From: an uncultured Gemmataceae bacterium
GTDB lineage: Bacteria; Planctomycetota; Planctomycetia; Gemmatales; Gemmataceae
Length of the DNA stretch: 64,000 nucleotides
Assembly: GCA_963750165.1 (NCBI GenBank)
Contig: CAVVPN010000011.1
Location: 736,001 to 800,000, forward strand
Reading direction: 5' to 3'
The position numbers were made by a program, and so were the translations under genes. Shown in pieces: positions 1-64,000 of the stretch. Every line of letters starts with the position of its first letter. Position 1 is the stretch's first letter. The notes beneath the pieces were generated by a model, which was not told where the DNA came from, did no database searches, and was given only the letters and a program-made list of their open reading frames with translations.

Positions 1-1198
1 ACCAACGCCGGTGGTTGGCAGCCTGGGAGTCCCAGAAGGTCGGCCGCGGCGGCGACCGCCTACTGTCCCTCATCACCGGCCTGAACGTGGAAACCATCCG
101 GCGCGGTCGCCGGGAACTCGAGGACTCCCTGCGGGACTGCCCCCCGGATCGCATCCGCCGGCCCGGGGCAGGACGGCCCGCTGTGAAAAAAAAGTGCCGG
201 GCCTCATGAACGCTTTGAGGCAGCTGGTTGAGGAGCAGACCGCCGGCAGCCCGCAAACCTGTCAGAAGTGGGTGCGCCACAGCGTCGCCTACCTGAGCAC
301 GCGGTTGCAAGGCCAAGGCTTCGCCGTCAGCCCCGCCACGGTCTATCGCCTGTTGGACGACCTGGGCTATTCGCTCAAGGCCAACCGCAAGCGCTTCACC
401 GGCCCGCCTCACCCAGACCGGGACCGGCAGTTCGCGTACATCGCCGGGCAGCGGCGCCGCTTCGCCATCCTCGGCCAGCCGGTGATCAGCGTGGACAGCA
501 AGAAAAAGGAGTTGATCGGCAACTTCAAGAATGCAGGGCGGCAGTGGTGCCGGCGCGCCACGGAGGTCAACGCCCACGACTTCCTGGACGACGCCTTGGG
601 CCGGGCCGTCCCCTACGGGGTCTACGACGTGCGCCAGGACCGCGGCCATGTCTACGTGGGGTTGTCCGCCGACACCGCGGCGTTCGCGGGGGACGTGATC
701 GGCCGGTGGTGGCGCGGCGAGGGACGGCTGTGGTACCCGCAGGCCGACGAGTTGCTGATCCTGTGCGACGCGGGCGGGAGCAACAGTTGCCGCGTGCGGT
801 TGTGGAAACAGCGCCTCCAGGAGGAGTTGGCCGACCGCTGGGGGCTGTGGGTGACGGTGTGCCATTACCCGCGGGGGGCGTCGAAGTGGAACCCGGTGGA
901 GCACCGGCTGTTCAGCCGCATCAGCGTCAACTGGGCGGGGGAGCCGCTGCGAACCGTGGAGACGCTGTTGGCCTGCATCCGGGGCACGGAGACGGACGCC
1001 GGTTGGGCGGTACGTGCGACGTTGCTGGACGCGGAGTACGCGAAGGGGGTCAAGGTGCCGGACGCAGAAATGCAGACGTGGCGCCTCCAAAGGCATGCCG
1101 TCTGCCCCAGTTGGAATTACACCATCAAGCCACGTTGGACAATATTCTAACATCAGCACCCAGGTGTAAGCTGCGGACTAATTTTGAACGGCTGCCTA
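1..1198 (+). mobile_element. ISAzo13-family IS (left end outside window); transposase in two frames ending at 1150
   Basis: PVISVDSKKKELIGNFKNAG, AVPYGVYD, LLILCDAGGSN and HYPRGASKWNPVEHRLFSRIS motifs of ISAzo13/Rhodopirellula DDE transposases. Upstream frame (to 209) joins the -1 frame at A-AAA-AAG (186-194). Right end ~1198 is approximate. Confidence 0.88.
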
Positions 1199-1317
1199 AC
1201 GCAGCGTAATCATTTCCTTGGCAGGATCGACCTCAATGCGGACCTCAGTTCTGGTCACCTCCAAGATGCGTAACGTCACGTTGCCGGGAACACTCACCGC
1301 ACTGCCTTTGCCCACCA

Positions 1318-2705
1318 CTGGACTTTTGCAAAGTTGGTTTCTCGATGCCGTAGCTGTTGAATCTTGTACACTATCCTGGGCAAAATCGCTCGGCGGTGTT
1401 GTGGAGTCTGCCATGGCTGGCATTGTTGAATTCCCCCAGGTGGTTCAGGAAGCGCTGCGCGTCTACGGCGATCTGTTGCCTAACGAACCGCAACGGCGCC
1501 ACTTCGCTGAATACCTCACCGGCTTGTTCGTCGCTGAGCGCAAGACCGTCTGTGGCATCAACCGTGAATTCGCTCAGACCACCGACCAATCCTGCCTCAA
1601 CCGCTTCCTCACCGACGCCACCTGGGACGTGCAACAACTCAACCAACGCCGTCTCGACTCCTTGCAACAGGAACCCTCGACCCGCTATTGTGAGCACGGC
1701 ATCATCCCCATCGACAACACCTTGATCGACCACCACGGTGAGTACATTCAGGATGCCGGCTGGTTCTGGGACCACGCCGAGGAGCGCTACAAGATCGCTC
1801 ACGATTACCTGATCGTGAATTACGTCTGCACTAATGGCAAGCATTACCCCCTGGACTTCCGCCGCTTTCAGAAGGCCGACCTGTGTGATTGCCTGGAGGT
1901 GCCGTTCAAGGATCACACCGTCTTGTGCCAGGAACTCATCGACTGGGTCTGCGCCGAAAGCATCCCGGGCACCTTCGCCTTCGACAGCTACTTCACCAAT
2001 GCCCCGATCCTGAACCACATCCACGGTAAGCAGTTAGCGAACGGCCAACCCCGTGGCTACGTCGGCTCGCTCAAGTTCAACCGCAAGTTAGAATACCAGG
2101 GGCGGTTGGTCAAGGCGGACGCCCTGGCAGCTACCATCGCCCCGGAGGTGCGCAAGCCGTTGCGGGAAGGCGACCGCCGGCAGTGGTACTTCACCTGCAC
2201 GTTGCGCCTGCCGGACGTGCAGCACAAAGTCCGCATCGTGATCATTTGGAACCAGCGGGACGATACCAGCCCACGGATCATCCTGGTGACCAACCGGACG
2301 CAGTGGGAGGTCAGTCGGGTGGTGCGGGGTTACCGGCATCGCTGGACGGGCACCGAGACCTTTCATCGGGATGGCAAGCAACAGTTGGGCATGGGGGACT
2401 GTCAGTTGCGTGACAGCGAGGGCCAGACCCGGCACGTGCACCTCGTCATGCTGGCGTACAGTCTCCTGATGAAACAATTGCGGCAGAGCCATGCGTATGA
2501 ATGGGCCTTCGAGAAGCTGACGACCATCGGCCAAGCCTGTCGAGCGATCGGGCGGGAAACCCTGCGCAAAACACTGACCTGGGCCATGGACCATGCCACG
2601 AAATTCCAGTGGAGTACCGAGCGGATTGTGGCTCATCTGGGCCTCATGTAAGAACGATCATAGGTTTCACAAAAATCAAAGGTTTCCAACTTTGCAAAAG
2701 TCCAG
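1318..2705 (+). mobile_element. IS701-family insertion sequence, complete
   Basis: Perfect 20-bp terminal IRs CTGGACTTTTGCAAAGTTGG (1318-1337) and CCAACTTTGCAAAAGTCCAG (2686-2705), flanked by direct repeat CCACCA (1312-1317, 2706-2711). Confidence 0.93.
1413..2651 (+). CDS. IS701-family DDE transposase
   Basis: RHFAEYLTGL..ERKTV, SCLNRFL, IDNT, FDSYF and RWTGTETFHRDGKQQLG motifs; ATG 1413 after GGAG. Confidence 0.9.
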   Translation: MAGIVEFPQVVQEALRVYGDLLPNEPQRRHFAEYLTGLFVAERKTVCGINREFAQTTDQSCLNRFLTDATWDVQQLNQRRLDSLQQEPSTRYCEHGIIPIDNTLIDHHGEYIQDAGWFWDHAEERYKIAHDYLIVNYVCTNGKHYPLDFRRFQKADLCDCLEVPFKDHTVLCQELIDWVCAESIPGTFAFDSYFTNAPILNHIHGKQLANGQPRGYVGSLKFNRKLEYQGRLVKADALAATIAPEVRKPLREGDRRQWYFTCTLRLPDVQHKVRIVIIWNQRDDTSPRIILVTNRTQWEVSRVVRGYRHRWTGTETFHRDGKQQLGMGDCQLRDSEGQTRHVHLVMLAYSLLMKQLRQSHAYEWAFEKLTTIGQACRAIGRETLRKTLTWAMDHATKFQWSTERIVAHLGLM

Positions 2706-3422
2706 CCACCAGATAGAGTTTGCCATCGAGTTCCAGCAGGACGACCGGCGTCTGATCGGGGGCCAGAACCCGCCCCTTGAGCGCCATCTTGGGCAGCTGC
2801 GCTTGCTTGATCTTGATTTGTTGATCCTGTTTTTTTTTCGCCTGCTCCAGCAGGGTCTGGATTTGTTTTTCCTTGTCCTGGGCCTCTTTCAGTTTCACCT
2901 GCAGACGCACCAACTCTTCCTTGGTCGCCTTTTCCCGTAATTCCCGAGCTTGTTTTTCCTTGTCCTGCTCTTCTTTGAGTTTCGCCTGCAGACGCGCCAA
3001 CTCTTTTTTGTTCGCCTGGTCCAGTAGTTCCCGAGTTTGTTTTTCCTTGTCCTGAGCCTCTTTCAGTTTCGTCTCCAGACGCGACAGTTCTTCTTTTTTC
3101 GCCTGGTTCAGTGCGATCCTGGCTTGTTTTTCCTTGTCCACGTCTTCCTTCAGTTTGGCCTTGAGGCGCGTCAACTCAGTTTTCAAACCGCGCACCTCGC
3201 TGGTCAACTGATCCACCAGTTTCTCTTTTTCCAGCATCTCCTTGAGGCGCAACCCGGGCTGCGTTGGGTTGCGCAACGGCTCCTCTTTGCCCTTGTCCTT
3301 GGGGGGTTGGTCCGCCGGCTTTTGGCCCGCCGGGGCCTGCGCCCCAACCAATCCCACACTGACCAGGAAGAACGCGACCAGGCCCACTCGCATTGCAAAC
3401 ATGGTTGCTACTCCAGGGTGTC

Positions 3423-4658
3423 TTAACGCGGCCTGGCATCCGCCCCGGCGGCCGCGAACATGGCCATGAAAAAGGAAATGTACACAAACCCAACAATCCC
3501 ACCCACCACCAGGACGATCACCGGTTCAATAATCACACTGAGCCGGCGGATCGCGTTTTGCAATTGACTCTCATGGAATTTGGCGACTTCATCAAGCACC
3601 TCATCCAGGCTGCCGGCCGACTCGCCGACCGCCACCATGCGCGTCAACAGCGGCATGAATGCGCCCGGCGTCGCCAACGGCAGGGCAAGACTGCCGCCTG
3701 CCAGTACCGTTTGCCGGGCGGCGGCGACGCGACTGCCAAGGTAACGGTTGCCATACGTCGCTTCCACGGTGCGCAGCGCCTCAACCAGGGTGATGCCGCT
3801 GCGCAACAAGACGCCCAATCCGTGCCCAAACTGAGCCGTGGCGGACAACCGCAGCAGGTTCCCAAAAACCGGCAGTCGCAGCAGCACGCGATCCATCACG
3901 AAACGACTGGGAGACCAGAGGTATAACGTTATTAGTAACCCTGTCAAGGCGGCTATGCCCACGGCCACGGGCAGTGCATACGCCTGCACCGCATTGGAAA
4001 TGTCCAGCAGCAGCTGGGTCATTGGCGGTAACTTGCGACCCAGGGCGGACAGGAAAACCTGGAGTTTCGGAATCACGCTGACCGTCATGAAGATCGACAC
4101 ACCAATGGCGGCGATCAGCACAATGGTCGGGTAGGCGAGCGCGGTAATGAGGTGCGTCTTCAACAGCCGCCGACGTTCCAGGGCATCGGCTGCTCGACTG
4201 ACCACCTGTTCCAGTGTGCCCGTCTGTTCACCAACGCGGACCAGCTCCACGACCAGGTGCGGGAAACAGCGGTGCTCGCGCATGGCATCCGCGAGGCTGG
4301 AGCCTTGCTGAATCTTCTCGGCCACCGCTTCCCAGACCAGGCGCATGACGCTGCGGCGCGCGTACTCCGCGGCCGTTTTTAACGTCATGAGCAAGGTTAG
4401 CCCGCTGCGCAGCATGACCGCCATTTGTTGCAAACTGAGTTCAACGTCGAGCGACGACGGCGGCAACCACGTCAAGGGGTTGAGACGCGGGAGCAGGTCG
4501 CCCAGTCCCGGTGAGGCGGCCCCAGCGGGCCGGACGTCCAGGACGAGCCAGCCGCGCTGGCGCAGCGTATTCACCAGCGCCGCCGCGGAGGGCGACTCCT
4601 CGGTGCCGCGCTGCGGTTGGCCGGCGCTGGTTCGAGCGGTGAAAACGAAGATCGGCAT
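3423..4658 (-). CDS. pilC: Type II secretion F / PilC platform protein
   Basis: Two GspF repeats (VGEQTGTL, VGESAGSLDE), ALAYP and IIEP motifs, three TM segments. Confidence 0.95.
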   Translation of the reverse strand: MPIFVFTARTSAGQPQRGTEESPSAAALVNTLRQRGWLVLDVRPAGAASPGLGDLLPRLNPLTWLPPSSLDVELSLQQMAVMLRSGLTLLMTLKTAAEYARRSVMRLVWEAVAEKIQQGSSLADAMREHRCFPHLVVELVRVGEQTGTLEQVVSRAADALERRRLLKTHLITALAYPTIVLIAAIGVSIFMTVSVIPKLQVFLSALGRKLPPMTQLLLDISNAVQAYALPVAVGIAALTGLLITLYLWSPSRFVMDRVLLRLPVFGNLLRLSATAQFGHGLGVLLRSGITLVEALRTVEATYGNRYLGSRVAAARQTVLAGGSLALPLATPGAFMPLLTRMVAVGESAGSLDEVLDEVAKFHESQLQNAIRRLSVIIEPVIVLVVGGIVGFVYISFFMAMFAAAGADARPR

Positions 4659-4682
4659 AGACCTTCACCGATAAAGTCAAGC

Positions 4683-6545
4683 TCACCACACACTCACGAC
4701 ACCGAGCACGTCGCGCACCGTGGTCGTGCCGTTCAGCACCTTGGCAAGCCCATCGTCCAGCAGGGTCGCGATGCGCCGTTCCCGCATCAGCCCCAGCAAC
4801 TCCGTTTCCTCAATTCCCCGGGCGACGGCGCGCGACCAGTCTTCATCCAGGGGCAGCAGCTCAAACAAGCCAATCCGGCCCAGATAGCCCTTCCCATTGC
4901 AGTACAGACATCCTGCCGCGTCGTATACCATTTTCCTCTCCGCGTCCGGATGATTCAGCGCCAGCGCCTCCCGGGCTGTTAATTCGCGCGGTTTCCGACA
5001 GCGCGGACAGAGTTGCCGCACGAGCCGCTGCGCCACCGCCAGGCGCAAGGTGGCCGCGATTAAAAAGCGATCCACGCCCATGTCGGCCAGGCGGGTAATG
5101 ACACTCACCGCGGAATTGGTGTGCAGCGTGCTGAACACCAGGTGGCCCGTCAGCGACGCCTTGATGGCCACATCGGCCGTTTCGGCATCACGGATTTCGC
5201 CGATCATCACCACGTCCGGGTCGTGTCGCAAGACACTGCACAGCGCCTTCAGGAACGTTACCTTGTCCGCCGAGTCGATCTCCGCCTGGGCCACTCCTTT
5301 CATCTTGTATTCAATGGGATCCTCCACTGTGAGGATGTTCAAATTCTCCAGAGTCATCAGGTGGCGAATGGCGGCGTAGAGTGTAGTGGATTTGCCGCTG
5401 CCGGTCGGGCCGGTTAACAGCACCATACCGTGCGGCTTTTCAATTGCTTGCCCGAAACAGGCCAGGTCCTGTTCGCTCATGCCGAGCCGTTCCAGCGTCA
5501 AGGACTCCGTTTGCAGCGCCAGCAAGCGCAGGGTCATGCGTTCGCCGTGTTTGGTCGGCAGGGTGGCCACACGAATGTCGATGGCCTGACCGGCTCGGCC
5601 GAAGCGATGCTGGAAAGCGCCATCCTGCGGCGCTCGCTTCTCGGCAATGTCCATGCCGCACAGCACCTTGAACCGGCTGATCAGGCCGGCGTGGGCGGCC
5701 GCGGGTAACTGACGGTACAGCTCCAGCACGCCGTCGGTGCGAAAGCGGACCTGAACACTGTCCCCCTGCGGGTCGATGTGGAGATCGGACGACTGCCGCA
5801 GAATGGCGGCGTGCAGCAATTCATCGCACAGCGTCACCGCGTCATCGGGGTGCAATTCGGCCGCGGATCGCAGGTCCACGGAACCTGGACGCCACAGCGG
5901 CGTGTTGGCCGTGGCCGCGTTGGGGTCGCCGTACACCCGATCCAGGGCGCGCTGCAGCGAGTGCGGGTCGGTCGGCTCGGGACGCACGGGCAGCCGGACC
6001 ATTTTTTCCACGGCCTGGAACGCGGTGCTGTCCAGCACGTTGACACAGGCGACGTGGACGTGCCCGGCCGCACAGGCGAAGGGAATCACCTGGCGACGAA
6101 AGGCGAGGTTGGCGGGGATGCGCAGCGCCCAGGCCGGATCGATCTTGATCCGGTCCATGTTGAGCACGCCGATGCACTCCGCGCCCGCCGGCAGATCCTG
6201 GTATTCGACGCCGAAGTAAAACAGCGCTTCCTCCAACCGTGTCCAGATCACCCGCCCCTTGCGCTGCACCGGCCCGGTGTCAGTCTGGATCGACAGGTCG
6301 AGGACCACGCCCGCCTGAAGCACCGGATGGTCCTCATTTACTGGGATGATGAAGCCGCCGCCGCGCGGCGACACGTTGTTCAGCATCGCGACGTATTGCT
6401 TGCCGGACAGGCAAAAAGTGCCCGGCAGTTCGCGGGCCAAAACGATGCGCCGGTCGGCGCGCTGGTCCTTCTTCGGGCGCAGCGCGGGAAAAACGCCGCT
6501 GTCCCGACTCGACCTGGCCGAATGCAACGTAGGGGCACTGCTCAT
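4683..6545 (-). CDS. pilB: GspE/PilB assembly ATPase with N-terminal PilZ-like domain
   Basis: Walker A GPTGSGKS, TVEDPIE, LRHDPDVVMIGEIRD, STLHTN and tetracysteine CPRC/CLYC. ATG 6545 overlaps the pilT stop (ATGA). N-terminus has RADRR...NVSPRG. Confidence 0.92.
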   Translation of the reverse strand: MSSAPTLHSARSSRDSGVFPALRPKKDQRADRRIVLARELPGTFCLSGKQYVAMLNNVSPRGGGFIIPVNEDHPVLQAGVVLDLSIQTDTGPVQRKGRVIWTRLEEALFYFGVEYQDLPAGAECIGVLNMDRIKIDPAWALRIPANLAFRRQVIPFACAAGHVHVACVNVLDSTAFQAVEKMVRLPVRPEPTDPHSLQRALDRVYGDPNAATANTPLWRPGSVDLRSAAELHPDDAVTLCDELLHAAILRQSSDLHIDPQGDSVQVRFRTDGVLELYRQLPAAAHAGLISRFKVLCGMDIAEKRAPQDGAFQHRFGRAGQAIDIRVATLPTKHGERMTLRLLALQTESLTLERLGMSEQDLACFGQAIEKPHGMVLLTGPTGSGKSTTLYAAIRHLMTLENLNILTVEDPIEYKMKGVAQAEIDSADKVTFLKALCSVLRHDPDVVMIGEIRDAETADVAIKASLTGHLVFSTLHTNSAVSVITRLADMGVDRFLIAATLRLAVAQRLVRQLCPRCRKPRELTAREALALNHPDAERKMVYDAAGCLYCNGKGYLGRIGLFELLPLDEDWSRAVARGIEETELLGLMRERRIATLLDDGLAKVLNGTTTVRDVLGVVSVW

Positions 6546-7789
6546 CGAGAACCTCCCACTGGCCGGGGACTGGGTTTCCGCAACAGGGCCGCCCGGTCGC
6601 GCACCACCTGTGGGCTGCGGGCCAGCACGGTGGCCGTCGCTTCCGTGATCCAGCCGCCGACCCACAGCCGCGCCAAATCCTGCTCCAGCGTTTGCATGCC
6701 CAGGGCGGCGCCCGTTTCCATGCTGGAGTAAATCTGCGAACCTTTCGCGGTGGCAATCAAATTGGCGACCGCCGGGTTGACCATCAACACCTCGCTGGCC
6801 ACGACGCGCCGGCGGCGCACGGCGCCGTCCTCCGGAGGCGGCTGCGTCGCCGATTTGGTCACGCCCGCCGGGCCGTCCGCAACCAGCAGATGCTGCGCGA
6901 TGATGGCGCGCAGCACCATCGCCAGCTGGCGGCGCACGCCCGTTTGCTCGTCGGCGGGGAAGACCGAGACCAGCCGTTCCACCGCGCCGACGCAGTCACC
7001 GGCGTGAACCGTCGTCAGCACGAGGTGCCCGGTTTCCGCGGCGGTGATGGCCGTGCGGATCGTGTTGAGGTCGCGAATTTCGCCCACCAGAATCACGTCG
7101 GGATCCTGACGCAGTGACGCCACCAGGGCGTCGTTGAAACTGCTGGTATCGACGCCCACCTGCCGCTGATTCACCAGGCTGCGAATCGAGGCGTGGAGGT
7201 ATTCTACCGGATCCTCAATGGTAACAATGTGACAGCGGCGCTTCAGATTAATTTGGTGGAGCAGCGAGGCCAGCGTGGTGCTCTTGCCGGCGCCGGTGGG
7301 ACCGCACACGACCACCAGTCCGTCGGGCAGGTCGCAGAGTTGATACAGTGACGTCGGCAAGCCAAGATCGGCGAGGGAGCGAAACTGATCTTCGAGACGC
7401 CGCAGCGCGATGGCGAGCGCGTTTTGTCGTTTGAAGACGTTGAAGCGAAACCGCGTCCCGTCCACCGCGCTGAGGGCACCGTCGAGCGAGCCGGTGCGCT
7501 CCAGGGGCGTGGCGTCGAGACCACGCGACAGTTCTTCCGCCAGGGCGGCGAGGTGTTCCCGCGAAAGAGCCTTGTGGTCGGAGCGCGGCTCCAGGATGCC
7601 GTGAATGCGAAAATAGGGCGGCAACCCCGGCGACAAATGCAGGTCCGAGGCGTCCAGCTGCACGCACTCGGCGAGCAGGGCGTCGAGCTGCTCGGCGCAG
7701 GCGGGCGGTTCCGGTGTTGGCGTCGGGGTGGTCAAGGGTGCTGCGCTCCGGGGCGGCGGTTTAGATCCATACGAGCAAGAGCCATTCAT
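6542..7789 (-). CDS. pilT: PilT/PilU-family retraction ATPase
   Basis: ASDLHL, GPTGAGKSTTLA, LRQDPDVILVGEIRD, AAETGHLV and GMQTLEQDL motifs. Confidence 0.92.
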   Translation of the reverse strand: MNGSCSYGSKPPPRSAAPLTTPTPTPEPPACAEQLDALLAECVQLDASDLHLSPGLPPYFRIHGILEPRSDHKALSREHLAALAEELSRGLDATPLERTGSLDGALSAVDGTRFRFNVFKRQNALAIALRRLEDQFRSLADLGLPTSLYQLCDLPDGLVVVCGPTGAGKSTTLASLLHQINLKRRCHIVTIEDPVEYLHASIRSLVNQRQVGVDTSSFNDALVASLRQDPDVILVGEIRDLNTIRTAITAAETGHLVLTTVHAGDCVGAVERLVSVFPADEQTGVRRQLAMVLRAIIAQHLLVADGPAGVTKSATQPPPEDGAVRRRRVVASEVLMVNPAVANLIATAKGSQIYSSMETGAALGMQTLEQDLARLWVGGWITEATATVLARSPQVVRDRAALLRKPSPRPVGGSR

Positions 7790-8375
7790 GGGCGAGGCTA
7801 TTCTTGCGCGTTTCTTTCATGATCAGGGCGACCGGAATGGCCACGACCTCGCCGTTGGCCAGCTCGTCCAGGGCACGGAGCATCTCGGGAAACTGGGCGT
7901 ACAAGCGCAACCGCCACAACTGGGGTTGCTGGCCGTGGGCGCTCTCGGCCATCTGCCGGGCCAGTTTGTCCATGACCGCGGACGGCTTCAACGCGCGGGC
8001 GGCCCCGGGCGAGTTGCTCGGCCCCTCTTCGATGATGTCCAGGCCGTGCCGGGTGAGCAGTTGGGTCAGCTTCACGCGGCGGCGGTTGCGCAGCCGGGCG
8101 TCGCTGCACTGCGCGCCCAGGGTTTCCCAGCGCTGCTGTTCCTTTTTGAGGTTCGTTTCCAGTCGCAGCGTTTCCGCTTGCACCTTCGCCAACCGATACC
8201 GGATGTCGTTCTGCTGCTTCGGGGTCGGGGTGGCCTTGATGGTGTTCTCCAAACTTCGCTCCAGCGTCACTACCTCTTTCTGCTTCGCCGCGTTGATCCA
8301 GTAGCCATAGGGGATCAACACCAGCACTGCTGGCAGTAAGGCCATCAACGTCTTTTCACGGTTGCTCAGGCTCAT
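7761..8375 (-). CDS. PilO/GspM-like alignment protein
   Basis: LSNREK followed by one N-terminal TM and a coiled coil; position in pilus operon. Confidence 0.6.
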   Translation of the reverse strand: MSLSNREKTLMALLPAVLVLIPYGYWINAAKQKEVVTLERSLENTIKATPTPKQQNDIRYRLAKVQAETLRLETNLKKEQQRWETLGAQCSDARLRNRRRVKLTQLLTRHGLDIIEEGPSNSPGAARALKPSAVMDKLARQMAESAHGQQPQLWRLRLYAQFPEMLRALDELANGEVVAIPVALIMKETRKNSLAHEWLLLVWI

Positions 8376-8378
8376 GCA

Positions 8379-9774
8379 TTATTTCCGGGGAGCGGGTTGT
8401 TTGGTTTTTCCGAGGGAGGCTGGCGGCTCCGGCGGTAGCCGTTCTTCCAGGTGCAGTTCAAAAGCCCACAGCGCGCCATTTTCCCGGACAAACTGGACTT
8501 GCTTGCTGGCCATTTTCACGTGCCAGCTGTGAATCTCCAGGGCGTCGTCTAACTTGTGAGCGAACTGGTCGGCCAGCTCCGGGTGCAGGCACAGGGCGAA
8601 GATGTGATGCTCGCCGGCGGTGTTATCAATTTTCAACACAGTAACATCGTCGGGACAGTGCTGTGCCAAAAATCTCAATAAATCGGGCAACCGCTTCCGT
8701 TGGCGGATGAGGGCCTCGTTGTTCTGGCGGAGTCGGGCTTCCTGTTTCAGCAGGGCGTCCCGTTTTTTTTCCAGTTCCTTGATCTTCAATTCCGCGGCCT
8801 TGAGGTCTTTATCGGGCTTCTGGGCGGTTTGCAATTCCGCCTGGGCGCGGGCCGCGCGGGGCACCATGAGCAGAAAGTGATGCGCGGCACAGGCGGCGGC
8901 GACGAGGACAGCCACCGCGGTACTGAGCAGACCGCGCGTGGCGGCCGGCCAGGGACGAGGGAGCGGTTGAATCAACGGCACGGCGGTGCCGCGGTTGAGC
9001 AACTGGTCCGCCCAGGCCGTCAACCAGCGCTCCAGGACGGCCGGGTCTTCGAGAAACCACGGCGCCGGGGAGGGCGGCAGGGGCAGTTTTTCGGCGGCCA
9101 GGAGTTCGCGATGCTCCGGCGCGCCCGTCTCCGCACGCAATTTCTCCACGGCCGGTTGCCAGCGGCCTTGCTGCGGATCGATGGCGAGCAGTTGCAGGTC
9201 GCGCAGGCCGCGGCCGTCGCCTTGCAGGTAGAAGACGCTGTCCGGCCACAATTCGACGCGCTCCCAGGTGGCCTCGGGACGCGCGACCGCCTGGAGAGGT
9301 TGGGGCAATCCGCCCGGATGTCCTAACCCTTGTAGAGAGCCGCCGGCCGCGCGCACCACGTTGGCCACGCGGTCGCGGTCGGCGGCTTTCAGTTGCAGGA
9401 CCCAGTACGTGTTTTCGCCGCCAACCGACTTCAGCAGCTGATGGCTCAGCACCGACTCCAGGGCACTTTGGCCCGAGAGCGGTTCGGCCTCGAAGTTCAG
9501 CGCCGGCCAGCTCCTCCGCGGACAGGCCGCGCGTGCGGCCTTCGGGTAAGGGCAACATCTGCGACCAAAAATCGGTGCTCAGCACCCAGACCCGGCGGCC
9601 AACCCGAGGCCCGAGGACCAGCGCGGCCTCCGTCAGCACGGTCGGGTCCTCCAGTTCGGGACGCGGTTGCTGCCAGTAGTCGGCGAGGACCGGCTGGCGA
9701 CCGCCGTGGAAGTCGGCGCGCACGAGCCCCTGGCGAGTGATGAGGACAATCGTGGCGCTGGCGCGTCCGGCCAT
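8379..9774 (-). CDS. PilM/PilN (GspL)-like protein with a frameshift near 9505
   Basis: Frame starting MAGRASAT (9774) continues in the 8379-9452 frame (...LNFEAEPLSGQ...); single TM followed by coiled coil and PilN-like tail. Confidence 0.6.
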
Positions 9775-9794
9775 GAGTGAAGTCCCTGGCGTCG

Positions 9795-10721
9795 TTACTG
9801 CATGACGAGGTTTTTCGTTTGGCCGCCCGGCAGGACCGTGAGCCGCGTCGCTGGGCTGGTCTTCGTCCACGTCGGCGCGGTCCCCAGGTACGCGCGGATC
9901 ACCCGCGGCCCGATGGTGGTGGTGAACGTGAAGGTGGCCGTCGGGCTCGGGGTCACGGTCAGCGTCGTTTCCCGGATGGCGCCCGTGGCCGGATTGGGAT
10001 CGAAGAACTTGACCGTGACCGTCCCGGTTGGGTTGATCTGGTTGCCGAAACTGTCCAGCACGTAGACCGTGCCGCTGACGGTGGCATCAACGCGGTCCAC
10101 GGCCGCCCCGAATTGCGTGCCGACAAAAACGAGATCGGTATCCGCGGCGTAGCCAACGCCACCCAGGGTATTATCGGCTCCCAGAGAGCGGACCCACTGG
10201 ATGGGAAGCCCGGGAGTGACCGCCGTGACGCCATCCGATTGTAACAGGCTGAAGGGATTGCCCCAACCGTCCCGGAGCAAGGTGGTGCCCAACGGTAACT
10301 GGAGGTACGGACCACGCCAGCCACACCCCAACACGACCTGCGGATCGGACGGTGCGGTTTGCAGGGAGAAGGGCGTTAACGCGTTGGGATTCGCCCACAT
10401 TTCCTGGAGTTGCGTCTGCGGGTCGGTGCCGACCGCCAGCGGCAGCCGGCCAACGTCCGCGACGAAACCCGTGATCAGGGGGGTGCCATCCGGTTCACGC
10501 TGGCCAACAGGCCCGACGGTAGAGTCCTGAAGGTTTTGCAGCGTGCGCTGGGTCACGTCATAACGACCCTGATCCACGATGTTGGAAGTTGCCTGAATCG
10601 CCACCGTGGTCAGGATCGCCAGGATCACCAGCACGATCAGCAACTCCACCAACGTTAGACCGCGCCGACGCGGGACCCCTGCCAGCGCGGCGGGCTCGGG
10701 GGCTATCCTGCTTATCATCAT
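9795..10721 (-). CDS. Prepilin-type minor pilin/pseudopilin
   Basis: Class III signal RRRG|LTLVELLIVLVILAIL; GspG-like WRGPYL and DGWGNP motifs. Confidence 0.88.
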   Translation of the reverse strand: MMISRIAPEPAALAGVPRRRGLTLVELLIVLVILAILTTVAIQATSNIVDQGRYDVTQRTLQNLQDSTVGPVGQREPDGTPLITGFVADVGRLPLAVGTDPQTQLQEMWANPNALTPFSLQTAPSDPQVVLGCGWRGPYLQLPLGTTLLRDGWGNPFSLLQSDGVTAVTPGLPIQWVRSLGADNTLGGVGYAADTDLVFVGTQFGAAVDRVDATVSGTVYVLDSFGNQINPTGTVTVKFFDPNPATGAIRETTLTVTPSPTATFTFTTTIGPRVIRAYLGTAPTWTKTSPATRLTVLPGGQTKNLVMQ

Positions 10722-10743
10722 GGAAGCGTCTCTTGTTCAGGAA

Positions 10744-11118
10744 TCAGCGCGGTTGGCCCGGATCGGCAGTTCCGCCGGCGCTGGGCGGCAACAGCGGCTT
10801 GCTGCCGTCTTTTGCCTGGGACGGTCGGCTTCTGCGGAGCACCACTATGAACACAATGGCTCCAATCAGCAGCACCGCCGAGCCAATCTGAATGGTGGTC
10901 CCCCATTCCTCCAACCAGTGGAGCGTGCCTTGCTCGGGAGGCGCGGCGTCCTCGTGGGGCGAGTTTTTCTTGGCCAGGAATTCCTGGTATGCCTTGGTGT
11001 TCTTGTAATTCTTCTGGTCGATTTCCTTGTCGTCGGCCAAGGCAAGGCCCGACCAGGCGAATACCAGGAACACGCCCACCGCAGCCACGGCACACAGCAC
11101 CGACACCCGTCTGTTCAT
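10744..11118 (-). CDS. Small exported membrane protein, unknown function
   Basis: Signal peptide plus C-terminal TM followed by RRSR; lies inside the operon. Confidence 0.65.
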   Translation of the reverse strand: MNRRVSVLCAVAAVGVFLVFAWSGLALADDKEIDQKNYKNTKAYQEFLAKKNSPHEDAAPPEQGTLHWLEEWGTTIQIGSAVLLIGAIVFIVVLRRSRPSQAKDGSKPLLPPSAGGTADPGQPR

Positions 11119-11155
11119 CGCACCCACCCTCATTGAATGATCCGCCAATATCTCA

Positions 11156-11815
11156 TCAGGATAAAGGCAACCGGAGAAAAACTACCAAATCATCGCCCCG
11201 ACTGCTGGCCGGCAAATCCGTCAGGGCCGTGTCGATCATCCCGTTGGGTCCGGCGGAAATAAGTCGGACGTACGTACTTGTGGGGTCACCCGTCGGCCAC
11301 TGAATGATGATCGGACTTCCCCAGGCGTCGATCAGGGCCGGGTCGCCCGTGGCGCCGAAGGTGGTCGTAAAACCATTCGTGGCGTTCACTGTGTAGGTGC
11401 CGGTCGGGTTGAGCAAATAGGGACCACGCCAACCGCGGTGCGTTGTGGGGTCGAACGTTTGCAGCGCCACCGGCAGGGCGGGATTGACCACGAAGAGATC
11501 CCTGAGCGTCGCCGGCGATTGCGTGGGATTGCCGGAGTACGCGAGCAGATCGTTCCAGTAGCCGGGTCGGTTCGGCGCACCCACAATGGTTTCGCGCAAG
11601 CGCTGCAAGGTTGCTTCCGTGGCAATTTGTTTGGGACTTTTGTTGTTCGGATCGCTGGCGTTGCCGACGTTTACCTGGAGGTTGGACAGCATGGGAACCA
11701 GGATCCCCGCCAGGGCAACAAGAATGACGAGGACGACCGCGAGCTCGGCCAGCGTCAGCGCGGCGCGCTGCCGTGATGCCGCTCCCCGAACCGCCGCAAA
11801 CCTTTGGTAACGCAT
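11156..11815 (-). CDS. Prepilin-type pseudopilin (GspG-like)
   Basis: RQRAA|LTLAELAVVLVILVALAG, WRGPYL, DAWGSP, LISAGPNG; AGGAG RBS. Confidence 0.85.
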   Translation of the reverse strand: MRYQRFAAVRGAASRQRAALTLAELAVVLVILVALAGILVPMLSNLQVNVGNASDPNNKSPKQIATEATLQRLRETIVGAPNRPGYWNDLLAYSGNPTQSPATLRDLFVVNPALPVALQTFDPTTHRGWRGPYLLNPTGTYTVNATNGFTTTFGATGDPALIDAWGSPIIIQWPTGDPTSTYVRLISAGPNGMIDTALTDLPASSRGDDLVVFLRLPLS

Positions 11816-11841
11816 CGCTGGTCTCCTGCCCGCGCAAAATG

Positions 11842-11882
11842 CGTTTACGTTTCGCGCCCGGGCAGAGCGCGAAACGTAAACG
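11842..11882. repeat. 16-bp perfect stem-loop after the first pilin gene
   Basis: CGTTTACGTTTCGCGC-N9-GCGCGAAACGTAAACG. Confidence 0.85.
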
Positions 11883-11915
11883 GCGTCCGACCTCAACAAC
11901 AACTCTCAGCAAACA

Positions 11916-12779
11916 TTAACTGCCGCCGGTCGTGAGCTGATACCAGTTCTGCAGCTCGTCGTTGATGCTCCCGAGGCCCGTGTCGTGGACCGGAGCACAA
12001 CCAACCAGTTGCGCCTGCGAGAAGAGGGGGACGGCCGTGTCCGACACCTTGAAAATGGCAACCAGGTGCTCGTAGCCGTACTCCGGATTCAAGACCGGTT
12101 GGTCGCCGAAATGAACCGGCGCTGCGGTCATCGTTTTGCCGACCATGCTGACGCGGTTGCCAATGCCGAGCACCACGTAACGCCCGGTGGTCGGCAGATT
12201 CATCGCTTGACACCGGGCCAGAGCGGCCGGATTGGCAGTCGGGTCCAGACCCGCCAGCACGGTCCCGGTGGTGATGGTAATCGGGGCGGTAGTGGGGTTG
12301 GGGTTGGTGTAGTAGTTAAAAGTGGGGTCGAAGCCAGCCGGGGCCGTCGCCCCCGCCGTAATCATGCTTTGGGCCTGGGTGATGCCCGTGCCATTGAGGG
12401 CACTGGCCTCCGCCGCCGTCAGGGTGAGGCCGGTCAGTTCCCCGTTGCCCGCGCCGTTGCCGCCGGAGACGACGCCCGCGGGCATCATGGACCCGCCCGC
12501 GAAGTAGTCGATGATGGTCGTGCCGTCACCCAGCGCGTCCCAGTTGTTGGGATAGGCGGCGTACAACTGCTGGTAAGTCGTGACGGACCGGACGCACTCG
12601 CCGATGTTGGTCGAGCAAGTCGAGGTGTGGGCACGCGTGAGCATGCTGGGCAGCATGGGCACCAGCAAGCCGGCCAACGCGATCAAAATCGTCATGACCA
12701 CGACCAACTCGATCAAGGTCAGGCCGCGCCGCTCCGGACACGGCCGAACGGCGCCGGGCGGGGAAGAAGAACGAATCAT
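11916..12779 (-). CDS. Prepilin-type protein, probable major pilin
   Basis: RRG|LTLIELVVVMTILIALAG; AGGAGG RBS; first gene of operon. Confidence 0.88.
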   Translation of the reverse strand: MIRSSSPPGAVRPCPERRGLTLIELVVVMTILIALAGLLVPMLPSMLTRAHTSTCSTNIGECVRSVTTYQQLYAAYPNNWDALGDGTTIIDYFAGGSMMPAGVVSGGNGAGNGELTGLTLTAAEASALNGTGITQAQSMITAGATAPAGFDPTFNYYTNPNPTTAPITITTGTVLAGLDPTANPAALARCQAMNLPTTGRYVVLGIGNRVSMVGKTMTAAPVHFGDQPVLNPEYGYEHLVAIFKVSDTAVPLFSQAQLVGCAPVHDTGLGSINDELQNWYQLTTGGS

Positions 12780-12839
12780 CAATGCCTCCTGGTGTGAAAC
12801 GGAGTCCTCGCGATCGTACGAGCACGCCACGGTAGCGCT

Positions 12840-12858
12840 CGTATAATTTTGTTATACG
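12840..12858. promoter_or_regulatory. Palindromic operator candidate upstream of pilus operon
   Basis: CGTATAA-TTTTG-TTATACG in an AT-rich patch ~60 bp upstream of the first pilin. Confidence 0.5.
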
Positions 12859-12934
12859 CGGATGATACTGGCAACCTCCGGCAGTTCAAGTGAAAATTGC
12901 TTTTTTTTGGCTTTTTCATGGAGCGTCTGGAGTT

Positions 12935-13381
12935 TCACCCAGGATCAGGTCCCCCCTCAGCGGGGTGTGCGACTCTCCGATGATCGTCGATCTTGTCGCC
13001 CTCAATGTGCCAGCCGCATTCGCCACAAAGCGGAGCCGTGCGATAGCACCCGTCGCAATAGAGTGGGCCGCCCCGGAAGAATTGTTCCAGCCGCGCCCCG
13101 TCCTCCGGTTGCAGCGTCCCCGGGTCGTCGGGAAGCAACAATTCGCCTCCGCAGGCGGCGCAGGGCTGCAGTCGGGAGTCGTGCGCCAGCGTGAGGAAGT
13201 GTTCGTGGACGTCGCGGGTGACGGTGCCCTGCCCCTGGCAGAGCGGGCAGGCCGTCCCCAGCTGGGCGGCGATGGCCTTGCGGATGAAGGCACTCTTGTT
13301 CGGCAGCCCGTTGAGCAGCCGGGCGAGCTCCGCCTCCACCTTGAACGAAACGACCTTGATCTGCGGGGTTTTGCGAGGCAT
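12935..13381 (-). CDS. Ribbon-helix-helix (CopG-like) regulator with four CxxC pairs
   Basis: VVSFKVEAELARLLNGLPNKSAFIRKAI followed by CPLC, CAAC, CDGC, CGEC and a terminal HxxxxH. Confidence 0.8.
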   Translation of the reverse strand: MPRKTPQIKVVSFKVEAELARLLNGLPNKSAFIRKAIAAQLGTACPLCQGQGTVTRDVHEHFLTLAHDSRLQPCAACGGELLLPDDPGTLQPEDGARLEQFFRGGPLYCDGCYRTAPLCGECGWHIEGDKIDDHRRVAHPAEGGPDPG

Positions 13382-13401
13382 GGTGGTGCTCTTGGTATCA
13401 G

Positions 13402-14436
13402 TTAGAGGGCGTAGACGGTCACCGCGCCGGCGGCCGTCGCCACGGCCAGCCGTTGGTCTTCCGTTGACCAGGCCAGTTGCGTGAGCGCCGCGGGGGCGGT
13501 GGCCCGGGCGAGCGGGCGGCGGCTTTTCTCCGGGTGCCAGACGAGGGCCAGCCCTTCCGCCCCGGCCGACGCCAGCAACGGGCCGGCGTGCTGGAACGCC
13601 AGGGCGGTCACGTTGTCCTGGTGCCCTTCCAGCTGCACCGGCTCCGTCCCCTCCGGCCCGGTGCCGGACACGTCCCAGACACAGGGCGCGGGTCCGCCGC
13701 CCGTCGCCAGGTAACGGCTCGTGGGGTCCCAGGCCAGTTCGCGCACCTTCGTCGGGTAGCCGGACATCATCAGGTCCTGGCCCGTCGCCACGGTCCAGAA
13801 ATGCACCGTGCAGTCCTGATCGCCTGTGGCGATATACTTGCCGTCCGGGCTCCAGGCCAGCGCGAGGATCGACCCCTTCCAGCGAAAGACGCCGGCCGGC
13901 TCCGTCCGCTCCGGCCGCCACAGGGCGAGCTGCCCGTAGGCGGCCGCGGCCAGCGCCGAGCCGTCGGGGGCCCACCGAATGTCCGCGACCGTGCTCGGGT
14001 GCGGGCCGAATTCGCGGACGAACTGGCCGGCGGCGTCCCACAGGCGCACCGTGCGGACGGCGGCGGTCGCCAGCCACGTCCCCGCGGGGTGCCAGGCCAC
14101 GCGCTCCACCCAGGCCGCGCCGCCGTCGAGCGCCCGATGCAGCCGCCCGGTGGCCCTGTCCCAGACGATCGCCTTGCCGTCCTGGCCCGCGCTGGCCAGC
14201 AGGTGGCCTTGCGGGTGCCAGGCCAGCGCGGCGGTGCCGAAGCCGTGGCCCGGCAGCGCGTGGCGGACGCGCCCCGTTCGGCCGTCGAACAGGGTGACCG
14301 GGCCGCTCACCGCGGCGGCGGCCAGCGTCTGCCCGTCCGGCGACCAGGCCAGGGCGATCACGTGGTCGTCCAGGCTGGCCTGCCAGCGCCGCAGGAGTTT
14401 CGGCCGGCGCGTGGGCGTGTTGCCTATACCAAACAT
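13402..14436 (-). CDS. WD40-repeat protein accompanying COG0523 GTPase
   Basis: About seven LAWSPDG/..VWD repeats; ATG 14436. Confidence 0.88.
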   Translation of the reverse strand: MFGIGNTPTRRPKLLRRWQASLDDHVIALAWSPDGQTLAAAAVSGPVTLFDGRTGRVRHALPGHGFGTAALAWHPQGHLLASAGQDGKAIVWDRATGRLHRALDGGAAWVERVAWHPAGTWLATAAVRTVRLWDAAGQFVREFGPHPSTVADIRWAPDGSALAAAAYGQLALWRPERTEPAGVFRWKGSILALAWSPDGKYIATGDQDCTVHFWTVATGQDLMMSGYPTKVRELAWDPTSRYLATGGGPAPCVWDVSGTGPEGTEPVQLEGHQDNVTALAFQHAGPLLASAGAEGLALVWHPEKSRRPLARATAPAALTQLAWSTEDQRLAVATAAGAVTVYAL

Positions 14437-14458
14437 GCCTTGAACCCCGCTTCCCCTT

Positions 14459-14517
14459 CGTGGCACGGCTCTCCCGAGCCGTCCGGCTCCGACACGGCTC
14501 GGGAGAGCCGTGCCACG
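14459..14517. repeat. GTGGC-type REP-like doublet hairpin flanked by a 26-bp direct repeat
   Basis: CGTGGCACGGCTCTCCCGAGCCGT...ACGGCTCGGGAGAGCCGTGCCACG; CCAAACATGCCTTGAACCCCGCTTCC at 14429-14454 and 14527-14552. Confidence 0.85.
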
Positions 14518-14521
14518 GATT

Positions 14522-15879
14522 CTAGGCCAAACATGCCTTGAACCCCGCTTCCAGTTGGCCGCGGTCCAGGTTGCGGCCGATGAAAATCAGCGTGTTGTGC
14601 CGCGCCTCGTCCGCGTCCCAGGGCCGATCCGGGCGGCCGTCGAACAGCATGTGGACGCCCTGGAAGACGAACCGCCGCGCGTCGCCTGCGATGCTCAGCA
14701 CGCCCTTCATGCGGAAGAGGTCCGGCCCCTGGTTCATCAGCAAATCACGCAGCCACTCGTTGAGCCGGTCCGCGTTCAGGTCGCCCGGCGTGGTGATGCC
14801 GACCGAGGTGACTTCTTCGTCGTGTTCGTGGTCCGGCTTGAACTCCCGGGCCGCCGCCGGCGCCACCGGCCCGGCCTGGTTGCGCAGGGTGGCGGCGAAC
14901 TCGTCGGGGTGGTGCTGCGTGAACAGAGCGTAGCCGCCGGGCCGGTCGATGTGGATGGGGAAGTGTGTCCCGCCGGGGGCCAGCCACAGCTTGTGCAGGC
15001 GCTTGCCGGGGTGCAGCGTCGTGCCCGGCGGCGCGGGCTGTTCCTCGTCCGAGAACGCCAGCACCGCGTCCATGACCGCGGCCGCCAGCGCTTCCGATCC
15101 GCGCCGGCCACCGGCAACAGCACCGCGTTCATGGCTGGGTCCGGGCCGTCACCCAGGGCCAGCACGTGGTCGCCCGCTTCCAGCCGGTAGACGCCGCCCC
15201 ACTCGAACGGGTACTCTGGCTCCATGAATTTCGGGTCGATCTCCAGCGCCCGGTCGAGGTTGAAGCCGCCGACGTTCAGGACGCGGTCCAGCTCCACCCG
15301 GGCGTTCTGGCAGCGCACCACGCGGGCGGCGGCGTTGATGTGCTGGATGCGTGCCTCCAGCCGGTCGAGGTCCGCCGCCGCCACCAGGTCGGTCTTGTTG
15401 AGCAGGATCACGTCGGCGAAGGCGATCTGTTCGCGGCACTCGTCGCTGTCGTCCAGGTGCTGCCAGACGTGCTTGGCGTCCACCACCGTCACGATGCCGT
15501 CCAGCCGCAGGTTCGTCTGCAGCTCCTCATCGACGAAGAACGTCTGCGCCACCGGCCCCGGGTCGGCCAGGCCGGTCGTCTCGATCAGGACGTAATCGAA
15601 GCGGTCCCTGCGCTTCATCAGGTTGCCGAGGATGCGAATCAGGTCGCCGCGCACCGTGCAACAGATGCAGCCATTGTTCATCTCGAAAATCTCTTCCTCG
15701 GCGTTGATGACCAGCTGGTGATCGACGCCGACCTCGCCGAATTCGTTCTCGATGACGGCAATGCGCTTGCCGTGCTGGGCCGTCAGAACGTGGTTCAGCA
15801 GCGTCGTCTTGCCGGCCCCGAGGAAGCCAGTCAGGACCGTGACGGGGACGCGCGCCTTCGTGTCGGTGGCGGTGGTCAT
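14522..15879 (-). CDS. COG0523/CobW-family metallochaperone GTPase, frameshift near 15095
   Basis: [29 protein letters not shown] and NKTD; CobW_C (RMKGVL, FQGVH, FIGRNLD) lies in the adjacent frame. Confidence 0.92.
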
Positions 15880-16172
15880 GGGTTCTCCTGGGGGTGAAGC
15901 TGGCGAAGTTCCTCGTCGGCCAGGCGGAGGACGTCGGCGAAGGTCACCTCCGCCAGCGGCCTGGGCAGTTTGTACAGACGCGGCGCGCCGGGCGTGTTCA
16001 CCAGGCCGATGACGGTCTCCAGCGGCGGACAGCCCGGCTCGGTGCAACGCAGCTCCAGCACCAGCACGGCGATTCCCGGCGGCAGCCGAAACACCTCGGC
16101 GGCCCACTGCCGGACCTCCGCGATTTTTTCGGCCTGACTCGGCGGCCTCGGCTCAAACAGATCAAGCGGCAT
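15876..16172 (-). CDS. Small conserved protein with [14 protein letters not shown] motif
   Basis: Overlaps both neighbours; CxxxxCPP motif typical of small genes found beside COG0523. Confidence 0.75.
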
Positions 16173-16839
16173 GGTGCGGCTCCTTCGTGTCGGCGTCGAT
16201 CTTGAACACGACCCGGCGCTGGCCACTGCCGAGGACGCGCGGCGAGCGGTGGATCATGCCGCCGTCCGCGTTGCCGGGCCAGCGGCTGCCCTTCAGCCAG
16301 GCCACCGCATAGAGCGGCAGCCGACGGACGCTGGCACCCGGCCGCAGCAGCCCGGATGCCTCGTCGGGCAGGCCGCCGGCACCGGGGCCGAGATTGGCGC
16401 GGTCCACGTCGGCGTTGTCCAGCCACTCCGTTGCCGGCCCCGCGTAGGTGCAGATCGACCGCAAGCGCACCCAGTCCACGTGAAAGCGCTCGCACTGGTT
16501 GTCGCCGGTCGCGATCAGTTTGAGGTGGTAGCGCGGCGCGTCGAGGAACGCGGCGAACAGCCGCAGCTGCACCAATATGTCGGCGCGGAAGGCGGCCAGG
16601 CTGGCGCTCGCGGGGAAACCGGAGAGCAGCCCGCCCACCTCCGGGTCCGCGGGGTCACAGACGGCGGTGCGCCGCAAATCCCCGGGCAGGAGCACGCCGC
16701 GGACGAACTCTTCCACCTCGGCGGCGACCGTGCGTCCGAGCACGCACAGGTTGAGGCGTGGTTCCCGAATCCGGTGCAGGTCGGCGGCGTGACTCCCCAG
16801 GACGGCGGAGGTGATCGGGTTGGCGTCAAGCAGGTTCAT
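16162..16839 (-). CDS. DUF1826 family protein
   Basis: CERFHVD, ICTYAGPATEWL, LKGSRW and HRSP motifs. Confidence 0.85.
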   Translation of the reverse strand: MNLLDANPITSAVLGSHAADLHRIREPRLNLCVLGRTVAAEVEEFVRGVLLPGDLRRTAVCDPADPEVGGLLSGFPASASLAAFRADILVQLRLFAAFLDAPRYHLKLIATGDNQCERFHVDWVRLRSICTYAGPATEWLDNADVDRANLGPGAGGLPDEASGLLRPGASVRRLPLYAVAWLKGSRWPGNADGGMIHRSPRVLGSGQRRVVFKIDADTKEPHHAA

Positions 16840-17204
16840 GCGCCGGCATTCTCCTTCGCAAAACGGTTCAGGCGTTTGGCGGCCAGGGCTTCCGGGAGAG
16901 GCACGACCGCCCCGGTCGATTGGCAGGCCCGCGCCCAACGAATCAGGGCGTCGTAATCCGCGTCGCCGGCGAGGCCGCCCAGCCACTCGGTCGCGGGCGG
17001 CAGCAGCAACAGGGCGACGTTGGCCACGTCACATGGCCCCAGGCAGCCGCTCACCGTCAACTGGATCGTCTGATTGAGCTTCTCCTGCTGCCAGATGGCC
17101 TTGATGCGCTCGACCGGCACTTCGGGGCGGCCGCGCTCCGTCCGGCCACAACAACAACCTTTGCAGAGAATCAACTGGCCCCGCGCTTGCCGTTTCGTGT
17201 TCAC
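16836..17204 (-). CDS. Thioredoxin-like (2Fe-2S) ferredoxin-domain protein
   Basis: CKGCCCG...SGCLGPC; start uncertain (GTG 17204 or TTG 17237). Confidence 0.75.
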   Translation of the reverse strand: MNTKRQARGQLILCKGCCCGRTERGRPEVPVERIKAIWQQEKLNQTIQLTVSGCLGPCDVANVALLLLPPATEWLGGLAGDADYDALIRWARACQSTGAVVPLPEALAAKRLNRFAKENAGA

Positions 17205-17362
17205 CTTGCAGTCCCCGTGACGGCGTTCGCGCACCAACCAGCAGCCCCAGGCGTTTTTTGTCCCCCGGCCGCGGCCTCCTTGCCGAGCCGCTCAGTCCTG
17301 CGCCCTCCTGAATTCACGGCCGGGGGAACGAGGTCGTCGCAATCGGGCTCGACATTGGAAAA

Positions 17363-17423
17363 AAGTATGAAAAGGTCATACTTGACAGTATCACAAAGTA
17401 TAACGGCCGGTTGCCGTCGTCAA
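17363..17423 (-). promoter_or_regulatory. Promoter/operator of the metal-homeostasis operon
   Basis: Minus-strand TTGACG-N15-TATACT; IRs AAGTATGA-N5-TCATACTT and GTCATAC-N6-GTATCAC. Confidence 0.55.
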
Positions 17424-17890
17424 CAGGAAAAAAAGAAAACCGTGCGACGGATGGCCGCGCGGCCGCGTGGAGAGGTTTGTGGATGAGGCGCGGCCGCTTG
17501 CTCCCGTCTGAGCGGATCGGTGTCACGCACAGCCCGGCCGCGGTGTAGGCGGTGGCGTGGCCAAGGACGGTAGGGGTTGGTGTGGCCCCGGCCTTGTCGG
17601 CGTTCGGACAGGAGGCACGCTTGGATTTGGTCGGTCGAGGGGTTCTCGTTGCAGTGGCATTGGAGGCGGCCCCTTTTGCTGGTGGCGTGATCGTCCGGAA
17701 TGGGTTGCCTCGCGCCCCCCCTGTACACACAATCGTCGCCGACGTACACCGAGATTGAGCCGCCGACAGGTTGGCACGGCGCGGCGACTGGTGGCGTGGG
17801 TCGCCACAGCAAGGGTGCCAAGAACGCCCAGAATGCCAACTTTTTCACACGTCGAGATTCAGCGCCCTGGCGCTTCCACAGGGGAATTCA

Positions 17891-18865
17891 ATGAGACACC
17901 TTGTCAACCTTGCCTTCCTGTGCTGGCTGCCGGCAGCGCTGTCCAGTGCGGCCCCTGGCCAGGTCGCGGCGACGCTCAAGGGGCACCAGCACACGATCAC
18001 CTGCCTGGCCTTCGCCCCGGACGGCAAGACGTTGGCCTCGGGCAGCAAGGACGGCTCCGTCATCCTGTGGGACGTGGCCACGGGCAAGCCGCGGGCCACC
18101 TTGCCCGGCCACAAGGACATGGTGATTTCCGTGGCCTTCGCCCCGGACGGCAAGACGCTGGCGTCCTGCAGTCATGACAGCGATATCAACCTCTGGGAGG
18201 TCGCCACGGGTAAGCGGGTCGGCACACTGCGGGGGCATGAGAAGGACGTGCGCGGACTCGCCTTCAGCCCGGACGGCAAGCTCCTCGCTTCGGGCGGCGT
18301 GGATAAGACCGTCCGGCTGTGGGCGTGGGCCGACGGCAAGGAACTGAAGCGCCTGACCGGACACACGGCGGAGGTGAACTGTGTGCGGTTTTCGCCGGAC
18401 GGCAAGACGTTGGCCTCGGGTGCCTGGGACCGTCAGGTGCTCCTCTGGGAGCCGGACACGGGCAAGCTCCGCGCCACGCTCAGCGGTCATCGGGAGTTCG
18501 TCCGCGACCTGCTCTTCACTGGCGACGGCAAGACACTCCTGTCGAGCGGCAAGGATGGCGTCATCCGCTTGTGGGACGTGGCGGCGGGCAAATGGCGCAA
18601 ATCCCTGGAAGGACACGAGGGGCTGGTGCGCTCGCTGGCGCTGACGCCGGACGGCAAACTCCTGGCGTCGGCGGGGCGCGACGGCACCTTGAACCTGTGG
18701 GACGTGGCCTCGGGCAAGGTCCGCGCCGCCCTCAAGGAGGGGGTGCTCGGCTTCCAGGTGGTGGCGTTCAGCCCGGACGGCCAGACGCTGGCCACCGGCG
18801 GCATCAACCGCAACGTCAGCCTGTGGAACGTGGCCGCGATCCTGGAGCGGAAACGGTTGAAGTAA
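17891..18865 (+). CDS. Secreted 7-bladed WD40 protein
   Basis: Signal peptide plus seven GH...FSPDG..LAS...WD repeats. Confidence 0.92.
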   Translation: MRHLVNLAFLCWLPAALSSAAPGQVAATLKGHQHTITCLAFAPDGKTLASGSKDGSVILWDVATGKPRATLPGHKDMVISVAFAPDGKTLASCSHDSDINLWEVATGKRVGTLRGHEKDVRGLAFSPDGKLLASGGVDKTVRLWAWADGKELKRLTGHTAEVNCVRFSPDGKTLASGAWDRQVLLWEPDTGKLRATLSGHREFVRDLLFTGDGKTLLSSGKDGVIRLWDVAAGKWRKSLEGHEGLVRSLALTPDGKLLASAGRDGTLNLWDVASGKVRAALKEGVLGFQVVAFSPDGQTLATGGINRNVSLWNVAAILERKRLK

Positions 18866-18868
18866 TTA

Positions 18869-18966
18869 TTGCAGATTGCGAATGGGTGTAGCGGAAGTCG
18901 CCAGACTTCCGAGCAGCACCGGACGGAAGTCTGGCGACTTCCGCTACACCCAACTGCGAACCGCTC
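18869..18966. repeat. MITE-like element with GTAG-REP doublet, copy 1
   Basis: GTAGCGGAAGTCGCCAGACTTCCG (18888) and inverted copy ending at 18947; outer imperfect IRs flanked by TA on both sides. Confidence 0.85.
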
Positions 18967-18998
18967 TAGGTAGTCACCACACAACCAGTCCCAGGTTT

Positions 18999-19040
18999 CG
19001 ATTGATCGGTTCGCGTGGGCCGCGCCGAACCGATCAATCG
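18999..19040. terminator. 15-bp hairpin between convergent genes
   Basis: CGATTGATCGGTTCG-N12-CGAACCGATCAATCG. Confidence 0.6.
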
Positions 19041-19063
19041 GGTTCTGATTGTGCGGTGACTCC

Positions 19064-19267
19064 TTATCCGCGGGCCCACATGCCGGTGCGCGGCGCGGCG
19101 CGGTCGTCACCCACGAGGACCGGCCCCTCGTCCCGCGGCGGACTGGCCAGCGGCACCCTGAAGGAGTGGCCGCAACCGGGGCAGTTCCGGCGCTGACCGC
19201 GGAGCAGCAGCGAAGCCTTGATGCGGGCCTGGCAACCGGGGCACTGGAAGCTGATGGACTGGCTCAT
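19064..19267 (-). CDS. Small zinc-ribbon protein
   Basis: MSQSISFQCPGC...NCPGCGHSF. Confidence 0.7.
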   Translation of the reverse strand: MSQSISFQCPGCQARIKASLLLRGQRRNCPGCGHSFRVPLASPPRDEGPVLVGDDRAAPRTGMWARG

Positions 19268-19504
19268 GGGGCCACCTTCGCGAAGGAGGGTCGGAGTGCG
19301 GGAAGGTAGGGGGGCTACTCCCGAGTCATGCTGGGAAGGGCCGCCCGCCGGGTTCAACATCACCACCACGGTATCGCACCGATGATGAAGAGCCACTGAA
19401 TCCGCGATGAGATTCCGATGAGAGCGCGGCAGACATCCCCAGTTCGGTCCCCTAAAAAGACAGGGCGTTTCCTTAACCTTCTCGCCGCGTTGGCCGGGTG
19501 TCTC

Positions 19505-22500
19505 ATGACGTTCTTCCCGCGCAAGCCGTTGTTGGCCCTGCTGGTCGCCGCCCTCGTCACGGCGGGCAGTCTGTTCCTCGTCCCCGGACCCGGCGGCGCC
19601 GGCGGCGGTAAGAAGAAGAAGGGCGGGCCGCCGCCGTCCGTCCAGGATCTGCTGGCCACCGTCAAGGCTCCCGTCGGCTTCAAGGTGACCATTTTCGCTC
19701 GACCGCCGCAGGTGAATTATCCGACCTGCCTGGTCGCGGCCCCGACCGGCGAGGTGTTCATCGGCATCGACGCGAACAGCTCGCTCGACGCCAAACCGGG
19801 CCGCGGTCGCATCCTGCGCTGCCTCGACCGGGATGGCGATGGGATCGCGGATGACATCACCGTCTTCACCGAACTGGACAGCCCGCGCGGCCTGTTCTGG
19901 GACCGCGGCACCCTGTACGTCCTGCACCCGCCGTACCTGAGCGCCTTCTACGACGACGACGGCGACGGCAAGGCGGATCGCTCGGAGGTGCTGGTCAAGG
20001 GCATCGGCCGCGACCTCAAGTTCCGCGGCGCCGACCACACGACCAACGGCATCCAGCTCGGCATCGACGGCTACTTCTACATCGCGGTGGGCGACTACGG
20101 GTTCGCCAGGGCGGTGGGCAAGGACGGCACGACGCGGCAGCTGTTCGGCGGCGGCGTGGCCCGTGTGCGGCCGGACGGCACCGGTTTGGAAGTGGTCGCC
20201 CGCGGCCAGCGCAACATTTACGACGTGGCCATCGACCCGGAGCTGAACCTGTTCACGCGCGACAACACCAACGATGGCGGCGGCTGGGACGTGCGGCTCA
20301 GTCATGTCGTCCACGGGGCGCACTTCGGCTATCCGTCGCTGTTCGTGAACTTCCCGGAGGACCACATCAAGCCGCTGGCGGACTATGGCGGCGGCGCCCC
20401 GACCGGTTCGCTGTTCATCGACGAGGCCGCGCTGCCGGCGCCGTTCGGCCACGCCCTGTACACCATCGACTGGGGCCGCAGTGCTGTCTACCGCCATCCG
20501 CTGACGCCACACGGCGCCACCTTCAAGGCGGAGCAAAAGACGTTCGTGCAGATTCCGCGGCCGACCGACATGAATGTGGACCCGTCGGGCCGCATCTATA
20601 TCGCCAGCTGGCGCAACGGCCAGTACACTTATGCCGGCCCCAACATCGGCTTCGTCGCCCGCCTGACGCCCAGGGATTACCAGCCGACGCCCTTCCCCGA
20701 TCTGAAAAAGCTCACGCCCGCCGGGCTGGTCAAGCTGATCGGCACGGACAGCCATGTGACGCGGCTGCACGCCCAGCGCGAACTGCTGCGCCGCGGCTAC
20801 ACGGACGAGACGGCCAAGGCGCTGGAGGCCCTGGCCGGCGCCGGCAAGAGCCGGGCCGTCCGTGTCGCTGCCCTGTTCACGTTGCGGCAATACGGCAAGG
20901 AGAAGGCGCAACCGGCGCTGCTCCGCCTGGCGAAGGACGAGACGCTGCGGCCCTTTGCCCTGCGCGCCCTGGCGGACGACCCCGCGCAGGCGGCGCAGGT
21001 GCCGACGGACCTGTTCGTCAGCGCCATGGCGGACGCCAGCCCGCGGACGCGGCTGGAGGCAATTAACGCCCTGGGCCGGCTGGGCCGCAAGGAGGCGATT
21101 GGCAAACTGCTGCCGCTGGCAGGCGACGCGGACCCAGTGCTCGCCCACGTCGCCGTCAAGAACCTCGTGGACCTGCGCGCAGCGCAGCCGCCCTGGAGGC
21201 GATGCAGCCCGGCGCTCCCGTGCGCCTGCTGCTGGGGTGCAGTCAAATCCTCCAGGCACTGCACGAGCCCGCGGTCGTGGACGGCCTGGTCGCCCGGCTT
21301 GAACAAACCACCGAGCCGGAAGTGCGGAAATATCTGTTGCGGTCGCTGTGCCGGCTCTACCAGCAGGAGTCCGCGTGGGACGGCAAATCGTGGTGGGGCA
21401 CCCGGCCCGACACGCGCGGCCCCTACTTCCGCCCCGTGACCTGGGAGCGCAGTCCGAAAATCGCCCAGGCGCTGACCAAAGCGCTGACCGGCTCGGAGGC
21501 CGCCGTGCAGGCCAGCCTGATCGCCGACCTGCGCCGCAACCGGATCGACCTGGCCGACGGGGTGCCGGTCGTCCTCAAGCTGGCCGCCACCGACGCGAGC
21601 TTCCGCCCCGTGGCGGTCGCTTTCCTGCTGGCGCAGCCCAAACTTCCCGCCGACGCTCTCAAGTGGCTGGAGGCGGTGGCTGTCGGGCCAAAGGAAAGTC
21701 CAGCCGTGCGCGTCCGGGTGCTGGCCGGGCTGCAGAAGCTGGCCGTCAAGAACGCTGGCCTGCTGTCCGCGGTCGCCGCCGGCTACGCCGCCATCGCCGA
21801 CGACAGCCCCGCCGAGCTGTTGCAGGCCCGCGAGCGCTTCCAGCGCGACCCCGCCAACGGCAAGCTGGCCGCCTTCTGGGTCAAGGAGACGCAGTCGAAG
21901 GAAGCGGCCCGGCGCGAGCTGGCCTACGCGGTGCTGCTGTCGCTAACGATGAACCTGCAGGCGCCGCCCGGCGAACGAGACCAGGCCAACCGCGCCGTTG
22001 ACGCCGCCTGGAAATCGCCGGCGCAAACGGCCAGCGTGCTCCGCGCCATCGGCCGGACCTACGCGGACCACTACGCCCTGCAGGTGCGCGAGAAGTTGAA
22101 GGACGGCCGCCCCGAGGTGAAGGCCGCCGCCCAGTACGCCGCGAAGTTGATCGAGCTGGACCGGCCCCGGGCTACCGGCCCCACCATCGAAAAGATGCCC
22201 TTCGCCGAGGTCGTGAAGGCGGTGGCGAAGACCCAGGGCGACGCCAGGCTGGGGGCGCGGCTGTTCTTCAAGCAGAACTGCATCACCTGCCACACCGTCT
22301 CGGCGAAGGAGACACCGCGCGGGCCGTTTTTGGGCGACATCACCCTGCGCTACAAACGGGACGAGGTGCTGGAGTCGATCCTGAAGCCGAGCGCCAAGAT
22401 CGCGCAGGGCTTCGAGACGCAGTGGTTCAACCTTGACGACGGCCGCATCCTGGAGGGCTTCGTGACGCGCGAGTCCGGCACCGAGGTGGAGATCCGCAAC

Positions 22501-22656
22501 ACCGCCGGCACCGTCACGGTGATCCCCAAGGCCGACATCGACAAGCGCGGCCGTCGCGACACCTCGATGATGCCGGAGGGGCTGGTCAACAACCTGACCA
22601 TGCGCGAACTGGCGTCGCTGGTGGCGTACCTGGACACACTGCGCTCGAAGAAGTAG
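19505..22656 (+). CDS. PVC-type membrane-bound dehydrogenase with HEAT repeats and C-terminal heme c, frameshift near 21185
   Basis: Beta-propeller (DRDGDG, GQRN, DNTND), HEAT-like repeats, CITCH heme motif, ESILKPS and SMMPEGL. Confidence 0.88.
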
Positions 22657-22683
22657 CGTGGAGTCCAGGCAGGAGGTGCCGCC

Positions 22684-23074
22684 ATGCCGTCGCCGTTCCC
22701 TGGGATGGATCCGTACCTGGAACCGCCGCACCTGTGGCCGGACGTGCATCATGCGTTGATTAGCGCAGTTTGCGTTTGGGTGTAGCGGAAGTCGCCAGAC
22801 TTCCGAAGCCGCTCCGGAAGTCTGGCGACTTCCGCTACACCCAAACGCAAACCGCTCCAGCCAACTCCAACTGGCCTTGAACCAGGTCCTGCGGCCGCGC
22901 TACGTGGCCCGGGTGGAGATGCGCGTCTACGTCTCCGACGAGGTGGAGGAAGCGCGTCTCGAAATCAGGGAACCGGAATCGGGCACCCTGGTCACGGTCA
23001 TTGAAGTGCTCAGCCCGAGCAACAAGCTTCGCGGCTCCGAGGACCGCAACTTGCGCCGAGGCGCGGCTCCCTAA
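22684..23074 (+). pseudogene. DUF4058-family pseudogene interrupted by MITE
   Basis: MPSPFPGMDPYLE start and VTVIEVLSPSNK motif; MITE adds a stop; internally deleted and truncated relative to the adjacent paralog. Confidence 0.85.
22763..22857. repeat. MITE-like element with GTAG-REP doublet, copy 2
   Basis: REP doublet 22782-22838 inside GCAGTTTGCGTTTGGGT...ACCCAAACGCAAACCGC; flanked by TA and CA. Confidence 0.88.
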
Positions 23075-23910
23075 CGTGACTTCGGCTTGCCCTTGCGCCG
23101 CGGCGGCTTGCGCCGGGGACGCAATCCCTTTTCGTGCAGCCATTCCTCCGCCCACTCCTCGTCCGCGCCGAACAGCGGTGGATCGGGGTCGATGGCGTAG
23201 TTCAGCGTCCCCTCGTAGGCACCGTTACGATAGCACTGCTCGACCAGGGCCTGCACGTCCAGCGGCACGTCGGCGTCGGTCGGCCGCAGGGGCACCTTCA
23301 CGACCGGCAACCTCTCCCACAGCGGCATCGGATAGACCTCGGCCTTGTCGCGCCGCGTGGCCCGGCGGACACAAACCATGTAAGCGGTGCGGCCCTGCGG
23401 CTTGAGGTGATCCAGCGGGAACGCCAGCGTGTGGCCGCCGAAGCGGTTCAGATCGATTTCGACCAGGTTGGTGTCCGAGGAACAGATTTCGCGCTGTTTG
23501 CGCAGATACTGCTCGCGGTTCGGGTCGGGGGACTTGTTGCTCGGGCTGAGGAATTCAATCACGGTAACGACGCGGTTGCCGCTCTCTCGGTCGATGATTT
23601 CGAGAAAGGGTTCGGTGGCCGGCGCGGGTTCGGTTTCGATCAGGAGCGGCTCCGCCACGGCCACGCTCGCCTGCGGTCGCGCTGCCAGGCCGCGCCGTGG
23701 CGGGTATTCGACCACACGCACGTCGGGGAATAACGGGTGATCGGCGATGCCCTGGGGAGTTTCCAGTAAGACGCGCTCCTCGACACGAGCGCGTAACGCT
23801 CCTGGGAGGGCGCCCTGGAGCGCGTTGCGCGTATAGATGATGAGACTGGCGTGAACGTCGCGCCAGTGGGCATCGAGGTATGGGTCCATTCCGGGAAAGG
23901 GGCTCGGCAT
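23071..23910 (-). CDS. DUF4058 family protein
   Basis: MPSPFPGMDPYL, PDV, IEFLSPSNK and LVEIDL motifs; AGGAGG RBS. Confidence 0.9.
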   Translation of the reverse strand: MPSPFPGMDPYLDAHWRDVHASLIIYTRNALQGALPGALRARVEERVLLETPQGIADHPLFPDVRVVEYPPRRGLAARPQASVAVAEPLLIETEPAPATEPFLEIIDRESGNRVVTVIEFLSPSNKSPDPNREQYLRKQREICSSDTNLVEIDLNRFGGHTLAFPLDHLKPQGRTAYMVCVRRATRRDKAEVYPMPLWERLPVVKVPLRPTDADVPLDVQALVEQCYRNGAYEGTLNYAIDPDPPLFGADEEWAEEWLHEKGLRPRRKPPRRKGKPKSR

Positions 23911-24106
23911 GAAAACCTCCTTGACTCACTACTCCGCGTAGCATATCGCAACTTCTCCAAACGCGGAAGTCAGTTCGGTTCCACGGCTGGGTCTCGGCTA
24001 CTTGCAGGTCGGCTACTTGCAGGCTCGCCGTGGGGGCTGCTAAACTCAAATCATGTATGACGCAGCGCTTACCCGTTCGGAATCCTGTCATCGTGTGGGG
24101 AGAACC

Positions 24107-26371
24107 GTGAACGAACCATTGGAAGTCGCCTGCCCCAGCTGCGGCCGCCCCCTGCGGGTCCGGCCCGATTTTGTCGGCAGGCGCCTTTCTTGCAAATCGT
24201 GCAACCATGTCTTCCGTCTGATCCTGGCTGCCGGGCCCGTTCAGCCACAGGCGCAGCCCGCGCCGGCCGCGGCCGCAGAAGGCGCGGCGCTCCGGGCGGA
24301 GCAGGAGCGGTTGCGTGCCGAGCTGGCGGCCATCTCCGACGCCGCCGACCAGGCGGTGCGCGCCGCGCGCGCGACCGAAGCCCAGCTGCAGGAGCAGGTG
24401 CGTCTCTTGACGGCCGAGCGCGACCGGTTGGCCGGCGAGCGGCAAGAGGCCGGGCGCCAGGCGGACGAAGCGCGGGCGCGGCTGGGCGAACTGGAGCGAA
24501 CCGCGGCGGAGCGCGACGGCTTCCGCACCGAGCTGGAAGCACTGCGGCAACAGTTCGCCCAGGAAAAGAACGACCTCGAAGTGGCGGCGGCGCAGGCCCG
24601 CATCAAGGCGGCCGCCGCCCAACTCGAGGCCGAGGTCGCACTGCGCGAACGGGGGGAATTCCGGAAACAACTGGAACAACTCGCCGAGGCGGGCGGGGAG
24701 TCGGAGGCCGAACGCCTGGCGATGGAGGAGCGCCAGCGCCAGGAACTGGCCGACCTGACGGAGGAACTGGAGCGGCAGCGCGCGGCGGCAGCGCAGGCCG
24801 GCCAGGAGCGCGATCAACTGGCGGAGCAGGTCGCGTCCCGGACGGCGGCTCACGCCGAGTCGGCAGCGGAAGCCCAGCGCGAACTGAGCGACCTTCGGGG
24901 AGAAATCGACCGGCTCACCGCCGCCGGGCGCGAGGCTGAGGGCGAACGCCAGGCCGCGGCGGAGCGCCAGCGCCAGGAACTGGCGGACCTGACGGGACAA
25001 CTGGAGACGGCGGCGCAGGCCGCTCAGGAGCGCGACCAGCTGGCGAAGCAAGTCGCGTCCCTGACGGCGGCCCACGCCGAGTCGGAAGCGGAGGCCCGGC
25101 GCCAACTGGAAGAACTTCGGGAACAACACGACCGGCTCACCGAGGCTGGCCGGGGGGTGGAAAGCGAACACCTGGCGGCGGCGGAGCGCTATCGCCAGGA
25201 GCTAGCCGACCTGACGGAGGAATTGGAGCGGCAGCACGCAACAGTGGCGCAGGCCAGCCAGGAGCGCGACCAACTGGCGGAGCAGATCGCGTCCCTGACG
25301 GCGGCCCGCGCCGAATCGGAAGCGGTGGCCCAGCCCGAACTGAGCGAGCTCCGGCGGGAAATCGACCGGCTCACCGTCGCCGGGCGCGAGGCGGAGGCCG
25401 AGCGGCAAGCGGCGGCGGAGCGCCAGCGCCAGGAATTGGCCGACCTGACGGGACAACTGGAGCAGCAGCTGGCGGCGGCGGCGCAGGCCGCTCAGGAGCG
25501 CGACACACTGGCGGAGCAGGTCGCGTCCTTGACGGTGGCCCACGCCGAGTCGGAAACGGATGCCCGGCGCCAACTGGAAGAGCTTCGGGAACAACACAAC
25601 CGGCTCGCGGCGGCGGGGGGGGAGTTGGAGGCCGAACGTCAGGCGGTGGTGGAGCGCCAGCGCCAGGAACTGGCCGACCTGACGGAGGAACTGGAGCGGC
25701 AGCGCGCGACGGCAGCACAGGCCGCCCACGAACTCGACCAGCTGGCGGAGCAGGTCGCTTCCCAGGCGGCGGCGCGGGCCGCGCTGGAGGCGGAAGCGGA
25801 GGAGTTGCGCGGTCTGGTGACCGCGACCGACACGGCGGTCGCCGACGCGGAGGGCCGACACGGCCAGGAAGCAGCAGCCCTGCGGCAAGCCCTGGCGGAC
25901 GCGCGGGCCGAGGCGGGACGGTTGGCCGGCCGGGTCGCGGAGCTGGAGGCCGCGCGGGCCACTGCGGTGGCGCAGGCCCGCGCAACCTCGGCCGCCTCCC
26001 CGGATCTGGCCGAGCGCCTCGCCGCCGCGGAGGCGCGGGCCCACGAAAGCGATGCCCTGCGAGCGGAACGGGACGCCCTCAACAAGCGTCTGCAGGCGCT
26101 GCACGCCGAGTGCGAACAGCTGCGCGGCGGCGAAATGCTGCGCCGCCAGGCCCTGGACGCGGTGTACTCGGGGGGTGCAATCCCGTTGAAGCGTCCGCCC
26201 GCGGGCCAGCCGCCGACTGGGCCTGCTACCCGGCCCGCCGCACTTCCCGACGCGGCCGTGCAAGAGGTCGTCCGCCAGGCCGCGATCCTGCGCGACGAGG
26301 CGGCGCGACTCCGCGTGGAGAACAACCAGCTGCGGCAGATGCTCGCCAATTTCGGCATCCGGCTGAGTTAG
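24107..26371 (+). CDS. Zinc-ribbon plus long repetitive coiled-coil protein
   Basis: CPSC...CKSC N-terminus; five ~75-80 aa ERQRQELADLT repeats. Confidence 0.85.
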   Translation: MNEPLEVACPSCGRPLRVRPDFVGRRLSCKSCNHVFRLILAAGPVQPQAQPAPAAAAEGAALRAEQERLRAELAAISDAADQAVRAARATEAQLQEQVRLLTAERDRLAGERQEAGRQADEARARLGELERTAAERDGFRTELEALRQQFAQEKNDLEVAAAQARIKAAAAQLEAEVALRERGEFRKQLEQLAEAGGESEAERLAMEERQRQELADLTEELERQRAAAAQAGQERDQLAEQVASRTAAHAESAAEAQRELSDLRGEIDRLTAAGREAEGERQAAAERQRQELADLTGQLETAAQAAQERDQLAKQVASLTAAHAESEAEARRQLEELREQHDRLTEAGRGVESEHLAAAERYRQELADLTEELERQHATVAQASQERDQLAEQIASLTAARAESEAVAQPELSELRREIDRLTVAGREAEAERQAAAERQRQELADLTGQLEQQLAAAAQAAQERDTLAEQVASLTVAHAESETDARRQLEELREQHNRLAAAGGELEAERQAVVERQRQELADLTEELERQRATAAQAAHELDQLAEQVASQAAARAALEAEAEELRGLVTATDTAVADAEGRHGQEAAALRQALADARAEAGRLAGRVAELEAARATAVAQARATSAASPDLAERLAAAEARAHESDALRAERDALNKRLQALHAECEQLRGGEMLRRQALDAVYSGGAIPLKRPPAGQPPTGPATRPAALPDAAVQEVVRQAAILRDEAARLRVENNQLRQMLANFGIRLS

Positions 26372-26441
26372 CGCAGAAGATTCACCACAGAGAACGCGGA
26401 GCGCGCGTTCTCTGTGGTGAATCTTCTGCGCTAACTCAGCC
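26361..26441. repeat. 38-bp perfect inverted repeat spanning two convergent stop codons
   Basis: GGCTGAGTTAGCGCAGAAGATTCACCACAGAGAACGCG-GAGCG-reverse complement. Confidence 0.9.
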
Positions 26442-27413
26442 CGCCCGTCCCAGCCACGGCAGCTGATTCAGATTGACGTTGCCGCCGCTGAGCACGACAC
26501 CGACGCGCTCCAGACCGGCCAGGCCGCGGAACGCCGCCGCCAGCACCGCCGCGACCGCCACCGCGGCACTCGCCTCGATCAGCAGCTTCGCCCGCTCCCA
26601 CGTCAGCCGCATCGCCTGAATAATCTCGTCCTCGCCGACCGTGACGACGCGCTCCACGTGCCGCCGCAGGATCGGCCAGGTCAGTTCGCCGAGGCTGGTG
26701 AGCAGGCCGTCCGCGATGGTGTGTGGGCCCGTCTGCGGGAGCAGCGTGCCGGCCGCGAACGAGCGGGCTGCGTCGTCCGCCCCAAGCGGCTCCGCGGCGA
26801 AAATGCGGATCGTCGGCTGCAGCGCCTTCGCCGCGACGCACAGGCCGGCCACCAGGCCGCCGCCGCCGACCGGCGCCACCAGCGCGTCCAGGTCCGGCAC
26901 GTCCTCCAGCAGTTCCAGCGCCGCGGTGCCCTGGCCGGCGATGATGTCGGGGTGGTTGTACGGGTGAATGAGCGTCGCGCCAGTCTCCGCCTGCACCGCC
27001 GCAGCGGTTGCCTCGCGCGCCTGCAGGTTCGGCTCGCACAGGATCACGCGGGCACCGTAGTCCTCGACCGCCCGGCGCTTGACCGCCGGGGCGTTGCTCG
27101 GCATGACGATGTGCGCCGGCACGCCGCGCAGCCGCGCCGCCAGCGCCAGCGCCTGGGCGTGGTTGCCGGAGCTGTGCGTTACGACGCCGCGCTGCGCCGC
27201 CTCGGCTGGCAACTTCAGCACGGCGTTGCTGGCGCCGCGGAACTTGAAGGCGCCGACTTTTTGCAGGTGCTCGCACTTGAAGAACAACCGCCGGCCCGCG
27301 AGTCGGTCCAGCGTGGCGCAGGTCGCCACCGGGGTGCGGTGGATCTGCCCGGCGATGCGCGCCGCCGCGGCGCGCACGTCCTCGATGGTCGCCGCCAGGG
27401 GAGTGGTGTCCAT
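26436..27413 (-). CDS. PLP-dependent threonine/serine dehydratase or serine racemase family
   Basis: KCEHLQKVGAFKFRGA, SSGNHAQ, PVGGGGL and SGGN motifs. Confidence 0.92.
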   Translation of the reverse strand: MDTTPLAATIEDVRAAAARIAGQIHRTPVATCATLDRLAGRRLFFKCEHLQKVGAFKFRGASNAVLKLPAEAAQRGVVTHSSGNHAQALALAARLRGVPAHIVMPSNAPAVKRRAVEDYGARVILCEPNLQAREATAAAVQAETGATLIHPYNHPDIIAGQGTAALELLEDVPDLDALVAPVGGGGLVAGLCVAAKALQPTIRIFAAEPLGADDAARSFAAGTLLPQTGPHTIADGLLTSLGELTWPILRRHVERVVTVGEDEIIQAMRLTWERAKLLIEASAAVAVAAVLAAAFRGLAGLERVGVVLSGGNVNLNQLPWLGRAG

Positions 27414-27457
27414 ACGGACTCCAGCATGTTTGAAGAAGCGTCGCCATCCCGCCGGCA

Positions 27458-27784
27458 TCACGCGCGTGAGCAACGCGCTTTCTGCCACAACAGCACCATC
27501 AGGCCAAAAAGTAAACCGAATGCGGGCATCGCGTAGGGGACGCTGGCGTAGTCTCCTACCACTGCCGCGTGTCCTCCCACGGATTGCGTGGAATACACGT
27601 AGACGCGCTCTGCACGATCCCAGCCCGACGGGTTGCCGACGAGCAAGAAGAATACCATGCAAACGGTCCCCAGGATCGTCCCGATCCAGAGCGGTCGATA
27701 GTTCGTCCAGATCGCAACGAACGCCGGACCCGGTTTCGGAGGCGGTCGGTCAGGGACAATCGGTTTTGAGGTTTCTGGACTCAT
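27458..27784 (-). CDS. Small two-TM membrane protein
   Basis: GGAG RBS and two hydrophobic segments. Confidence 0.5.
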   Translation of the reverse strand: MSPETSKPIVPDRPPPKPGPAFVAIWTNYRPLWIGTILGTVCMVFFLLVGNPSGWDRAERVYVYSTQSVGGHAAVVGDYASVPYAMPAFGLLFGLMVLLWQKARCSRA

Positions 27785-27815
27785 CGTAATCGTTCTCCGA
27801 TTCCGTTGTGGCCCC

Positions 27816-27939
27816 GTTGTGGCACGGTCTCCCGACCGTGCCACGCACCCCGACCGATGGTCTCCTCTTTTCAGCGCCTGGAACGCGGGGGAGACCTTCG
27901 GTCGGGCCGGGTGGCCTGGTCCGGAGACCAGGCCACAAC
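27816..27939. repeat. GTGGC-type REP composite hairpin
   Basis: GTTGTGGCACGGTCTCCCGACCGTGCCAC ... GTGGCCTGGTCCGGAGACCAGGCCACAAC with an internal IR. Confidence 0.85.
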
Positions 27940-27993
27940 AGAGAGCGCTGCAACCCATCTTTCCGCCGCTGGCGGCTTCAGCGCGGAGCGCCG

Positions 27994-30900
27994 CTACTTC
28001 GCCTTCAACTCCTGCCGCAGCACCTCGACGGCCTTTTCCAGCTGGGCGTCACGGCCGCGGAAGAAGTCCTCCGGCGTGTTGTCCACGTACACGTCCGGCG
28101 GCACACCATAATTCTCCAGGTTGGTGCCGCTGACGTTCCACAGGCCGAAGCCCGGTGTGCGAATCACCGAGCCATCCATGAGCTTGTACGCGCCGGTGCC
28201 GATCACCGCTCCGTAGGTCGTGACGCCGACCACCTTGCCGAGCTTCAGCGTGCGGAAGCCGTCCGGGAACACCTCCGCGTCTGATGTCGAGCGCTCGTTC
28301 GCCAGCACCACCTTCGGCCCGAAGAAGCCGTGCAGCGGCCGCGTCACCGTTTCGCCCGAGCTGCGCGGCTTCGTATACTGGTACTGCTTTTGCTGCAAAA
28401 TCTGCAACAATTCCTGATCGATGTTGCCGCCCGGGTTGAAGCGCTGGTCGATCACCAGTGCTTTTTTCGTGTGCAGCATGGCCAGGTCGCGCTCGAACTT
28501 GCGCAGCTCCGGCTCGCTCATCTGGCGGATGTGCAGGTAACCGAAGTCGCCGTTCGACAGCTTCGCCACCAGCGCCCGCCGCTCCGCGACCCACTTTTCG
28601 TATTGCAGCGTTGCCATCTGGAAGCTGGTGACCGGCGTCACCTTCGCCTTCCAGGCGCCCGCCGGCTGCGGCTTGTCGTTCACCGTGAACTCCAGCCGGC
28701 TGCCCATCGGCCGCGTGTAGTGCTTCCAGTAATTGTCGCCGGCCTTCAACTCCTGATCGTCGATGGCCAGCACGTAATCGCCGACGCGAATCTTGACGTA
28801 ATCCCTGTCCGCCGGGCCATGGCGATAGACGTGCGTCACCTTGTAATAGCCGCTCTTGTCCGCCTCCAACTCGAAGCCGGGGAAGCGCGTCACGGCCTTC
28901 TCCTCGCTGGAGAACCGGCCGCCGCCGCTGATGCCGGTGTGCGAGGCGTTCAGCTCGCCGATCATCAGGCTTATTACGTTGTGCAGTTCCTCCTGATCGG
29001 CGACGTGCTCCAGCAGCGGCTCGTAGGTCTGCCGCATCTTCGCCCAGTTGATGCCGTGCATGCCGGCGTCGTAGAAGCGGTGCTTCATGATGCGCCAGCT
29101 CTCGTGGAAGACCTGCTTGCGCAGCTCGCGGTGATCGACTTCGACGCGCACCGTGAACGCCAGTTTGCGGCCGCCGGTCGCCGCCGGGCCCTTGCCGGCC
29201 AGCGCTTCCGCGGCGCCGCCCAGCGGCAGCGCGTACAGGTTGCTGCCCTGCTTGTAAAACAGCGTCTTGCCGTCGCGGCTGAACTGCAGCATCGTGAAGC
29301 CACCGCCGCCGAAACCGCGGGCCGGCGGCTGGTCGTCGGTCGGCGTCGACGCCGACTGGGCCAGGCGCGTCGCCGGCTTGTCGCCGTCCACCGCCAGCGA
29401 CCACAGGCTCTGCACGTTGCGGCCGCCCTCGACGCCGAAGGTCGCGAACACGACACTGCGACCGTTCGGCGACAGGGCCAGCGTCGTGATGGCGTCGCCG
29501 ACGCGCGTCAGCTGGCGTACCCGGCGGCCGATGTTGGTGAAGTCGATCTTCACCTCGACCTTGCCGACTGGGCCGGCCGGCTTGACCCCCGGCTGCTTCG
29601 TCGCCTGCTCCTCGCTGTCCACGCTTTTGTCGGCCGGGTCGCTCGTCTCGGGCAGCAGCGCCACGCTGTAAATCTGGGCGTTCGGCTGCACCCGTTTGGC
29701 GCTGCTGTTGATCAGGTCGGTGCCGCCGAGGAACACCAGGCGCTTGCCGTCGCCGGTCCAGAACGCCAGCGTGTCGCTGTACGTGTCCCGGTCGGTGACG
29801 CGCATGGGGTTGCCGCCCTCCGCGGGGATGACGTAGACGTGCGGCAGCAGCGTTTTGTCCGGCCGCGTGTAGGAGACCCACTTGCCGTCCGGCGACCACT
29901 GCGGGTTGCCGATGGCGTCGCCGCCCGCCAGCACCGCGCTGCTCGCCAGCACCGTCGTCTTGCCGCCGTCGAGATCGTAGCGGTACAGCTTGTTGTCCGA
30001 CGCCGTGTACAGCAGCGCCTTGCTGTCCGGCGCCCAGCGCAGCTGCGACTTGAGCGAATCGCCCTGCGAAATCTGCTTCATCTGCTTGCCGAACTCGTCG
30101 CACACCCAGATTTGCTCGTCGCCGGACTTGTCGCAGATGAACGCGATCCGCTTGCCGTCCGGCGACCACTGCGGTTGGCCCTCGCGCACCTGCGGCGTCG
30201 AGGTCAGGCGGCGGACGTCGCCCTTCTCGGTGGCGATGGTGAACAGTTCGCCCTTGACCGCGATCACCGCGCGCTTGCCCGATGGCGACACGTGGAAGCT
30301 GTCGGCCTCGCCGTTGACGGTCAGCGTTTCGAGGTTGTTTTCCTGGTCATCGGAGGTGATGTCGATCTTGATTTCGCTGGTCTGGCCGGTGGCGGTGTCC
30401 AGTTTCCACACGCCGAAGTTCTCCTCGTAGACGATGACCTTGCCGTCACTGGACAGCGCCGGGAAGAACAGCGCCCCGCTGGTGTGCTTCGTCACCTGCA
30501 CCGGGTTGCCGCCGGAGCGGTTGATTTTCCAGAGGTTGCTGGTCGATTTCAGCACCACGGGGCTGCCGGCCTTCCCCTGCACGGCGCGGTCGGAGACGAA
30601 GTAGATGTCGCCGCCGGGCGCGAACATCGGCCAGAGGTTGTTCGGCTTTTCGTTGTCCGGCAGCTGGTCGTCGAGAAGGCGCTTGAAGCTGCGGTTGCTG
30701 GTGTCGAGCAGCCAGAGGTCCGCGGCGTAGCTACCGCGGTAGTGGCGGCGCGACCACACCGCCGGGTGGCGGGTGAACGCCAACAACTTGCCGTCCGGCG
30801 AATAACTGCCCCAGGAACCCCAATCCGTCAGCACCGGCTGCTCCAGGCCGCCGCCGACCGGCACCTCGTACAGGTTCGGGATGCCCGGGTACATCAGGCC

Positions 30901-31296
30901 GCGCGACGAGGAAAAGAGGACGCGCCGCGAATCGGGGGTCCAGCCGATGACGGTGTCGTTGGCGCTGTGGAAGGTGAGCTGCGTCGCCTTGCCGCCGGCC
31001 GCGGGCATGACGAACACGTCGTAGTTGCCGTAGCGGTCGGACGAGAACGCGATCCACTTGCCGTCCGGCGAGAAGCGCGGATAGATATCACGGCCGCGGT
31101 GGACGGTCAGGCGCCGCGGGTGGCTGCCGTCGTCGTGGACGGTCCACAGGTCGCCGAGGTAGCTGAAGACGATCTTGCCGTTGTGGTAGTCAGGGTGACG
31201 GGCCAGCTTGACCTCGACGGCCGCGGCCGGCAGCGCCGCCAGCGCCAGGACCAGGGCCGCAAGTAGTGGACGGCCGCGCAGCAGGGTGCGAAGCAT
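27994..31296 (-). CDS. Tricorn-like S41 protease
   Basis: Signal peptide, PD40 propellers, PDZ-like region, GYLHI, DQRFNPGG, TSDAE and ENYGVPPD motifs. Confidence 0.93.
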   Translation of the reverse strand: MLRTLLRGRPLLAALVLALAALPAAAVEVKLARHPDYHNGKIVFSYLGDLWTVHDDGSHPRRLTVHRGRDIYPRFSPDGKWIAFSSDRYGNYDVFVMPAAGGKATQLTFHSANDTVIGWTPDSRRVLFSSSRGLMYPGIPNLYEVPVGGGLEQPVLTDWGSWGSYSPDGKLLAFTRHPAVWSRRHYRGSYAADLWLLDTSNRSFKRLLDDQLPDNEKPNNLWPMFAPGGDIYFVSDRAVQGKAGSPVVLKSTSNLWKINRSGGNPVQVTKHTSGALFFPALSSDGKVIVYEENFGVWKLDTATGQTSEIKIDITSDDQENNLETLTVNGEADSFHVSPSGKRAVIAVKGELFTIATEKGDVRRLTSTPQVREGQPQWSPDGKRIAFICDKSGDEQIWVCDEFGKQMKQISQGDSLKSQLRWAPDSKALLYTASDNKLYRYDLDGGKTTVLASSAVLAGGDAIGNPQWSPDGKWVSYTRPDKTLLPHVYVIPAEGGNPMRVTDRDTYSDTLAFWTGDGKRLVFLGGTDLINSSAKRVQPNAQIYSVALLPETSDPADKSVDSEEQATKQPGVKPAGPVGKVEVKIDFTNIGRRVRQLTRVGDAITTLALSPNGRSVVFATFGVEGGRNVQSLWSLAVDGDKPATRLAQSASTPTDDQPPARGFGGGGFTMLQFSRDGKTLFYKQGSNLYALPLGGAAEALAGKGPAATGGRKLAFTVRVEVDHRELRKQVFHESWRIMKHRFYDAGMHGINWAKMRQTYEPLLEHVADQEELHNVISLMIGELNASHTGISGGGRFSSEEKAVTRFPGFELEADKSGYYKVTHVYRHGPADRDYVKIRVGDYVLAIDDQELKAGDNYWKHYTRPMGSRLEFTVNDKPQPAGAWKAKVTPVTSFQMATLQYEKWVAERRALVAKLSNGDFGYLHIRQMSEPELRKFERDLAMLHTKKALVIDQRFNPGGNIDQELLQILQQKQYQYTKPRSSGETVTRPLHGFFGPKVVLANERSTSDAEVFPDGFRTLKLGKVVGVTTYGAVIGTGAYKLMDGSVIRTPGFGLWNVSGTNLENYGVPPDVYVDNTPEDFFRGRDAQLEKAVEVLRQELKAK

Positions 31297-31438
31297 GGGG
31301 GACTCTCTTCCTGGGTGACAGGGAACGAATGCCATCAGGAAGGGATGATACGCCACCGCCCGCGGGGCCGCAAGCGCCTGGAGCGCATTTCGAGCACGTC
31401 CAGTGCCACGCCGACCGCCGACGCGCTTCCGAAAGCAA

Positions 31439-31535
31439 GCGCACGTTGCGTTGGGAGGTAGCGGAAGTCGCCAGACTTCCGAACTGCGGCGGACGGAAGT
31501 CTGGCGACTTCCGCTACCCTCAAGGGCAAGCGGCG
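31439..31535. repeat. MITE-like element with GTAG-REP doublet, copy 3 (degenerate ends)
   Basis: REP doublet 31458-31517 with arms identical to copies 1 and 2; outer limits approximate. Confidence 0.82.
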
Positions 31536-31583
31536 GGGCCGGAGATTCTCCATCTCGCGGTTGAGGCGGACGGTCAGGCGACC

Positions 31584-32492
31584 TCAACGGCGACCAAGCT
31601 TTTTCTCCTTGCCCGGTTTTTCTGGGGATTGTGCCGCGGGAACGTCCAGCTCGCGCTCCACCAACTCGCGGATGACCAGCGTGTCGAGGGCACTGGCCCG
31701 GAGGAGCAGGGCATTGATATGCGGGTCGGCGACCACGCGAATGCGCTCTGGTGAGATGGGGCTCTTGCCAGACCGAGTGCCGTTGAACGCCTCGTCGAGG
31801 ACGCGGGCCACGCTGTCAGCCCGGGTGTGCTTCAGCCGGATCACGTAAAAGTCGCACTGGATGGTAGGCTGCGGTTGGTGGCGGATCAGGTCCGCCACCA
31901 ACCGCATCACCGCGGGGTCGTCCGTCGTGACGATCAGTTTGTTGCCGACAGGGGTAAAGGTCACCGGAGCGGGATCCTTGCCGGCCGGCGTTTTTTTCTT
32001 CTCCGGCGTGGGTTTGCCAGCCTTCTTGCCCAGATGGTCGGCCGGGAGCGGCCCCCCGACTGGCAAGTCAGGGCGCATCTCCGCCAGCATCCGCCGCAAG
32101 GCCCGGGCCAGGGTGGTGGCAGTGCCGTGCTCCACGGTGAAGACGCGCGTGTTCCCGCCGTGCTTTCCCACTTCCTGCTTCCCCACTTCCTCCAGTGATC
32201 GCAGGACTTCCCTGATCTCCGTCAGCTGCTCCACGCTGCCGCGGACCAGCAGCGCCTTGCGCTGCGGGAAGAACTCGATGAACGGCCCGCCCGTCTTGGC
32301 GCCGCCGAACATCGCCTTGAGGCTGTTGGTCACCTGCTCGGCGTCCGGCCAGTCCAGGGGCAGCACTACCGTGACCGGCTTCGCCTGCTTGTCCTGGGCC
32401 ATCACCGCGCCCGGCGGCCCCAGGAGCCAGCACCCCAGCACGACGCTTGCGATCAACCATCCCAGGCCGCGGCCAACTCGACGTGCGCTCAT
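31584..32492 (-). CDS. Secreted Secretin_N (NolW-like) repeat protein without secretin barrel
   Basis: Signal peptide; three repeats of ...A..V...L...N.L.V.G/A (e.g. VIRLKHTRADSVARVL...VVADPHINALLLRAS). Confidence 0.7.
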   Translation of the reverse strand: MSARRVGRGLGWLIASVVLGCWLLGPPGAVMAQDKQAKPVTVVLPLDWPDAEQVTNSLKAMFGGAKTGGPFIEFFPQRKALLVRGSVEQLTEIREVLRSLEEVGKQEVGKHGGNTRVFTVEHGTATTLARALRRMLAEMRPDLPVGGPLPADHLGKKAGKPTPEKKKTPAGKDPAPVTFTPVGNKLIVTTDDPAVMRLVADLIRHQPQPTIQCDFYVIRLKHTRADSVARVLDEAFNGTRSGKSPISPERIRVVADPHINALLLRASALDTLVIRELVERELDVPAAQSPEKPGKEKKLGRR

Positions 32493-32644
32493 GGAATCCT
32501 CCTGGAAGTTGCGACCCTCCTGGCCGGTCGTTTCCTTCACGGCAGCAGTACGCTTTCTACAAACGGTAACGCCGGATGATGAGAAGCGCATGAGGCGGAA
32601 ATGAGAACCGCGGTCGCGGTATTTCTGCCGCTTGCGGCAGACCA

Positions 32645-34445
32645 TCAAAGCGCCGGCCCCGGCGCCGGCTCCTCGCGGTAGGGCTGGCCCTGTTCGTACA
32701 GCCGCAGGCGCTGGTGGGCCGTTTCCCGGGTGCGCCCGGCCGGGTTCGGCAGTTCCACGACGCGCCGCTGCACCTTGATCGCGTCGGCGAACTGGCCGCG
32801 CTCGGCGTGCGCCGCGGCCAGCGCTTCCAGCACCCAGGCGTCCTTTTCGCCGCGCACCTTCAGCGCCGCCGTGGCATGCTCCAGCGCCTCCTTGCCGTTA
32901 CGCTGCTTCGCCTCCGGGCACGATGCCAGCAGCCACGCCAGCCGCGCGTGCGCTCGCCAGTCGCGCGCGTTCAGCTCGATGGCCTTGCGAAAATCCTGGC
33001 CGGCTGCCTCGTACTGCTGCTGGCGCAACTGAGCGCGGCCGCGGTTGCGGAACGCCGGGGCGTAATGGTCGTCCACATCGATGGCCTTGCTGAACGCGGC
33101 AATCGCCTCGGGATAATCCCGGTCCACCAGGAAGTAAATGCCGCGGTTGTGATGACTCTGCACCAGCCCCTTGCGGTAGCGGTTGCCGGTGGCGTGGTCG
33201 CGCACCGAGCTGCTCGTTGATCCGCAAGGCCTCGTCCAGGGCTTCCAGGGCCTTGGCGTACTCTCCCGAACGCAGGTGGACCATGCCCAGGCTGTTGGTT
33301 ACCTGGCCCAGCTCTTCGCGATACCGCGGCACCCGTGGGTACTCGGCGGTCAAATTTTTCAGCAGCCGCCGGGCCTCCCGCATCGCGGTTTCCGCCTGCG
33401 GCAACTGGTTCAAACTCGTGTACACCGCCCCTTGCCGATAGATGGTGCGGCTCAGGTGCCGCCAGTATAGCGGCAGCCGCGGGTGTTCGTCCGCCAGCTG
33501 CCGCCGCAGGACCAGTGCCTTGCCCAGCATCTCCTCGGCATCCCGTGGCTTCGCCGCCCGGTGCAGGCTCAGGCCGAGGTGGTGGTAACTCTCCGACAGG
33601 TCCAGCTGATAGTCCGCCACGGCCGGCGCCAGCTTGACCAGGCGCAAGCGCAACTGCAGCGCCTGCTCGTGGACCTCCTTCGCCTCCAGCGGCCGGCCGG
33701 TCGCCTCGAACAACAGGCTGCCGAGCCGGCTGAGCGTGAAGGCGTACGCCTGCAAATAGGTCGCGTCCTGCGGGAACTGCGTCACCAGCACCTGCTGTAG
33801 ATCCAGGGCTGCGCGGTACGCCTGCTCGGCGGCCTGCAGCTGGCCCTGGTCGCGCAGCGCGTCGCCGTGGGTGTGCTGGCACGCGGCCAGTTGCCGGCGG
33901 TGTTCTGGCACCTCGGGATGGGCCTCTTCCAGCGGCCCCAGCAGCGCCAGCGCCCGCTCCAACGCCTCGTTCGCCCTGGCGGGCTGGCCCTGCGCCCAGC
34001 GCAGCTCGCCGAGCCGGTGGTACGCGAGGCCGGTCTCCTGGCGGACCTTCGGGTCGTCTGCGGCGTCCTCCAGCAGTTCCTTGAAGAACCGCAGGGCGGC
34101 CTCCAGCTGCCGCAACCGCGGGGCCGCCGCGTCGGGGTCTCCGGCCAGTTCCAGTTCGACCGGGCTGACGCGCGTCAGCTGGTTCAGGACGGCCAGCGCC
34201 TTTTGCAACCGGTCCTCGGCCTCCGCGCGCCGCCGCTCTTCAACGCCCTTCTCTTCCTCCAGCCGGCCGCCGTACAGCACCAGACCCACGACCAGCGTCA
34301 CCACCGCCGCCACGCTCACGACCAGCAGGACCATCACGCTCGGGCCGCGCCGCCGCTGCGCTGCCAGCCGGAGCGGGGTCGCAATGCCCGTGGCGGGGCC
34401 GGGCCGTACCAAATGGACAGCGCTTTCGGGAATGACGGGATCCAT
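32645..34445 (-). CDS. Membrane-anchored TPR protein, frameshift near 33207
   Basis: N-terminal TM, many TPRs, C-terminal LAWLLASCPEAKQRNG TPR cap in the adjacent frame. Confidence 0.82.
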
Positions 34446-34827
34446 GCGCGGATGACCTCCCAGTCTGGACGAGCTTCACCAATCAGCCCTGGTCGTGCAG
34501 GCGAACGCTGCAACCCAGGGAGGAAGGGATATGAAGACAGTGTAAAGCCCGCCGGGTAGGGAATGCAAGCGTTTGCTGGCGGGTGTGTCGGAACGCAATA
34601 GAAATGTCCTCTGTTTGGTTGAACTGGAGCGGTTCGCGAATGGCAGGCGCACACCACGGTTTGTGGTCCACGCGCTTGCGAACCGCTCCAAAAGCGAGAA
34701 AAATACAAACGTTATCCCTGGTGCGTTTGCATTCGGCTGCGGCATGAACTACCTTTCATTCGGCCAGGCAACCTGGCCAACGGTTTCTGGCCCACCCAGG
34801 GTTCCTCCAACGAAAGGATCGACTCAG

Positions 34828-35019
34828 ATGATTTCGCACCTGACCCGAAGTGTCGTGAACTTCCTGCAGCGTGAAGATGGCCCGACGGCCGTCGAGTACG
34901 CGGTCATGCTGGCCCTGATTATCGTGGTGTGCATCGTCGCCATCACCGCCCTGGGCAGCAACGCCAACGCCACCTTCTCCAGCGTCAGCAATACCATCGG
35001 CTCCACCACCGGCAGCTGA
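34828..35019 (+). CDS. flp: Flp family type IVb pilin
   Basis: FLQREDG|PTAVEYAVMLALIIVVCI; AAGGA RBS. Confidence 0.95.
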   Translation: MISHLTRSVVNFLQREDGPTAVEYAVMLALIIVVCIVAITALGSNANATFSSVSNTIGSTTGS

Positions 35020-35063
35020 CCACGGCTCGCCTCGCCTCGAAAGCAAGCAAAGTTGATAGCGCC

Positions 35064-35124
35064 AGACCCCGTTTACGGTTTGCGAGGAATGCCACTCGCG
35101 AACCGTAAACGGGGTCTCGTTTTT
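35064..35124 (+). terminator. Intrinsic terminator after flp
   Basis: AGACCCCGTTTACGGTTTGCGAG...CTCGCGAACCGTAAACGGGGTCT followed by CGTTTTT. Confidence 0.75.
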
Positions 35125-35229
35125 GTCCGGGAACACTTATTCCGAGCCTGAGTGCCAGCGCTGGGCCTGCTTGGCCCCGCGCTGGCGTCGGGCTCGGACC
35201 CACCACGAAAATCCACGGGCAATCCCGTC

Positions 35230-35713
35230 TTAGCCGCCCTTGAGGATGAAGGAGTTCAGGAACTTTTGCACCTCCGGGTCCGAAAGCCGGTGCTTGTCCC
35301 CGAGGGCCATGAGCTGATACAGCCGATTGTTGGCGTACACCAGGCGCCCGGAAGCGAAGCCCCTGGTCGGCTGCTGAATCGTCATCTCAAACTCCCTGCG
35401 CGGCGCCCCCCACCCGAACGGCAGTGGACTTGAGTAAACTGCCGCCCTGCGAACGGACGATCGTGTTCACGAAGTTGTCGAAGTTCGGCGCAACGCCGGG
35501 GGGCAGATCGGTGTAGGAGACCATGTACGCCCCATTGCGGTGTTCCGCGACCAGCGTGGTCTGCGCGGACGACCCCTGCCCGCGCGTCTCTTTCCTGGTG
35601 CTGCTGGGCAAGTAGACGCTGTACGTCCCATCGTCGGACGTTCGCATGCGCCACTCGGGCTCACAGCCCAGCGGCAGCAGCATCACGACAGCCAACCAGA
35701 ACCACTTGTTCAT
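35230..35713 (-). CDS. Lipoprotein, frameshift near 35405
   Basis: Lipobox LPLGC; continues in another frame as REFEMTI...NNRLYQLMALG...VQKFLNSFILKGG-stop. Confidence 0.72.
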
Positions 35714-35767
35714 GAGCCCTCCACAGGTTCGGTAATGCGTCGGACGGGTTCGGCGAGCCCGGGGAGG

Positions 35768-35799
35768 AAAAGAAAGGGCCGCACCAGTGCGGCCCTTTC
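35768..35799 (-). terminator. Intrinsic terminator
   Basis: GAAAGGGCCGCA-N4-TGCGGCCCTTTC followed by a T tract on the minus strand. Confidence 0.75.
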
Positions 35800-35826
35800 C
35801 CGGTGATCATTGCTCGCGGCCGTCAC

Positions 35827-38800
35827 TCACTCCGGCGCGCTGGCCGCCTTCTGGCGGTAGTCGGCAATGATTTGACGCAGGGGGCCCTGAATGCGTTCCA
35901 AACTCGCGTTGACCCGCACCATATCCGGCCGGCTCAGCGCCTCCAACCGCGCGGCCTCCGTGAAGTCGAACTTCGCCGCCTCAAGCTTAGCTTTGTTTTT
36001 CTGCTGATACCGCGCCAGCCCCAGGAAATAGTGGTAGCGGGCGTCGGGTTCGTAGAAACTCTTGGCCTGCTGGAACTGGAACTCGGCCTCCTTGTACTTG
36101 CGCTGCCAGAAGTAGTCCAGCCCCTTGCTGAAGTAGCGCTCGGCCATGCGCGGGTCGGCGTTCGCCTGCGCGTCCAGCTGCTGGAACGCCGGGTGCTCGC
36201 GCACCATGCGCACCAGCTCCTCCGTCGGCTTGCCGGGATAGTACAGCCTCAAACCCTCGACGTACTCCACCACCGCCTTGGTGCGCTCGCTCTGCTGCAG
36301 GTACGCCAGACCAAGAATCATGTGGCCCTCGCCGCGCACCTTCATGTCCCTGGACTTTATCAGCACCTTCGCCAGTTTGATGCTCTCCTGCAACCGCTTC
36401 TCGCGCGCCAGGTCGTCCTTCTCATCGTCCTGCACCTGCACGCACGTCAGCGACAGCAGAACGAGCAGCGCCCGCGGGTCCGCGGCCAGCAGGGCGTTTT
36501 CCTCCTCACGGAGCCCGGCGGGCGGGGCCAGCTGACCGGCCTTGTCGCCCATCGGCGCTGGCGGGACCGGCTCCGCCGCAGCCCGCGGCAACTGCAACAG
36601 CTTCGCCAGCGCCGCCCGATAGCGGTCCTGCTCCGGCGCCTTGGCCAGCGCCGCCCGGTAGTTCGCCTCCGCCCGGTCCAGCTGGCCGCTCTGCTCGTCC
36701 AGCCGGCCCAGCACGAACAGCGCCTCCGGCTCCACCTGCGGATCCTTCTTCGCCGCCTCCGCGTCCTGCCGCACCAGCTGCCGGATCGCGTCGTTCATCG
36801 GTTTGCCAGCCGGCACGCTGTCCAGCCGCACCAGCGCCCGCGCCGTCAGCAGCTTGCCGTTGTCCGGCATCGCCTGCAGGGCGGTCGTCAAATCCTGCAG
36901 CGCTTCGATCGTCCGCCCGTCGGCGGCCAGCTTCCGCGCCAGCGGCAGATAGTAGGCGTCGGGGTCGGTCAGCTCCTTCAGCGCCGAGCCGGCCAGGGCG
37001 CCGACCTGCGGTGTCTTGGCCCGCGTCGCGGCGGTCTCGGCGGCCTCCAGCGACTTCCTGGCCTCGGCGAACCGGCCGTGGTTGCGCTGCGCCAGGCCGA
37101 GCGCCAGCAGCGCCTTGGCCTTGGCCTCGGTGCTGGTGCCCGAGTCCTTGGCAGCCACCCACTGAGCGTACTTGCTCACGCCAGTCAGGTCGGCGGCGTC
37201 CTTGCGGTCGCGGTTTTGCAGCAGCGCGATCCAGTTCTCCAGCCGCTGCTCCGGCGTCTCGGACAGCGCCTGCCGGGCGAGCGCCACCTTGAGCGCCGCG
37301 TCCTTGGCGGACGAGTCCACGGCCTCCTTGGCCAGCTGGCTCACGCCGCCGCCCAGGCCGCCCAGCGACTTCGCCATCTGGCCCATGTAGGTCACCAGCG
37401 GCGACTGCGCCGACAGCACCGCCTTGCGCGTGCCGCTGACCAGTTGGTCATTCTTGTCAGCCCCTCCCTTGAGAAAATTGCCCGTTTTCAGCTCCGCCAG
37501 CGCCGCGTCCACGGCCTTGGTCGTTTCCGCCTTCTCCTTCTCCAGCGCCAACTTGTCGGCGGTTAATGCCGTCTTCTCCTTGGTCAGCGCCTTGACCGAC
37601 GTGTCCAGGCCGTCGCGTTCCTTCGTCAATTTCTGGTTGTCCGTGGTCAGCTGCTCGTTCTCCTTGCCGAGGCGCTGCCACTCCTTCGCCAGGAAGTCCA
37701 CCGCCTTGACCGTGTCGTCCGCCTTGACCTTCGCGGTCTCCAGCGCTTCAGTGATTTGCTTGAGCTTGGTCTTGTTCACCGCCATCTGCTTGGCCAGCTC
37801 CTTTTCATTGGCCTCGGCGGCGATCTTGTCGGCGCGCATCGTCGTGAGGGTGTTGATGGTCAATTCGATGCGCTTGGTCAGGGCGTTATTGTTGGCGTCC
37901 TCGGCGTCCTTGAGCGCCTTTTGAACAGCCTCGTCCTTTTTGTTGACCGGCTGGTCGTTCTTCAATTTCTCCACGATGTACTTGTCGAAACGGATGTCGC
38001 CGCGGGCGGACAGTTCGTCCGGCCCCTGCGCGTTCTCAACCTTCGCCAGCGCCCCGTCCAGGTCGCCCTTCTGCCGTAGCAGTTGCGCTTCCACGGCCGG
38101 CTTCGGCTTCTCCTTGGCTTGCCACTTCGCCTGGGGCTCTTTGGTGTCGCCCGGCGACGGCGGAATCGCCGACAGCAGGTCCGGCTTGAAGTACCAGATG
38201 GCCGCGGCGCCCGCTGCGATCACGAACGACAGGAAGCCCAGCGCGAACAGCAGGAACGAAAACAGCGCCCCGACCATGCTGCGGCGCCGCTCGACCGGGA
38301 CGTAACCGCGCGGCAGCTTGCCCTTCGGCGTCGGCGTCTCCTCTTCCTCCTCGGCGCCGCCCACCGTGACAGTGGCGCGCTTCTTCGTGGTGGTCTTGCG
38401 GGTGGGCGTCGTCACCACCTCTTCCTCTTCCACCTCCTCGACGAGCACCTTGCTCTTGCCGACCTTCGCCTGCGTCCTCGCCTTGGGGACGACCAACTCC
38501 TCGTCCAGATCCTCGACCACCTCGGCGGCCTTGCCCTTGGCCCGGGGCGCCACCAGGGGCTCGTCCTCGACGACCTCCTCGACGGCATCGAGATCCACGT
38601 CCGGCTCGCCCGATTTGGGCGCCAGCAGCAGATCGTCCAGGATTTGTTCTTCCGTGGGGCCGCCCTCAAGCAGCACGCTCTCGTCGAGAACGTCCAGGTC
38701 CGCGCCTGCCTTGGCCTTGCCAGAGTCGGCATCGCCCCAGAGTTTGCCCGAATCGACCGCCTCGTCGGTTACCTCGACGACCTCTTCCACGCCGGACTGC

Positions 38801-40266
38801 GCCAGGTGTTCGGCCGACGAACCCAGGTCCACGGCGGACGACTCGGGGCCGGAGGTTGCCGTCTTGCCGAGGTCGATCTCACCGGATTGCGGCGTCGGTC
38901 GCTTGGACGGCTTGGTCTTGGACGAGTCCTCCAGCAGGTCCACGCCGGACTCCAGCGCCTCGGCGATCATGTCCACGCCGGACGGGGCCGGGCCGCGCGC
39001 ACTCTTCTTGCCCAGGTCCACTTCCGAGGCGCCCTCGACCAGCACCTCATCGCCGAGCACGTCGTCATCGGTGACGCGGGCGCCGGAGATCACCGAGCCG
39101 GTCGGGTCGATGGCGTCCAGGTTCAGGTCCGCGTCGGAGACGACACCGGGGCGCTGCATGTGCAGATCGGACGGGGCGGCCTCGGTCACGTCGAGGATTT
39201 CTTCCTCCATCACGTCCTCGCCAGCGTCCGGTTCGCCGAGCTTGGCGCCAGTCTTGCGTTTGGCGCCGGTCTTGCGCTTGGGTGGCGTTGGCGGCCCGGC
39301 CGCGGCGGCGCCGCCCAGGCCGGTATCAATTTCTTCGGGTTCCTGTGCGCCGAGCATGGTCGGCACGGAGCCCTTCGGGCCGATGCGCGTCGGTGCCGCG
39401 ACCTTGCGCGGCGCCATGGCGGTCGGCTTGGCGCCTGGTTTGGTTGGCGGCGGCGACCCGCCGACGATCGGGACTTCGCCGGACGACCGAGGGGGCGGCG
39501 CCATCGGGCCGGACGGCGGCGACTCTTCCACCACGTCCACGAGATCCTCGACGACCTCCTCGACGGGTTGCGGCAGTTTCTTGCTGGAACCCTCGACGAG
39601 CTCCACGTCCTCAAGCACGTCCTCGACCGGCATGGGGCTGGGCAGCATCTTGCTGGAGCCCGACAGCACCTCCACGTCTTCGAGCACGTCCTCGGACGGC
39701 AGCGGGGCCGACATCTTCACACTGGAACCGGACAGGACTTCCACGTCCTCCAGCACGTTCTCGGACGGCAGGGGCGCGGCGGGCTGCGGCAGCTTCTTGC
39801 TGGAGCCGCCGACGACCTCCACGTCTTCGATCACGTCCTCGATCACATCCTCGACCGGCATGGGCTTCGGCAGCTTTTTGCTGGAGCCCTCGACGATCTC
39901 GATGTCGTCAATCACGTCCTCGACCGGCATGGGGGCGGGGAGCCTCTTGCTGGAGCCCTCCACCACTTCCACATCCTCGATCACGTCCTCGAGCACTTCC
40001 TCGACGGGCAACGGCGCGACGGGCTGCGGCAGTTTCTTACTGGAGCCCTCGACGACCTCCACGTCTTCGAGCACCTCCTCGACCAACTCAACCGGTTCGA
40101 CCGGCTCGACCGGCATGGGCTTCGGCAGCTTTTTGCTGGAGCCCTCGACGATCTCAATATCCTCGATGATGTCTTCAACAGGTTCGACCGGCGCCGGCCG
40201 GCGTGGCGGCTGCGGCGGTTGTGGCGGCTGCGGGTTGCCGCGCGGGTCGTTATTTTTCTTTGCCAT
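35827..40266 (-). CDS. 1479-aa bitopic protein: acidic repetitive N-terminus, TM, coiled coil, TPRs
   Basis: About eight VEDVLEDVEVVEGSSKKLP repeats, one TM (GALFSFLLFALGFLSFVIAAGAAAIWYF), TPR-like C-terminus. Confidence 0.88.
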   Translation of the reverse strand: MAKKNNDPRGNPQPPQPPQPPRRPAPVEPVEDIIEDIEIVEGSSKKLPKPMPVEPVEPVELVEEVLEDVEVVEGSSKKLPQPVAPLPVEEVLEDVIEDVEVVEGSSKRLPAPMPVEDVIDDIEIVEGSSKKLPKPMPVEDVIEDVIEDVEVVGGSSKKLPQPAAPLPSENVLEDVEVLSGSSVKMSAPLPSEDVLEDVEVLSGSSKMLPSPMPVEDVLEDVELVEGSSKKLPQPVEEVVEDLVDVVEESPPSGPMAPPPRSSGEVPIVGGSPPPTKPGAKPTAMAPRKVAAPTRIGPKGSVPTMLGAQEPEEIDTGLGGAAAAGPPTPPKRKTGAKRKTGAKLGEPDAGEDVMEEEILDVTEAAPSDLHMQRPGVVSDADLNLDAIDPTGSVISGARVTDDDVLGDEVLVEGASEVDLGKKSARGPAPSGVDMIAEALESGVDLLEDSSKTKPSKRPTPQSGEIDLGKTATSGPESSAVDLGSSAEHLAQSGVEEVVEVTDEAVDSGKLWGDADSGKAKAGADLDVLDESVLLEGGPTEEQILDDLLLAPKSGEPDVDLDAVEEVVEDEPLVAPRAKGKAAEVVEDLDEELVVPKARTQAKVGKSKVLVEEVEEEEVVTTPTRKTTTKKRATVTVGGAEEEEETPTPKGKLPRGYVPVERRRSMVGALFSFLLFALGFLSFVIAAGAAAIWYFKPDLLSAIPPSPGDTKEPQAKWQAKEKPKPAVEAQLLRQKGDLDGALAKVENAQGPDELSARGDIRFDKYIVEKLKNDQPVNKKDEAVQKALKDAEDANNNALTKRIELTINTLTTMRADKIAAEANEKELAKQMAVNKTKLKQITEALETAKVKADDTVKAVDFLAKEWQRLGKENEQLTTDNQKLTKERDGLDTSVKALTKEKTALTADKLALEKEKAETTKAVDAALAELKTGNFLKGGADKNDQLVSGTRKAVLSAQSPLVTYMGQMAKSLGGLGGGVSQLAKEAVDSSAKDAALKVALARQALSETPEQRLENWIALLQNRDRKDAADLTGVSKYAQWVAAKDSGTSTEAKAKALLALGLAQRNHGRFAEARKSLEAAETAATRAKTPQVGALAGSALKELTDPDAYYLPLARKLAADGRTIEALQDLTTALQAMPDNGKLLTARALVRLDSVPAGKPMNDAIRQLVRQDAEAAKKDPQVEPEALFVLGRLDEQSGQLDRAEANYRAALAKAPEQDRYRAALAKLLQLPRAAAEPVPPAPMGDKAGQLAPPAGLREEENALLAADPRALLVLLSLTCVQVQDDEKDDLAREKRLQESIKLAKVLIKSRDMKVRGEGHMILGLAYLQQSERTKAVVEYVEGLRLYYPGKPTEELVRMVREHPAFQQLDAQANADPRMAERYFSKGLDYFWQRKYKEAEFQFQQAKSFYEPDARYHYFLGLARYQQKNKAKLEAAKFDFTEAARLEALSRPDMVRVNASLERIQGPLRQIIADYRQKAASAPE

Positions 40267-40652
40267 GACAACTCCAGAGGTGTGAGGCCCCGGCGACGAC
40301 GTCGGCCCCGTGCGATGCGCGGAATCGGAAACGACACCCCATTTTCTCGCATCGACGGCGGTTCATCAATGCTTTTTCGCAAAAAGGCGCGGTCGGCCGC
40401 GCCCGGTGGCGGTGGAATTGCTCTCGTCAGCGTGCCCGGCACAGGCGCCGTGGACGGCACAGACGGTGGGTCTGCCGTTTGCGGGAACGTCACCAGAAGC
40501 GGACTACAATCCTTTTCCCCGCCGCTCCTGCTGGTCGCAAAACCGTCAGTGCCGGTGCGCGAATGACCAGATTTCGCGCGGCCAGGCGCTTGAGAATGCC
40601 CCACCCACGGCTTACGATGAAAAGAGGACCACCCGCCGAGAAAGGACCGGTC

Positions 40653-41570
40653 ATGGCCAGCGACGCAACCCCCGGCCTGACGCCCGCACTGCTGCACAAA
40701 CGCCAACGCCTGCTGGATCTGCTGCGCGACCTGGGTCGTGTCGCGGTCGCCTTCAGCGGCGGCATCGACAGCACCGTCGTCGCTCAGGCCGCCTTCCTCG
40801 CGCTAGGCGACAACGCCGTCGCCATCACCGCCGACAGCCCGAGTGTGCCGCGCTCCGAGATCGCCGAGGCCGTCGCCCTTGCCCGCCACATTGGCATTCG
40901 CCATCAGCTCGTCCGCACCAACGAGTTTGACGATCCCGACTACGTCCGCAACGACGGCAGCCGCTGCTACCACTGCAAGAGCGAATTATACGACCGCATT
41001 GAAACGCTGCTGCCGAAGTTGTGGCCCGGTCAGGAGACCGGGCCACAACGAGTGGTGTGCAGCGGTGCCAACCTCGACGACCTGGGCGACTACCGCCCCG
41101 GGCTGACGGCCGCCGCGGAACACGCCGTCCGCCACCCGTTGCAGGAGGCGAGCTTCACGAAGGCGGAGGTGCGCGCGGTCGCGCTGGACTGGGGCCTGCC
41201 GACATGGGACAAGCCAGCGTCGCCGTGCCTGTCCAGCCGGCTGGCGCCCGGCGTGACGGTGACACCCGAGCGCACCGGCCGCGTCGAGGCCGCCGAAGCG
41301 TACCTGCGCGGCCTGGGACTGCGCGAACTGCGCGTCCGGCTGCACGAGGGCGAACTGGCTCGCATCGAGGTGCCCGCGACGGAGCTGGAGCGCCTGGCCG
41401 ACCCAGCGGTGCGCGAGCCGCTGGTACGGCATTTGCTAAAAATTGGATTCCGCTTCGTGACGTTGGACCTGGAAGGTTTTCGCAGCGGCAGCCTGAACGC
41501 GCTGGTGCCGCTGGAGAGCAAGTTATTGTTTCGACAGCCGCCCGTGTCGTCAGGAGCACCCACCCCATGA
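40653..41570 (+). CDS. larE: ATP-dependent sacrificial sulfur transferase LarE family
   Basis: AFSGGIDS PP-loop, RCYHCK, DDLGDYRPG, PCLSSR and GFRSGSLN motifs. Confidence 0.92.
   Translation: MASDATPGLTPALLHKRQRLLDLLRDLGRVAVAFSGGIDSTVVAQAAFLALGDNAVAITADSPSVPRSEIAEAVALARHIGIRHQLVRTNEFDDPDYVRNDGSRCYHCKSELYDRIETLLPKLWPGQETGPQRVVCSGANLDDLGDYRPGLTAAAEHAVRHPLQEASFTKAEVRAVALDWGLPTWDKPASPCLSSRLAPGVTVTPERTGRVEAAEAYLRGLGLRELRVRLHEGELARIEVPATELERLADPAVREPLVRHLLKIGFRFVTLDLEGFRSGSLNALVPLESKLLFRQPPVSSGAPTP
41018..41049. repeat. GTGGC-type REP palindrome inside larE coding sequence
   Basis: GTTGTGGCCCGGTCAGGAGACCGGGCCACAAC, closely matching 27911-27939. Confidence 0.82.
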
Positions 41571-41833
41571 CCCCGTTAGCCGCCCCGCACGCCCTCGACG
41601 CCTACTTTCTGGAAGCGCGCTGTAAACTGCTGGACCTGGCCGCCATCCTCGACCGCATCGGCCGCGGCCGCGACGCCGCCGGCGCCGGCGCTGACCCGCG
41701 GCTGGCGCAGGTGCGTCAGGCGCTGGAGGTGCTGCTGGACCCGAGCAGCGGCCGGGCCGAGCGCGTGCAGCAGATTTTCTCGGACGCTTACGAACCGTGC
41801 TGGCAGCCGCCGAAGCCGCGCTATTCCTACTGA
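41567..41833 (+). CDS. Small conserved hypothetical protein
   Basis: ATGA overlap with larE; LDAYFLEARCKLLDLAAILDRI...RAERVQQIFS. Confidence 0.8.
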   Translation: MTPLAAPHALDAYFLEARCKLLDLAAILDRIGRGRDAAGAGADPRLAQVRQALEVLLDPSSGRAERVQQIFSDAYEPCWQPPKPRYSY

Positions 41834-42680
41834 GGATTGCGCGGGAAAAGATCTCTTACTTCCACCATAATGGGACTCTGGCGTGCAGGATGAAGGAAAC
41901 CAACAACTGCGGCTTGTTTTTCAACGCTACCAAGGCCTCCCAAACGTGCTGCCGCAGTTCGGTGACATCACTGGGAGCCAGGTTGCACAACTGGCCATAC
42001 TTGGTCCAAGACCAGACGTCCTCGTCCGGATTGGTGTCCGGGGCGTGGGGGCGGGGCAGTCCTCCACCACGACTTCGGGATGACCAGCCAGCCACGCCTT
42101 GACCACCTGGGCCTTGCTGTGAATCTGCTTGCGGTCCCAGACGATGGTCCACGGGCCGCCGACCTCGCTCTTGAACTGCCGCAAGAACAGCACCACCTCC
42201 TCGCCATGAAAGTTCTCATTGTCGCCTGGCAGCATAAAGTGTAGGCCGACTCGGCGCGCTTGCGGGCTGAGGGTGATGGCACTGATCACGCTAATCGGTC
42301 ATGCCGATCCGAGCAATCCAGCAAGGGGGTCTGACCGCGCGGGGCCAAGGTCGCCGGACGACCGGGGACAGCAAAAAGCCGGATTCGTCGAGCAAAGCGA
42401 TGCGCGCGCGGCGCTGGTAGGATTGCCGAATGATCTGAGGCCAGTCATCAGCGAGCCACCGTTCGACCTCTTTGAGGTTACGTTCCCGGGCGCGTTTCTG
42501 CGGTCGCTGGCTTGTCCAGTGCAGGTGCCGCCGGAGCAACCGGTAGACGTGGGCGGGATGATCCCGGACGCCGAAGTTACGCCGGATCAGGACGGCGACC
42601 CGTTTAGCAGTCCACAGGTGGTTGAGCCACCCGTGCGCTATGGCCCCTTGCTTGAGCAAGGCTTCCAAGGTGGCGGTGAC
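41829..42680 (-). mobile_element. Degraded IS630-family element
   Basis: LWTAKRVA winged-HTH, LDESGF, IVWD and NPDEDVW motifs spread over several frames; N-terminus missing. Confidence 0.85.
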
Positions 42681-42911
42681 AGGGCAATCAGGCCGTCAGT
42701 CGGCAGCGGAGATCAGCCCCTTGGCATCCGGGCGGTGGCGCCGTAAAAAAATCGAACCACCGCTGTTTCTGGCTGTCCTTCCTTTACGAGAATGTACGAG
42801 AAGTGGCTGGAAACTGTACGAGAAGACAGTAAAATAGAGAAGAGGCGGCGAGAAGAGCGGCCCCGTACAGCAGGCGGAAGTTGAAGTCTGATAGAGGGTT
42901 AAGAAGAAGAA

Positions 42912-42984
42912 GGACAGATAGCTCAGCTGGTAGAGCGAAGGACTGAAAATCCTTAGGTCGCCGGTTCGATCCCGGCTCTGTCCA
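42912..42984 (+). tRNA. tRNA-Phe(GAA)
   Basis: Acceptor GGACAGA/TCTGTCC, D arm AGCTCAGCTGGTAGAGC, anticodon arm AAGGA-CTGAAAA-TCCTT, T loop GGTTCGATCC; CCA not encoded. Confidence 0.97.
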
Positions 42985-42994
42985 CTCCTCTAAG

Positions 42995-43025
42995 GCCACA
43001 AGTCTCAATGACTTGTGGCTTTTTT
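42995..43025 (+). terminator. Intrinsic terminator after tRNA-Phe, supplied by the element
   Basis: GCCACAAGTC-TCAAT-GACTTGTGGC-TTTTTT. Confidence 0.85.
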
Positions 43026-43057
43026 ATTGCGCATTCCTGTTTCGCTTTACCTTCCGC

Positions 43058-43106
43058 GGGGGACAACAGGGGGACAATCGCAAGTTTGGTCCCCCGCGGG
43101 GGGACA
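43058..43106. promoter_or_regulatory. Putative integrase arm-type sites (left)
   Basis: GGGGGACAA twice at 11-bp period, plus an inverted and a further copy; same tandem at 55079-55098. Confidence 0.65.
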
Positions 43107-43387
43107 CAAGCCCCACCTGGCGGTCATCCGCTCCGACAGTTCAGGCTTTCCCCCGCCGCGCAGCGGCGGCCGGCCGCAGGCCGGGGCGTAGCGCTGCAGC
43201 CAGGGCGTGCCCGGCTCGGCTGGAGGGAAACCAAGCAAGCAAGTTAGCGCTGGGTAATTAAATATTAAATCGAGGATTATTGTTGAAATTGACGCAAGAG
43301 GTTATACAATAGGAACTTAGTGCGGGAGAGGTGTTGGTAGCACCCCTCCCGCGGAACCACCAGTTCAACGTTTCGAGGGTCCAACTG

Positions 43388-43876
43388 ATGGCCACTTCCC
43401 AGGGTACGCGCGCGCCGCGGAAACGTCAATCGAAGAAGGGCCGCAGGCCGGGCGACATCCGCCAGGCGGCCGGGTTGCAAGGGCAACCACCGGCACCCCA
43501 ACTGGAACCGACGCCAGCGCCGGCGACCACACCGCAGGCGCCGGCAACCCCACCTGCGAAAGCACAACACCCCCTCGCCCTGCACCCCCAAAAGGCCGGC
43601 CACTTCAAAACCTGGCTCATGACCGTGGAAACCGGTTGGCTCGTCTCCGGGATTCCGACCGATCTCGGCCGCATGCCCAACGCCTGGAAGTTGCAGCGCT
43701 ACGACGGCCAGGCCACCCATCACGTCCATGAGTTCGAGTCCGCGGGCGGGCCGGTCATGATTTGCGATTGCGGCGAGGCGGTCATCAAGAGCGACGGGTT
43801 CAACTGCTCGCCCTGCGACCATGTGAAAATGCTGCACGCGCTCCGCCAACTGCTCGGCCACCAGGCGGAGGGCTGA
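43388..43876 (+). CDS. SWIM-like zinc-finger protein
   Basis: Basic/Pro-rich N-terminus; C-terminal ICDC-x(13)-PCDH. Confidence 0.62.
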   Translation: MATSQGTRAPRKRQSKKGRRPGDIRQAAGLQGQPPAPQLEPTPAPATTPQAPATPPAKAQHPLALHPQKAGHFKTWLMTVETGWLVSGIPTDLGRMPNAWKLQRYDGQATHHVHEFESAGGPVMICDCGEAVIKSDGFNCSPCDHVKMLHALRQLLGHQAEG

Positions 43877-43879
43877 GCC

Positions 43880-44182
43880 ATGAAACTGCGACACGCAACC
43901 ATCGTGCGGCGCTTGCCCAGCATTCTGCAGCGCGGCTTGCTGTGTTCCCGCAGCCGGGGCCGGCGGAAGGTCGTTTGGCTGCACACGCCGAACAAGACCG
44001 GCTGGGCGACGTTGCACACCGTCAAGCGCCACGGTGGACGCGTTGAGGCGGTCGTTGTGGTCGAGGTGAACGTGCCGCGCAGCTGGCTGCGACGGTCCCG
44101 CAAGGGGCTGTGGTATTGCATCCACGATGTGCCGGCCGACCGGGTTCGTCAGGTTCGGACGTTCGGCGAGATGGCGGCTTGA
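43880..44182 (+). CDS. Minimal ADP-ribosyltransferase-fold protein (Tpt1/KptA/DarT-like motifs)
   Basis: LRHAT...SILQRGL...VWL...VVVEV...WY..HDVP; GGAGG RBS. Confidence 0.6.
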   Translation: MKLRHATIVRRLPSILQRGLLCSRSRGRRKVVWLHTPNKTGWATLHTVKRHGGRVEAVVVVEVNVPRSWLRRSRKGLWYCIHDVPADRVRQVRTFGEMAA

Positions 44183-44320
44183 CGACGGCCAGGGCGGGCG
44201 GCGCGAGCCCAGCGCGCCGCCCCGGGCCGGCCGAGCTGCGGACGGGCGCGCCCAGGTCGTTTTGGGACAAAACGACCGGCGACCCGGAGGGGACAGCAAC
44301 CCGGCAGATGACGCAGGGTT

Positions 44321-44335
44321 TGGCATGGCATTTGC
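44321..44335 (+). promoter_or_regulatory. Sigma-54 (-24/-12) promoter motif
   Basis: TGGCATG-GCAT-TTGC against consensus TGGCACG-N4-TTGC, with exact GG-N10-GC spacing. Confidence 0.6.
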
Positions 44336-44376
44336 GCGACCCTTTCACCAACCTTCTCCTCTCCCAACCTCATCGG

Positions 44377-44600
44377 GAGCGTTGCGCAGCGCAGGTCCCC
44401 CAGGTTGATTCACGCAAACCTGTCAAGCCCCAGAAGGCCCAGCCCGGAACTGGAATTTTGGTTTTGGCCGTCCTTCGGTAGACCTGCAACCCGTCTGACG
44501 AGGCCAAAACCAAAATTCCGCATTCCCCGGGCTGGTCCCTCATGGGGGCTTGACGGGTTTGCAGCAATGCACCTGGGGGACCGGAGCGAAGCAACGCCTC
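44377..44600 (+). other. ~224-nt rod-like imperfect inverted repeat (ncRNA or ssDNA structure)
   Basis: Nested paired blocks GCGTTGC/GCAACGC, GGTCCCCCAGGT/ACCTGGGGGACC, GCAAACCTGTCAAGCCCC/GGGGCTTGACGGGTTTGC, CCAGCCCGG/CCGGGCTGG and GGAATTTTGGTTTTGGCC/GGCCAAAACCAAAATTCC. Confidence 0.75.
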
Positions 44601-44900
44601 AAGCAGTTTTTGCGGAGCGAAGCGGGAGCAAAGACCTCCTCAACACGCGGCCAGGGAAGGCCGCGCACAGCATGACGGGCCCACCCCAGGCCAAGGATGG
44701 CGAAAGAACAAACAGAATTCGACACGCAAAAGAGACTGCCCCCCGTTCAGTTTCGCACAAAGTTTAGCAGCAACGAGCTGATCGCCCCCCATTTTTGCTC
44801 GAAGTATCCTCTGTAGGCCGCTCGGTACGTCGAAATGACATGCGCAAACGGACGCCGCCATTGGTAAAATGACGGTCGTCACCATTGGGGAGCGTAGGGC

Positions 44901-46082
44901 ATGGCGAAGACACGAAAGTGCAAAGTCGTGGTTGACGGGGCCTTCCAGGAGGCTACTTTCCACCAGTTCCAAAAACAGATCGTCCACGGGAGCGACAACG
45001 AGCCGCGAGAGCGTACGGTCGCCGTCGTGGAGTTGAGGAACGGCAAGTTGGTGAACTTCGAGCCGACCAATGTCCGGTTCCTGGACGAGCCTCCAGAGGA
45101 TGACCACGAACACGAAGGCCAGAGCGTCGGGAGCGAGGTCATGACCGGCCGCGATCTACTTGTGAAGTTGGAGACGTTCAAGTCAATCCTGGTCGCACGG
45201 GCGCGGGGCGAAACGCCGCGCGACGACGAGTACACCGCGCTGCGCCGCGAACTGGTTGCCAACCCCGCGATCAAGCAGGCGCTGCCGTCATTCGTCATCT
45301 CCTGTCGCACGGTGCAGGAGTTCTGGAGCTTCATCCAGCCGAAGTTCTCGACGTACAAGGCGCGAACAGACTTCCTCCAGCTGGAGTTCGAGCCGATCCT
45401 GACCGCGCTGGAGAACGACACCACCCCCAATTTGGGGGTCGGCGACCTGTTCCGCCATCAGTTCCCAGCTGGGCTGCCGTTCGGGCTCACCAAGCCGCAC
45501 GTCGTGTTGAAGCCGCAGAGCGGGACGCAGGTGTTCCAGTTCGAGGACGCGGCGGACGTCGGCGTGATCCGTAACGGCGCCTACCCGGGCCTCACCTTCG
45601 CCGGGCTGCAGGCGGCGGTAAGCGGCACGCCCGTTGCCCGCACGAAGCTGGACGAGAAGCTGGTCGCGCTCATCCAGACCGACTACGAGAAGACGTTCTT
45701 CCGCCAGTACGCCACGACCTACGCGATGATCACCACCGACGTGCCGGTGCTCGTACCGCAGGCTTGGATCCAGTGGCACTCGCTGAAGAAGGACGACCTC
45801 CGTGCCGCCGGCTCGTCGTACGCCGCGGATCTCTACCGGGTTGACTTCGTCGCATTCTGGAAGAACCGGCGCTTCGCCATCCTCATCGATGACATCAGCC
45901 ATTACGCGGTTAAAGGGTCCGGCCGATGGGACGCCAACGAAACACAGTACTCCAACCGCCTCAAGGAAGATCGCAAACTCCGCAAGGAGGGCTGGGACGT
46001 GTTCAGGGTGAGCAACTGGGAGATCCGCAGCGGCGGCCTGCCTGAGATACTCGCCGACTTACGAGAGTTTCTCGGGTTCTAG
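44901..46082 (+). CDS. Abortive-infection-type protein with C-terminal Vsr/DUF559-like endonuclease
   Basis: Helical domain EYTALRREL..LPSFV..CRT..FWSFI..KFSTY resembling Abi protein N-termini; C-terminal YRVDF..AILIDDISHY..EDRKLRKEGWDVFRVSNWEI. Confidence 0.72.
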   Translation: MAKTRKCKVVVDGAFQEATFHQFQKQIVHGSDNEPRERTVAVVELRNGKLVNFEPTNVRFLDEPPEDDHEHEGQSVGSEVMTGRDLLVKLETFKSILVARARGETPRDDEYTALRRELVANPAIKQALPSFVISCRTVQEFWSFIQPKFSTYKARTDFLQLEFEPILTALENDTTPNLGVGDLFRHQFPAGLPFGLTKPHVVLKPQSGTQVFQFEDAADVGVIRNGAYPGLTFAGLQAAVSGTPVARTKLDEKLVALIQTDYEKTFFRQYATTYAMITTDVPVLVPQAWIQWHSLKKDDLRAAGSSYAADLYRVDFVAFWKNRRFAILIDDISHYAVKGSGRWDANETQYSNRLKEDRKLRKEGWDVFRVSNWEIRSGGLPEILADLREFLGF

Positions 46083-46222
46083 CCACGCCCTCAGGATCGC
46101 AGACAGAACCGCGTCTTCGATGTATCATAGCGCTGGCGGGGATAGGGCGTCGGCCGAAACCCGGAAAGCCTTGCCGGTTTCCCCACACTTCTCCTGCAAG
46201 GCGGCCGAAAGGTATCGGTGCA

Positions 46223-49156
46223 ATGTTGGAATATGACCGTCTTTCGGGTCGGATTCTATCCGCACTGACGGGCGAACTACTTCCGGACACATCTTGGCAC
46301 GTTCCCGAGCGCAAAGAACAGCGCATTGCGATTGCGGTCTGTGACGCAACGGGCATGACGCCCGAACGCTGGGACCGCCTGACCAAAGACGAGAGGATAC
46401 CGTGGCTGCACAAAACCTTGAAGGCCCTGGAGAAGCAACCCGCGCCCAATGCGTGGATCGAAGGCGATGACCTACCAGTCTATCGTCCGGAACCGGCCTG
46501 CGAACCACTCGCGGACGCTTCTCGCGTGGCTGGTCCAGCGGACCGCGCCGGGCGTTCGCAACTTGCTTCTCACCTCGTCGAATGTCAGCGCCGTCTAGCT
46601 GACTTTCGCACTCGACATGATTACATTGCCGTCAGGTGCGCTCTACTGCGGTTGGAAGGGGCCGGCGGGACGGTCCTTTACGACCATCCTTTCGCCCGCA
46701 TCCTGACCAATCGTGCTTTTTTCGACCGTCTGTCGGTGAGCCACGGGGAGACGTTCAACATCGCGTTCTTTCCGTTGGTGGACAGCATCGAGGCGGAGCG
46801 GATACCCGCCGCGCTGGCCTCAGTTGAAACAATCACAGGCGAAATTCACCCCCTACTGGGGGAGCTACCCAAGCCGGTTCGCGAACGCTTGCGGCTGCCG
46901 GACAGCGATAACTGGTGGCGTAGCGTCTTCCATCTCGCCTGGCATTTCCCCCGGCCATTCCTGAAGGCCACTCGCCGCCGGTTACTGTCTAAGGACGGTG
47001 CGCCCGCCGGCATCAGCGATGAGACTTTCGTGCAGTTGCACGGGATGGGCGGACGAAGCGACTTGCTGCCCGGCTTGATTTACAGCGAGATGGCACACGA
47101 CCTTTGTACGTGCTCAGAGGCCGCCGTGGCGGTCGTCCTCGACGCCTTGGAAAAGCACGCCCAAGCAGGCACCCCCGCCGGTTCGGAAGTACCAAGACTG
47201 TCGGCTGGGCAGCGACGGACCTTCGACCAGTTGCGGGCCGAGTTCGAGGCCGGAGCACAGATGCCGATGGCCTTTGAATGCAAGTTGCTCAAACTGGCCG
47301 ACAGCTTCGAGTCCCCGCCGGCGATCGAATGGGTGGGCCTGGAGGTTGGTGGATGCGTCGAGCGCTTCCTGACCCTCTCGAAGCTAAACGACCAGCAGGA
47401 GATTATCCAGATTCGCGGTCCGGCGACGGAGTGGTTTTGCCAAGTTGCCGAACGGGCTGGGAACGCGCTGCCCCCCTGGATTCCGGATTTCCCCCTGCTG
47501 TTTGATGACCCTCAACTCGGGTTCGGCGGACCGCGTCCCGTGATGAACCGCGACGCCTGCGAACGCTGGATAGGCTTTGTTTTCGCCACAATCAAACAGC
47601 ACGCCCCCGAATCCCTGCGCGTCACCTGGGGGACGCCAATGGGGCCGCTCTCCTACGGGTTCGCCACCCTCGAACGGAATCTGTGCGGCGCGTCCGTCCT
47701 TGCCATCGACCTGGCCCGGCTTACAACCGCAGCGGCAGAGACGGCGAAGCAGTTCCGAGAGAACTGCTCGCCGTTTACGGTTCCGTCGTTGGAAGAACAG
47801 GGATTCCAGTGGACCGAAGAGGTGCCCCCGCCTACACCGCCCGTAAACTATACGCTGGGTAAGTTGGTCGAGGGCCTACGGCTCTTCGCCGAAGATTACC
47901 AGCTTGTAGAAGAGCGAATCCGTGAAGAACACCCCATCACCGCAAAAGGATCCCGGTTTCGGCTCGGCGCGCACGTCAGCGGGGCGCGGGCCTGTCTGCT
48001 GGCCATCCCAGGTTTCGCTGAGTTGCGGGCGTGGGCGCGATCTGAGTGGGATGAAGAGATCAGTTTCGCGGTGAGCCGGCGTATCGTGGATGCGCTGGTT
48101 ACGCGATCCAATGGCCGCCTGTCCGCTAATGCCGCCGAAGGCTTGAGCCTGGCGGAGGCTGTCGCCCGTCTATCCGCCCTGCCCAGAGAGTCTCTAGAGG
48201 AGGACGAAGTGGATTCGAGTAGTAACGAGTTGCCCGCGCCGGTCGATCGGGAAACCAGGCAGCGAGTCATCTACGAGTTGGAAAACTGGAAACGAATCCT
48301 ATACGCCCCGCCGGCTGAAAAGCCGGCTCTCCAAAAGTACGTCGAGTTGACGAGCCGCATCATAGCCTGGCGTGGCCACCACGCCCCCCGGTTCGACGTA
48401 ACTTCGTTGGATGAAGTGCGGGGAATACTGGTACGGCGTGCCACTGGTGAACAGACGCCAGAGGAAGAACTACGGACGGTGGGGGAGAGAGCAGCAAGGG
48501 CCTGCGACCGCATCAAGGACTGGCTCCAAACAGTCGAGGGCCTCCTGGAAGAAAAGACCGCTGGCTACAGGCCGAGTACCGAAATGAGCCGCATCGTCTT
48601 CGAGCTAAACAATCCTCCCAACGACTCGCCCGCGAAGCCGGGCGAGCTGGTAGAAGTACCCAACCCCTTTGACGAAGCTCGCCGGTCGTGGCTGCCGATT
48701 CTGAAGGAGCATATCAGCAAAGTTCCCGAGCTGACTGGGGACCTGACCGAGGAGAAGCTTCGGCAGTGTCTATGGCGGAGATTTAGGGTGCGGCCGACGC
48801 AGGATCTTGACGCTGAACAAATGGTGGAATTGTTTGAAGGCGAACAGACTGGCCAACCTGACGAGGGGCCGGCTCGAACAGCCCAGAGACTGGAACATCA
48901 CCGGCTTGACGCCTTGTTGACGTCCCTGCTCTCTGCCTTCGACCGCAACTCGATGGAGCAGATGCTTCGCATGAAGATGAGCATCCGTCTCGAAGAAGAA
49001 GTCCCACATGGTGGATTTCGAGACCAGGTATTCTGGCTGATCGAGTGGGCAGAAGAAAACGGCCGGGTCGATGAACTGGCGCGCATGGCTCTCGAAACGA
49101 GGCCCCAAAGCGCAGAACTTCGGGCGTATGTCGAGGGCTTGCAGGACAGAGGCTGA
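46223..49156 (+). CDS. 977-aa protein of unknown function with C-terminal EAD1-like domain
   Basis: Long ORF; last ~85 aa LLSAFDRNSMEQMLRMKMSIRLEEEV..FRDQVFWLIEWAEENGRVDELARMALETRPQSAELR. Confidence 0.82.
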   Translation: MLEYDRLSGRILSALTGELLPDTSWHVPERKEQRIAIAVCDATGMTPERWDRLTKDERIPWLHKTLKALEKQPAPNAWIEGDDLPVYRPEPACEPLADASRVAGPADRAGRSQLASHLVECQRRLADFRTRHDYIAVRCALLRLEGAGGTVLYDHPFARILTNRAFFDRLSVSHGETFNIAFFPLVDSIEAERIPAALASVETITGEIHPLLGELPKPVRERLRLPDSDNWWRSVFHLAWHFPRPFLKATRRRLLSKDGAPAGISDETFVQLHGMGGRSDLLPGLIYSEMAHDLCTCSEAAVAVVLDALEKHAQAGTPAGSEVPRLSAGQRRTFDQLRAEFEAGAQMPMAFECKLLKLADSFESPPAIEWVGLEVGGCVERFLTLSKLNDQQEIIQIRGPATEWFCQVAERAGNALPPWIPDFPLLFDDPQLGFGGPRPVMNRDACERWIGFVFATIKQHAPESLRVTWGTPMGPLSYGFATLERNLCGASVLAIDLARLTTAAAETAKQFRENCSPFTVPSLEEQGFQWTEEVPPPTPPVNYTLGKLVEGLRLFAEDYQLVEERIREEHPITAKGSRFRLGAHVSGARACLLAIPGFAELRAWARSEWDEEISFAVSRRIVDALVTRSNGRLSANAAEGLSLAEAVARLSALPRESLEEDEVDSSSNELPAPVDRETRQRVIYELENWKRILYAPPAEKPALQKYVELTSRIIAWRGHHAPRFDVTSLDEVRGILVRRATGEQTPEEELRTVGERAARACDRIKDWLQTVEGLLEEKTAGYRPSTEMSRIVFELNNPPNDSPAKPGELVEVPNPFDEARRSWLPILKEHISKVPELTGDLTEEKLRQCLWRRFRVRPTQDLDAEQMVELFEGEQTGQPDEGPARTAQRLEHHRLDALLTSLLSAFDRNSMEQMLRMKMSIRLEEEVPHGGFRDQVFWLIEWAEENGRVDELARMALETRPQSAELRAYVEGLQDRG

Positions 49157-49186
49157 AACGCCGACGTCGAAACACAGGGAGACGGT

Positions 49187-50257
49187 ATGCATCTGCCAAG
49201 TACTCAATTCCAAGAATTGCACGATGCCATCCGTGACGCCTATACGGTGAATCGGTTGGAGCAGATGCTGTATACTCGGATGGGGAAGCGTTTGGACGAG
49301 ATTTCCCTCGACACCGACTTCAAAACCGTCGTCTTCAAGTTACTGCGCGACGCCGAGATGAACGGCTACGTCCTGCCCTTGATCGTTGCGGCCAGGCAAT
49401 CGAATCCCGGCAACGAGAAGCTGCAGGGGATCGCCCAGCAGTTCGGGTTGTCGGCGGCGTCCGCGGCGCTGGAGAAGAAGGTCCGGGCTGACCTCCCTTT
49501 TCTGGACATCGCCTTGTGGCGGCGTCGCCTGGGGGAGATCGAAACTCGTGTTTGCAAGGTGGAAGTCGGGACGGGATCAGGGACCGGTTTCCTCGTCGGG
49601 CCTGGCACCCTTATCACCAACTACCATGTCCTGAAGGGGGTGATCGAAGGAACGGTGAAGCCCGCCGATGTCGCCTTTCGTTTCGACTACAAGCGAAATG
49701 AAGACGGGAGCATGATCAACCTCGGCACGGTCTTTCGCATGCCCGCCAGCAACTGGTTGATTGATTCCAGTCCGTATAGTGATGTCGATCTGATGCCGGA
49801 ACCGGGAGCCATGCTCCCTGGCCTGGACCAACTGGATTACGCTTTGGTCCGCGTCGAGGGAGCGCCGGGGGACCTCCCGGTCAACCACTCGAAGGCGGAA
49901 CACGGCGCCCCCGTCCGGGGGTTTATCAAGGTTCCGGGTGCCGGGATCAAACTCGCCATCGACGCGCCGATATTCATCGTTCAGCACCCTGAGGGGGCCC
50001 AGTTGTCACTGGCACTGGACACGAAGGGAGTGACAGAGATAAACGCCAACAAAACCAGGGTTCACTATCGCACGAACACGGAGGGCGGCTCCTCCGGATC
50101 CCCCTGCTTCGACGTGAACTGGGATCTGGTGGCATTGCACCATAGCGGGGACCCGAAAGCCAACCCGCTGGCTCTGGCCCGCTGGAACCGCGGTATCCCC
50201 TTTGACCTTATCGTGCAACAGATCAGAGGTCGGGGGCAGGGGGCCGCGTTAGGGTAG
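49187..50257 (+). CDS. EAD1 + trypsin-like serine protease
   Basis: N-terminal EAD1-like (AIRDAY..LEQML..LDEI..VVFKLL..AE..G..LI.AAR..NPGNEKL); catalytic triad TNYHV, LDYAL, GSSGSP; AGGGAG RBS. Confidence 0.9.
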   Translation: MHLPSTQFQELHDAIRDAYTVNRLEQMLYTRMGKRLDEISLDTDFKTVVFKLLRDAEMNGYVLPLIVAARQSNPGNEKLQGIAQQFGLSAASAALEKKVRADLPFLDIALWRRRLGEIETRVCKVEVGTGSGTGFLVGPGTLITNYHVLKGVIEGTVKPADVAFRFDYKRNEDGSMINLGTVFRMPASNWLIDSSPYSDVDLMPEPGAMLPGLDQLDYALVRVEGAPGDLPVNHSKAEHGAPVRGFIKVPGAGIKLAIDAPIFIVQHPEGAQLSLALDTKGVTEINANKTRVHYRTNTEGGSSGSPCFDVNWDLVALHHSGDPKANPLALARWNRGIPFDLIVQQIRGRGQGAALG

Positions 50258-51291
50258 CACCCGTTCGACCTTAGCCATTCCACAGCGGATGCGAGGCGCG
50301 GCTTGCGTTCCGATCTGTCTGTACTTTTGCCAAAATCGACCCGTGAACGGTCAAGCGGTTTCGGCTGGTCAGTGCCCAGAGCGACAGACTCCAAAAAGTT
50401 GCTGACGGCACGAATTGAGCCTGCGGAGTTACATCAGTCCGGTCATACTCTTTCTGCGCCCGGGCCAGGGCGAGAGTAGCCGCAACAGCAGCGCCAGCAA
50501 CAGGGGCAGCGACCGCGGCGACGGCAGCGGCCGACGTCCCGACCTACGCGGTGCCCGTTCCCGCGACGCGACCGGACGCGCCGCGCCCGCCGCAGTCCGG
50601 CCCCGCTGGTGGCGGGCTCGGCCCGGCACCAGCAGCGCAGCGGGGGCCGGTCGCGGTGGGGTGGCGTCGGGAGGAGCGCAGCGGCCGGTCTGCTGAAGCG
50701 CCAGCTCAGCAGCCGGCCGCGGAGCGGGCCTGGGCGTTCGGGGCACACCGGGAAGCTGGGACGCGGCAGGACGCGCTACGCCCGCAGGATGCGGAGCAGG
50801 AACGCCGAGGTGCCGGGGCGTTTCACCCCGCCGTCAGCAAGAGCCTCCCCGGCGGTTGAGGGGGGCTGCCCGCCGAGGGCATCGTTCGCGCTGCACCGGC
50901 GGGGAAATCGCCGCCGCCACAGCTGCGAACACTGCACCGGGCAAGGGACAAAGGGACATGGCGGCACACCGGGCGGGGGCGGGGAGGGATGGCCGGGAGG
51001 AGCGCAGCGGCCCACGGCGAGCAATGCGGCGCGACGCCCCCTGGCAGTCCTCGGGCACGGCAAATGCGGCCAGGTGAGAAAAACGCGGCAAAACCGCCGG
51101 ACCACGCAAAAACGCCTCTTTCCCCTCCAGTTTTTCTTCTGATTACTGTACGAATGTCTAAGTGTTCGGGCAGCGGTTTGCGGTCTGTGCGGGTTGTCCT
51201 GGGACAATTGCAGGCGTGTGAGAGTGGATCAACCTGGGCTGAAACCGCTGCTACAGCCTCCAAAGTGGGCCGTAGCAGCGGGAAATGATCG

Positions 51292-51510
51292 TCAGGCGGC
51301 CGGCCTCGGCTCGTCATCGTCGGCGGCGGTGCCGGCGATGTCCTGGCTCAAGGCGGCGTGCAACTTCTGGTTGACGCTGGCCAGGGCGGCGCTTACCGCA
51401 TGACCTCCTTTGCCGCCCACGTGTTCGTGACCGGCAACCAGCTTGGACAGCTTGCCGAGGATGGAACGGGTGGCAGCGATCTGAGACGTAATCAAGGCTT
51501 TCACGGTCAT
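51292..51510 (-). CDS. Small helical hypothetical protein
   Basis: GGAGG directly upstream of ATG; co-oriented downstream of DUF3987. Confidence 0.55.
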   Translation of the reverse strand: MTVKALITSQIAATRSILGKLSKLVAGHEHVGGKGGHAVSAALASVNQKLHAALSQDIAGTAADDDEPRPAA

Positions 51511-51567
51511 CCTCCAAAAAGGGACAAAGGGACACAGGAGCGCCGGGTTTGGTCGTTCGTCGCTGGT

Positions 51568-51645
51568 CCCAGCGAAACCCGTCCCGGCGAAACCCCCAAA
51601 AAGCTCTGGAAAAGCGAGGGTTTCACCGGGAGGAGTTTCCCTGGG
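51568..51645. repeat. Iteron-like repeats, candidate replication origin of the element
   Basis: CCCAGCGAAACCC, CCCGGCGAAACCC, inverted GGGTTTCACCGGG and a degenerate fourth copy around an A-rich spacer. Confidence 0.55.
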
Positions 51646-53047
51646 AGGGGTGGATCATTTGCAACCGCCGAGTTGGGCGGCCCCCTTTGCTGGTCGCGGG
51701 AATCTGTTCCCAGGTGGCCTTGCCAGCATCGACCAGCCCCTGCAGGGCCGCGTCGGCGAGTTCAGCGGTCGGGTATCGTTCTTTCTGAAGGCTCTGAAGT
51801 TCGGCCGCGCGGATGCCGCCCCCGCGCTTTTGGATGTACTCCTCCAGGGACCAGGGTTTCTTGGCGGCGGCCGGCTGGGCGAGGAGGGCGTACAATCGCC
51901 GGGCCTCGGCGGCGAACCAGCGGCAGAGGGTGATGCCGGCCTCCACGCTTTCCAGGCCGACCGGGACCAGGTCAGACTGGTTGCGGGCCACTTGCCCGGC
52001 GACGTGGTGGACCAAGGCCAGGCGGGCGGCGGCCCCCTCGAACTTGGCCAGGGCCGCTTGCATGGGGCCGTCGGCGTTGATCTGCTCCCCGGCCCATTCG
52101 TTGTAGAACCGGGCCCAACTCGCCTGGGCCTCGTCGTCCAGCAACAAGGCGTGGGGTTGGCTCCCCTCGGCGTTGGGGTCGAAGTCGAGGTCGAGGAGCC
52201 GTTCCAGGAGCTGCTTGAAAGCGTTGCGGACCTCGGGGGCCACCACTGCTTTCGACCATTGCTTGCGTTGCGGGGGCGGCATGGCCATAAGGAGCCGGGC
52301 CGGCAAACCGGCTTCCAGGTTCTCCGGGGTCAATGCCCGTTGCAGGGTGCCAGGCTGAATGGTCCCGGTGACCGACACCACGGCGCGGCGGACGCGGATG
52401 TGGGGAGGCTTCGCCGCCTTCCGGTCCACTTTGATGCCCCGGCCGCCGTGGATTTCGAGCCAGCTGTGCAGGTCGCTGCCACGGCTCCGGTAGCGCTGGA
52501 AAGAGTCGAACCAGGTGGCCAGTTCGTCGCGCGCCAGCAGGAGGCCGCGGGGGTTTTTCTGCAACAGGACCGCCACCTGTTCGATGGTGATGTCGCCCAT
52601 GAGGACGCGCCGGGGGGCGGGCGGGTCGGTGTCGTCGTCCCCGGCCCGGCCGTGTTCCTGCTCGAATTGCTGGTACAAGGCGTCCTCGATCTCCGCCAGG
52701 CAGAGCAGCGACTGGTCGAGGGCCGGCGACTTGAGTTGGCCGCTATCAGCCACGGTCACCGCCCAGAGGATGGCCGGCTCCTGCCAACCTTCCTTGAGTT
52801 GGAGAACGCGCGTCGCCCCGATCGCCGAGGCGGTGACCGCCAGCATGGGGAGTGCCACCAGGGAGACGTCGCAGCCGAGCGCCCTGGCTGCCTGGACGGC
52901 AAAGGCGGCGAGGGGCTCGGGTAGGGCTTCGACGGGGAAGGGGCGATAGCCTGACGGCGCTGGAATCGGAATGCTGGTGATCGGCACGGCCCCGGTGTTG
53001 ACCGGGCTGGCCTTGAATTGGGGCCGAGTGATTGCTTTACTGGACAT
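51623..53047 (-). CDS. DUF3987/YfjI-family replication-associated P-loop protein
   Basis: PFPVEALP, ADSGQLKSP, DITIE, RDELATWF, GTIQP and ARLALV motifs. Confidence 0.88.
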   Translation of the reverse strand: MSSKAITRPQFKASPVNTGAVPITSIPIPAPSGYRPFPVEALPEPLAAFAVQAARALGCDVSLVALPMLAVTASAIGATRVLQLKEGWQEPAILWAVTVADSGQLKSPALDQSLLCLAEIEDALYQQFEQEHGRAGDDDTDPPAPRRVLMGDITIEQVAVLLQKNPRGLLLARDELATWFDSFQRYRSRGSDLHSWLEIHGGRGIKVDRKAAKPPHIRVRRAVVSVTGTIQPGTLQRALTPENLEAGLPARLLMAMPPPQRKQWSKAVVAPEVRNAFKQLLERLLDLDFDPNAEGSQPHALLLDDEAQASWARFYNEWAGEQINADGPMQAALAKFEGAAARLALVHHVAGQVARNQSDLVPVGLESVEAGITLCRWFAAEARRLYALLAQPAAAKKPWSLEEYIQKRGGGIRAAELQSLQKERYPTAELADAALQGLVDAGKATWEQIPATSKGGRPTRRLQMIHPSQGNSSR

Positions 53048-53105
53048 GGCGAATCCTCAATATGGCCGGCTGGGCGAGTAACGGCGCTCCACCGGCCGTT
53101 TCATT

Positions 53106-53369
53106 TCACCCCTGCGGCGAACAGTTCACGGCTTCCCCCTGGCCGTCAGCCGGGGCGGCGGTATCCGGATCGGGTTTGGCTTCGATCGTGGAGCGCAGCA
53201 CCAATGCCTCGACGGCCTTCCAGTTGATCCGGCGCGACCGGCCCAACTTCACGAAGGCCAGCTGGCCCCGGTCCATCATCAAATACAATTTGGCGACGGA
53301 AAGCCGCAGGTAGGCGGCCGCCTCTTTCACGGTGGCCAACCCACGTCCAACCATTTCCAGGGTTTCCAC
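53106..53369 (-). CDS. xis: Excisionase-family HTH protein
   Basis: LATVKEAAAYLRLSVAKLYLMMDRGQL..VKLGRSRRI; AAGGAG RBS before GTG. Confidence 0.88.
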   Translation of the reverse strand: METLEMVGRGLATVKEAAAYLRLSVAKLYLMMDRGQLAFVKLGRSRRINWKAVEALVLRSTIEAKPDPDTAAPADGQGEAVNCSPQG

Positions 53370-53415
53370 GGAATCTCCTTGTGTTTGTCAGAGTGCCCGG
53401 GTAGAATGGAGTCTA

Positions 53416-53437
53416 TTAGAGTCACAAAAGACTCTAA
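53416..53437. promoter_or_regulatory. Operator palindrome in the divergent xis/repressor switch
   Basis: TTAGAGTC-ACAAAA-GACTCTAA. Confidence 0.65.
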
Positions 53438-53506
53438 AAGAATCTTGGCAGCTGATGGGAACTGTGACAAGCCTGGAAAGGCAAGACGACGAGAAAGGAA
53501 GGAGAG

Positions 53507-53899
53507 ATGGGTAAGAAAAATCCGAAGGCAACGAAGGCGCGGAGCGGACAAATCACACTGCGGGTTTCCCCGGAACAGCATGGGGAGTTGGTCGCGATTG
53601 CGGATGGGCTGGGCCTCGATGTCAACGGGTTGCTCCGGCTGATGATCGGCAGGACCATTGAGCACTTCCGGCTGGAAGCGATGCTGTTGCAGGAACAAGG
53701 GCAAGAGAACCTGAACCTGCTCAACCTCTGGAAGCAAGATAATCCGGGCAAGCCGATTCGTGAGTTTTGGGACCACTACTGGACGTACTGGGCGGCCAAG
53801 CGCGGGAAACAGGCATGGGAGTCAGGCCGCGGCTTCAACTTTGAGACGGCCGAGCAGCTGGCCCGGCAAGCGGCCGGGGGAAAGGAAGGTGAATCATGA
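53507..53899 (+). CDS. RHH (HicB/Arc-like) DNA-binding protein, probable repressor
   Basis: SGQITLRVSPEQHGELVAIADGLGLDVNGLL; ATGA overlap with integrase. Confidence 0.75.
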   Translation: MGKKNPKATKARSGQITLRVSPEQHGELVAIADGLGLDVNGLLRLMIGRTIEHFRLEAMLLQEQGQENLNLLNLWKQDNPGKPIREFWDHYWTYWAAKRGKQAWESGRGFNFETAEQLARQAAGGKEGES

Positions 53900-55065
53900 G
53901 CAACCGCAAGCGGCGTGGGCGCGGCGAGGGGAGCATTGAGGTGCGCCCCAACGGCAAGTTTCGGGCGGTCGTCAGTGCCGGGAAAGACCCGGTCACCGGG
54001 AAGCGCGTGAAGATCAAACGCGATTTCGACACCAAGAGCGAAGCGCTCGCTTTCCGGGACGAGGCGCTGCGCCAGCTCCGGGCCGGCGTGGCGCCGACCA
54101 CGAACCGGGCCATCCTGTCGGACTGGCTCAAGCAATGGCTGGAGAAGGTCAAGCCGCAGCTGGCGACGCACAGTTACCTGGCCTACGAACGCGACGTGAA
54201 CAAGGCGCTGATTCCGCACCTGGGCAACCGGCTGTTGCGCAACCTGAACGCGCTGCAGATCGAAGCGGCCTATGCCAAGATGCAGGAAGCGGGCATCTCG
54301 GCCAAGATGGTTCGCAAGGCCGCGGTGACGCTCGGCGTGGCGCTGCAGTACGCGGTGAAACACAAATACCTGGCGATGAACCCGGCCCGGATCGCGGACA
54401 AGCCCCGGGTGCAGCAACGGGCCTCCACCGAGTTGCGGGTACTCGACCCGGATCAGGTCCGGCGCTTTCTCGACGAAGCGGCCGCGGATCGGTTCCACGC
54501 GCTGTTTGTGCTCTGGCTGGACAGCGGCGCCCGCGAGGGCGAGTTGTTCGCGTTGCACTGGCCCGACATCGATTGGAACGGGTCGGCGATCACGATTACC
54601 AAGGCCCTTGAGGAAGCCAAGGGGCGGCACCAGCTGAAAGAGCTGAAGACGGAGAAAAGCCGCCGGCGGATCATCATTGGCGCATATGCGCTCGACGCGC
54701 TCGCCGAGCACCGCAAGCGGATGCTGGCGGAAGGGCGGGACGTGCGAACGGGGCTCGTCTTCTGTGACAGCCAGGGCGGCTTTCTCCGGTCCAGCAACTT
54801 CCAGCGGCGACACTTCGACCAGATTCTTGCGCGTGCCGGGTTGCCGGACATTCGGCCCTACGATCTGCGGCACACCTGCGCCAGCCTGCTGTTGCTGGCG
54901 GGCGAGGATACGAAGGTCGTGAGCGAGCGGTTGGGGCACTCGACCACGCGCCTCACGCAGGACACCTATCAGCACGTGCTGCCAGGGATGCAGGCGCGGG
55001 CGGCGGCGAAAATCAACGCGATTCTGCAAGGAGCGGGGGCCGCTGCGGGCAAGAAGGCCGAATGA
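53896..55065 (+). CDS. int: Tyrosine integrase
   Basis: RGRGEGSI arm-binding N-terminus; SGAREGEL, LKT, YDLRHT, LGH and TYQH catalytic motifs; adjacent to attR. Confidence 0.96.
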   Translation: MSNRKRRGRGEGSIEVRPNGKFRAVVSAGKDPVTGKRVKIKRDFDTKSEALAFRDEALRQLRAGVAPTTNRAILSDWLKQWLEKVKPQLATHSYLAYERDVNKALIPHLGNRLLRNLNALQIEAAYAKMQEAGISAKMVRKAAVTLGVALQYAVKHKYLAMNPARIADKPRVQQRASTELRVLDPDQVRRFLDEAAADRFHALFVLWLDSGAREGELFALHWPDIDWNGSAITITKALEEAKGRHQLKELKTEKSRRRIIIGAYALDALAEHRKRMLAEGRDVRTGLVFCDSQGGFLRSSNFQRRHFDQILARAGLPDIRPYDLRHTCASLLLLAGEDTKVVSERLGHSTTRLTQDTYQHVLPGMQARAAAKINAILQGAGAAAGKKAE

Positions 55066-55208
55066 GATCAGCACTCCCGGGGGACAACCGGGGGACTAAC
55101 GGTCTGGAAAATGGTAAAAATGTGTAGATGATGCTGGAACAGTGATTGCTGCAAGTGTCACATTTGCAATGCGTTATAGAAAACCGTGGAAGGTGATAGA
55201 ATGTTCAG

Positions 55209-55258
55209 GAAGGACTGAAAATCCTTAGGTCGCCGGTTCGATCCCGGCTCTGTCCACT
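55209..55258 (+). repeat. attR, duplicate of tRNA-Phe 3' 50 bp
   Basis: GAAGGACTGAAAATCCTTAGGTCGCCGGTTCGATCCCGGCTCTGTCCACT identical to 42937-42986. Confidence 0.96.
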
Positions 55259-56087
55259 TTGGAATGACACAAGTCAAATATTATCAATAGTTTATGATGA
55301 TACCAATCGGTGTTAATTTGTTCATATTTTTACGGTGCCAGTATCCATTGATAGGATTCCGCCCAAAAATGGGCCTATGGTGATTCCCTGTAAGCGTTTT
55401 TTCCGCAAAAAGTCCCGCAATCCGCTCGGCCAATCCTCCGTAGATTCTTCGCTCACCGGCCAATCAGGACGCACCGTCCGAGGGTTAGCAGGTACTACAC
55501 GCGTTTTTTCGGGCCGCTCGTCACGCTCAAGCCGAGGCGTTAGGTTTGAGAACCTGCATCGGCGTGTCGGCCCGCCGCAGGTTGAGCAGTCCGGCTGGCG
55601 CGCATCGGTGGTTAGGACCGGAGTGCGCAACGTTGTTGTGCTATCGATCAAGCCTTGGGGGGCAAGGAAAACCAACTTCCCAGGTTTCGCCGTGCGGCGC
55701 CGCGGCGCGCAGGGCGGCGCCACGTACGGGTGGTTCCGCGCGCCGGAGTTGGCGGTGACGAGTGAAGACTGGGAGTGTCAGGCGCTACCGTTGGGAAGCA
55801 AGGCCGTCAAGACCGCCAACTTTTTGCGCGAGCCCAGGCCTGGCGGCCTTGCCCCCCTCCCCGGACCCTGCCTGGCACGCCGGGGCGCTCCCCCAGGCCC
55901 TCCGGGGGCACCGCACCAGCACCCCGCCACCGCGGCTTCGGGCCAAGGTTCGTGGGCCAGGACGCGCCAGGAATCCTGGGCAGTGGTGGTTCGGGGCCTC
56001 CTTTGCAAGATTTAAAGCCTTTGATTGATGGCCGTGCGGCGAATAGCATAGCGCGGATGCCTCGTGAAAGCCGGAGGGCCCCGGTCG

Positions 56088-56663
56088 ATGAACGACGTCA
56101 CCCGCATCCTGTCGGCCATCGAGAACGGCGACTTGCACGACGCCGACCAACTGCTCCCGCTCGTCTACGACGAGCTGCGCCGGCTGGCGGCGCACCGGTT
56201 GGCCCAGGAGAAGCCCGGCCAGACCCTGCAGCCCACGGCACTGGTTCACGAGGCGTACCTGCGCCTGGTGGATGTGGAGCAGGCCCAGCACTTCAACAGC
56301 CGCGGCCACTTCTTCGCCGCCGCCGCGGAGGCCATGCGCCGCATCCTCGTCGAACAGGCCCGCCGCAAGGGCCGGCACAAGCACGGCGGCGGACGGCAGC
56401 GCGTCCCCCTGGAACCCGCCCAGCCGGCCCAACGCGACGAGGCCGCCGAACTCCTCGCCATCCATGACGCCCTGGACAAACTCGCCGCCGAGGACCCGCA
56501 GGCCGCGCAACTCGTCCAGTTGCGCTACTTCGCCGGCCTCTCCGTCGAGGAAGCGGCCGAGAGCCTGGGCCTGCCCCGTTCCACCGCTTACGTCCACTGG
56601 TCCTACGCCCGGGCCAGCCTGCGCGTCTTGCTCGACAACGACCCGGACGGACTCCCCTCCTGA
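56088..56663 (+). CDS. Planctomycete-type ECF sigma factor
   Basis: MNDVTRIL, LLPLVYDELRRLAA, TLQPTALVHEAYLRL and LRYFAGLS motifs. Confidence 0.93.
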   Translation: MNDVTRILSAIENGDLHDADQLLPLVYDELRRLAAHRLAQEKPGQTLQPTALVHEAYLRLVDVEQAQHFNSRGHFFAAAAEAMRRILVEQARRKGRHKHGGGRQRVPLEPAQPAQRDEAAELLAIHDALDKLAAEDPQAAQLVQLRYFAGLSVEEAAESLGLPRSTAYVHWSYARASLRVLLDNDPDGLPS

Positions 56664-56728
56664 GATTTTTTGGACAATTCGGCGCCAGTAGTCGCACTGT
56701 GAGGTGACGCCCCGGAGGTAATTCCGCC

Positions 56729-59700
56729 ATGAATGCCGATCAGGTCCGTGCGATCTTCATCGAACTGGTGGCCCAGGTGCCCCCCGAGCAGTGGGACGCG
56801 CGCCTCGCCGAACTCGCAGGGGACGACGAGGAGGTGCGCGGCAAGGTGGCGGCGCTGCTGGCGGCGCACCGTAAGGCCGACAGCTTCCTCGAACGGCCCG
56901 CGGCTCCCCTCGCCGGCACCGTTGATGAACCCCCGGCCGCCGCCGTGCCCCCCGCCAGGGGCGCCGCCCCGGAGGAAACCCCCGGGACCGTGCTGGCCGG
57001 CCGCTACAAGCTGGTGGAGGCCATCGGCGAGGGCGGCATGGGGACCGTCTGGATGGCCCAGCAGACCGCGCCGGTCAAGCGTTTGGTGGCGGTTAAGCTC
57101 ATCAAGGCGGGGATGGACAGCAAGCAGGTGCTGGCCCGCTTCGCGGCGGAGCGGCAGGCGCTGGCGCTGATGGACCACCCCAACATCGCCCGGGTTTTCG
57201 ACGCCGGCACCACCGAGAGCGGCCGGCCGTACTTCGTCATGGAACTGGTCAAGGGCGTGCCGCTCACCGCCTACTGCGACCAGCAGCGCCTGACGCCGCG
57301 GCAGCGCCTGGAGTTGTTCGTGCCGGTGTGCCAGGCCATCCAGCACGCGCACCAGAAGGGCGTCATCCACCGCGACATCAAACCCAGCAATGTGCTGGTG
57401 GCGCTGTACGACGGCAAGCCGGTGCCCAAGGTGATCGATTTCGGCATCGCCAAGGCGACCGGGCCGCAGTTGACCGACCACACGCTGGTCACCGGCTTCG
57501 GCGCCATGGTCGGCACGCTGGAGTACATGAGCCCCGAGCAGGCCGAGCGCAACCAGCTGGACATCGACACGCGCAGCGACGTCTACGCGCTCGGCGTGCT
57601 GCTGTACGAGTTGCTGACGGGCACGACGCCGCTGCACCGTAAGCGCCTGAAGCAGGCGGCGGTGCTGGAACTGCTGCGCATCATCCGCGAGGAGGAACCC
57701 CAGCGGCCGAGCACGCGGTTGAGTGAGTCGAAGGAGTCGCTGCCGTCGATCTCGGCGCAGCGGCAGATGGAGCCTGCGAAGCTAACGCGGTTGGTGCGCG
57801 GCGAGCTGGACTGGATCGTGATGAAGGCGCTGGACAAGGACCGCAACCGCCGCTACGAGACGGCCAACGGCTTCGCGCTGGAGGTGCAGCGCTACCTCAG
57901 CGACGAGCCGGTGCTGGCCTGCCCGCCGTCGGTGGGCTACCGCTTCCGCAAGTTTGCGCGGCGGAACAAGGGTAGTCTCGCGGTGGCCGCCGGGTTGTGC
58001 CTGGCCGTGACGGTGGCGCTGGTCGCCTCGGTGGTCGCGTTCTTCCTGGTGAGCGACTCGCGGGACCAAGAGCGGGAGCAACGCCTCAAGGCGGTCGAAC
58101 TGGCCGAGCAAAAGAACCTGCTGGCCATCAAGGAAGAAGGGGCCAGAAAGGAGTCCGACCAGCGCCGCATCCTGGCGGAAAAACTGGCCGAGGCCAACAA
58201 AATGCTCGCCAAGGAGGAGGCGAATGCCCGCGCGGACGCCGACAAGCGCCGCCGGGAAGCCGAAGCCGCCGAAAAACAACGGGCCAAACAACTGCTGCGC
58301 GCCGAAAGCCTCCTGAACATCGTCCACGTTACTCAAGCCAACGACTACCTCCAGAAATTTGACCTCGTCGGCTGCCGCCTGGCCCTGGACGAGACGCGCT
58401 GGGATTTGCGTGGCCCGGAATATGGCTACCTCGTCAAGCAACTGGACAAAAAAGCGCGAACCTTGTTCGGCCACACGGGCGCGGTCAATTGCCTGGCGTT
58501 AGCGGCGGACGGCAAGCGCCTGTTCTCGGGTGGCGGTTCCAAGGACGGCACCATCAAGGTGTGGGACGTGGAGACGGGCAAGGAAACCCTGACCATGCTC
58601 GGCCACACGGACGGGGTCTTTAGCTTGGCGTTGTCGGCGGACGGCAAGCACCTGTTCTCGGGCGGAGGTGATAAGACCATCAAGGTGTGGGACCTGGAGT
58701 CGGGCAAGGAAACCCTCACCCTGAACGGCCACACGGGCTCGGTCTTGAGCCTGGCGTTAGCAGCGAACGGCAAGCGCCTGTTCTCGGGCGGCGGCGACAG
58801 GACCATCAAGGTGTGGGACCTGGAGTCGGGCAAGGAAACCCTCACCCTCCGCGGCCACCCGGGTCCGGTCTTTATCCTGGCGTTAGCGGCGGATGGCAAG
58901 CGCCTGTTCTCGAGTGGCTACGACAGCAGCAGCACCGTCAAGGTGTGGGATCTGGAGGCGGGTAAGGAAATCCTCACCCTGCGCGGCCATAGGGGCACGG
59001 TCAGGAGCCTGGCGTTGTCGGCAGACGGCAAACGCCTGTTCACCGGGAGTGCGTCCGTTCAAACTCCCGGGGAGATCAAGGTGTGGGACCTGGAGGCGGG
59101 CAAGGAAACCCTCACCCTCCGCGGCCACACGGAGTGGGTCACTTGCCTGGCGTTGTCGGCGGACAGCAAGCGCCTGTTCTCGGGCGGTGGCCTCCAGGAC
59201 GGCACCATCAAGGTGTGGGACCTGGAGACGGGCAAGGAAACCCTGACCATGCTCGGCCACACGGACGGGGTCTTTAGCTTGGCGGTGTCGGCGGACGGCA
59301 AGCGCCTGTTCTCGGGCGGAGGTGATAAGACCATCAAGGTGTGGGACCTGGAGGCGGGCAAGGAAGCCCGCACCCTCCGCGGCCACACGGGCACGGTCAG
59401 GAGCCTGGCGTTAGCTGCGGACGGTAAACGACTGTTCTCGTACGGGGTCGGCTTTCAGCACGACACCATCCAGGTGTGGGACCTGGAGGCGGGCAAGGTA
59501 GCCCTGACCCTGAACACGGCCCCCAAATTGTCAGGGGCACTTGCCTGGCGTTGTCGGCGGACGGCAAGCGGCTGTTCTCCGACATCGGCGGCCACAGCAT
59601 CAAGGTGTGGGACCTGGAGGCGGGCAAGGGACCCCGCACCCTGCGCGGCCACACGAAAGGGGTCACATGCTTGGCGTTGTCGGCGGACGGCAAGCGCCTG

Positions 59701-61182
59701 GTCTCGGGCGGCGGCGACAGGACCTTCAAGGTGTGGGACCTGGAGGCGGACAAGGAAACCCTCACCCTGCGCGGCCACACGTTCGGGGTCACTCGCCTGG
59801 CGTTGTCGGCGGACGGCAAGCGACTGGTCTCGGGCGGCGGCGACAACACCATCAAGGTGTGGGACTTGGAGGCGGGCAAGGAAACCCTCACCCTTCGCGG
59901 CCACACGGGCCCGGTCAGGTGCCTGGCGTTAGCGGCGGACGGCAAGAGGCTGTTCTCGGGTGGCCAGGATAATACCATCCGGGTGTGGGACCTGGAGGCG
60001 GGCAAGGAAGAATGCACGCTCCGCGGCCACACGGGCGAGGTCTTTAGCCTGGCGTTGTCGGCAGACGGCAAGCGGTTGTTCTCGGGCAGCAACGACAAGA
60101 CCATCAAGTTGTGGGATCTGGAGGCGGGCAAGGAAGCCCTCACCCTGACCGGCCACACGGGCGCGGTCAGGAGCCTGGCGTTAGCTGCGGACGGTAAACG
60201 ACTGTTCTCGGGTGGCGGCCCCATCGGTAACGGCCCCATCGACGGCACCATCAAGGTGTGGGACCTGGACCCGGGCAAGGAAGCCCTCGCCCTCCGCGGC
60301 CAAACGGGCGGAGTCTGCGACCTGGCGGTGTCGGCAGACGGCAAGCGGTTGTTCTCGGGCGGCGGCGACGACACGATCAAGGTGTGGGACCTGGAGGCGG
60401 GTAGGGAAGCCCTCACCCTGCGCGGCCACACGGGCCGGGTCAGGAGCCTGGCATTGTCGCCGGACGGCAAGCGGCTGTTCTCGGGGGGCGGGGGCCTTGG
60501 CAAGCCCGCCGAGATCAAGGTGTGGGACCTGGAAGTGGGCAAGGACACCCGCACCCTCCGCGGCCACACGGGCGAGGTCAACAGCCTGGCGGTGTCGGCC
60601 GACGGCAAGCGGCTGTTCTCCGCCAGCGACGACAAGACCATCAAGGTGTGGGACCCGGAGACGGGCAAGGAAGAACGCCCCCTGACCGGCCACACGGGCG
60701 GGGTCTGGTGCCTGACGGTGTCGGCCGATGGCAAGCGGCTATTCTCGGGTAGCAAGGACAAGACCATCAAGGTGTGGGACCTGGAGGCAGGCAAGGTAAT
60801 CCGCACCCTAACCGGCCACGCGGGCGGGGTCAGGAGCCTGGCGCTGTCGGCCGACGGTAAACGGCTGTTCTCGGGCAGCGACGACAAGACCATCAAGGTG
60901 TGGGACATGGAGGGGGGCAAGGAACCGCTGACCCTGCGCGGCCACACGGACGGGGTCAATCGCCTGGCGTTGTCGGCGGACGGCAAGCGGCTGTTCTCGG
61001 GCGGCGACAGCACCATCAGGGTGTGGGACCTGGAGACGGGCAAGGAAGCCCTGACCCTGCGCGGCCACACGGACAGGGTCTGGAGTCTGGCGCTGTCGGC
61101 CGACGGGAAACGGCTGTTCTCGGGCGGCGGCCCCAACGACAACACCATCAAGGTGTGGGATTTAAAGCAGTGGGTCCCCTGA
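56729..61182 (+). CDS. Ser/Thr kinase - TM - coiled coil - 21 WD40 repeats, frameshift near 59538
   Basis: GEGGMG, VAVK, HRDIKPSN, DFG and YMSPEQ; one TM; repeats continue in frame 59476-61182. Confidence 0.92.
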
Positions 61183-61384
61183 AAACCTGGAAAGTCCGCG
61201 ACATTCGGGAGGCGGCTTGATGACCAGGCCCGTGGGGCCGACTCCAGGCCATCCCGGCGGAGACCACGCGGCGATGAACAGGCACCCCAACTCGATCGCC
61301 CGCAGCCTCGGCCCGCTCGTCGAGCAGGTGCTCGCGCGTGCAAGCCGCCCGCCCGTCCGCCGCCGCCAGCGTCAACGCGCTCCA

Positions 61385-61670
61385 GGTAGAGCGAGTCTGC
61401 ACGGCTTCAATCGTGGCGCGGCCGCGGCCGTCGATCATTTCATCGCCAGCCAGTTGAGCCTGCTCGATGAGTTCGACCAAGGGGAGGAGATGCTGGCCTT
61501 CCTTTTTGAGAACTGGGGCGAGGGCCTGACTGTTCGAGCGATCGGAACCCTCGTACTCTACCAGTGTGTCGGCTCCTTTCGTGAGACGTCGGCATCCGCC
61601 TGATGGTTCCGTTAGGCCGATCGGAGCCGTCGCTCTTCATGGAACCATGAGATGGGGAAGGGACACTCTC
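61385..61670 (-). mobile_element. IS256-family left-end remnant
   Basis: Terminus GAGAGTGTCCC at 61670, GAAAGGAG leader, degenerate LLPLVELIEQAQLA..E.ID..GRATIEAV N-terminus. Confidence 0.5.
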
Positions 61671-61696
61671 GTCCCGTGAATTTCCAAGAGACGACC

Positions 61697-62701
61697 ATGA
61701 ATCGTTCATCCCGGCAGTTTCGAACCGCCCTGCTCGCTTTCGCATTCCTGGCTCTCTCAGCCACGGCAATCGCTGAGGATGGGCAGAAACCGGCACAACC
61801 CGCCAACGACCAGGAGGGGAGACTCAAGCCCGTGAAGGTGTTCATCCTGGCCGGGCAGTCGAACATGGAAGGGCAAGGGTTCATCAAGGCCGACCCGCGG
61901 CGCAACGGCGGCAAGGGGAGTCTGGAGTTCCTCGTCAAGGATTCAGCCACGGCGGACAAGTTCAAGCACCTCGTGGATAGGGACGGCAAGTGGGTCGTGC
62001 GCGACGATGTCTGGATTCACTATCTGGGCCGTAAGGGCAAGCTCACGGTGGGCTACGGGGCCAAGGAAGACCGGATCGGGCCGGAACTCGGGTTCGGCCA
62101 CGTGATCGGTGACGCCTTTGAGGAACCCGTTCTGCTCATCAAGCTCGCCTGGGGCGGGAAGAGCCTCGCCAGGGACTTCCGCCCGCCGAATTCGGGCGGC
62201 GAGGTCGGGCCGTACTACAAGGAGATCGTCGAGAGGACGAAGGCCGTGTTGAAAGACCTGAAGAAGGAGTTCCCGGGGTTCGGCGAACGCGGGTACGAGC
62301 TGGCCGGGTTCGGCTGGCACCAGGGGTGGAACGACCGCATCAACCAAGCGTTCAACGACGAGTACGAGAAGAACCTGGCCAACTTCATCCGCGACCTCCG
62401 CAAGGACCTCGGGGTGAAGAACCTCCCCTTCGTGATCGCAGAGACCGGGATGAGCGGTCCGGAGGAGAAACACCCCCGGGCGTTGTCCCTGATGAAAGCC
62501 CAGGCGGCGGTGGCCGAGTACGAGGAATTTAAGGGGAACGTGGCGTTCGTCGGGACGAAGGCCTTCTGGCGGGACAAGAGCGTGTCGCCGACCGGTCAAG
62601 CGTACCACTGGAACACCAACGCCGAGACCTACTACCTCATTGGCGAGGCGATGGGCATTGCCATGAAGAAGCTGTGCGTCGCGAAGCCTCCAGCCAAGTG
62701 A
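61697..62701 (+). CDS. Secreted sialate O-acetylesterase (SASA/SGNH) family protein
   Basis: Signal peptide; VFILAGQSNMEG, GPELGFG, WHQGWND and YHWN motifs. Confidence 0.88.
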   Translation: MNRSSRQFRTALLAFAFLALSATAIAEDGQKPAQPANDQEGRLKPVKVFILAGQSNMEGQGFIKADPRRNGGKGSLEFLVKDSATADKFKHLVDRDGKWVVRDDVWIHYLGRKGKLTVGYGAKEDRIGPELGFGHVIGDAFEEPVLLIKLAWGGKSLARDFRPPNSGGEVGPYYKEIVERTKAVLKDLKKEFPGFGERGYELAGFGWHQGWNDRINQAFNDEYEKNLANFIRDLRKDLGVKNLPFVIAETGMSGPEEKHPRALSLMKAQAAVAEYEEFKGNVAFVGTKAFWRDKSVSPTGQAYHWNTNAETYYLIGEAMGIAMKKLCVAKPPAK

Positions 62702-62735
62702 GTTGAATTGTTGCTCCAACCCCCGGAGGCTTCCA

Positions 62736-64000
62736 ATGCCGCGTGCGTTCTGCCGCTCTTGCGTGGCTGTTTGCTTCACCTTCGTCATTTTCTTCAAGCC
62801 GTCTTGCGTCTTTGCACAAGATGGGCCCGTCGTGAAGGCGGAGATGTCGGGTTACCTGCTCGTTCCGCACGGCAAGGTGTCTGAGAAGTACAACGCCGGG
62901 TTCTCCATGTACGTGGCGGCCTGGCCGCTGCTGAAGAAGTACCCGGGGCAGCAGTTCCAAAGCGGCCTGTTTGGCACGTGGATGTTCGCCCAGTTCGACG
63001 GACCGGCGCCGAAGGATCACTACTCCGACATTGAAGGTGGGCTCGGCTGGTGGCGGGACACGCGGTTCGCCACCGAGACGCCGAAGTTCATCATGGGCGG
63101 CGTGGCCCTGAACTTCAACGAGTGGGCGAACGGCCCTGGCGCCGGCAAGGGTCGAAATTGGAAGAAACCCGCGGGCCACTACGCCGTGGCCCAACTCAGC
63201 CCGTGGGTAATCTGGCCCCCGGACGGCCTCAACCTGAAGCAAGGGACGTCCGGGGAACTCTTCGGTTACGGCTACCTGCCCCTGCCGCTGACGCCACCCA
63301 AGAAGACCACCGCGGGAAAGAACGTGCCGACCGGGAACCACTGCTGGACCCTGTTCCTGAACACCGGCAACTTCAAAGGGCCGGTCGCGTTCTTCTTGCC
63401 GTATTTCTGGTCGCGTCCCTCCGTCGAGAACCCGAGCCTGGCGGGTTTGTTTCTCGACACCCGGCCGTCCGAGCCGAACAAGGCGGTCCAGATGGAGACC
63501 CAGCACATCCCCGCGTACCTGTCCAGGGACGTGAAGGGAGTCACCTACGCCCGCATCGCTCCCACCTTGTTCCCCGGGAAACCGGACGGTGATGCGGTGT
63601 TGATTCACCGCATCACCGCGTACAGCAAGGCCGCCCTGTGGGACCGCGTCCAGGCGTGGTTCGACGGCGGGCCGGCGGCGTCTGGCGAGATCGACCCCAA
63701 GGCCGCCACCGTGCACAAATTCGACAGCAAGGGCGGAGCGACGTGGCGAATCTATCCCCTCAACGCTCCCAAGAACAAGAAGGTGCCGCTCGCCTGGAAC
63801 TCGTTCGCCACCCCCGTCGCCATCGATGACTTCTCTTACGGATATCGCTGGGCCAAAGACGCAGTGACGAGCGCGGACGCGAAGGACGGGGCGCTCGTCA
63901 CCCTGCCCGAGTTCTACCGCTTGGAGAAGAATCAGAAGGGCAAGGAGCAATGGGCGGTGGTCAGCCCCAAGGACGTGCCGGCCGAGACCGGTTTGGCCAA
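62736..64000 (+). CDS. Secreted conserved hypothetical protein, runs off window
   Basis: GGAGG + ATG 62736; MPRAFCRSC..FAQDG..GFSMYVAAWPLL..IEGGLGWW. Absent from the ORF track, consistent with no stop inside the window. Confidence 0.75.
   Translation, partial: MPRAFCRSCVAVCFTFVIFFKPSCVFAQDGPVVKAEMSGYLLVPHGKVSEKYNAGFSMYVAAWPLLKKYPGQQFQSGLFGTWMFAQFDGPAPKDHYSDIEGGLGWWRDTRFATETPKFIMGGVALNFNEWANGPGAGKGRNWKKPAGHYAVAQLSPWVIWPPDGLNLKQGTSGELFGYGYLPLPLTPPKKTTAGKNVPTGNHCWTLFLNTGNFKGPVAFFLPYFWSRPSVENPSLAGLFLDTRPSEPNKAVQMETQHIPAYLSRDVKGVTYARIAPTLFPGKPDGDAVLIHRITAYSKAALWDRVQAWFDGGPAASGEIDPKAATVHKFDSKGGATWRIYPLNAPKNKKVPLAWNSFATPVAIDDFSYGYRWAKDAVTSADAKDGALVTLPEFYRLEKNQKGKEQWAVVSPKDVPAETGLA

Follow-up and report, generated by a model that had tools for sequence, protein, structure and literature searches.

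Two adjacent genes of an uncultured Gemmataceae bacterium, here called A and B, raise the question of what kind of protein the large product of A is, and whether it governs the protease encoded just downstream. A sequence-only reading of the window (the whole stretch of 64,000 nucleotides analysed here) had proposed that ~890 residues of unknown sequence form a new sensor or scaffold, which recruits and activates the protease. The two genes do share one direction and lie 30 bp apart, both on the forward strand, and the similar domains at the end of A and the start of B are both EAD1 (PF19955), scoring 37 bits in A and 59.6 bits in residues 1-86 of B against a curated cut-off of 24.2 in Pfam. 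The two copies are identical at 23 of 71 aligned residues (32%), and they are the only EAD1 matches in the source genome (93% complete). The protease domain of B matches Trypsin_2 (residues 132-317, 61.3 bits) and its triad is intact, as had been read: SplB motifs align with H147 and S303, and D217 was assigned from its motif. Apart from EAD1, A has no Pfam match at E<=0.1, and the absence of a Walker A motif was confirmed by motif scans of the whole protein, neither the strict [AG]x4GK[ST] nor the loose Gx4GK pattern being found. The features of the locus are collected in the table.

Features of the A/B locus and of the element that carries it (positions in the window).
Feature	Position	Strand	Basis and remarks
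tRNA-Phe	42912-42985	+	overlapped by the left att core (42937-42986)
Left att core	42937-42986	+	50-nt, 100% direct repeat of the right core
Neighbouring cargo gene, 393 aa	44901-46082	+	nuclease-like by eye; no Pfam match
int-alpA-like leader RNA	46135-46202	+	directly 5' of gene A; Rfam RF02996, below gathering score
Gene A, 977 aa	46223-49156	+	ORF; mosaic core M1-M2-M3-M4-M5, then C-terminal EAD1
M1, aa 1-105 of A	46223-46537	+	small N-terminal module; phmmer match blocks
M2, aa 112-510 of A	46556-47752	+	constant alpha/beta domain of the family, ~400 aa; phmmer blocks and AF2
M3, aa 515-660; M4, 666-772; M5, 773-885	47765-48877	+	reshuffled between relatives; phmmer blocks
EAD1 of A, aa 889-973	48887-49141	+	Pfam; slot holds PNP, TIR, patatin, calcineurin or HTH-like tail in relatives
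Gene B, 356 aa	49187-50257	+	ORF; EAD1 aa 1-86 and trypsin-like protease aa 132-317
DUF3987 helicase-like gene	51623-53047	-	Pfam/PHROGs; element's own core (51623-53899)
HTH_17 excisionase-like gene	53106-53369	-	element's own core
HicB-like small regulator, 130 aa	53507-53899	+	element's own core
Tyrosine integrase	53896-55065	+	Pfam and PHROGs
Right att core	55209-55258	+	50 nt, repeating the 3' part of the tRNA without mismatch

The 885 residues of A that precede EAD1 are a mosaic of five modules, as delimited by phmmer match blocks. M1 also occurs at the N-terminus of other proteins, several of them with HTH-like tails. AF2 gave a confident model of M2 from an 86-row alignment (pLDDT 95.7, pTM 0.92), for which fold searches returned no clear match; nor did M2 match any enzyme family or fold, CARF and Rossmann included, in the profile library and fold searches. 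Its secondary-structure pattern suggests an internal duplication, weakly supported by hhalign (43% probability over 20 columns), so M2 possibly consists of two related halves. Its conserved polar residues are H237, H241, R251, R253, E267, Q271 and D280, that is, an HxxxH motif followed by R, R, E, Q and D residues which are kept in 29-34 of 35 distant relatives as well as in the full-length effector-tailed cases. A single-sequence AF2 run of the whole of A was uninformative (pLDDT 40), and weak ferredoxin-like matches led to a comparison with the TRADD-N (RRM-like) domain. Neither library nor fold searches matched the large region of A to a known core, and Pfam, NCBIfam and PADLOC profile searches, like the motif scan, gave no sign of a known GAP1, VMAP or STAND core.

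The relatives of A are more informative. We counted 58 that are full-length, A itself excluded, and 43 of these carry no enzymatic tail, ending mostly in an HTH-like one; the HTH assignment is backed by tools, though weakly, in 16 of the 43 and was made by eye for the remainder, one tail type resembling an OmpR-type wHTH (TM 0.65-0.68, Atlas structure comparison). The other 15 bear effector or EAD tails. Pfam cut-offs are exceeded by 11 of them (four PNP, two TIR, two CHAT, one patatin, one Metallophos (calcineurin) and one EAD1 with a PNP-like domain), and the remaining four share a single unnamed, nuclease-like domain that by eye looks PD-(D/E)XK-like. Such tails match the PADLOC models for CBASS effectors, ThsB, CHAT and PDC and, below cut-off, the NCBIfam DS8/DS9 anti-phage models. 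M2-M5 are common to A and to proteins ending in PNP (P0152), TIR (P0002), patatin (P0156) and Metallophos (P0157). We take these proteins to share a constant core whose effector slot can be exchanged, since the nearest relative, P0152, is 83% identical across residues 1-887 of A and then has PNP fused directly in the place of EAD1.

Tails have been exchanged repeatedly. On a FastTree phylogeny of M2 with 95 rows, 18 of them labelled effector and 40 of the 135 M2 matches being excluded for short coverage or short tails, the tail label requires 14 changes, at least eight of them forced by well-supported branches; one sister pair joins a TIR-tailed and a wHTH-tailed protein that are 80% identical. 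The effector fusions that we checked form singleton or two-member clusters, as would be expected of short-lived fusions. Members of the M family turned up only in a single bacterial family and in metagenomes, with no M2 relative in viral contigs, phages or plasmids, in a sample of 400 genomes from the phylum or in the set of proteins 1830-5000 residues long, and a further search of genome contigs returned no M2 locus. Our literature search found no description of it, and the family carrying M2 is in this sense undescribed; the architecture and neighbourhood source data of PMC7159879 could list such proteins.

Where downstream DNA is available, the next gene at 9 of 13 M2 loci encodes a primase, helicase or polymerase (eight called by Pfam, one of these weakly, and one by eye); the other four comprise one TIR-tailed gene, one tail-less gene and two fragments. 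Where context exists, relatives that lack such a tail are encoded just before the xis/primase genes of elements with an integrase. By gene order these proteins, 43 of 58 and so the bulk of the family, resemble regulators encoded by the first gene of a satellite-type element. DNA context is available for two of the 15 effector-tailed relatives (L026 and L030). Two fragmentary loci have the appearance of debris: at L088 a remnant of M5 precedes a patatin gene, and at L041 an Mrr-like frame ends in an M2 fragment.

The pair itself lies within a tRNA-integrated element, as the sequence-only reading had recognised; the tRNA-Phe gene, the direct repeat and the integrase were all located, and the element measures 12.3 kb. 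A and B are cargo, outside the element's own core. Its finding that such NTPase core genes are missing was likewise borne out, the 10 element ORFs scanned against Pfam giving no MoxR, vWA, GTPase, GAP1 or STAND match, and the element holds no HTH-tailed M protein. Ahead of A, the RF02996 leader match is full-length, with 31.6 bits (E 1e-4) against a gathering score of 35.8. Its loop at 46168-46174 is complementary to 46196-46202, a possible pseudoknot, and this loop/3' pairing is retained with changed letters in all three leader copies. Copies above the cut-off (37.1 and 41 bits) occur at L029, ahead of an M2 gene, and elsewhere in this genome, ahead of a wHTH-tailed gene between an integrase and xis/primase; such a comparison suggests the leader of A to be, by its family match, of the same kind as that in the first-gene slot of these elements. 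A promoter-like site at 46100-46128 was discarded as being at chance level (two found against 1.2 expected). The neighbouring 393-residue cargo protein has a single full-length relative (71%, in genome G420, beside an E1/ThiF-like gene identified by eye); since that genome has no A or B match, the neighbour was rejected as a partner and is probably not part of the A/B system.

As a conserved gene pair, the proposed coupled system did not hold up. No EAD1 or trypsin gene was found at 27 other M2 places, many of them on short contigs, and no M module within about 1.5 kb of 21 other EAD1-trypsin (B-like) loci; the A+B pair was seen once, here. The closest relative of B (58%) is also preceded by a gene of the form X-EAD1, with X differing from A. 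Both EAD1 copies are nearer to EAD1s of other proteins than to each other, that of A being 41% identical to the EAD1 of the L071 partner. Of the original claim of a new sensor or scaffold, what survives is a large region that matches no known core and carries an exchangeable effector slot; what does not is a conserved two-gene system.

The reading that we consider probable, though well short of secure, is that the sensor of a satellite regulator has been refitted with an EAD1/EAD1-trypsin effector cassette for a predicted role in abortive defence. A would then be a sensor of infection taken over from the regulators that planctomycete satellite-type elements encode as their first gene. M2, perhaps together with M1 and M3-M5, would sense a trigger, for which the likeliest candidates are a product of the helper phage and a small molecule tied to infection; in the ancestral form this sensing would govern whether the HTH tail binds DNA. 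In A, sensing would cluster or reshape the protein so that EAD1 is presented, EAD1-EAD1 contacts would gather B molecules and activate the protease, and B would cleave one or more host proteins, leading to abortive infection with the infected cell arrested or killed. Recruitment and activation of B by A are our inference. In its favour, comparison of the relatives shows, at the level of domain architecture, that the C-terminal slot of A is exchangeable (HTH-like, PNP, TIR, patatin, calcineurin, CHAT, nuclease-like, EAD1), and the genome's only two EAD1 matches sit on A and B; the primase-side gene order of the relatives and the EAD1 that stands in for PNP on an LmuA-like protein point the same way. 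Against it stand the single sighting of the pair, the 43 relatives without an enzymatic tail, the small clusters formed by the effector fusions checked, and the divergence of the two EAD1 copies, each closer to copies elsewhere.

The same observations could be accommodated without any sensing of infection, if the regulator gene, with its good promoter and leader, were a hot spot for recombination at which cargo effectors become fused, the M modules serving only to tag expression or to inhibit the effector from within, in the manner of a toxin-antitoxin pair. The strongly mosaic M family, the polyphyletic effector fusions on short branches, mostly singletons, the debris-like L088 remnant and L041 fragment, and the occurrence of the same effector cassettes on unrelated partners would all suit such passive capture or addiction. 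We nevertheless think it rather unlikely, as all the enzymatic tails identified belong to conflict-effector types, the junctions keep the frame and coincide with module borders, the M2 conserved residues are retained in full-length cases, and an identical PNP/EAD1 swap is seen on LmuA-like proteins beside LmuB.

Nor need proteolysis kill the cell: A might sense helper phage or stress and B cut either a repressor such as the HicB-like protein or its own partner A, so that the element excises or replicates while the cell is spared. A does seem to descend from the first-gene slot and to keep its leader RNA, and the element lacks an HTH-tailed M protein of its own. This reading is improbable, however, given that a repressor is not a plausible target for the sibling tails (PNP, TIR, patatin, phosphoesterase) and that B-like genes are present in 16 of 251 genomes of the family beside varied non-regulatory partners. 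Finally, M2 could itself be a metal-dependent or nucleotide-processing enzyme, which the HTH tail would direct to DNA in most members and which would work beside a second effector in the others. Its well-defined alpha/beta fold and its conserved HxxxH and R, R, E, Q, D residues point that way, but no enzyme family or fold was matched and the residues could equally well line a ligand pocket or serve the structure, which leaves an enzymatic M2 highly improbable.

Beyond this locus, a wider scenario can be drawn from the same comparisons, which we hold as possible but doubtful: satellite-type elements of planctomycetes would use modular receptors of unmatched fold to detect helper phages and to activate the elements' own genes, and on at least eight occasions such receptors would have been converted into stand-alone immune sensors by exchange of the DNA-binding tail for a killing module, in this case a plug-in EAD1/EAD1-trypsin cassette common to Lamassu. 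If so, new immune receptors would arise again and again from the helper detector of a parasite. The reading of A as a sensor would already link immune sensors to the regulators of satellite-type elements, suggesting where new sensors originate, and EAD-coupled systems would gain a core with neither an NTPase nor a known fold match. A and P0152, 83% identical up to the junction, with EAD1 and a separate protease in one and a fused PNP in the other, offer a near-controlled natural experiment, and the proposed EAD adaptor model is therefore directly testable.

Among known systems, those coupled by EAD1 come closest. In the available text of Kaur et al. (2020; PMC7159879), cores are defined by direct effector fusion versus EAD swap, and because of this the exchangeable slot of A has the pattern of a core: EAD1 lies on the terminus of A and on the adjacent effector, and relatives carry effectors fused directly in its position. 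GAP1-EAD1 systems with an EAD1-effector likewise have a C-terminal EAD1 on the core and a second on the neighbouring effector, and the effector classes fusible to EAD1-coupled cores are the same (PNPase, TIR, caspase/CHAT, trypsin, calcineurin, alpha/beta-hydrolase), as far as the accessible portions of PMC7159879 and PMC8195603 (Kaur et al., 2021) go. EAD1 had been called a Death-like adaptor; in the consulted part of Kaur et al. (2020) 'Death-like' applies to bDLD1/EAD3, with EAD1 a functional analogue. The same partial text reports a tendency of adjacent EAD copies to be mutual closest relatives, from which the present pair departs, the EAD1 of A matching that of the LmuA-like protein P0078 at 62 of 88 residues against 23 of 71 for B. 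Also in contrast to these systems, we found no MoxR-vWA, GTPase, STAND, NucA or EACC1 component and no clear TRADD-N domain here, and the core, an unmatched domain, more usually ends in an HTH-like tail as its output and occupies the regulator slot of a mobile element. The MoxR-vWA ternary systems (VMAP, iSTAND, iSTAND2, TERNS3) gave no Pfam, NCBIfam or PADLOC match in the element ORFs scanned, which also contain no GTPase gene; GAP1 was not matched in 133 + 46 relatives, and A has neither the Walker A motif nor a family match of STAND/Avs. System 3 of Kaur et al. (2020), as given in the excerpted text, pairs a NucA-type endonuclease with trypsin (PMC7159879); no NucA/Endonuclease_NS match was found in the 10 element ORFs (Pfam), so the pair is not NucA-trypsin.

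Other likenesses concern the sensor. Stl of the SaPIs is a satellite master regulator with a DNA-binding part and a variable part. The M family would resemble it as a satellite regulator whose variable part could sense helper phage, Stl repressors being switched by helper-phage proteins according to the text available of PMC5779228, and by this analogy we hypothesize that the M modules sense phage; here, however, the gene is co-oriented with xis/primase, the HTH-like part is C-terminal, and no relation of sequence or fold was apparent. CARF proteins, in the part of PMC11754643 consulted, fuse a sensor to an HTH/wHTH or to a toxic effector, so that they and the M family alike combine one constant domain with two output classes, transcription-factor-like and effector; M2 differs in having no CARF/Rossmann match and in residing in satellite-type elements rather than CRISPR loci. 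For the protease, the accessible text of PMC12799240 describes pairs of a trypsin-like protease and a gated MBL nuclease in Hachiman, AVAST, Lamassu and DRT, and trypsin-like proteases fused to LmuA in some systems. A protease downstream of an oligomerising sensor would parallel the arrangement proposed for A and B, although no MBL nuclease gene was found here and the protease would be coupled through EAD1, not fused. As for Lamassu itself (LmuA effector and LmuB SMC sensor), A has no similarity to LmuA, the element yielded no SMC/LmuB gene, and six element proteins scanned with PADLOC matched neither LmuA nor LmuB. Yet P0078, an LmuA-like protein (PADLOC E 1.6e-25), ends in an EAD1 that is 69% identical to that of A, standing in for the PNP with which its three relatives in this bacterial family end, each preceded by LmuB; Lamassu thus shows the same PNP/EAD1 slot swap as A and P0152.

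Comparative evidence gives good support to A as a predicted new core for a known principle, in which an effector-associated domain (EAD) on a core and another on an effector couple the two. The layout claimed by a sequence-only reading was confirmed: A and B are separated by 30 bp, carry EAD1 at both facing ends, the protease triad of B is intact (H147, D217, S303), and a motif scan of A found no P-loop motif. The tRNA-integrated element proposed to hold them was likewise borne out: it spans 12.3 kb and is bounded by tRNA-Phe and a 50-nt repeat without mismatches. Its right end carries an integrase, a DUF3987 gene, an excisionase-like gene and a small regulator resembling HicB. The source genome (93% complete) has no EAD1 match besides those of A and B, and no entry of Pfam, PADLOC, NCBIfam or PHROGs matched residues 1-885 of A. 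Gene content and an Atlas taxon line suggest that the host is a Gemmataceae-like planctomycete.

Features of A, B and their surroundings (window positions in nt, genes and RNA on the + strand; protein positions in aa)
Feature	Position	Basis or content
Gene A	46223-49156	977 aa
Gene B	49187-50257	356 aa
M1	A 1-105	phmmer match blocks
M2	A 112-510	phmmer match blocks
M3	A 515-660	phmmer match blocks
M4	A 666-772	phmmer match blocks
M5	A 773-885	phmmer match blocks
EAD1 of A	A 889-973	over Pfam cut-off
EAD1 of B	B 1-86	over Pfam cut-off
Trypsin_2	B 132-317	Pfam
int-alpA-like RNA	46135-46202	31.6 bits, below 35.8 cut-off
SWIM-like module	43331-44182	181-aa and 100-aa proteins
Inverted repeat	44379-44597	53-nt arms 79%, inner 18-nt arms perfect
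Cargo gene	44901-46082	393 aa
Kinase-WD40 gene	56729-59932, 59476-61182	two frames, by eye

Several neighbouring features were seen in passing. A third, 44-nt att-core copy of tRNA-Phe lies 57 kb farther along the source contig, beyond the window (G000:C11:848425-848468), so a second element probably follows in tandem. The SWIM-like module joins a protein with a C-x-C...C-x-H motif to a small one that had no library match and that we take, by eye, to resemble an ADP-ribosyltransferase fold; the small gene has eight copies in the genome, seven with a SWIM-like ORF upstream. Just past this module stands a long nested imperfect inverted repeat with no Rfam match. The cargo gene combines an N-terminal PHROG-matched piece, a presumably AbiJ-N-like helical domain (phrog_23253) and a C-terminal region that is nuclease-like by eye, and its 71% relative in another genome, G420, adjoins an E1/ThiF-like gene (by eye). 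The Ser/Thr kinase-WD40 gene, seemingly split, stands after an ECF sigma-like gene.

A phmmer search of A against 1.84 billion representatives gave 427 matches at E<=1e-3, and match blocks among the best 150 of these, the matches listed, delimit five modules upstream of EAD1. M2 is the constant one, and usually forms the N-terminal start of the proteins that carry it. Within the host's family 16 of the 251 other genomes carry it, as do 11 metagenome loci; none was found in 15 genomes of the order's other family, in 400 genomes sampled from the phylum, or in the viral, phage or plasmid collections searched.

Beyond these modules the C-terminus is exchangeable. Searching a 90%-clustered database twice yielded 58 relatives other than A itself (537-1710 aa), 11 of them with a C-terminal domain over the Pfam cut-off (PNP in four, TIR in two, CHAT in two, and one each with patatin, a calcineurin-like phosphoesterase, and EAD1 followed by a PNP-like domain). 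Four of the 58 have a common tail, by eye a PD-(D/E)XK-like nuclease, named by no library searched. The other 43 lack an enzymatic tail: 16 belong to tail clusters for which the HTH evidence is weak (LacI, HTH_11, or an Atlas TM of 0.65-0.68 to OmpR-type wHTH), and the remaining tails are mostly HTH-like by eye, a few being truncated. One protein, P0168, was removed from the HTH clusters since its clustering rested on M3 residues. Among the phmmer matches listed, one further relative shows a weak alpha/beta-hydrolase match, and a Pfam scan of 133 of the 150 found five EAD1 proteins that resemble A through EAD1 only. A tail of ~190 aa, nuclease-like by eye, is common to the C-termini of P0004, P0033, P0048, P0163, P0178 and P0179; Pfam, PADLOC and NCBIfam gave it no name in those of the proteins that were scanned. 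The cleanest comparison is with P0152, a relative with 83% identity over A residues 1-887 and then PNP in place of EAD1. A FastTree tree built from 95 M2 domains (18 rows labelled effector) requires 14 changes of that label, at least 8 of them forced by well-supported branches; shuffled labels needed 16.8 on average, and 13 of 500 shuffles were as low as observed. One sister pair at 80% identity has a TIR tail on one member and a wHTH tail on the other. Tail swaps have therefore been repeated and recent.

Seventeen M2 loci were examined for neighbours. Where downstream DNA was present (13 loci), a primase, helicase or polymerase gene came next at nine, eight by Pfam (one weak) and one by eye; of the other four, one is a TIR-tailed gene that follows a type IIG restriction gene, one has no tail and two are fragments. 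At the nine, an integrase and a tRNA were often nearby, with a small terminase gene at one, and several M3-only and M5-only relatives take the same first-gene slot. Directly before A stands an int-alpA-like RNA, a kind that the available part of PMC12370729 merely lists. Copies over the cut-off lie upstream of an M2 gene (L029:7896-7966) and on the source contig (G000:C11:922657-922727), the latter with an integrase on one side and, on the other, a wHTH-tailed gene, after which come genes that by eye are xis-like and primase-like; the other 27 loci scanned gave no match. In all three copies a loop has its complement in a purine-rich 3' stretch close to the ribosome-binding region, and this complementarity, kept despite changed letters, suggests a pseudoknot that controls how the first gene is translated. 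Another type of leader was seen by eye, 100-170 nt before the M2 gene, at L026, L028, L031, L032, L035, L038 and L039, with a -10-like hexamer and then a long GC-rich hairpin up to just before the start codon. From tail and position, first-slot M-family proteins would be regulators, and we read A as probably a first-slot gene of a satellite-type element, relocated with its leader into another element's cargo.

The EAD1-trypsin cassette moves independently of M modules: of 251 genomes from the host's family 16 carry B-like genes, and at none of 21 B-like loci does an M module lie closer than about 1.5 kb. The closest relative of B (58%) is preceded by a different X-EAD1 gene at locus L071, a candidate for another EAD1 core. 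There (875-4776, - strand) proteins of 893 aa and 484 aa (the second X-EAD1), showing no family match besides EAD1, precede the EAD1-trypsin, and a serine-recombinase-like gene adjoins (by eye). The EAD1 closest to that of A (69% over 93 aa) ends P0078, a match to PADLOC LmuA; three relatives of P0078 from the host's family (L092-L094) lie downstream of LmuB and carry PNP at the C-terminus instead, so the PNP/EAD1 swap recurs on a Lamassu-type protein, P0078 being known from its protein alone.

We lean towards a sensor-adaptor-protease pathway for A and B. The M modules would detect a phage-linked trigger, EAD1 would be clustered, B would, as the EAD principle predicts, be recruited and activated via EAD1, and cutting of host proteins by B would abort infection. 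The new EAD1 core of the sequence-only reading stands on comparative grounds, and its coupling to B is a prediction. Counted against the pathway are that the pair was seen once, with neither EAD1 nor trypsin at 27 other M2 places (DNA there is often short contigs), that just 2 of the 15 effector-tailed relatives could be placed in their DNA context, that the effector fusions checked are singletons or two-member clusters, that the EAD1 domains of A and B are only 32% identical, and that no ligand came to light. Passive capture or addiction, by which the M modules would sense no infection, is unlikely, and proteolytic control of the element itself we consider more doubtful still. M2 residues H237, H241, R251, R253, E267, Q271 and D280 are conserved in 29-34 of 35 distant relatives, and the domain is predicted to be alpha/beta (pLDDT 95.7, pTM 0.92; 86-row alignment); its model had no clear match in four structure searches, which barely covered its second half. 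That M2 is itself an enzyme seems very improbable.

EAD coupling was defined by Kaur et al. 2020 (PMC7159879) and 2021 (PMC8195603), the available parts of which already describe cores that end in EAD1 and others that have no NTPase (NucA-trypsin, EACC1, TRADD-N). Of three sequence marks of such coupling the A/B locus shows two, EADs on a core terminus and the adjacent effector, and direct-fusion siblings; the adjacent EADs are not mutually closest. The locus falls outside each named core tested, TRADD-N aside, as had been claimed for the MoxR-vWA, GTPase-GAP1 and STAND cores. The literature covered gave no account of the M2 family; source data on architectures in Kaur 2020, outside that coverage, may bear on this. 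In Hachiman and AVAST, as the accessible text of PMC12799240 has it, trypsin proteases downstream of oligomerising sensors act through an MBL nuclease, which is absent from the A/B locus. CARF proteins, in what is available of PMC11754643, set the precedent of a single sensor whose output is either HTH or toxic. Stl repressors (PMC5779228) do so for satellite regulators that phage proteins switch.
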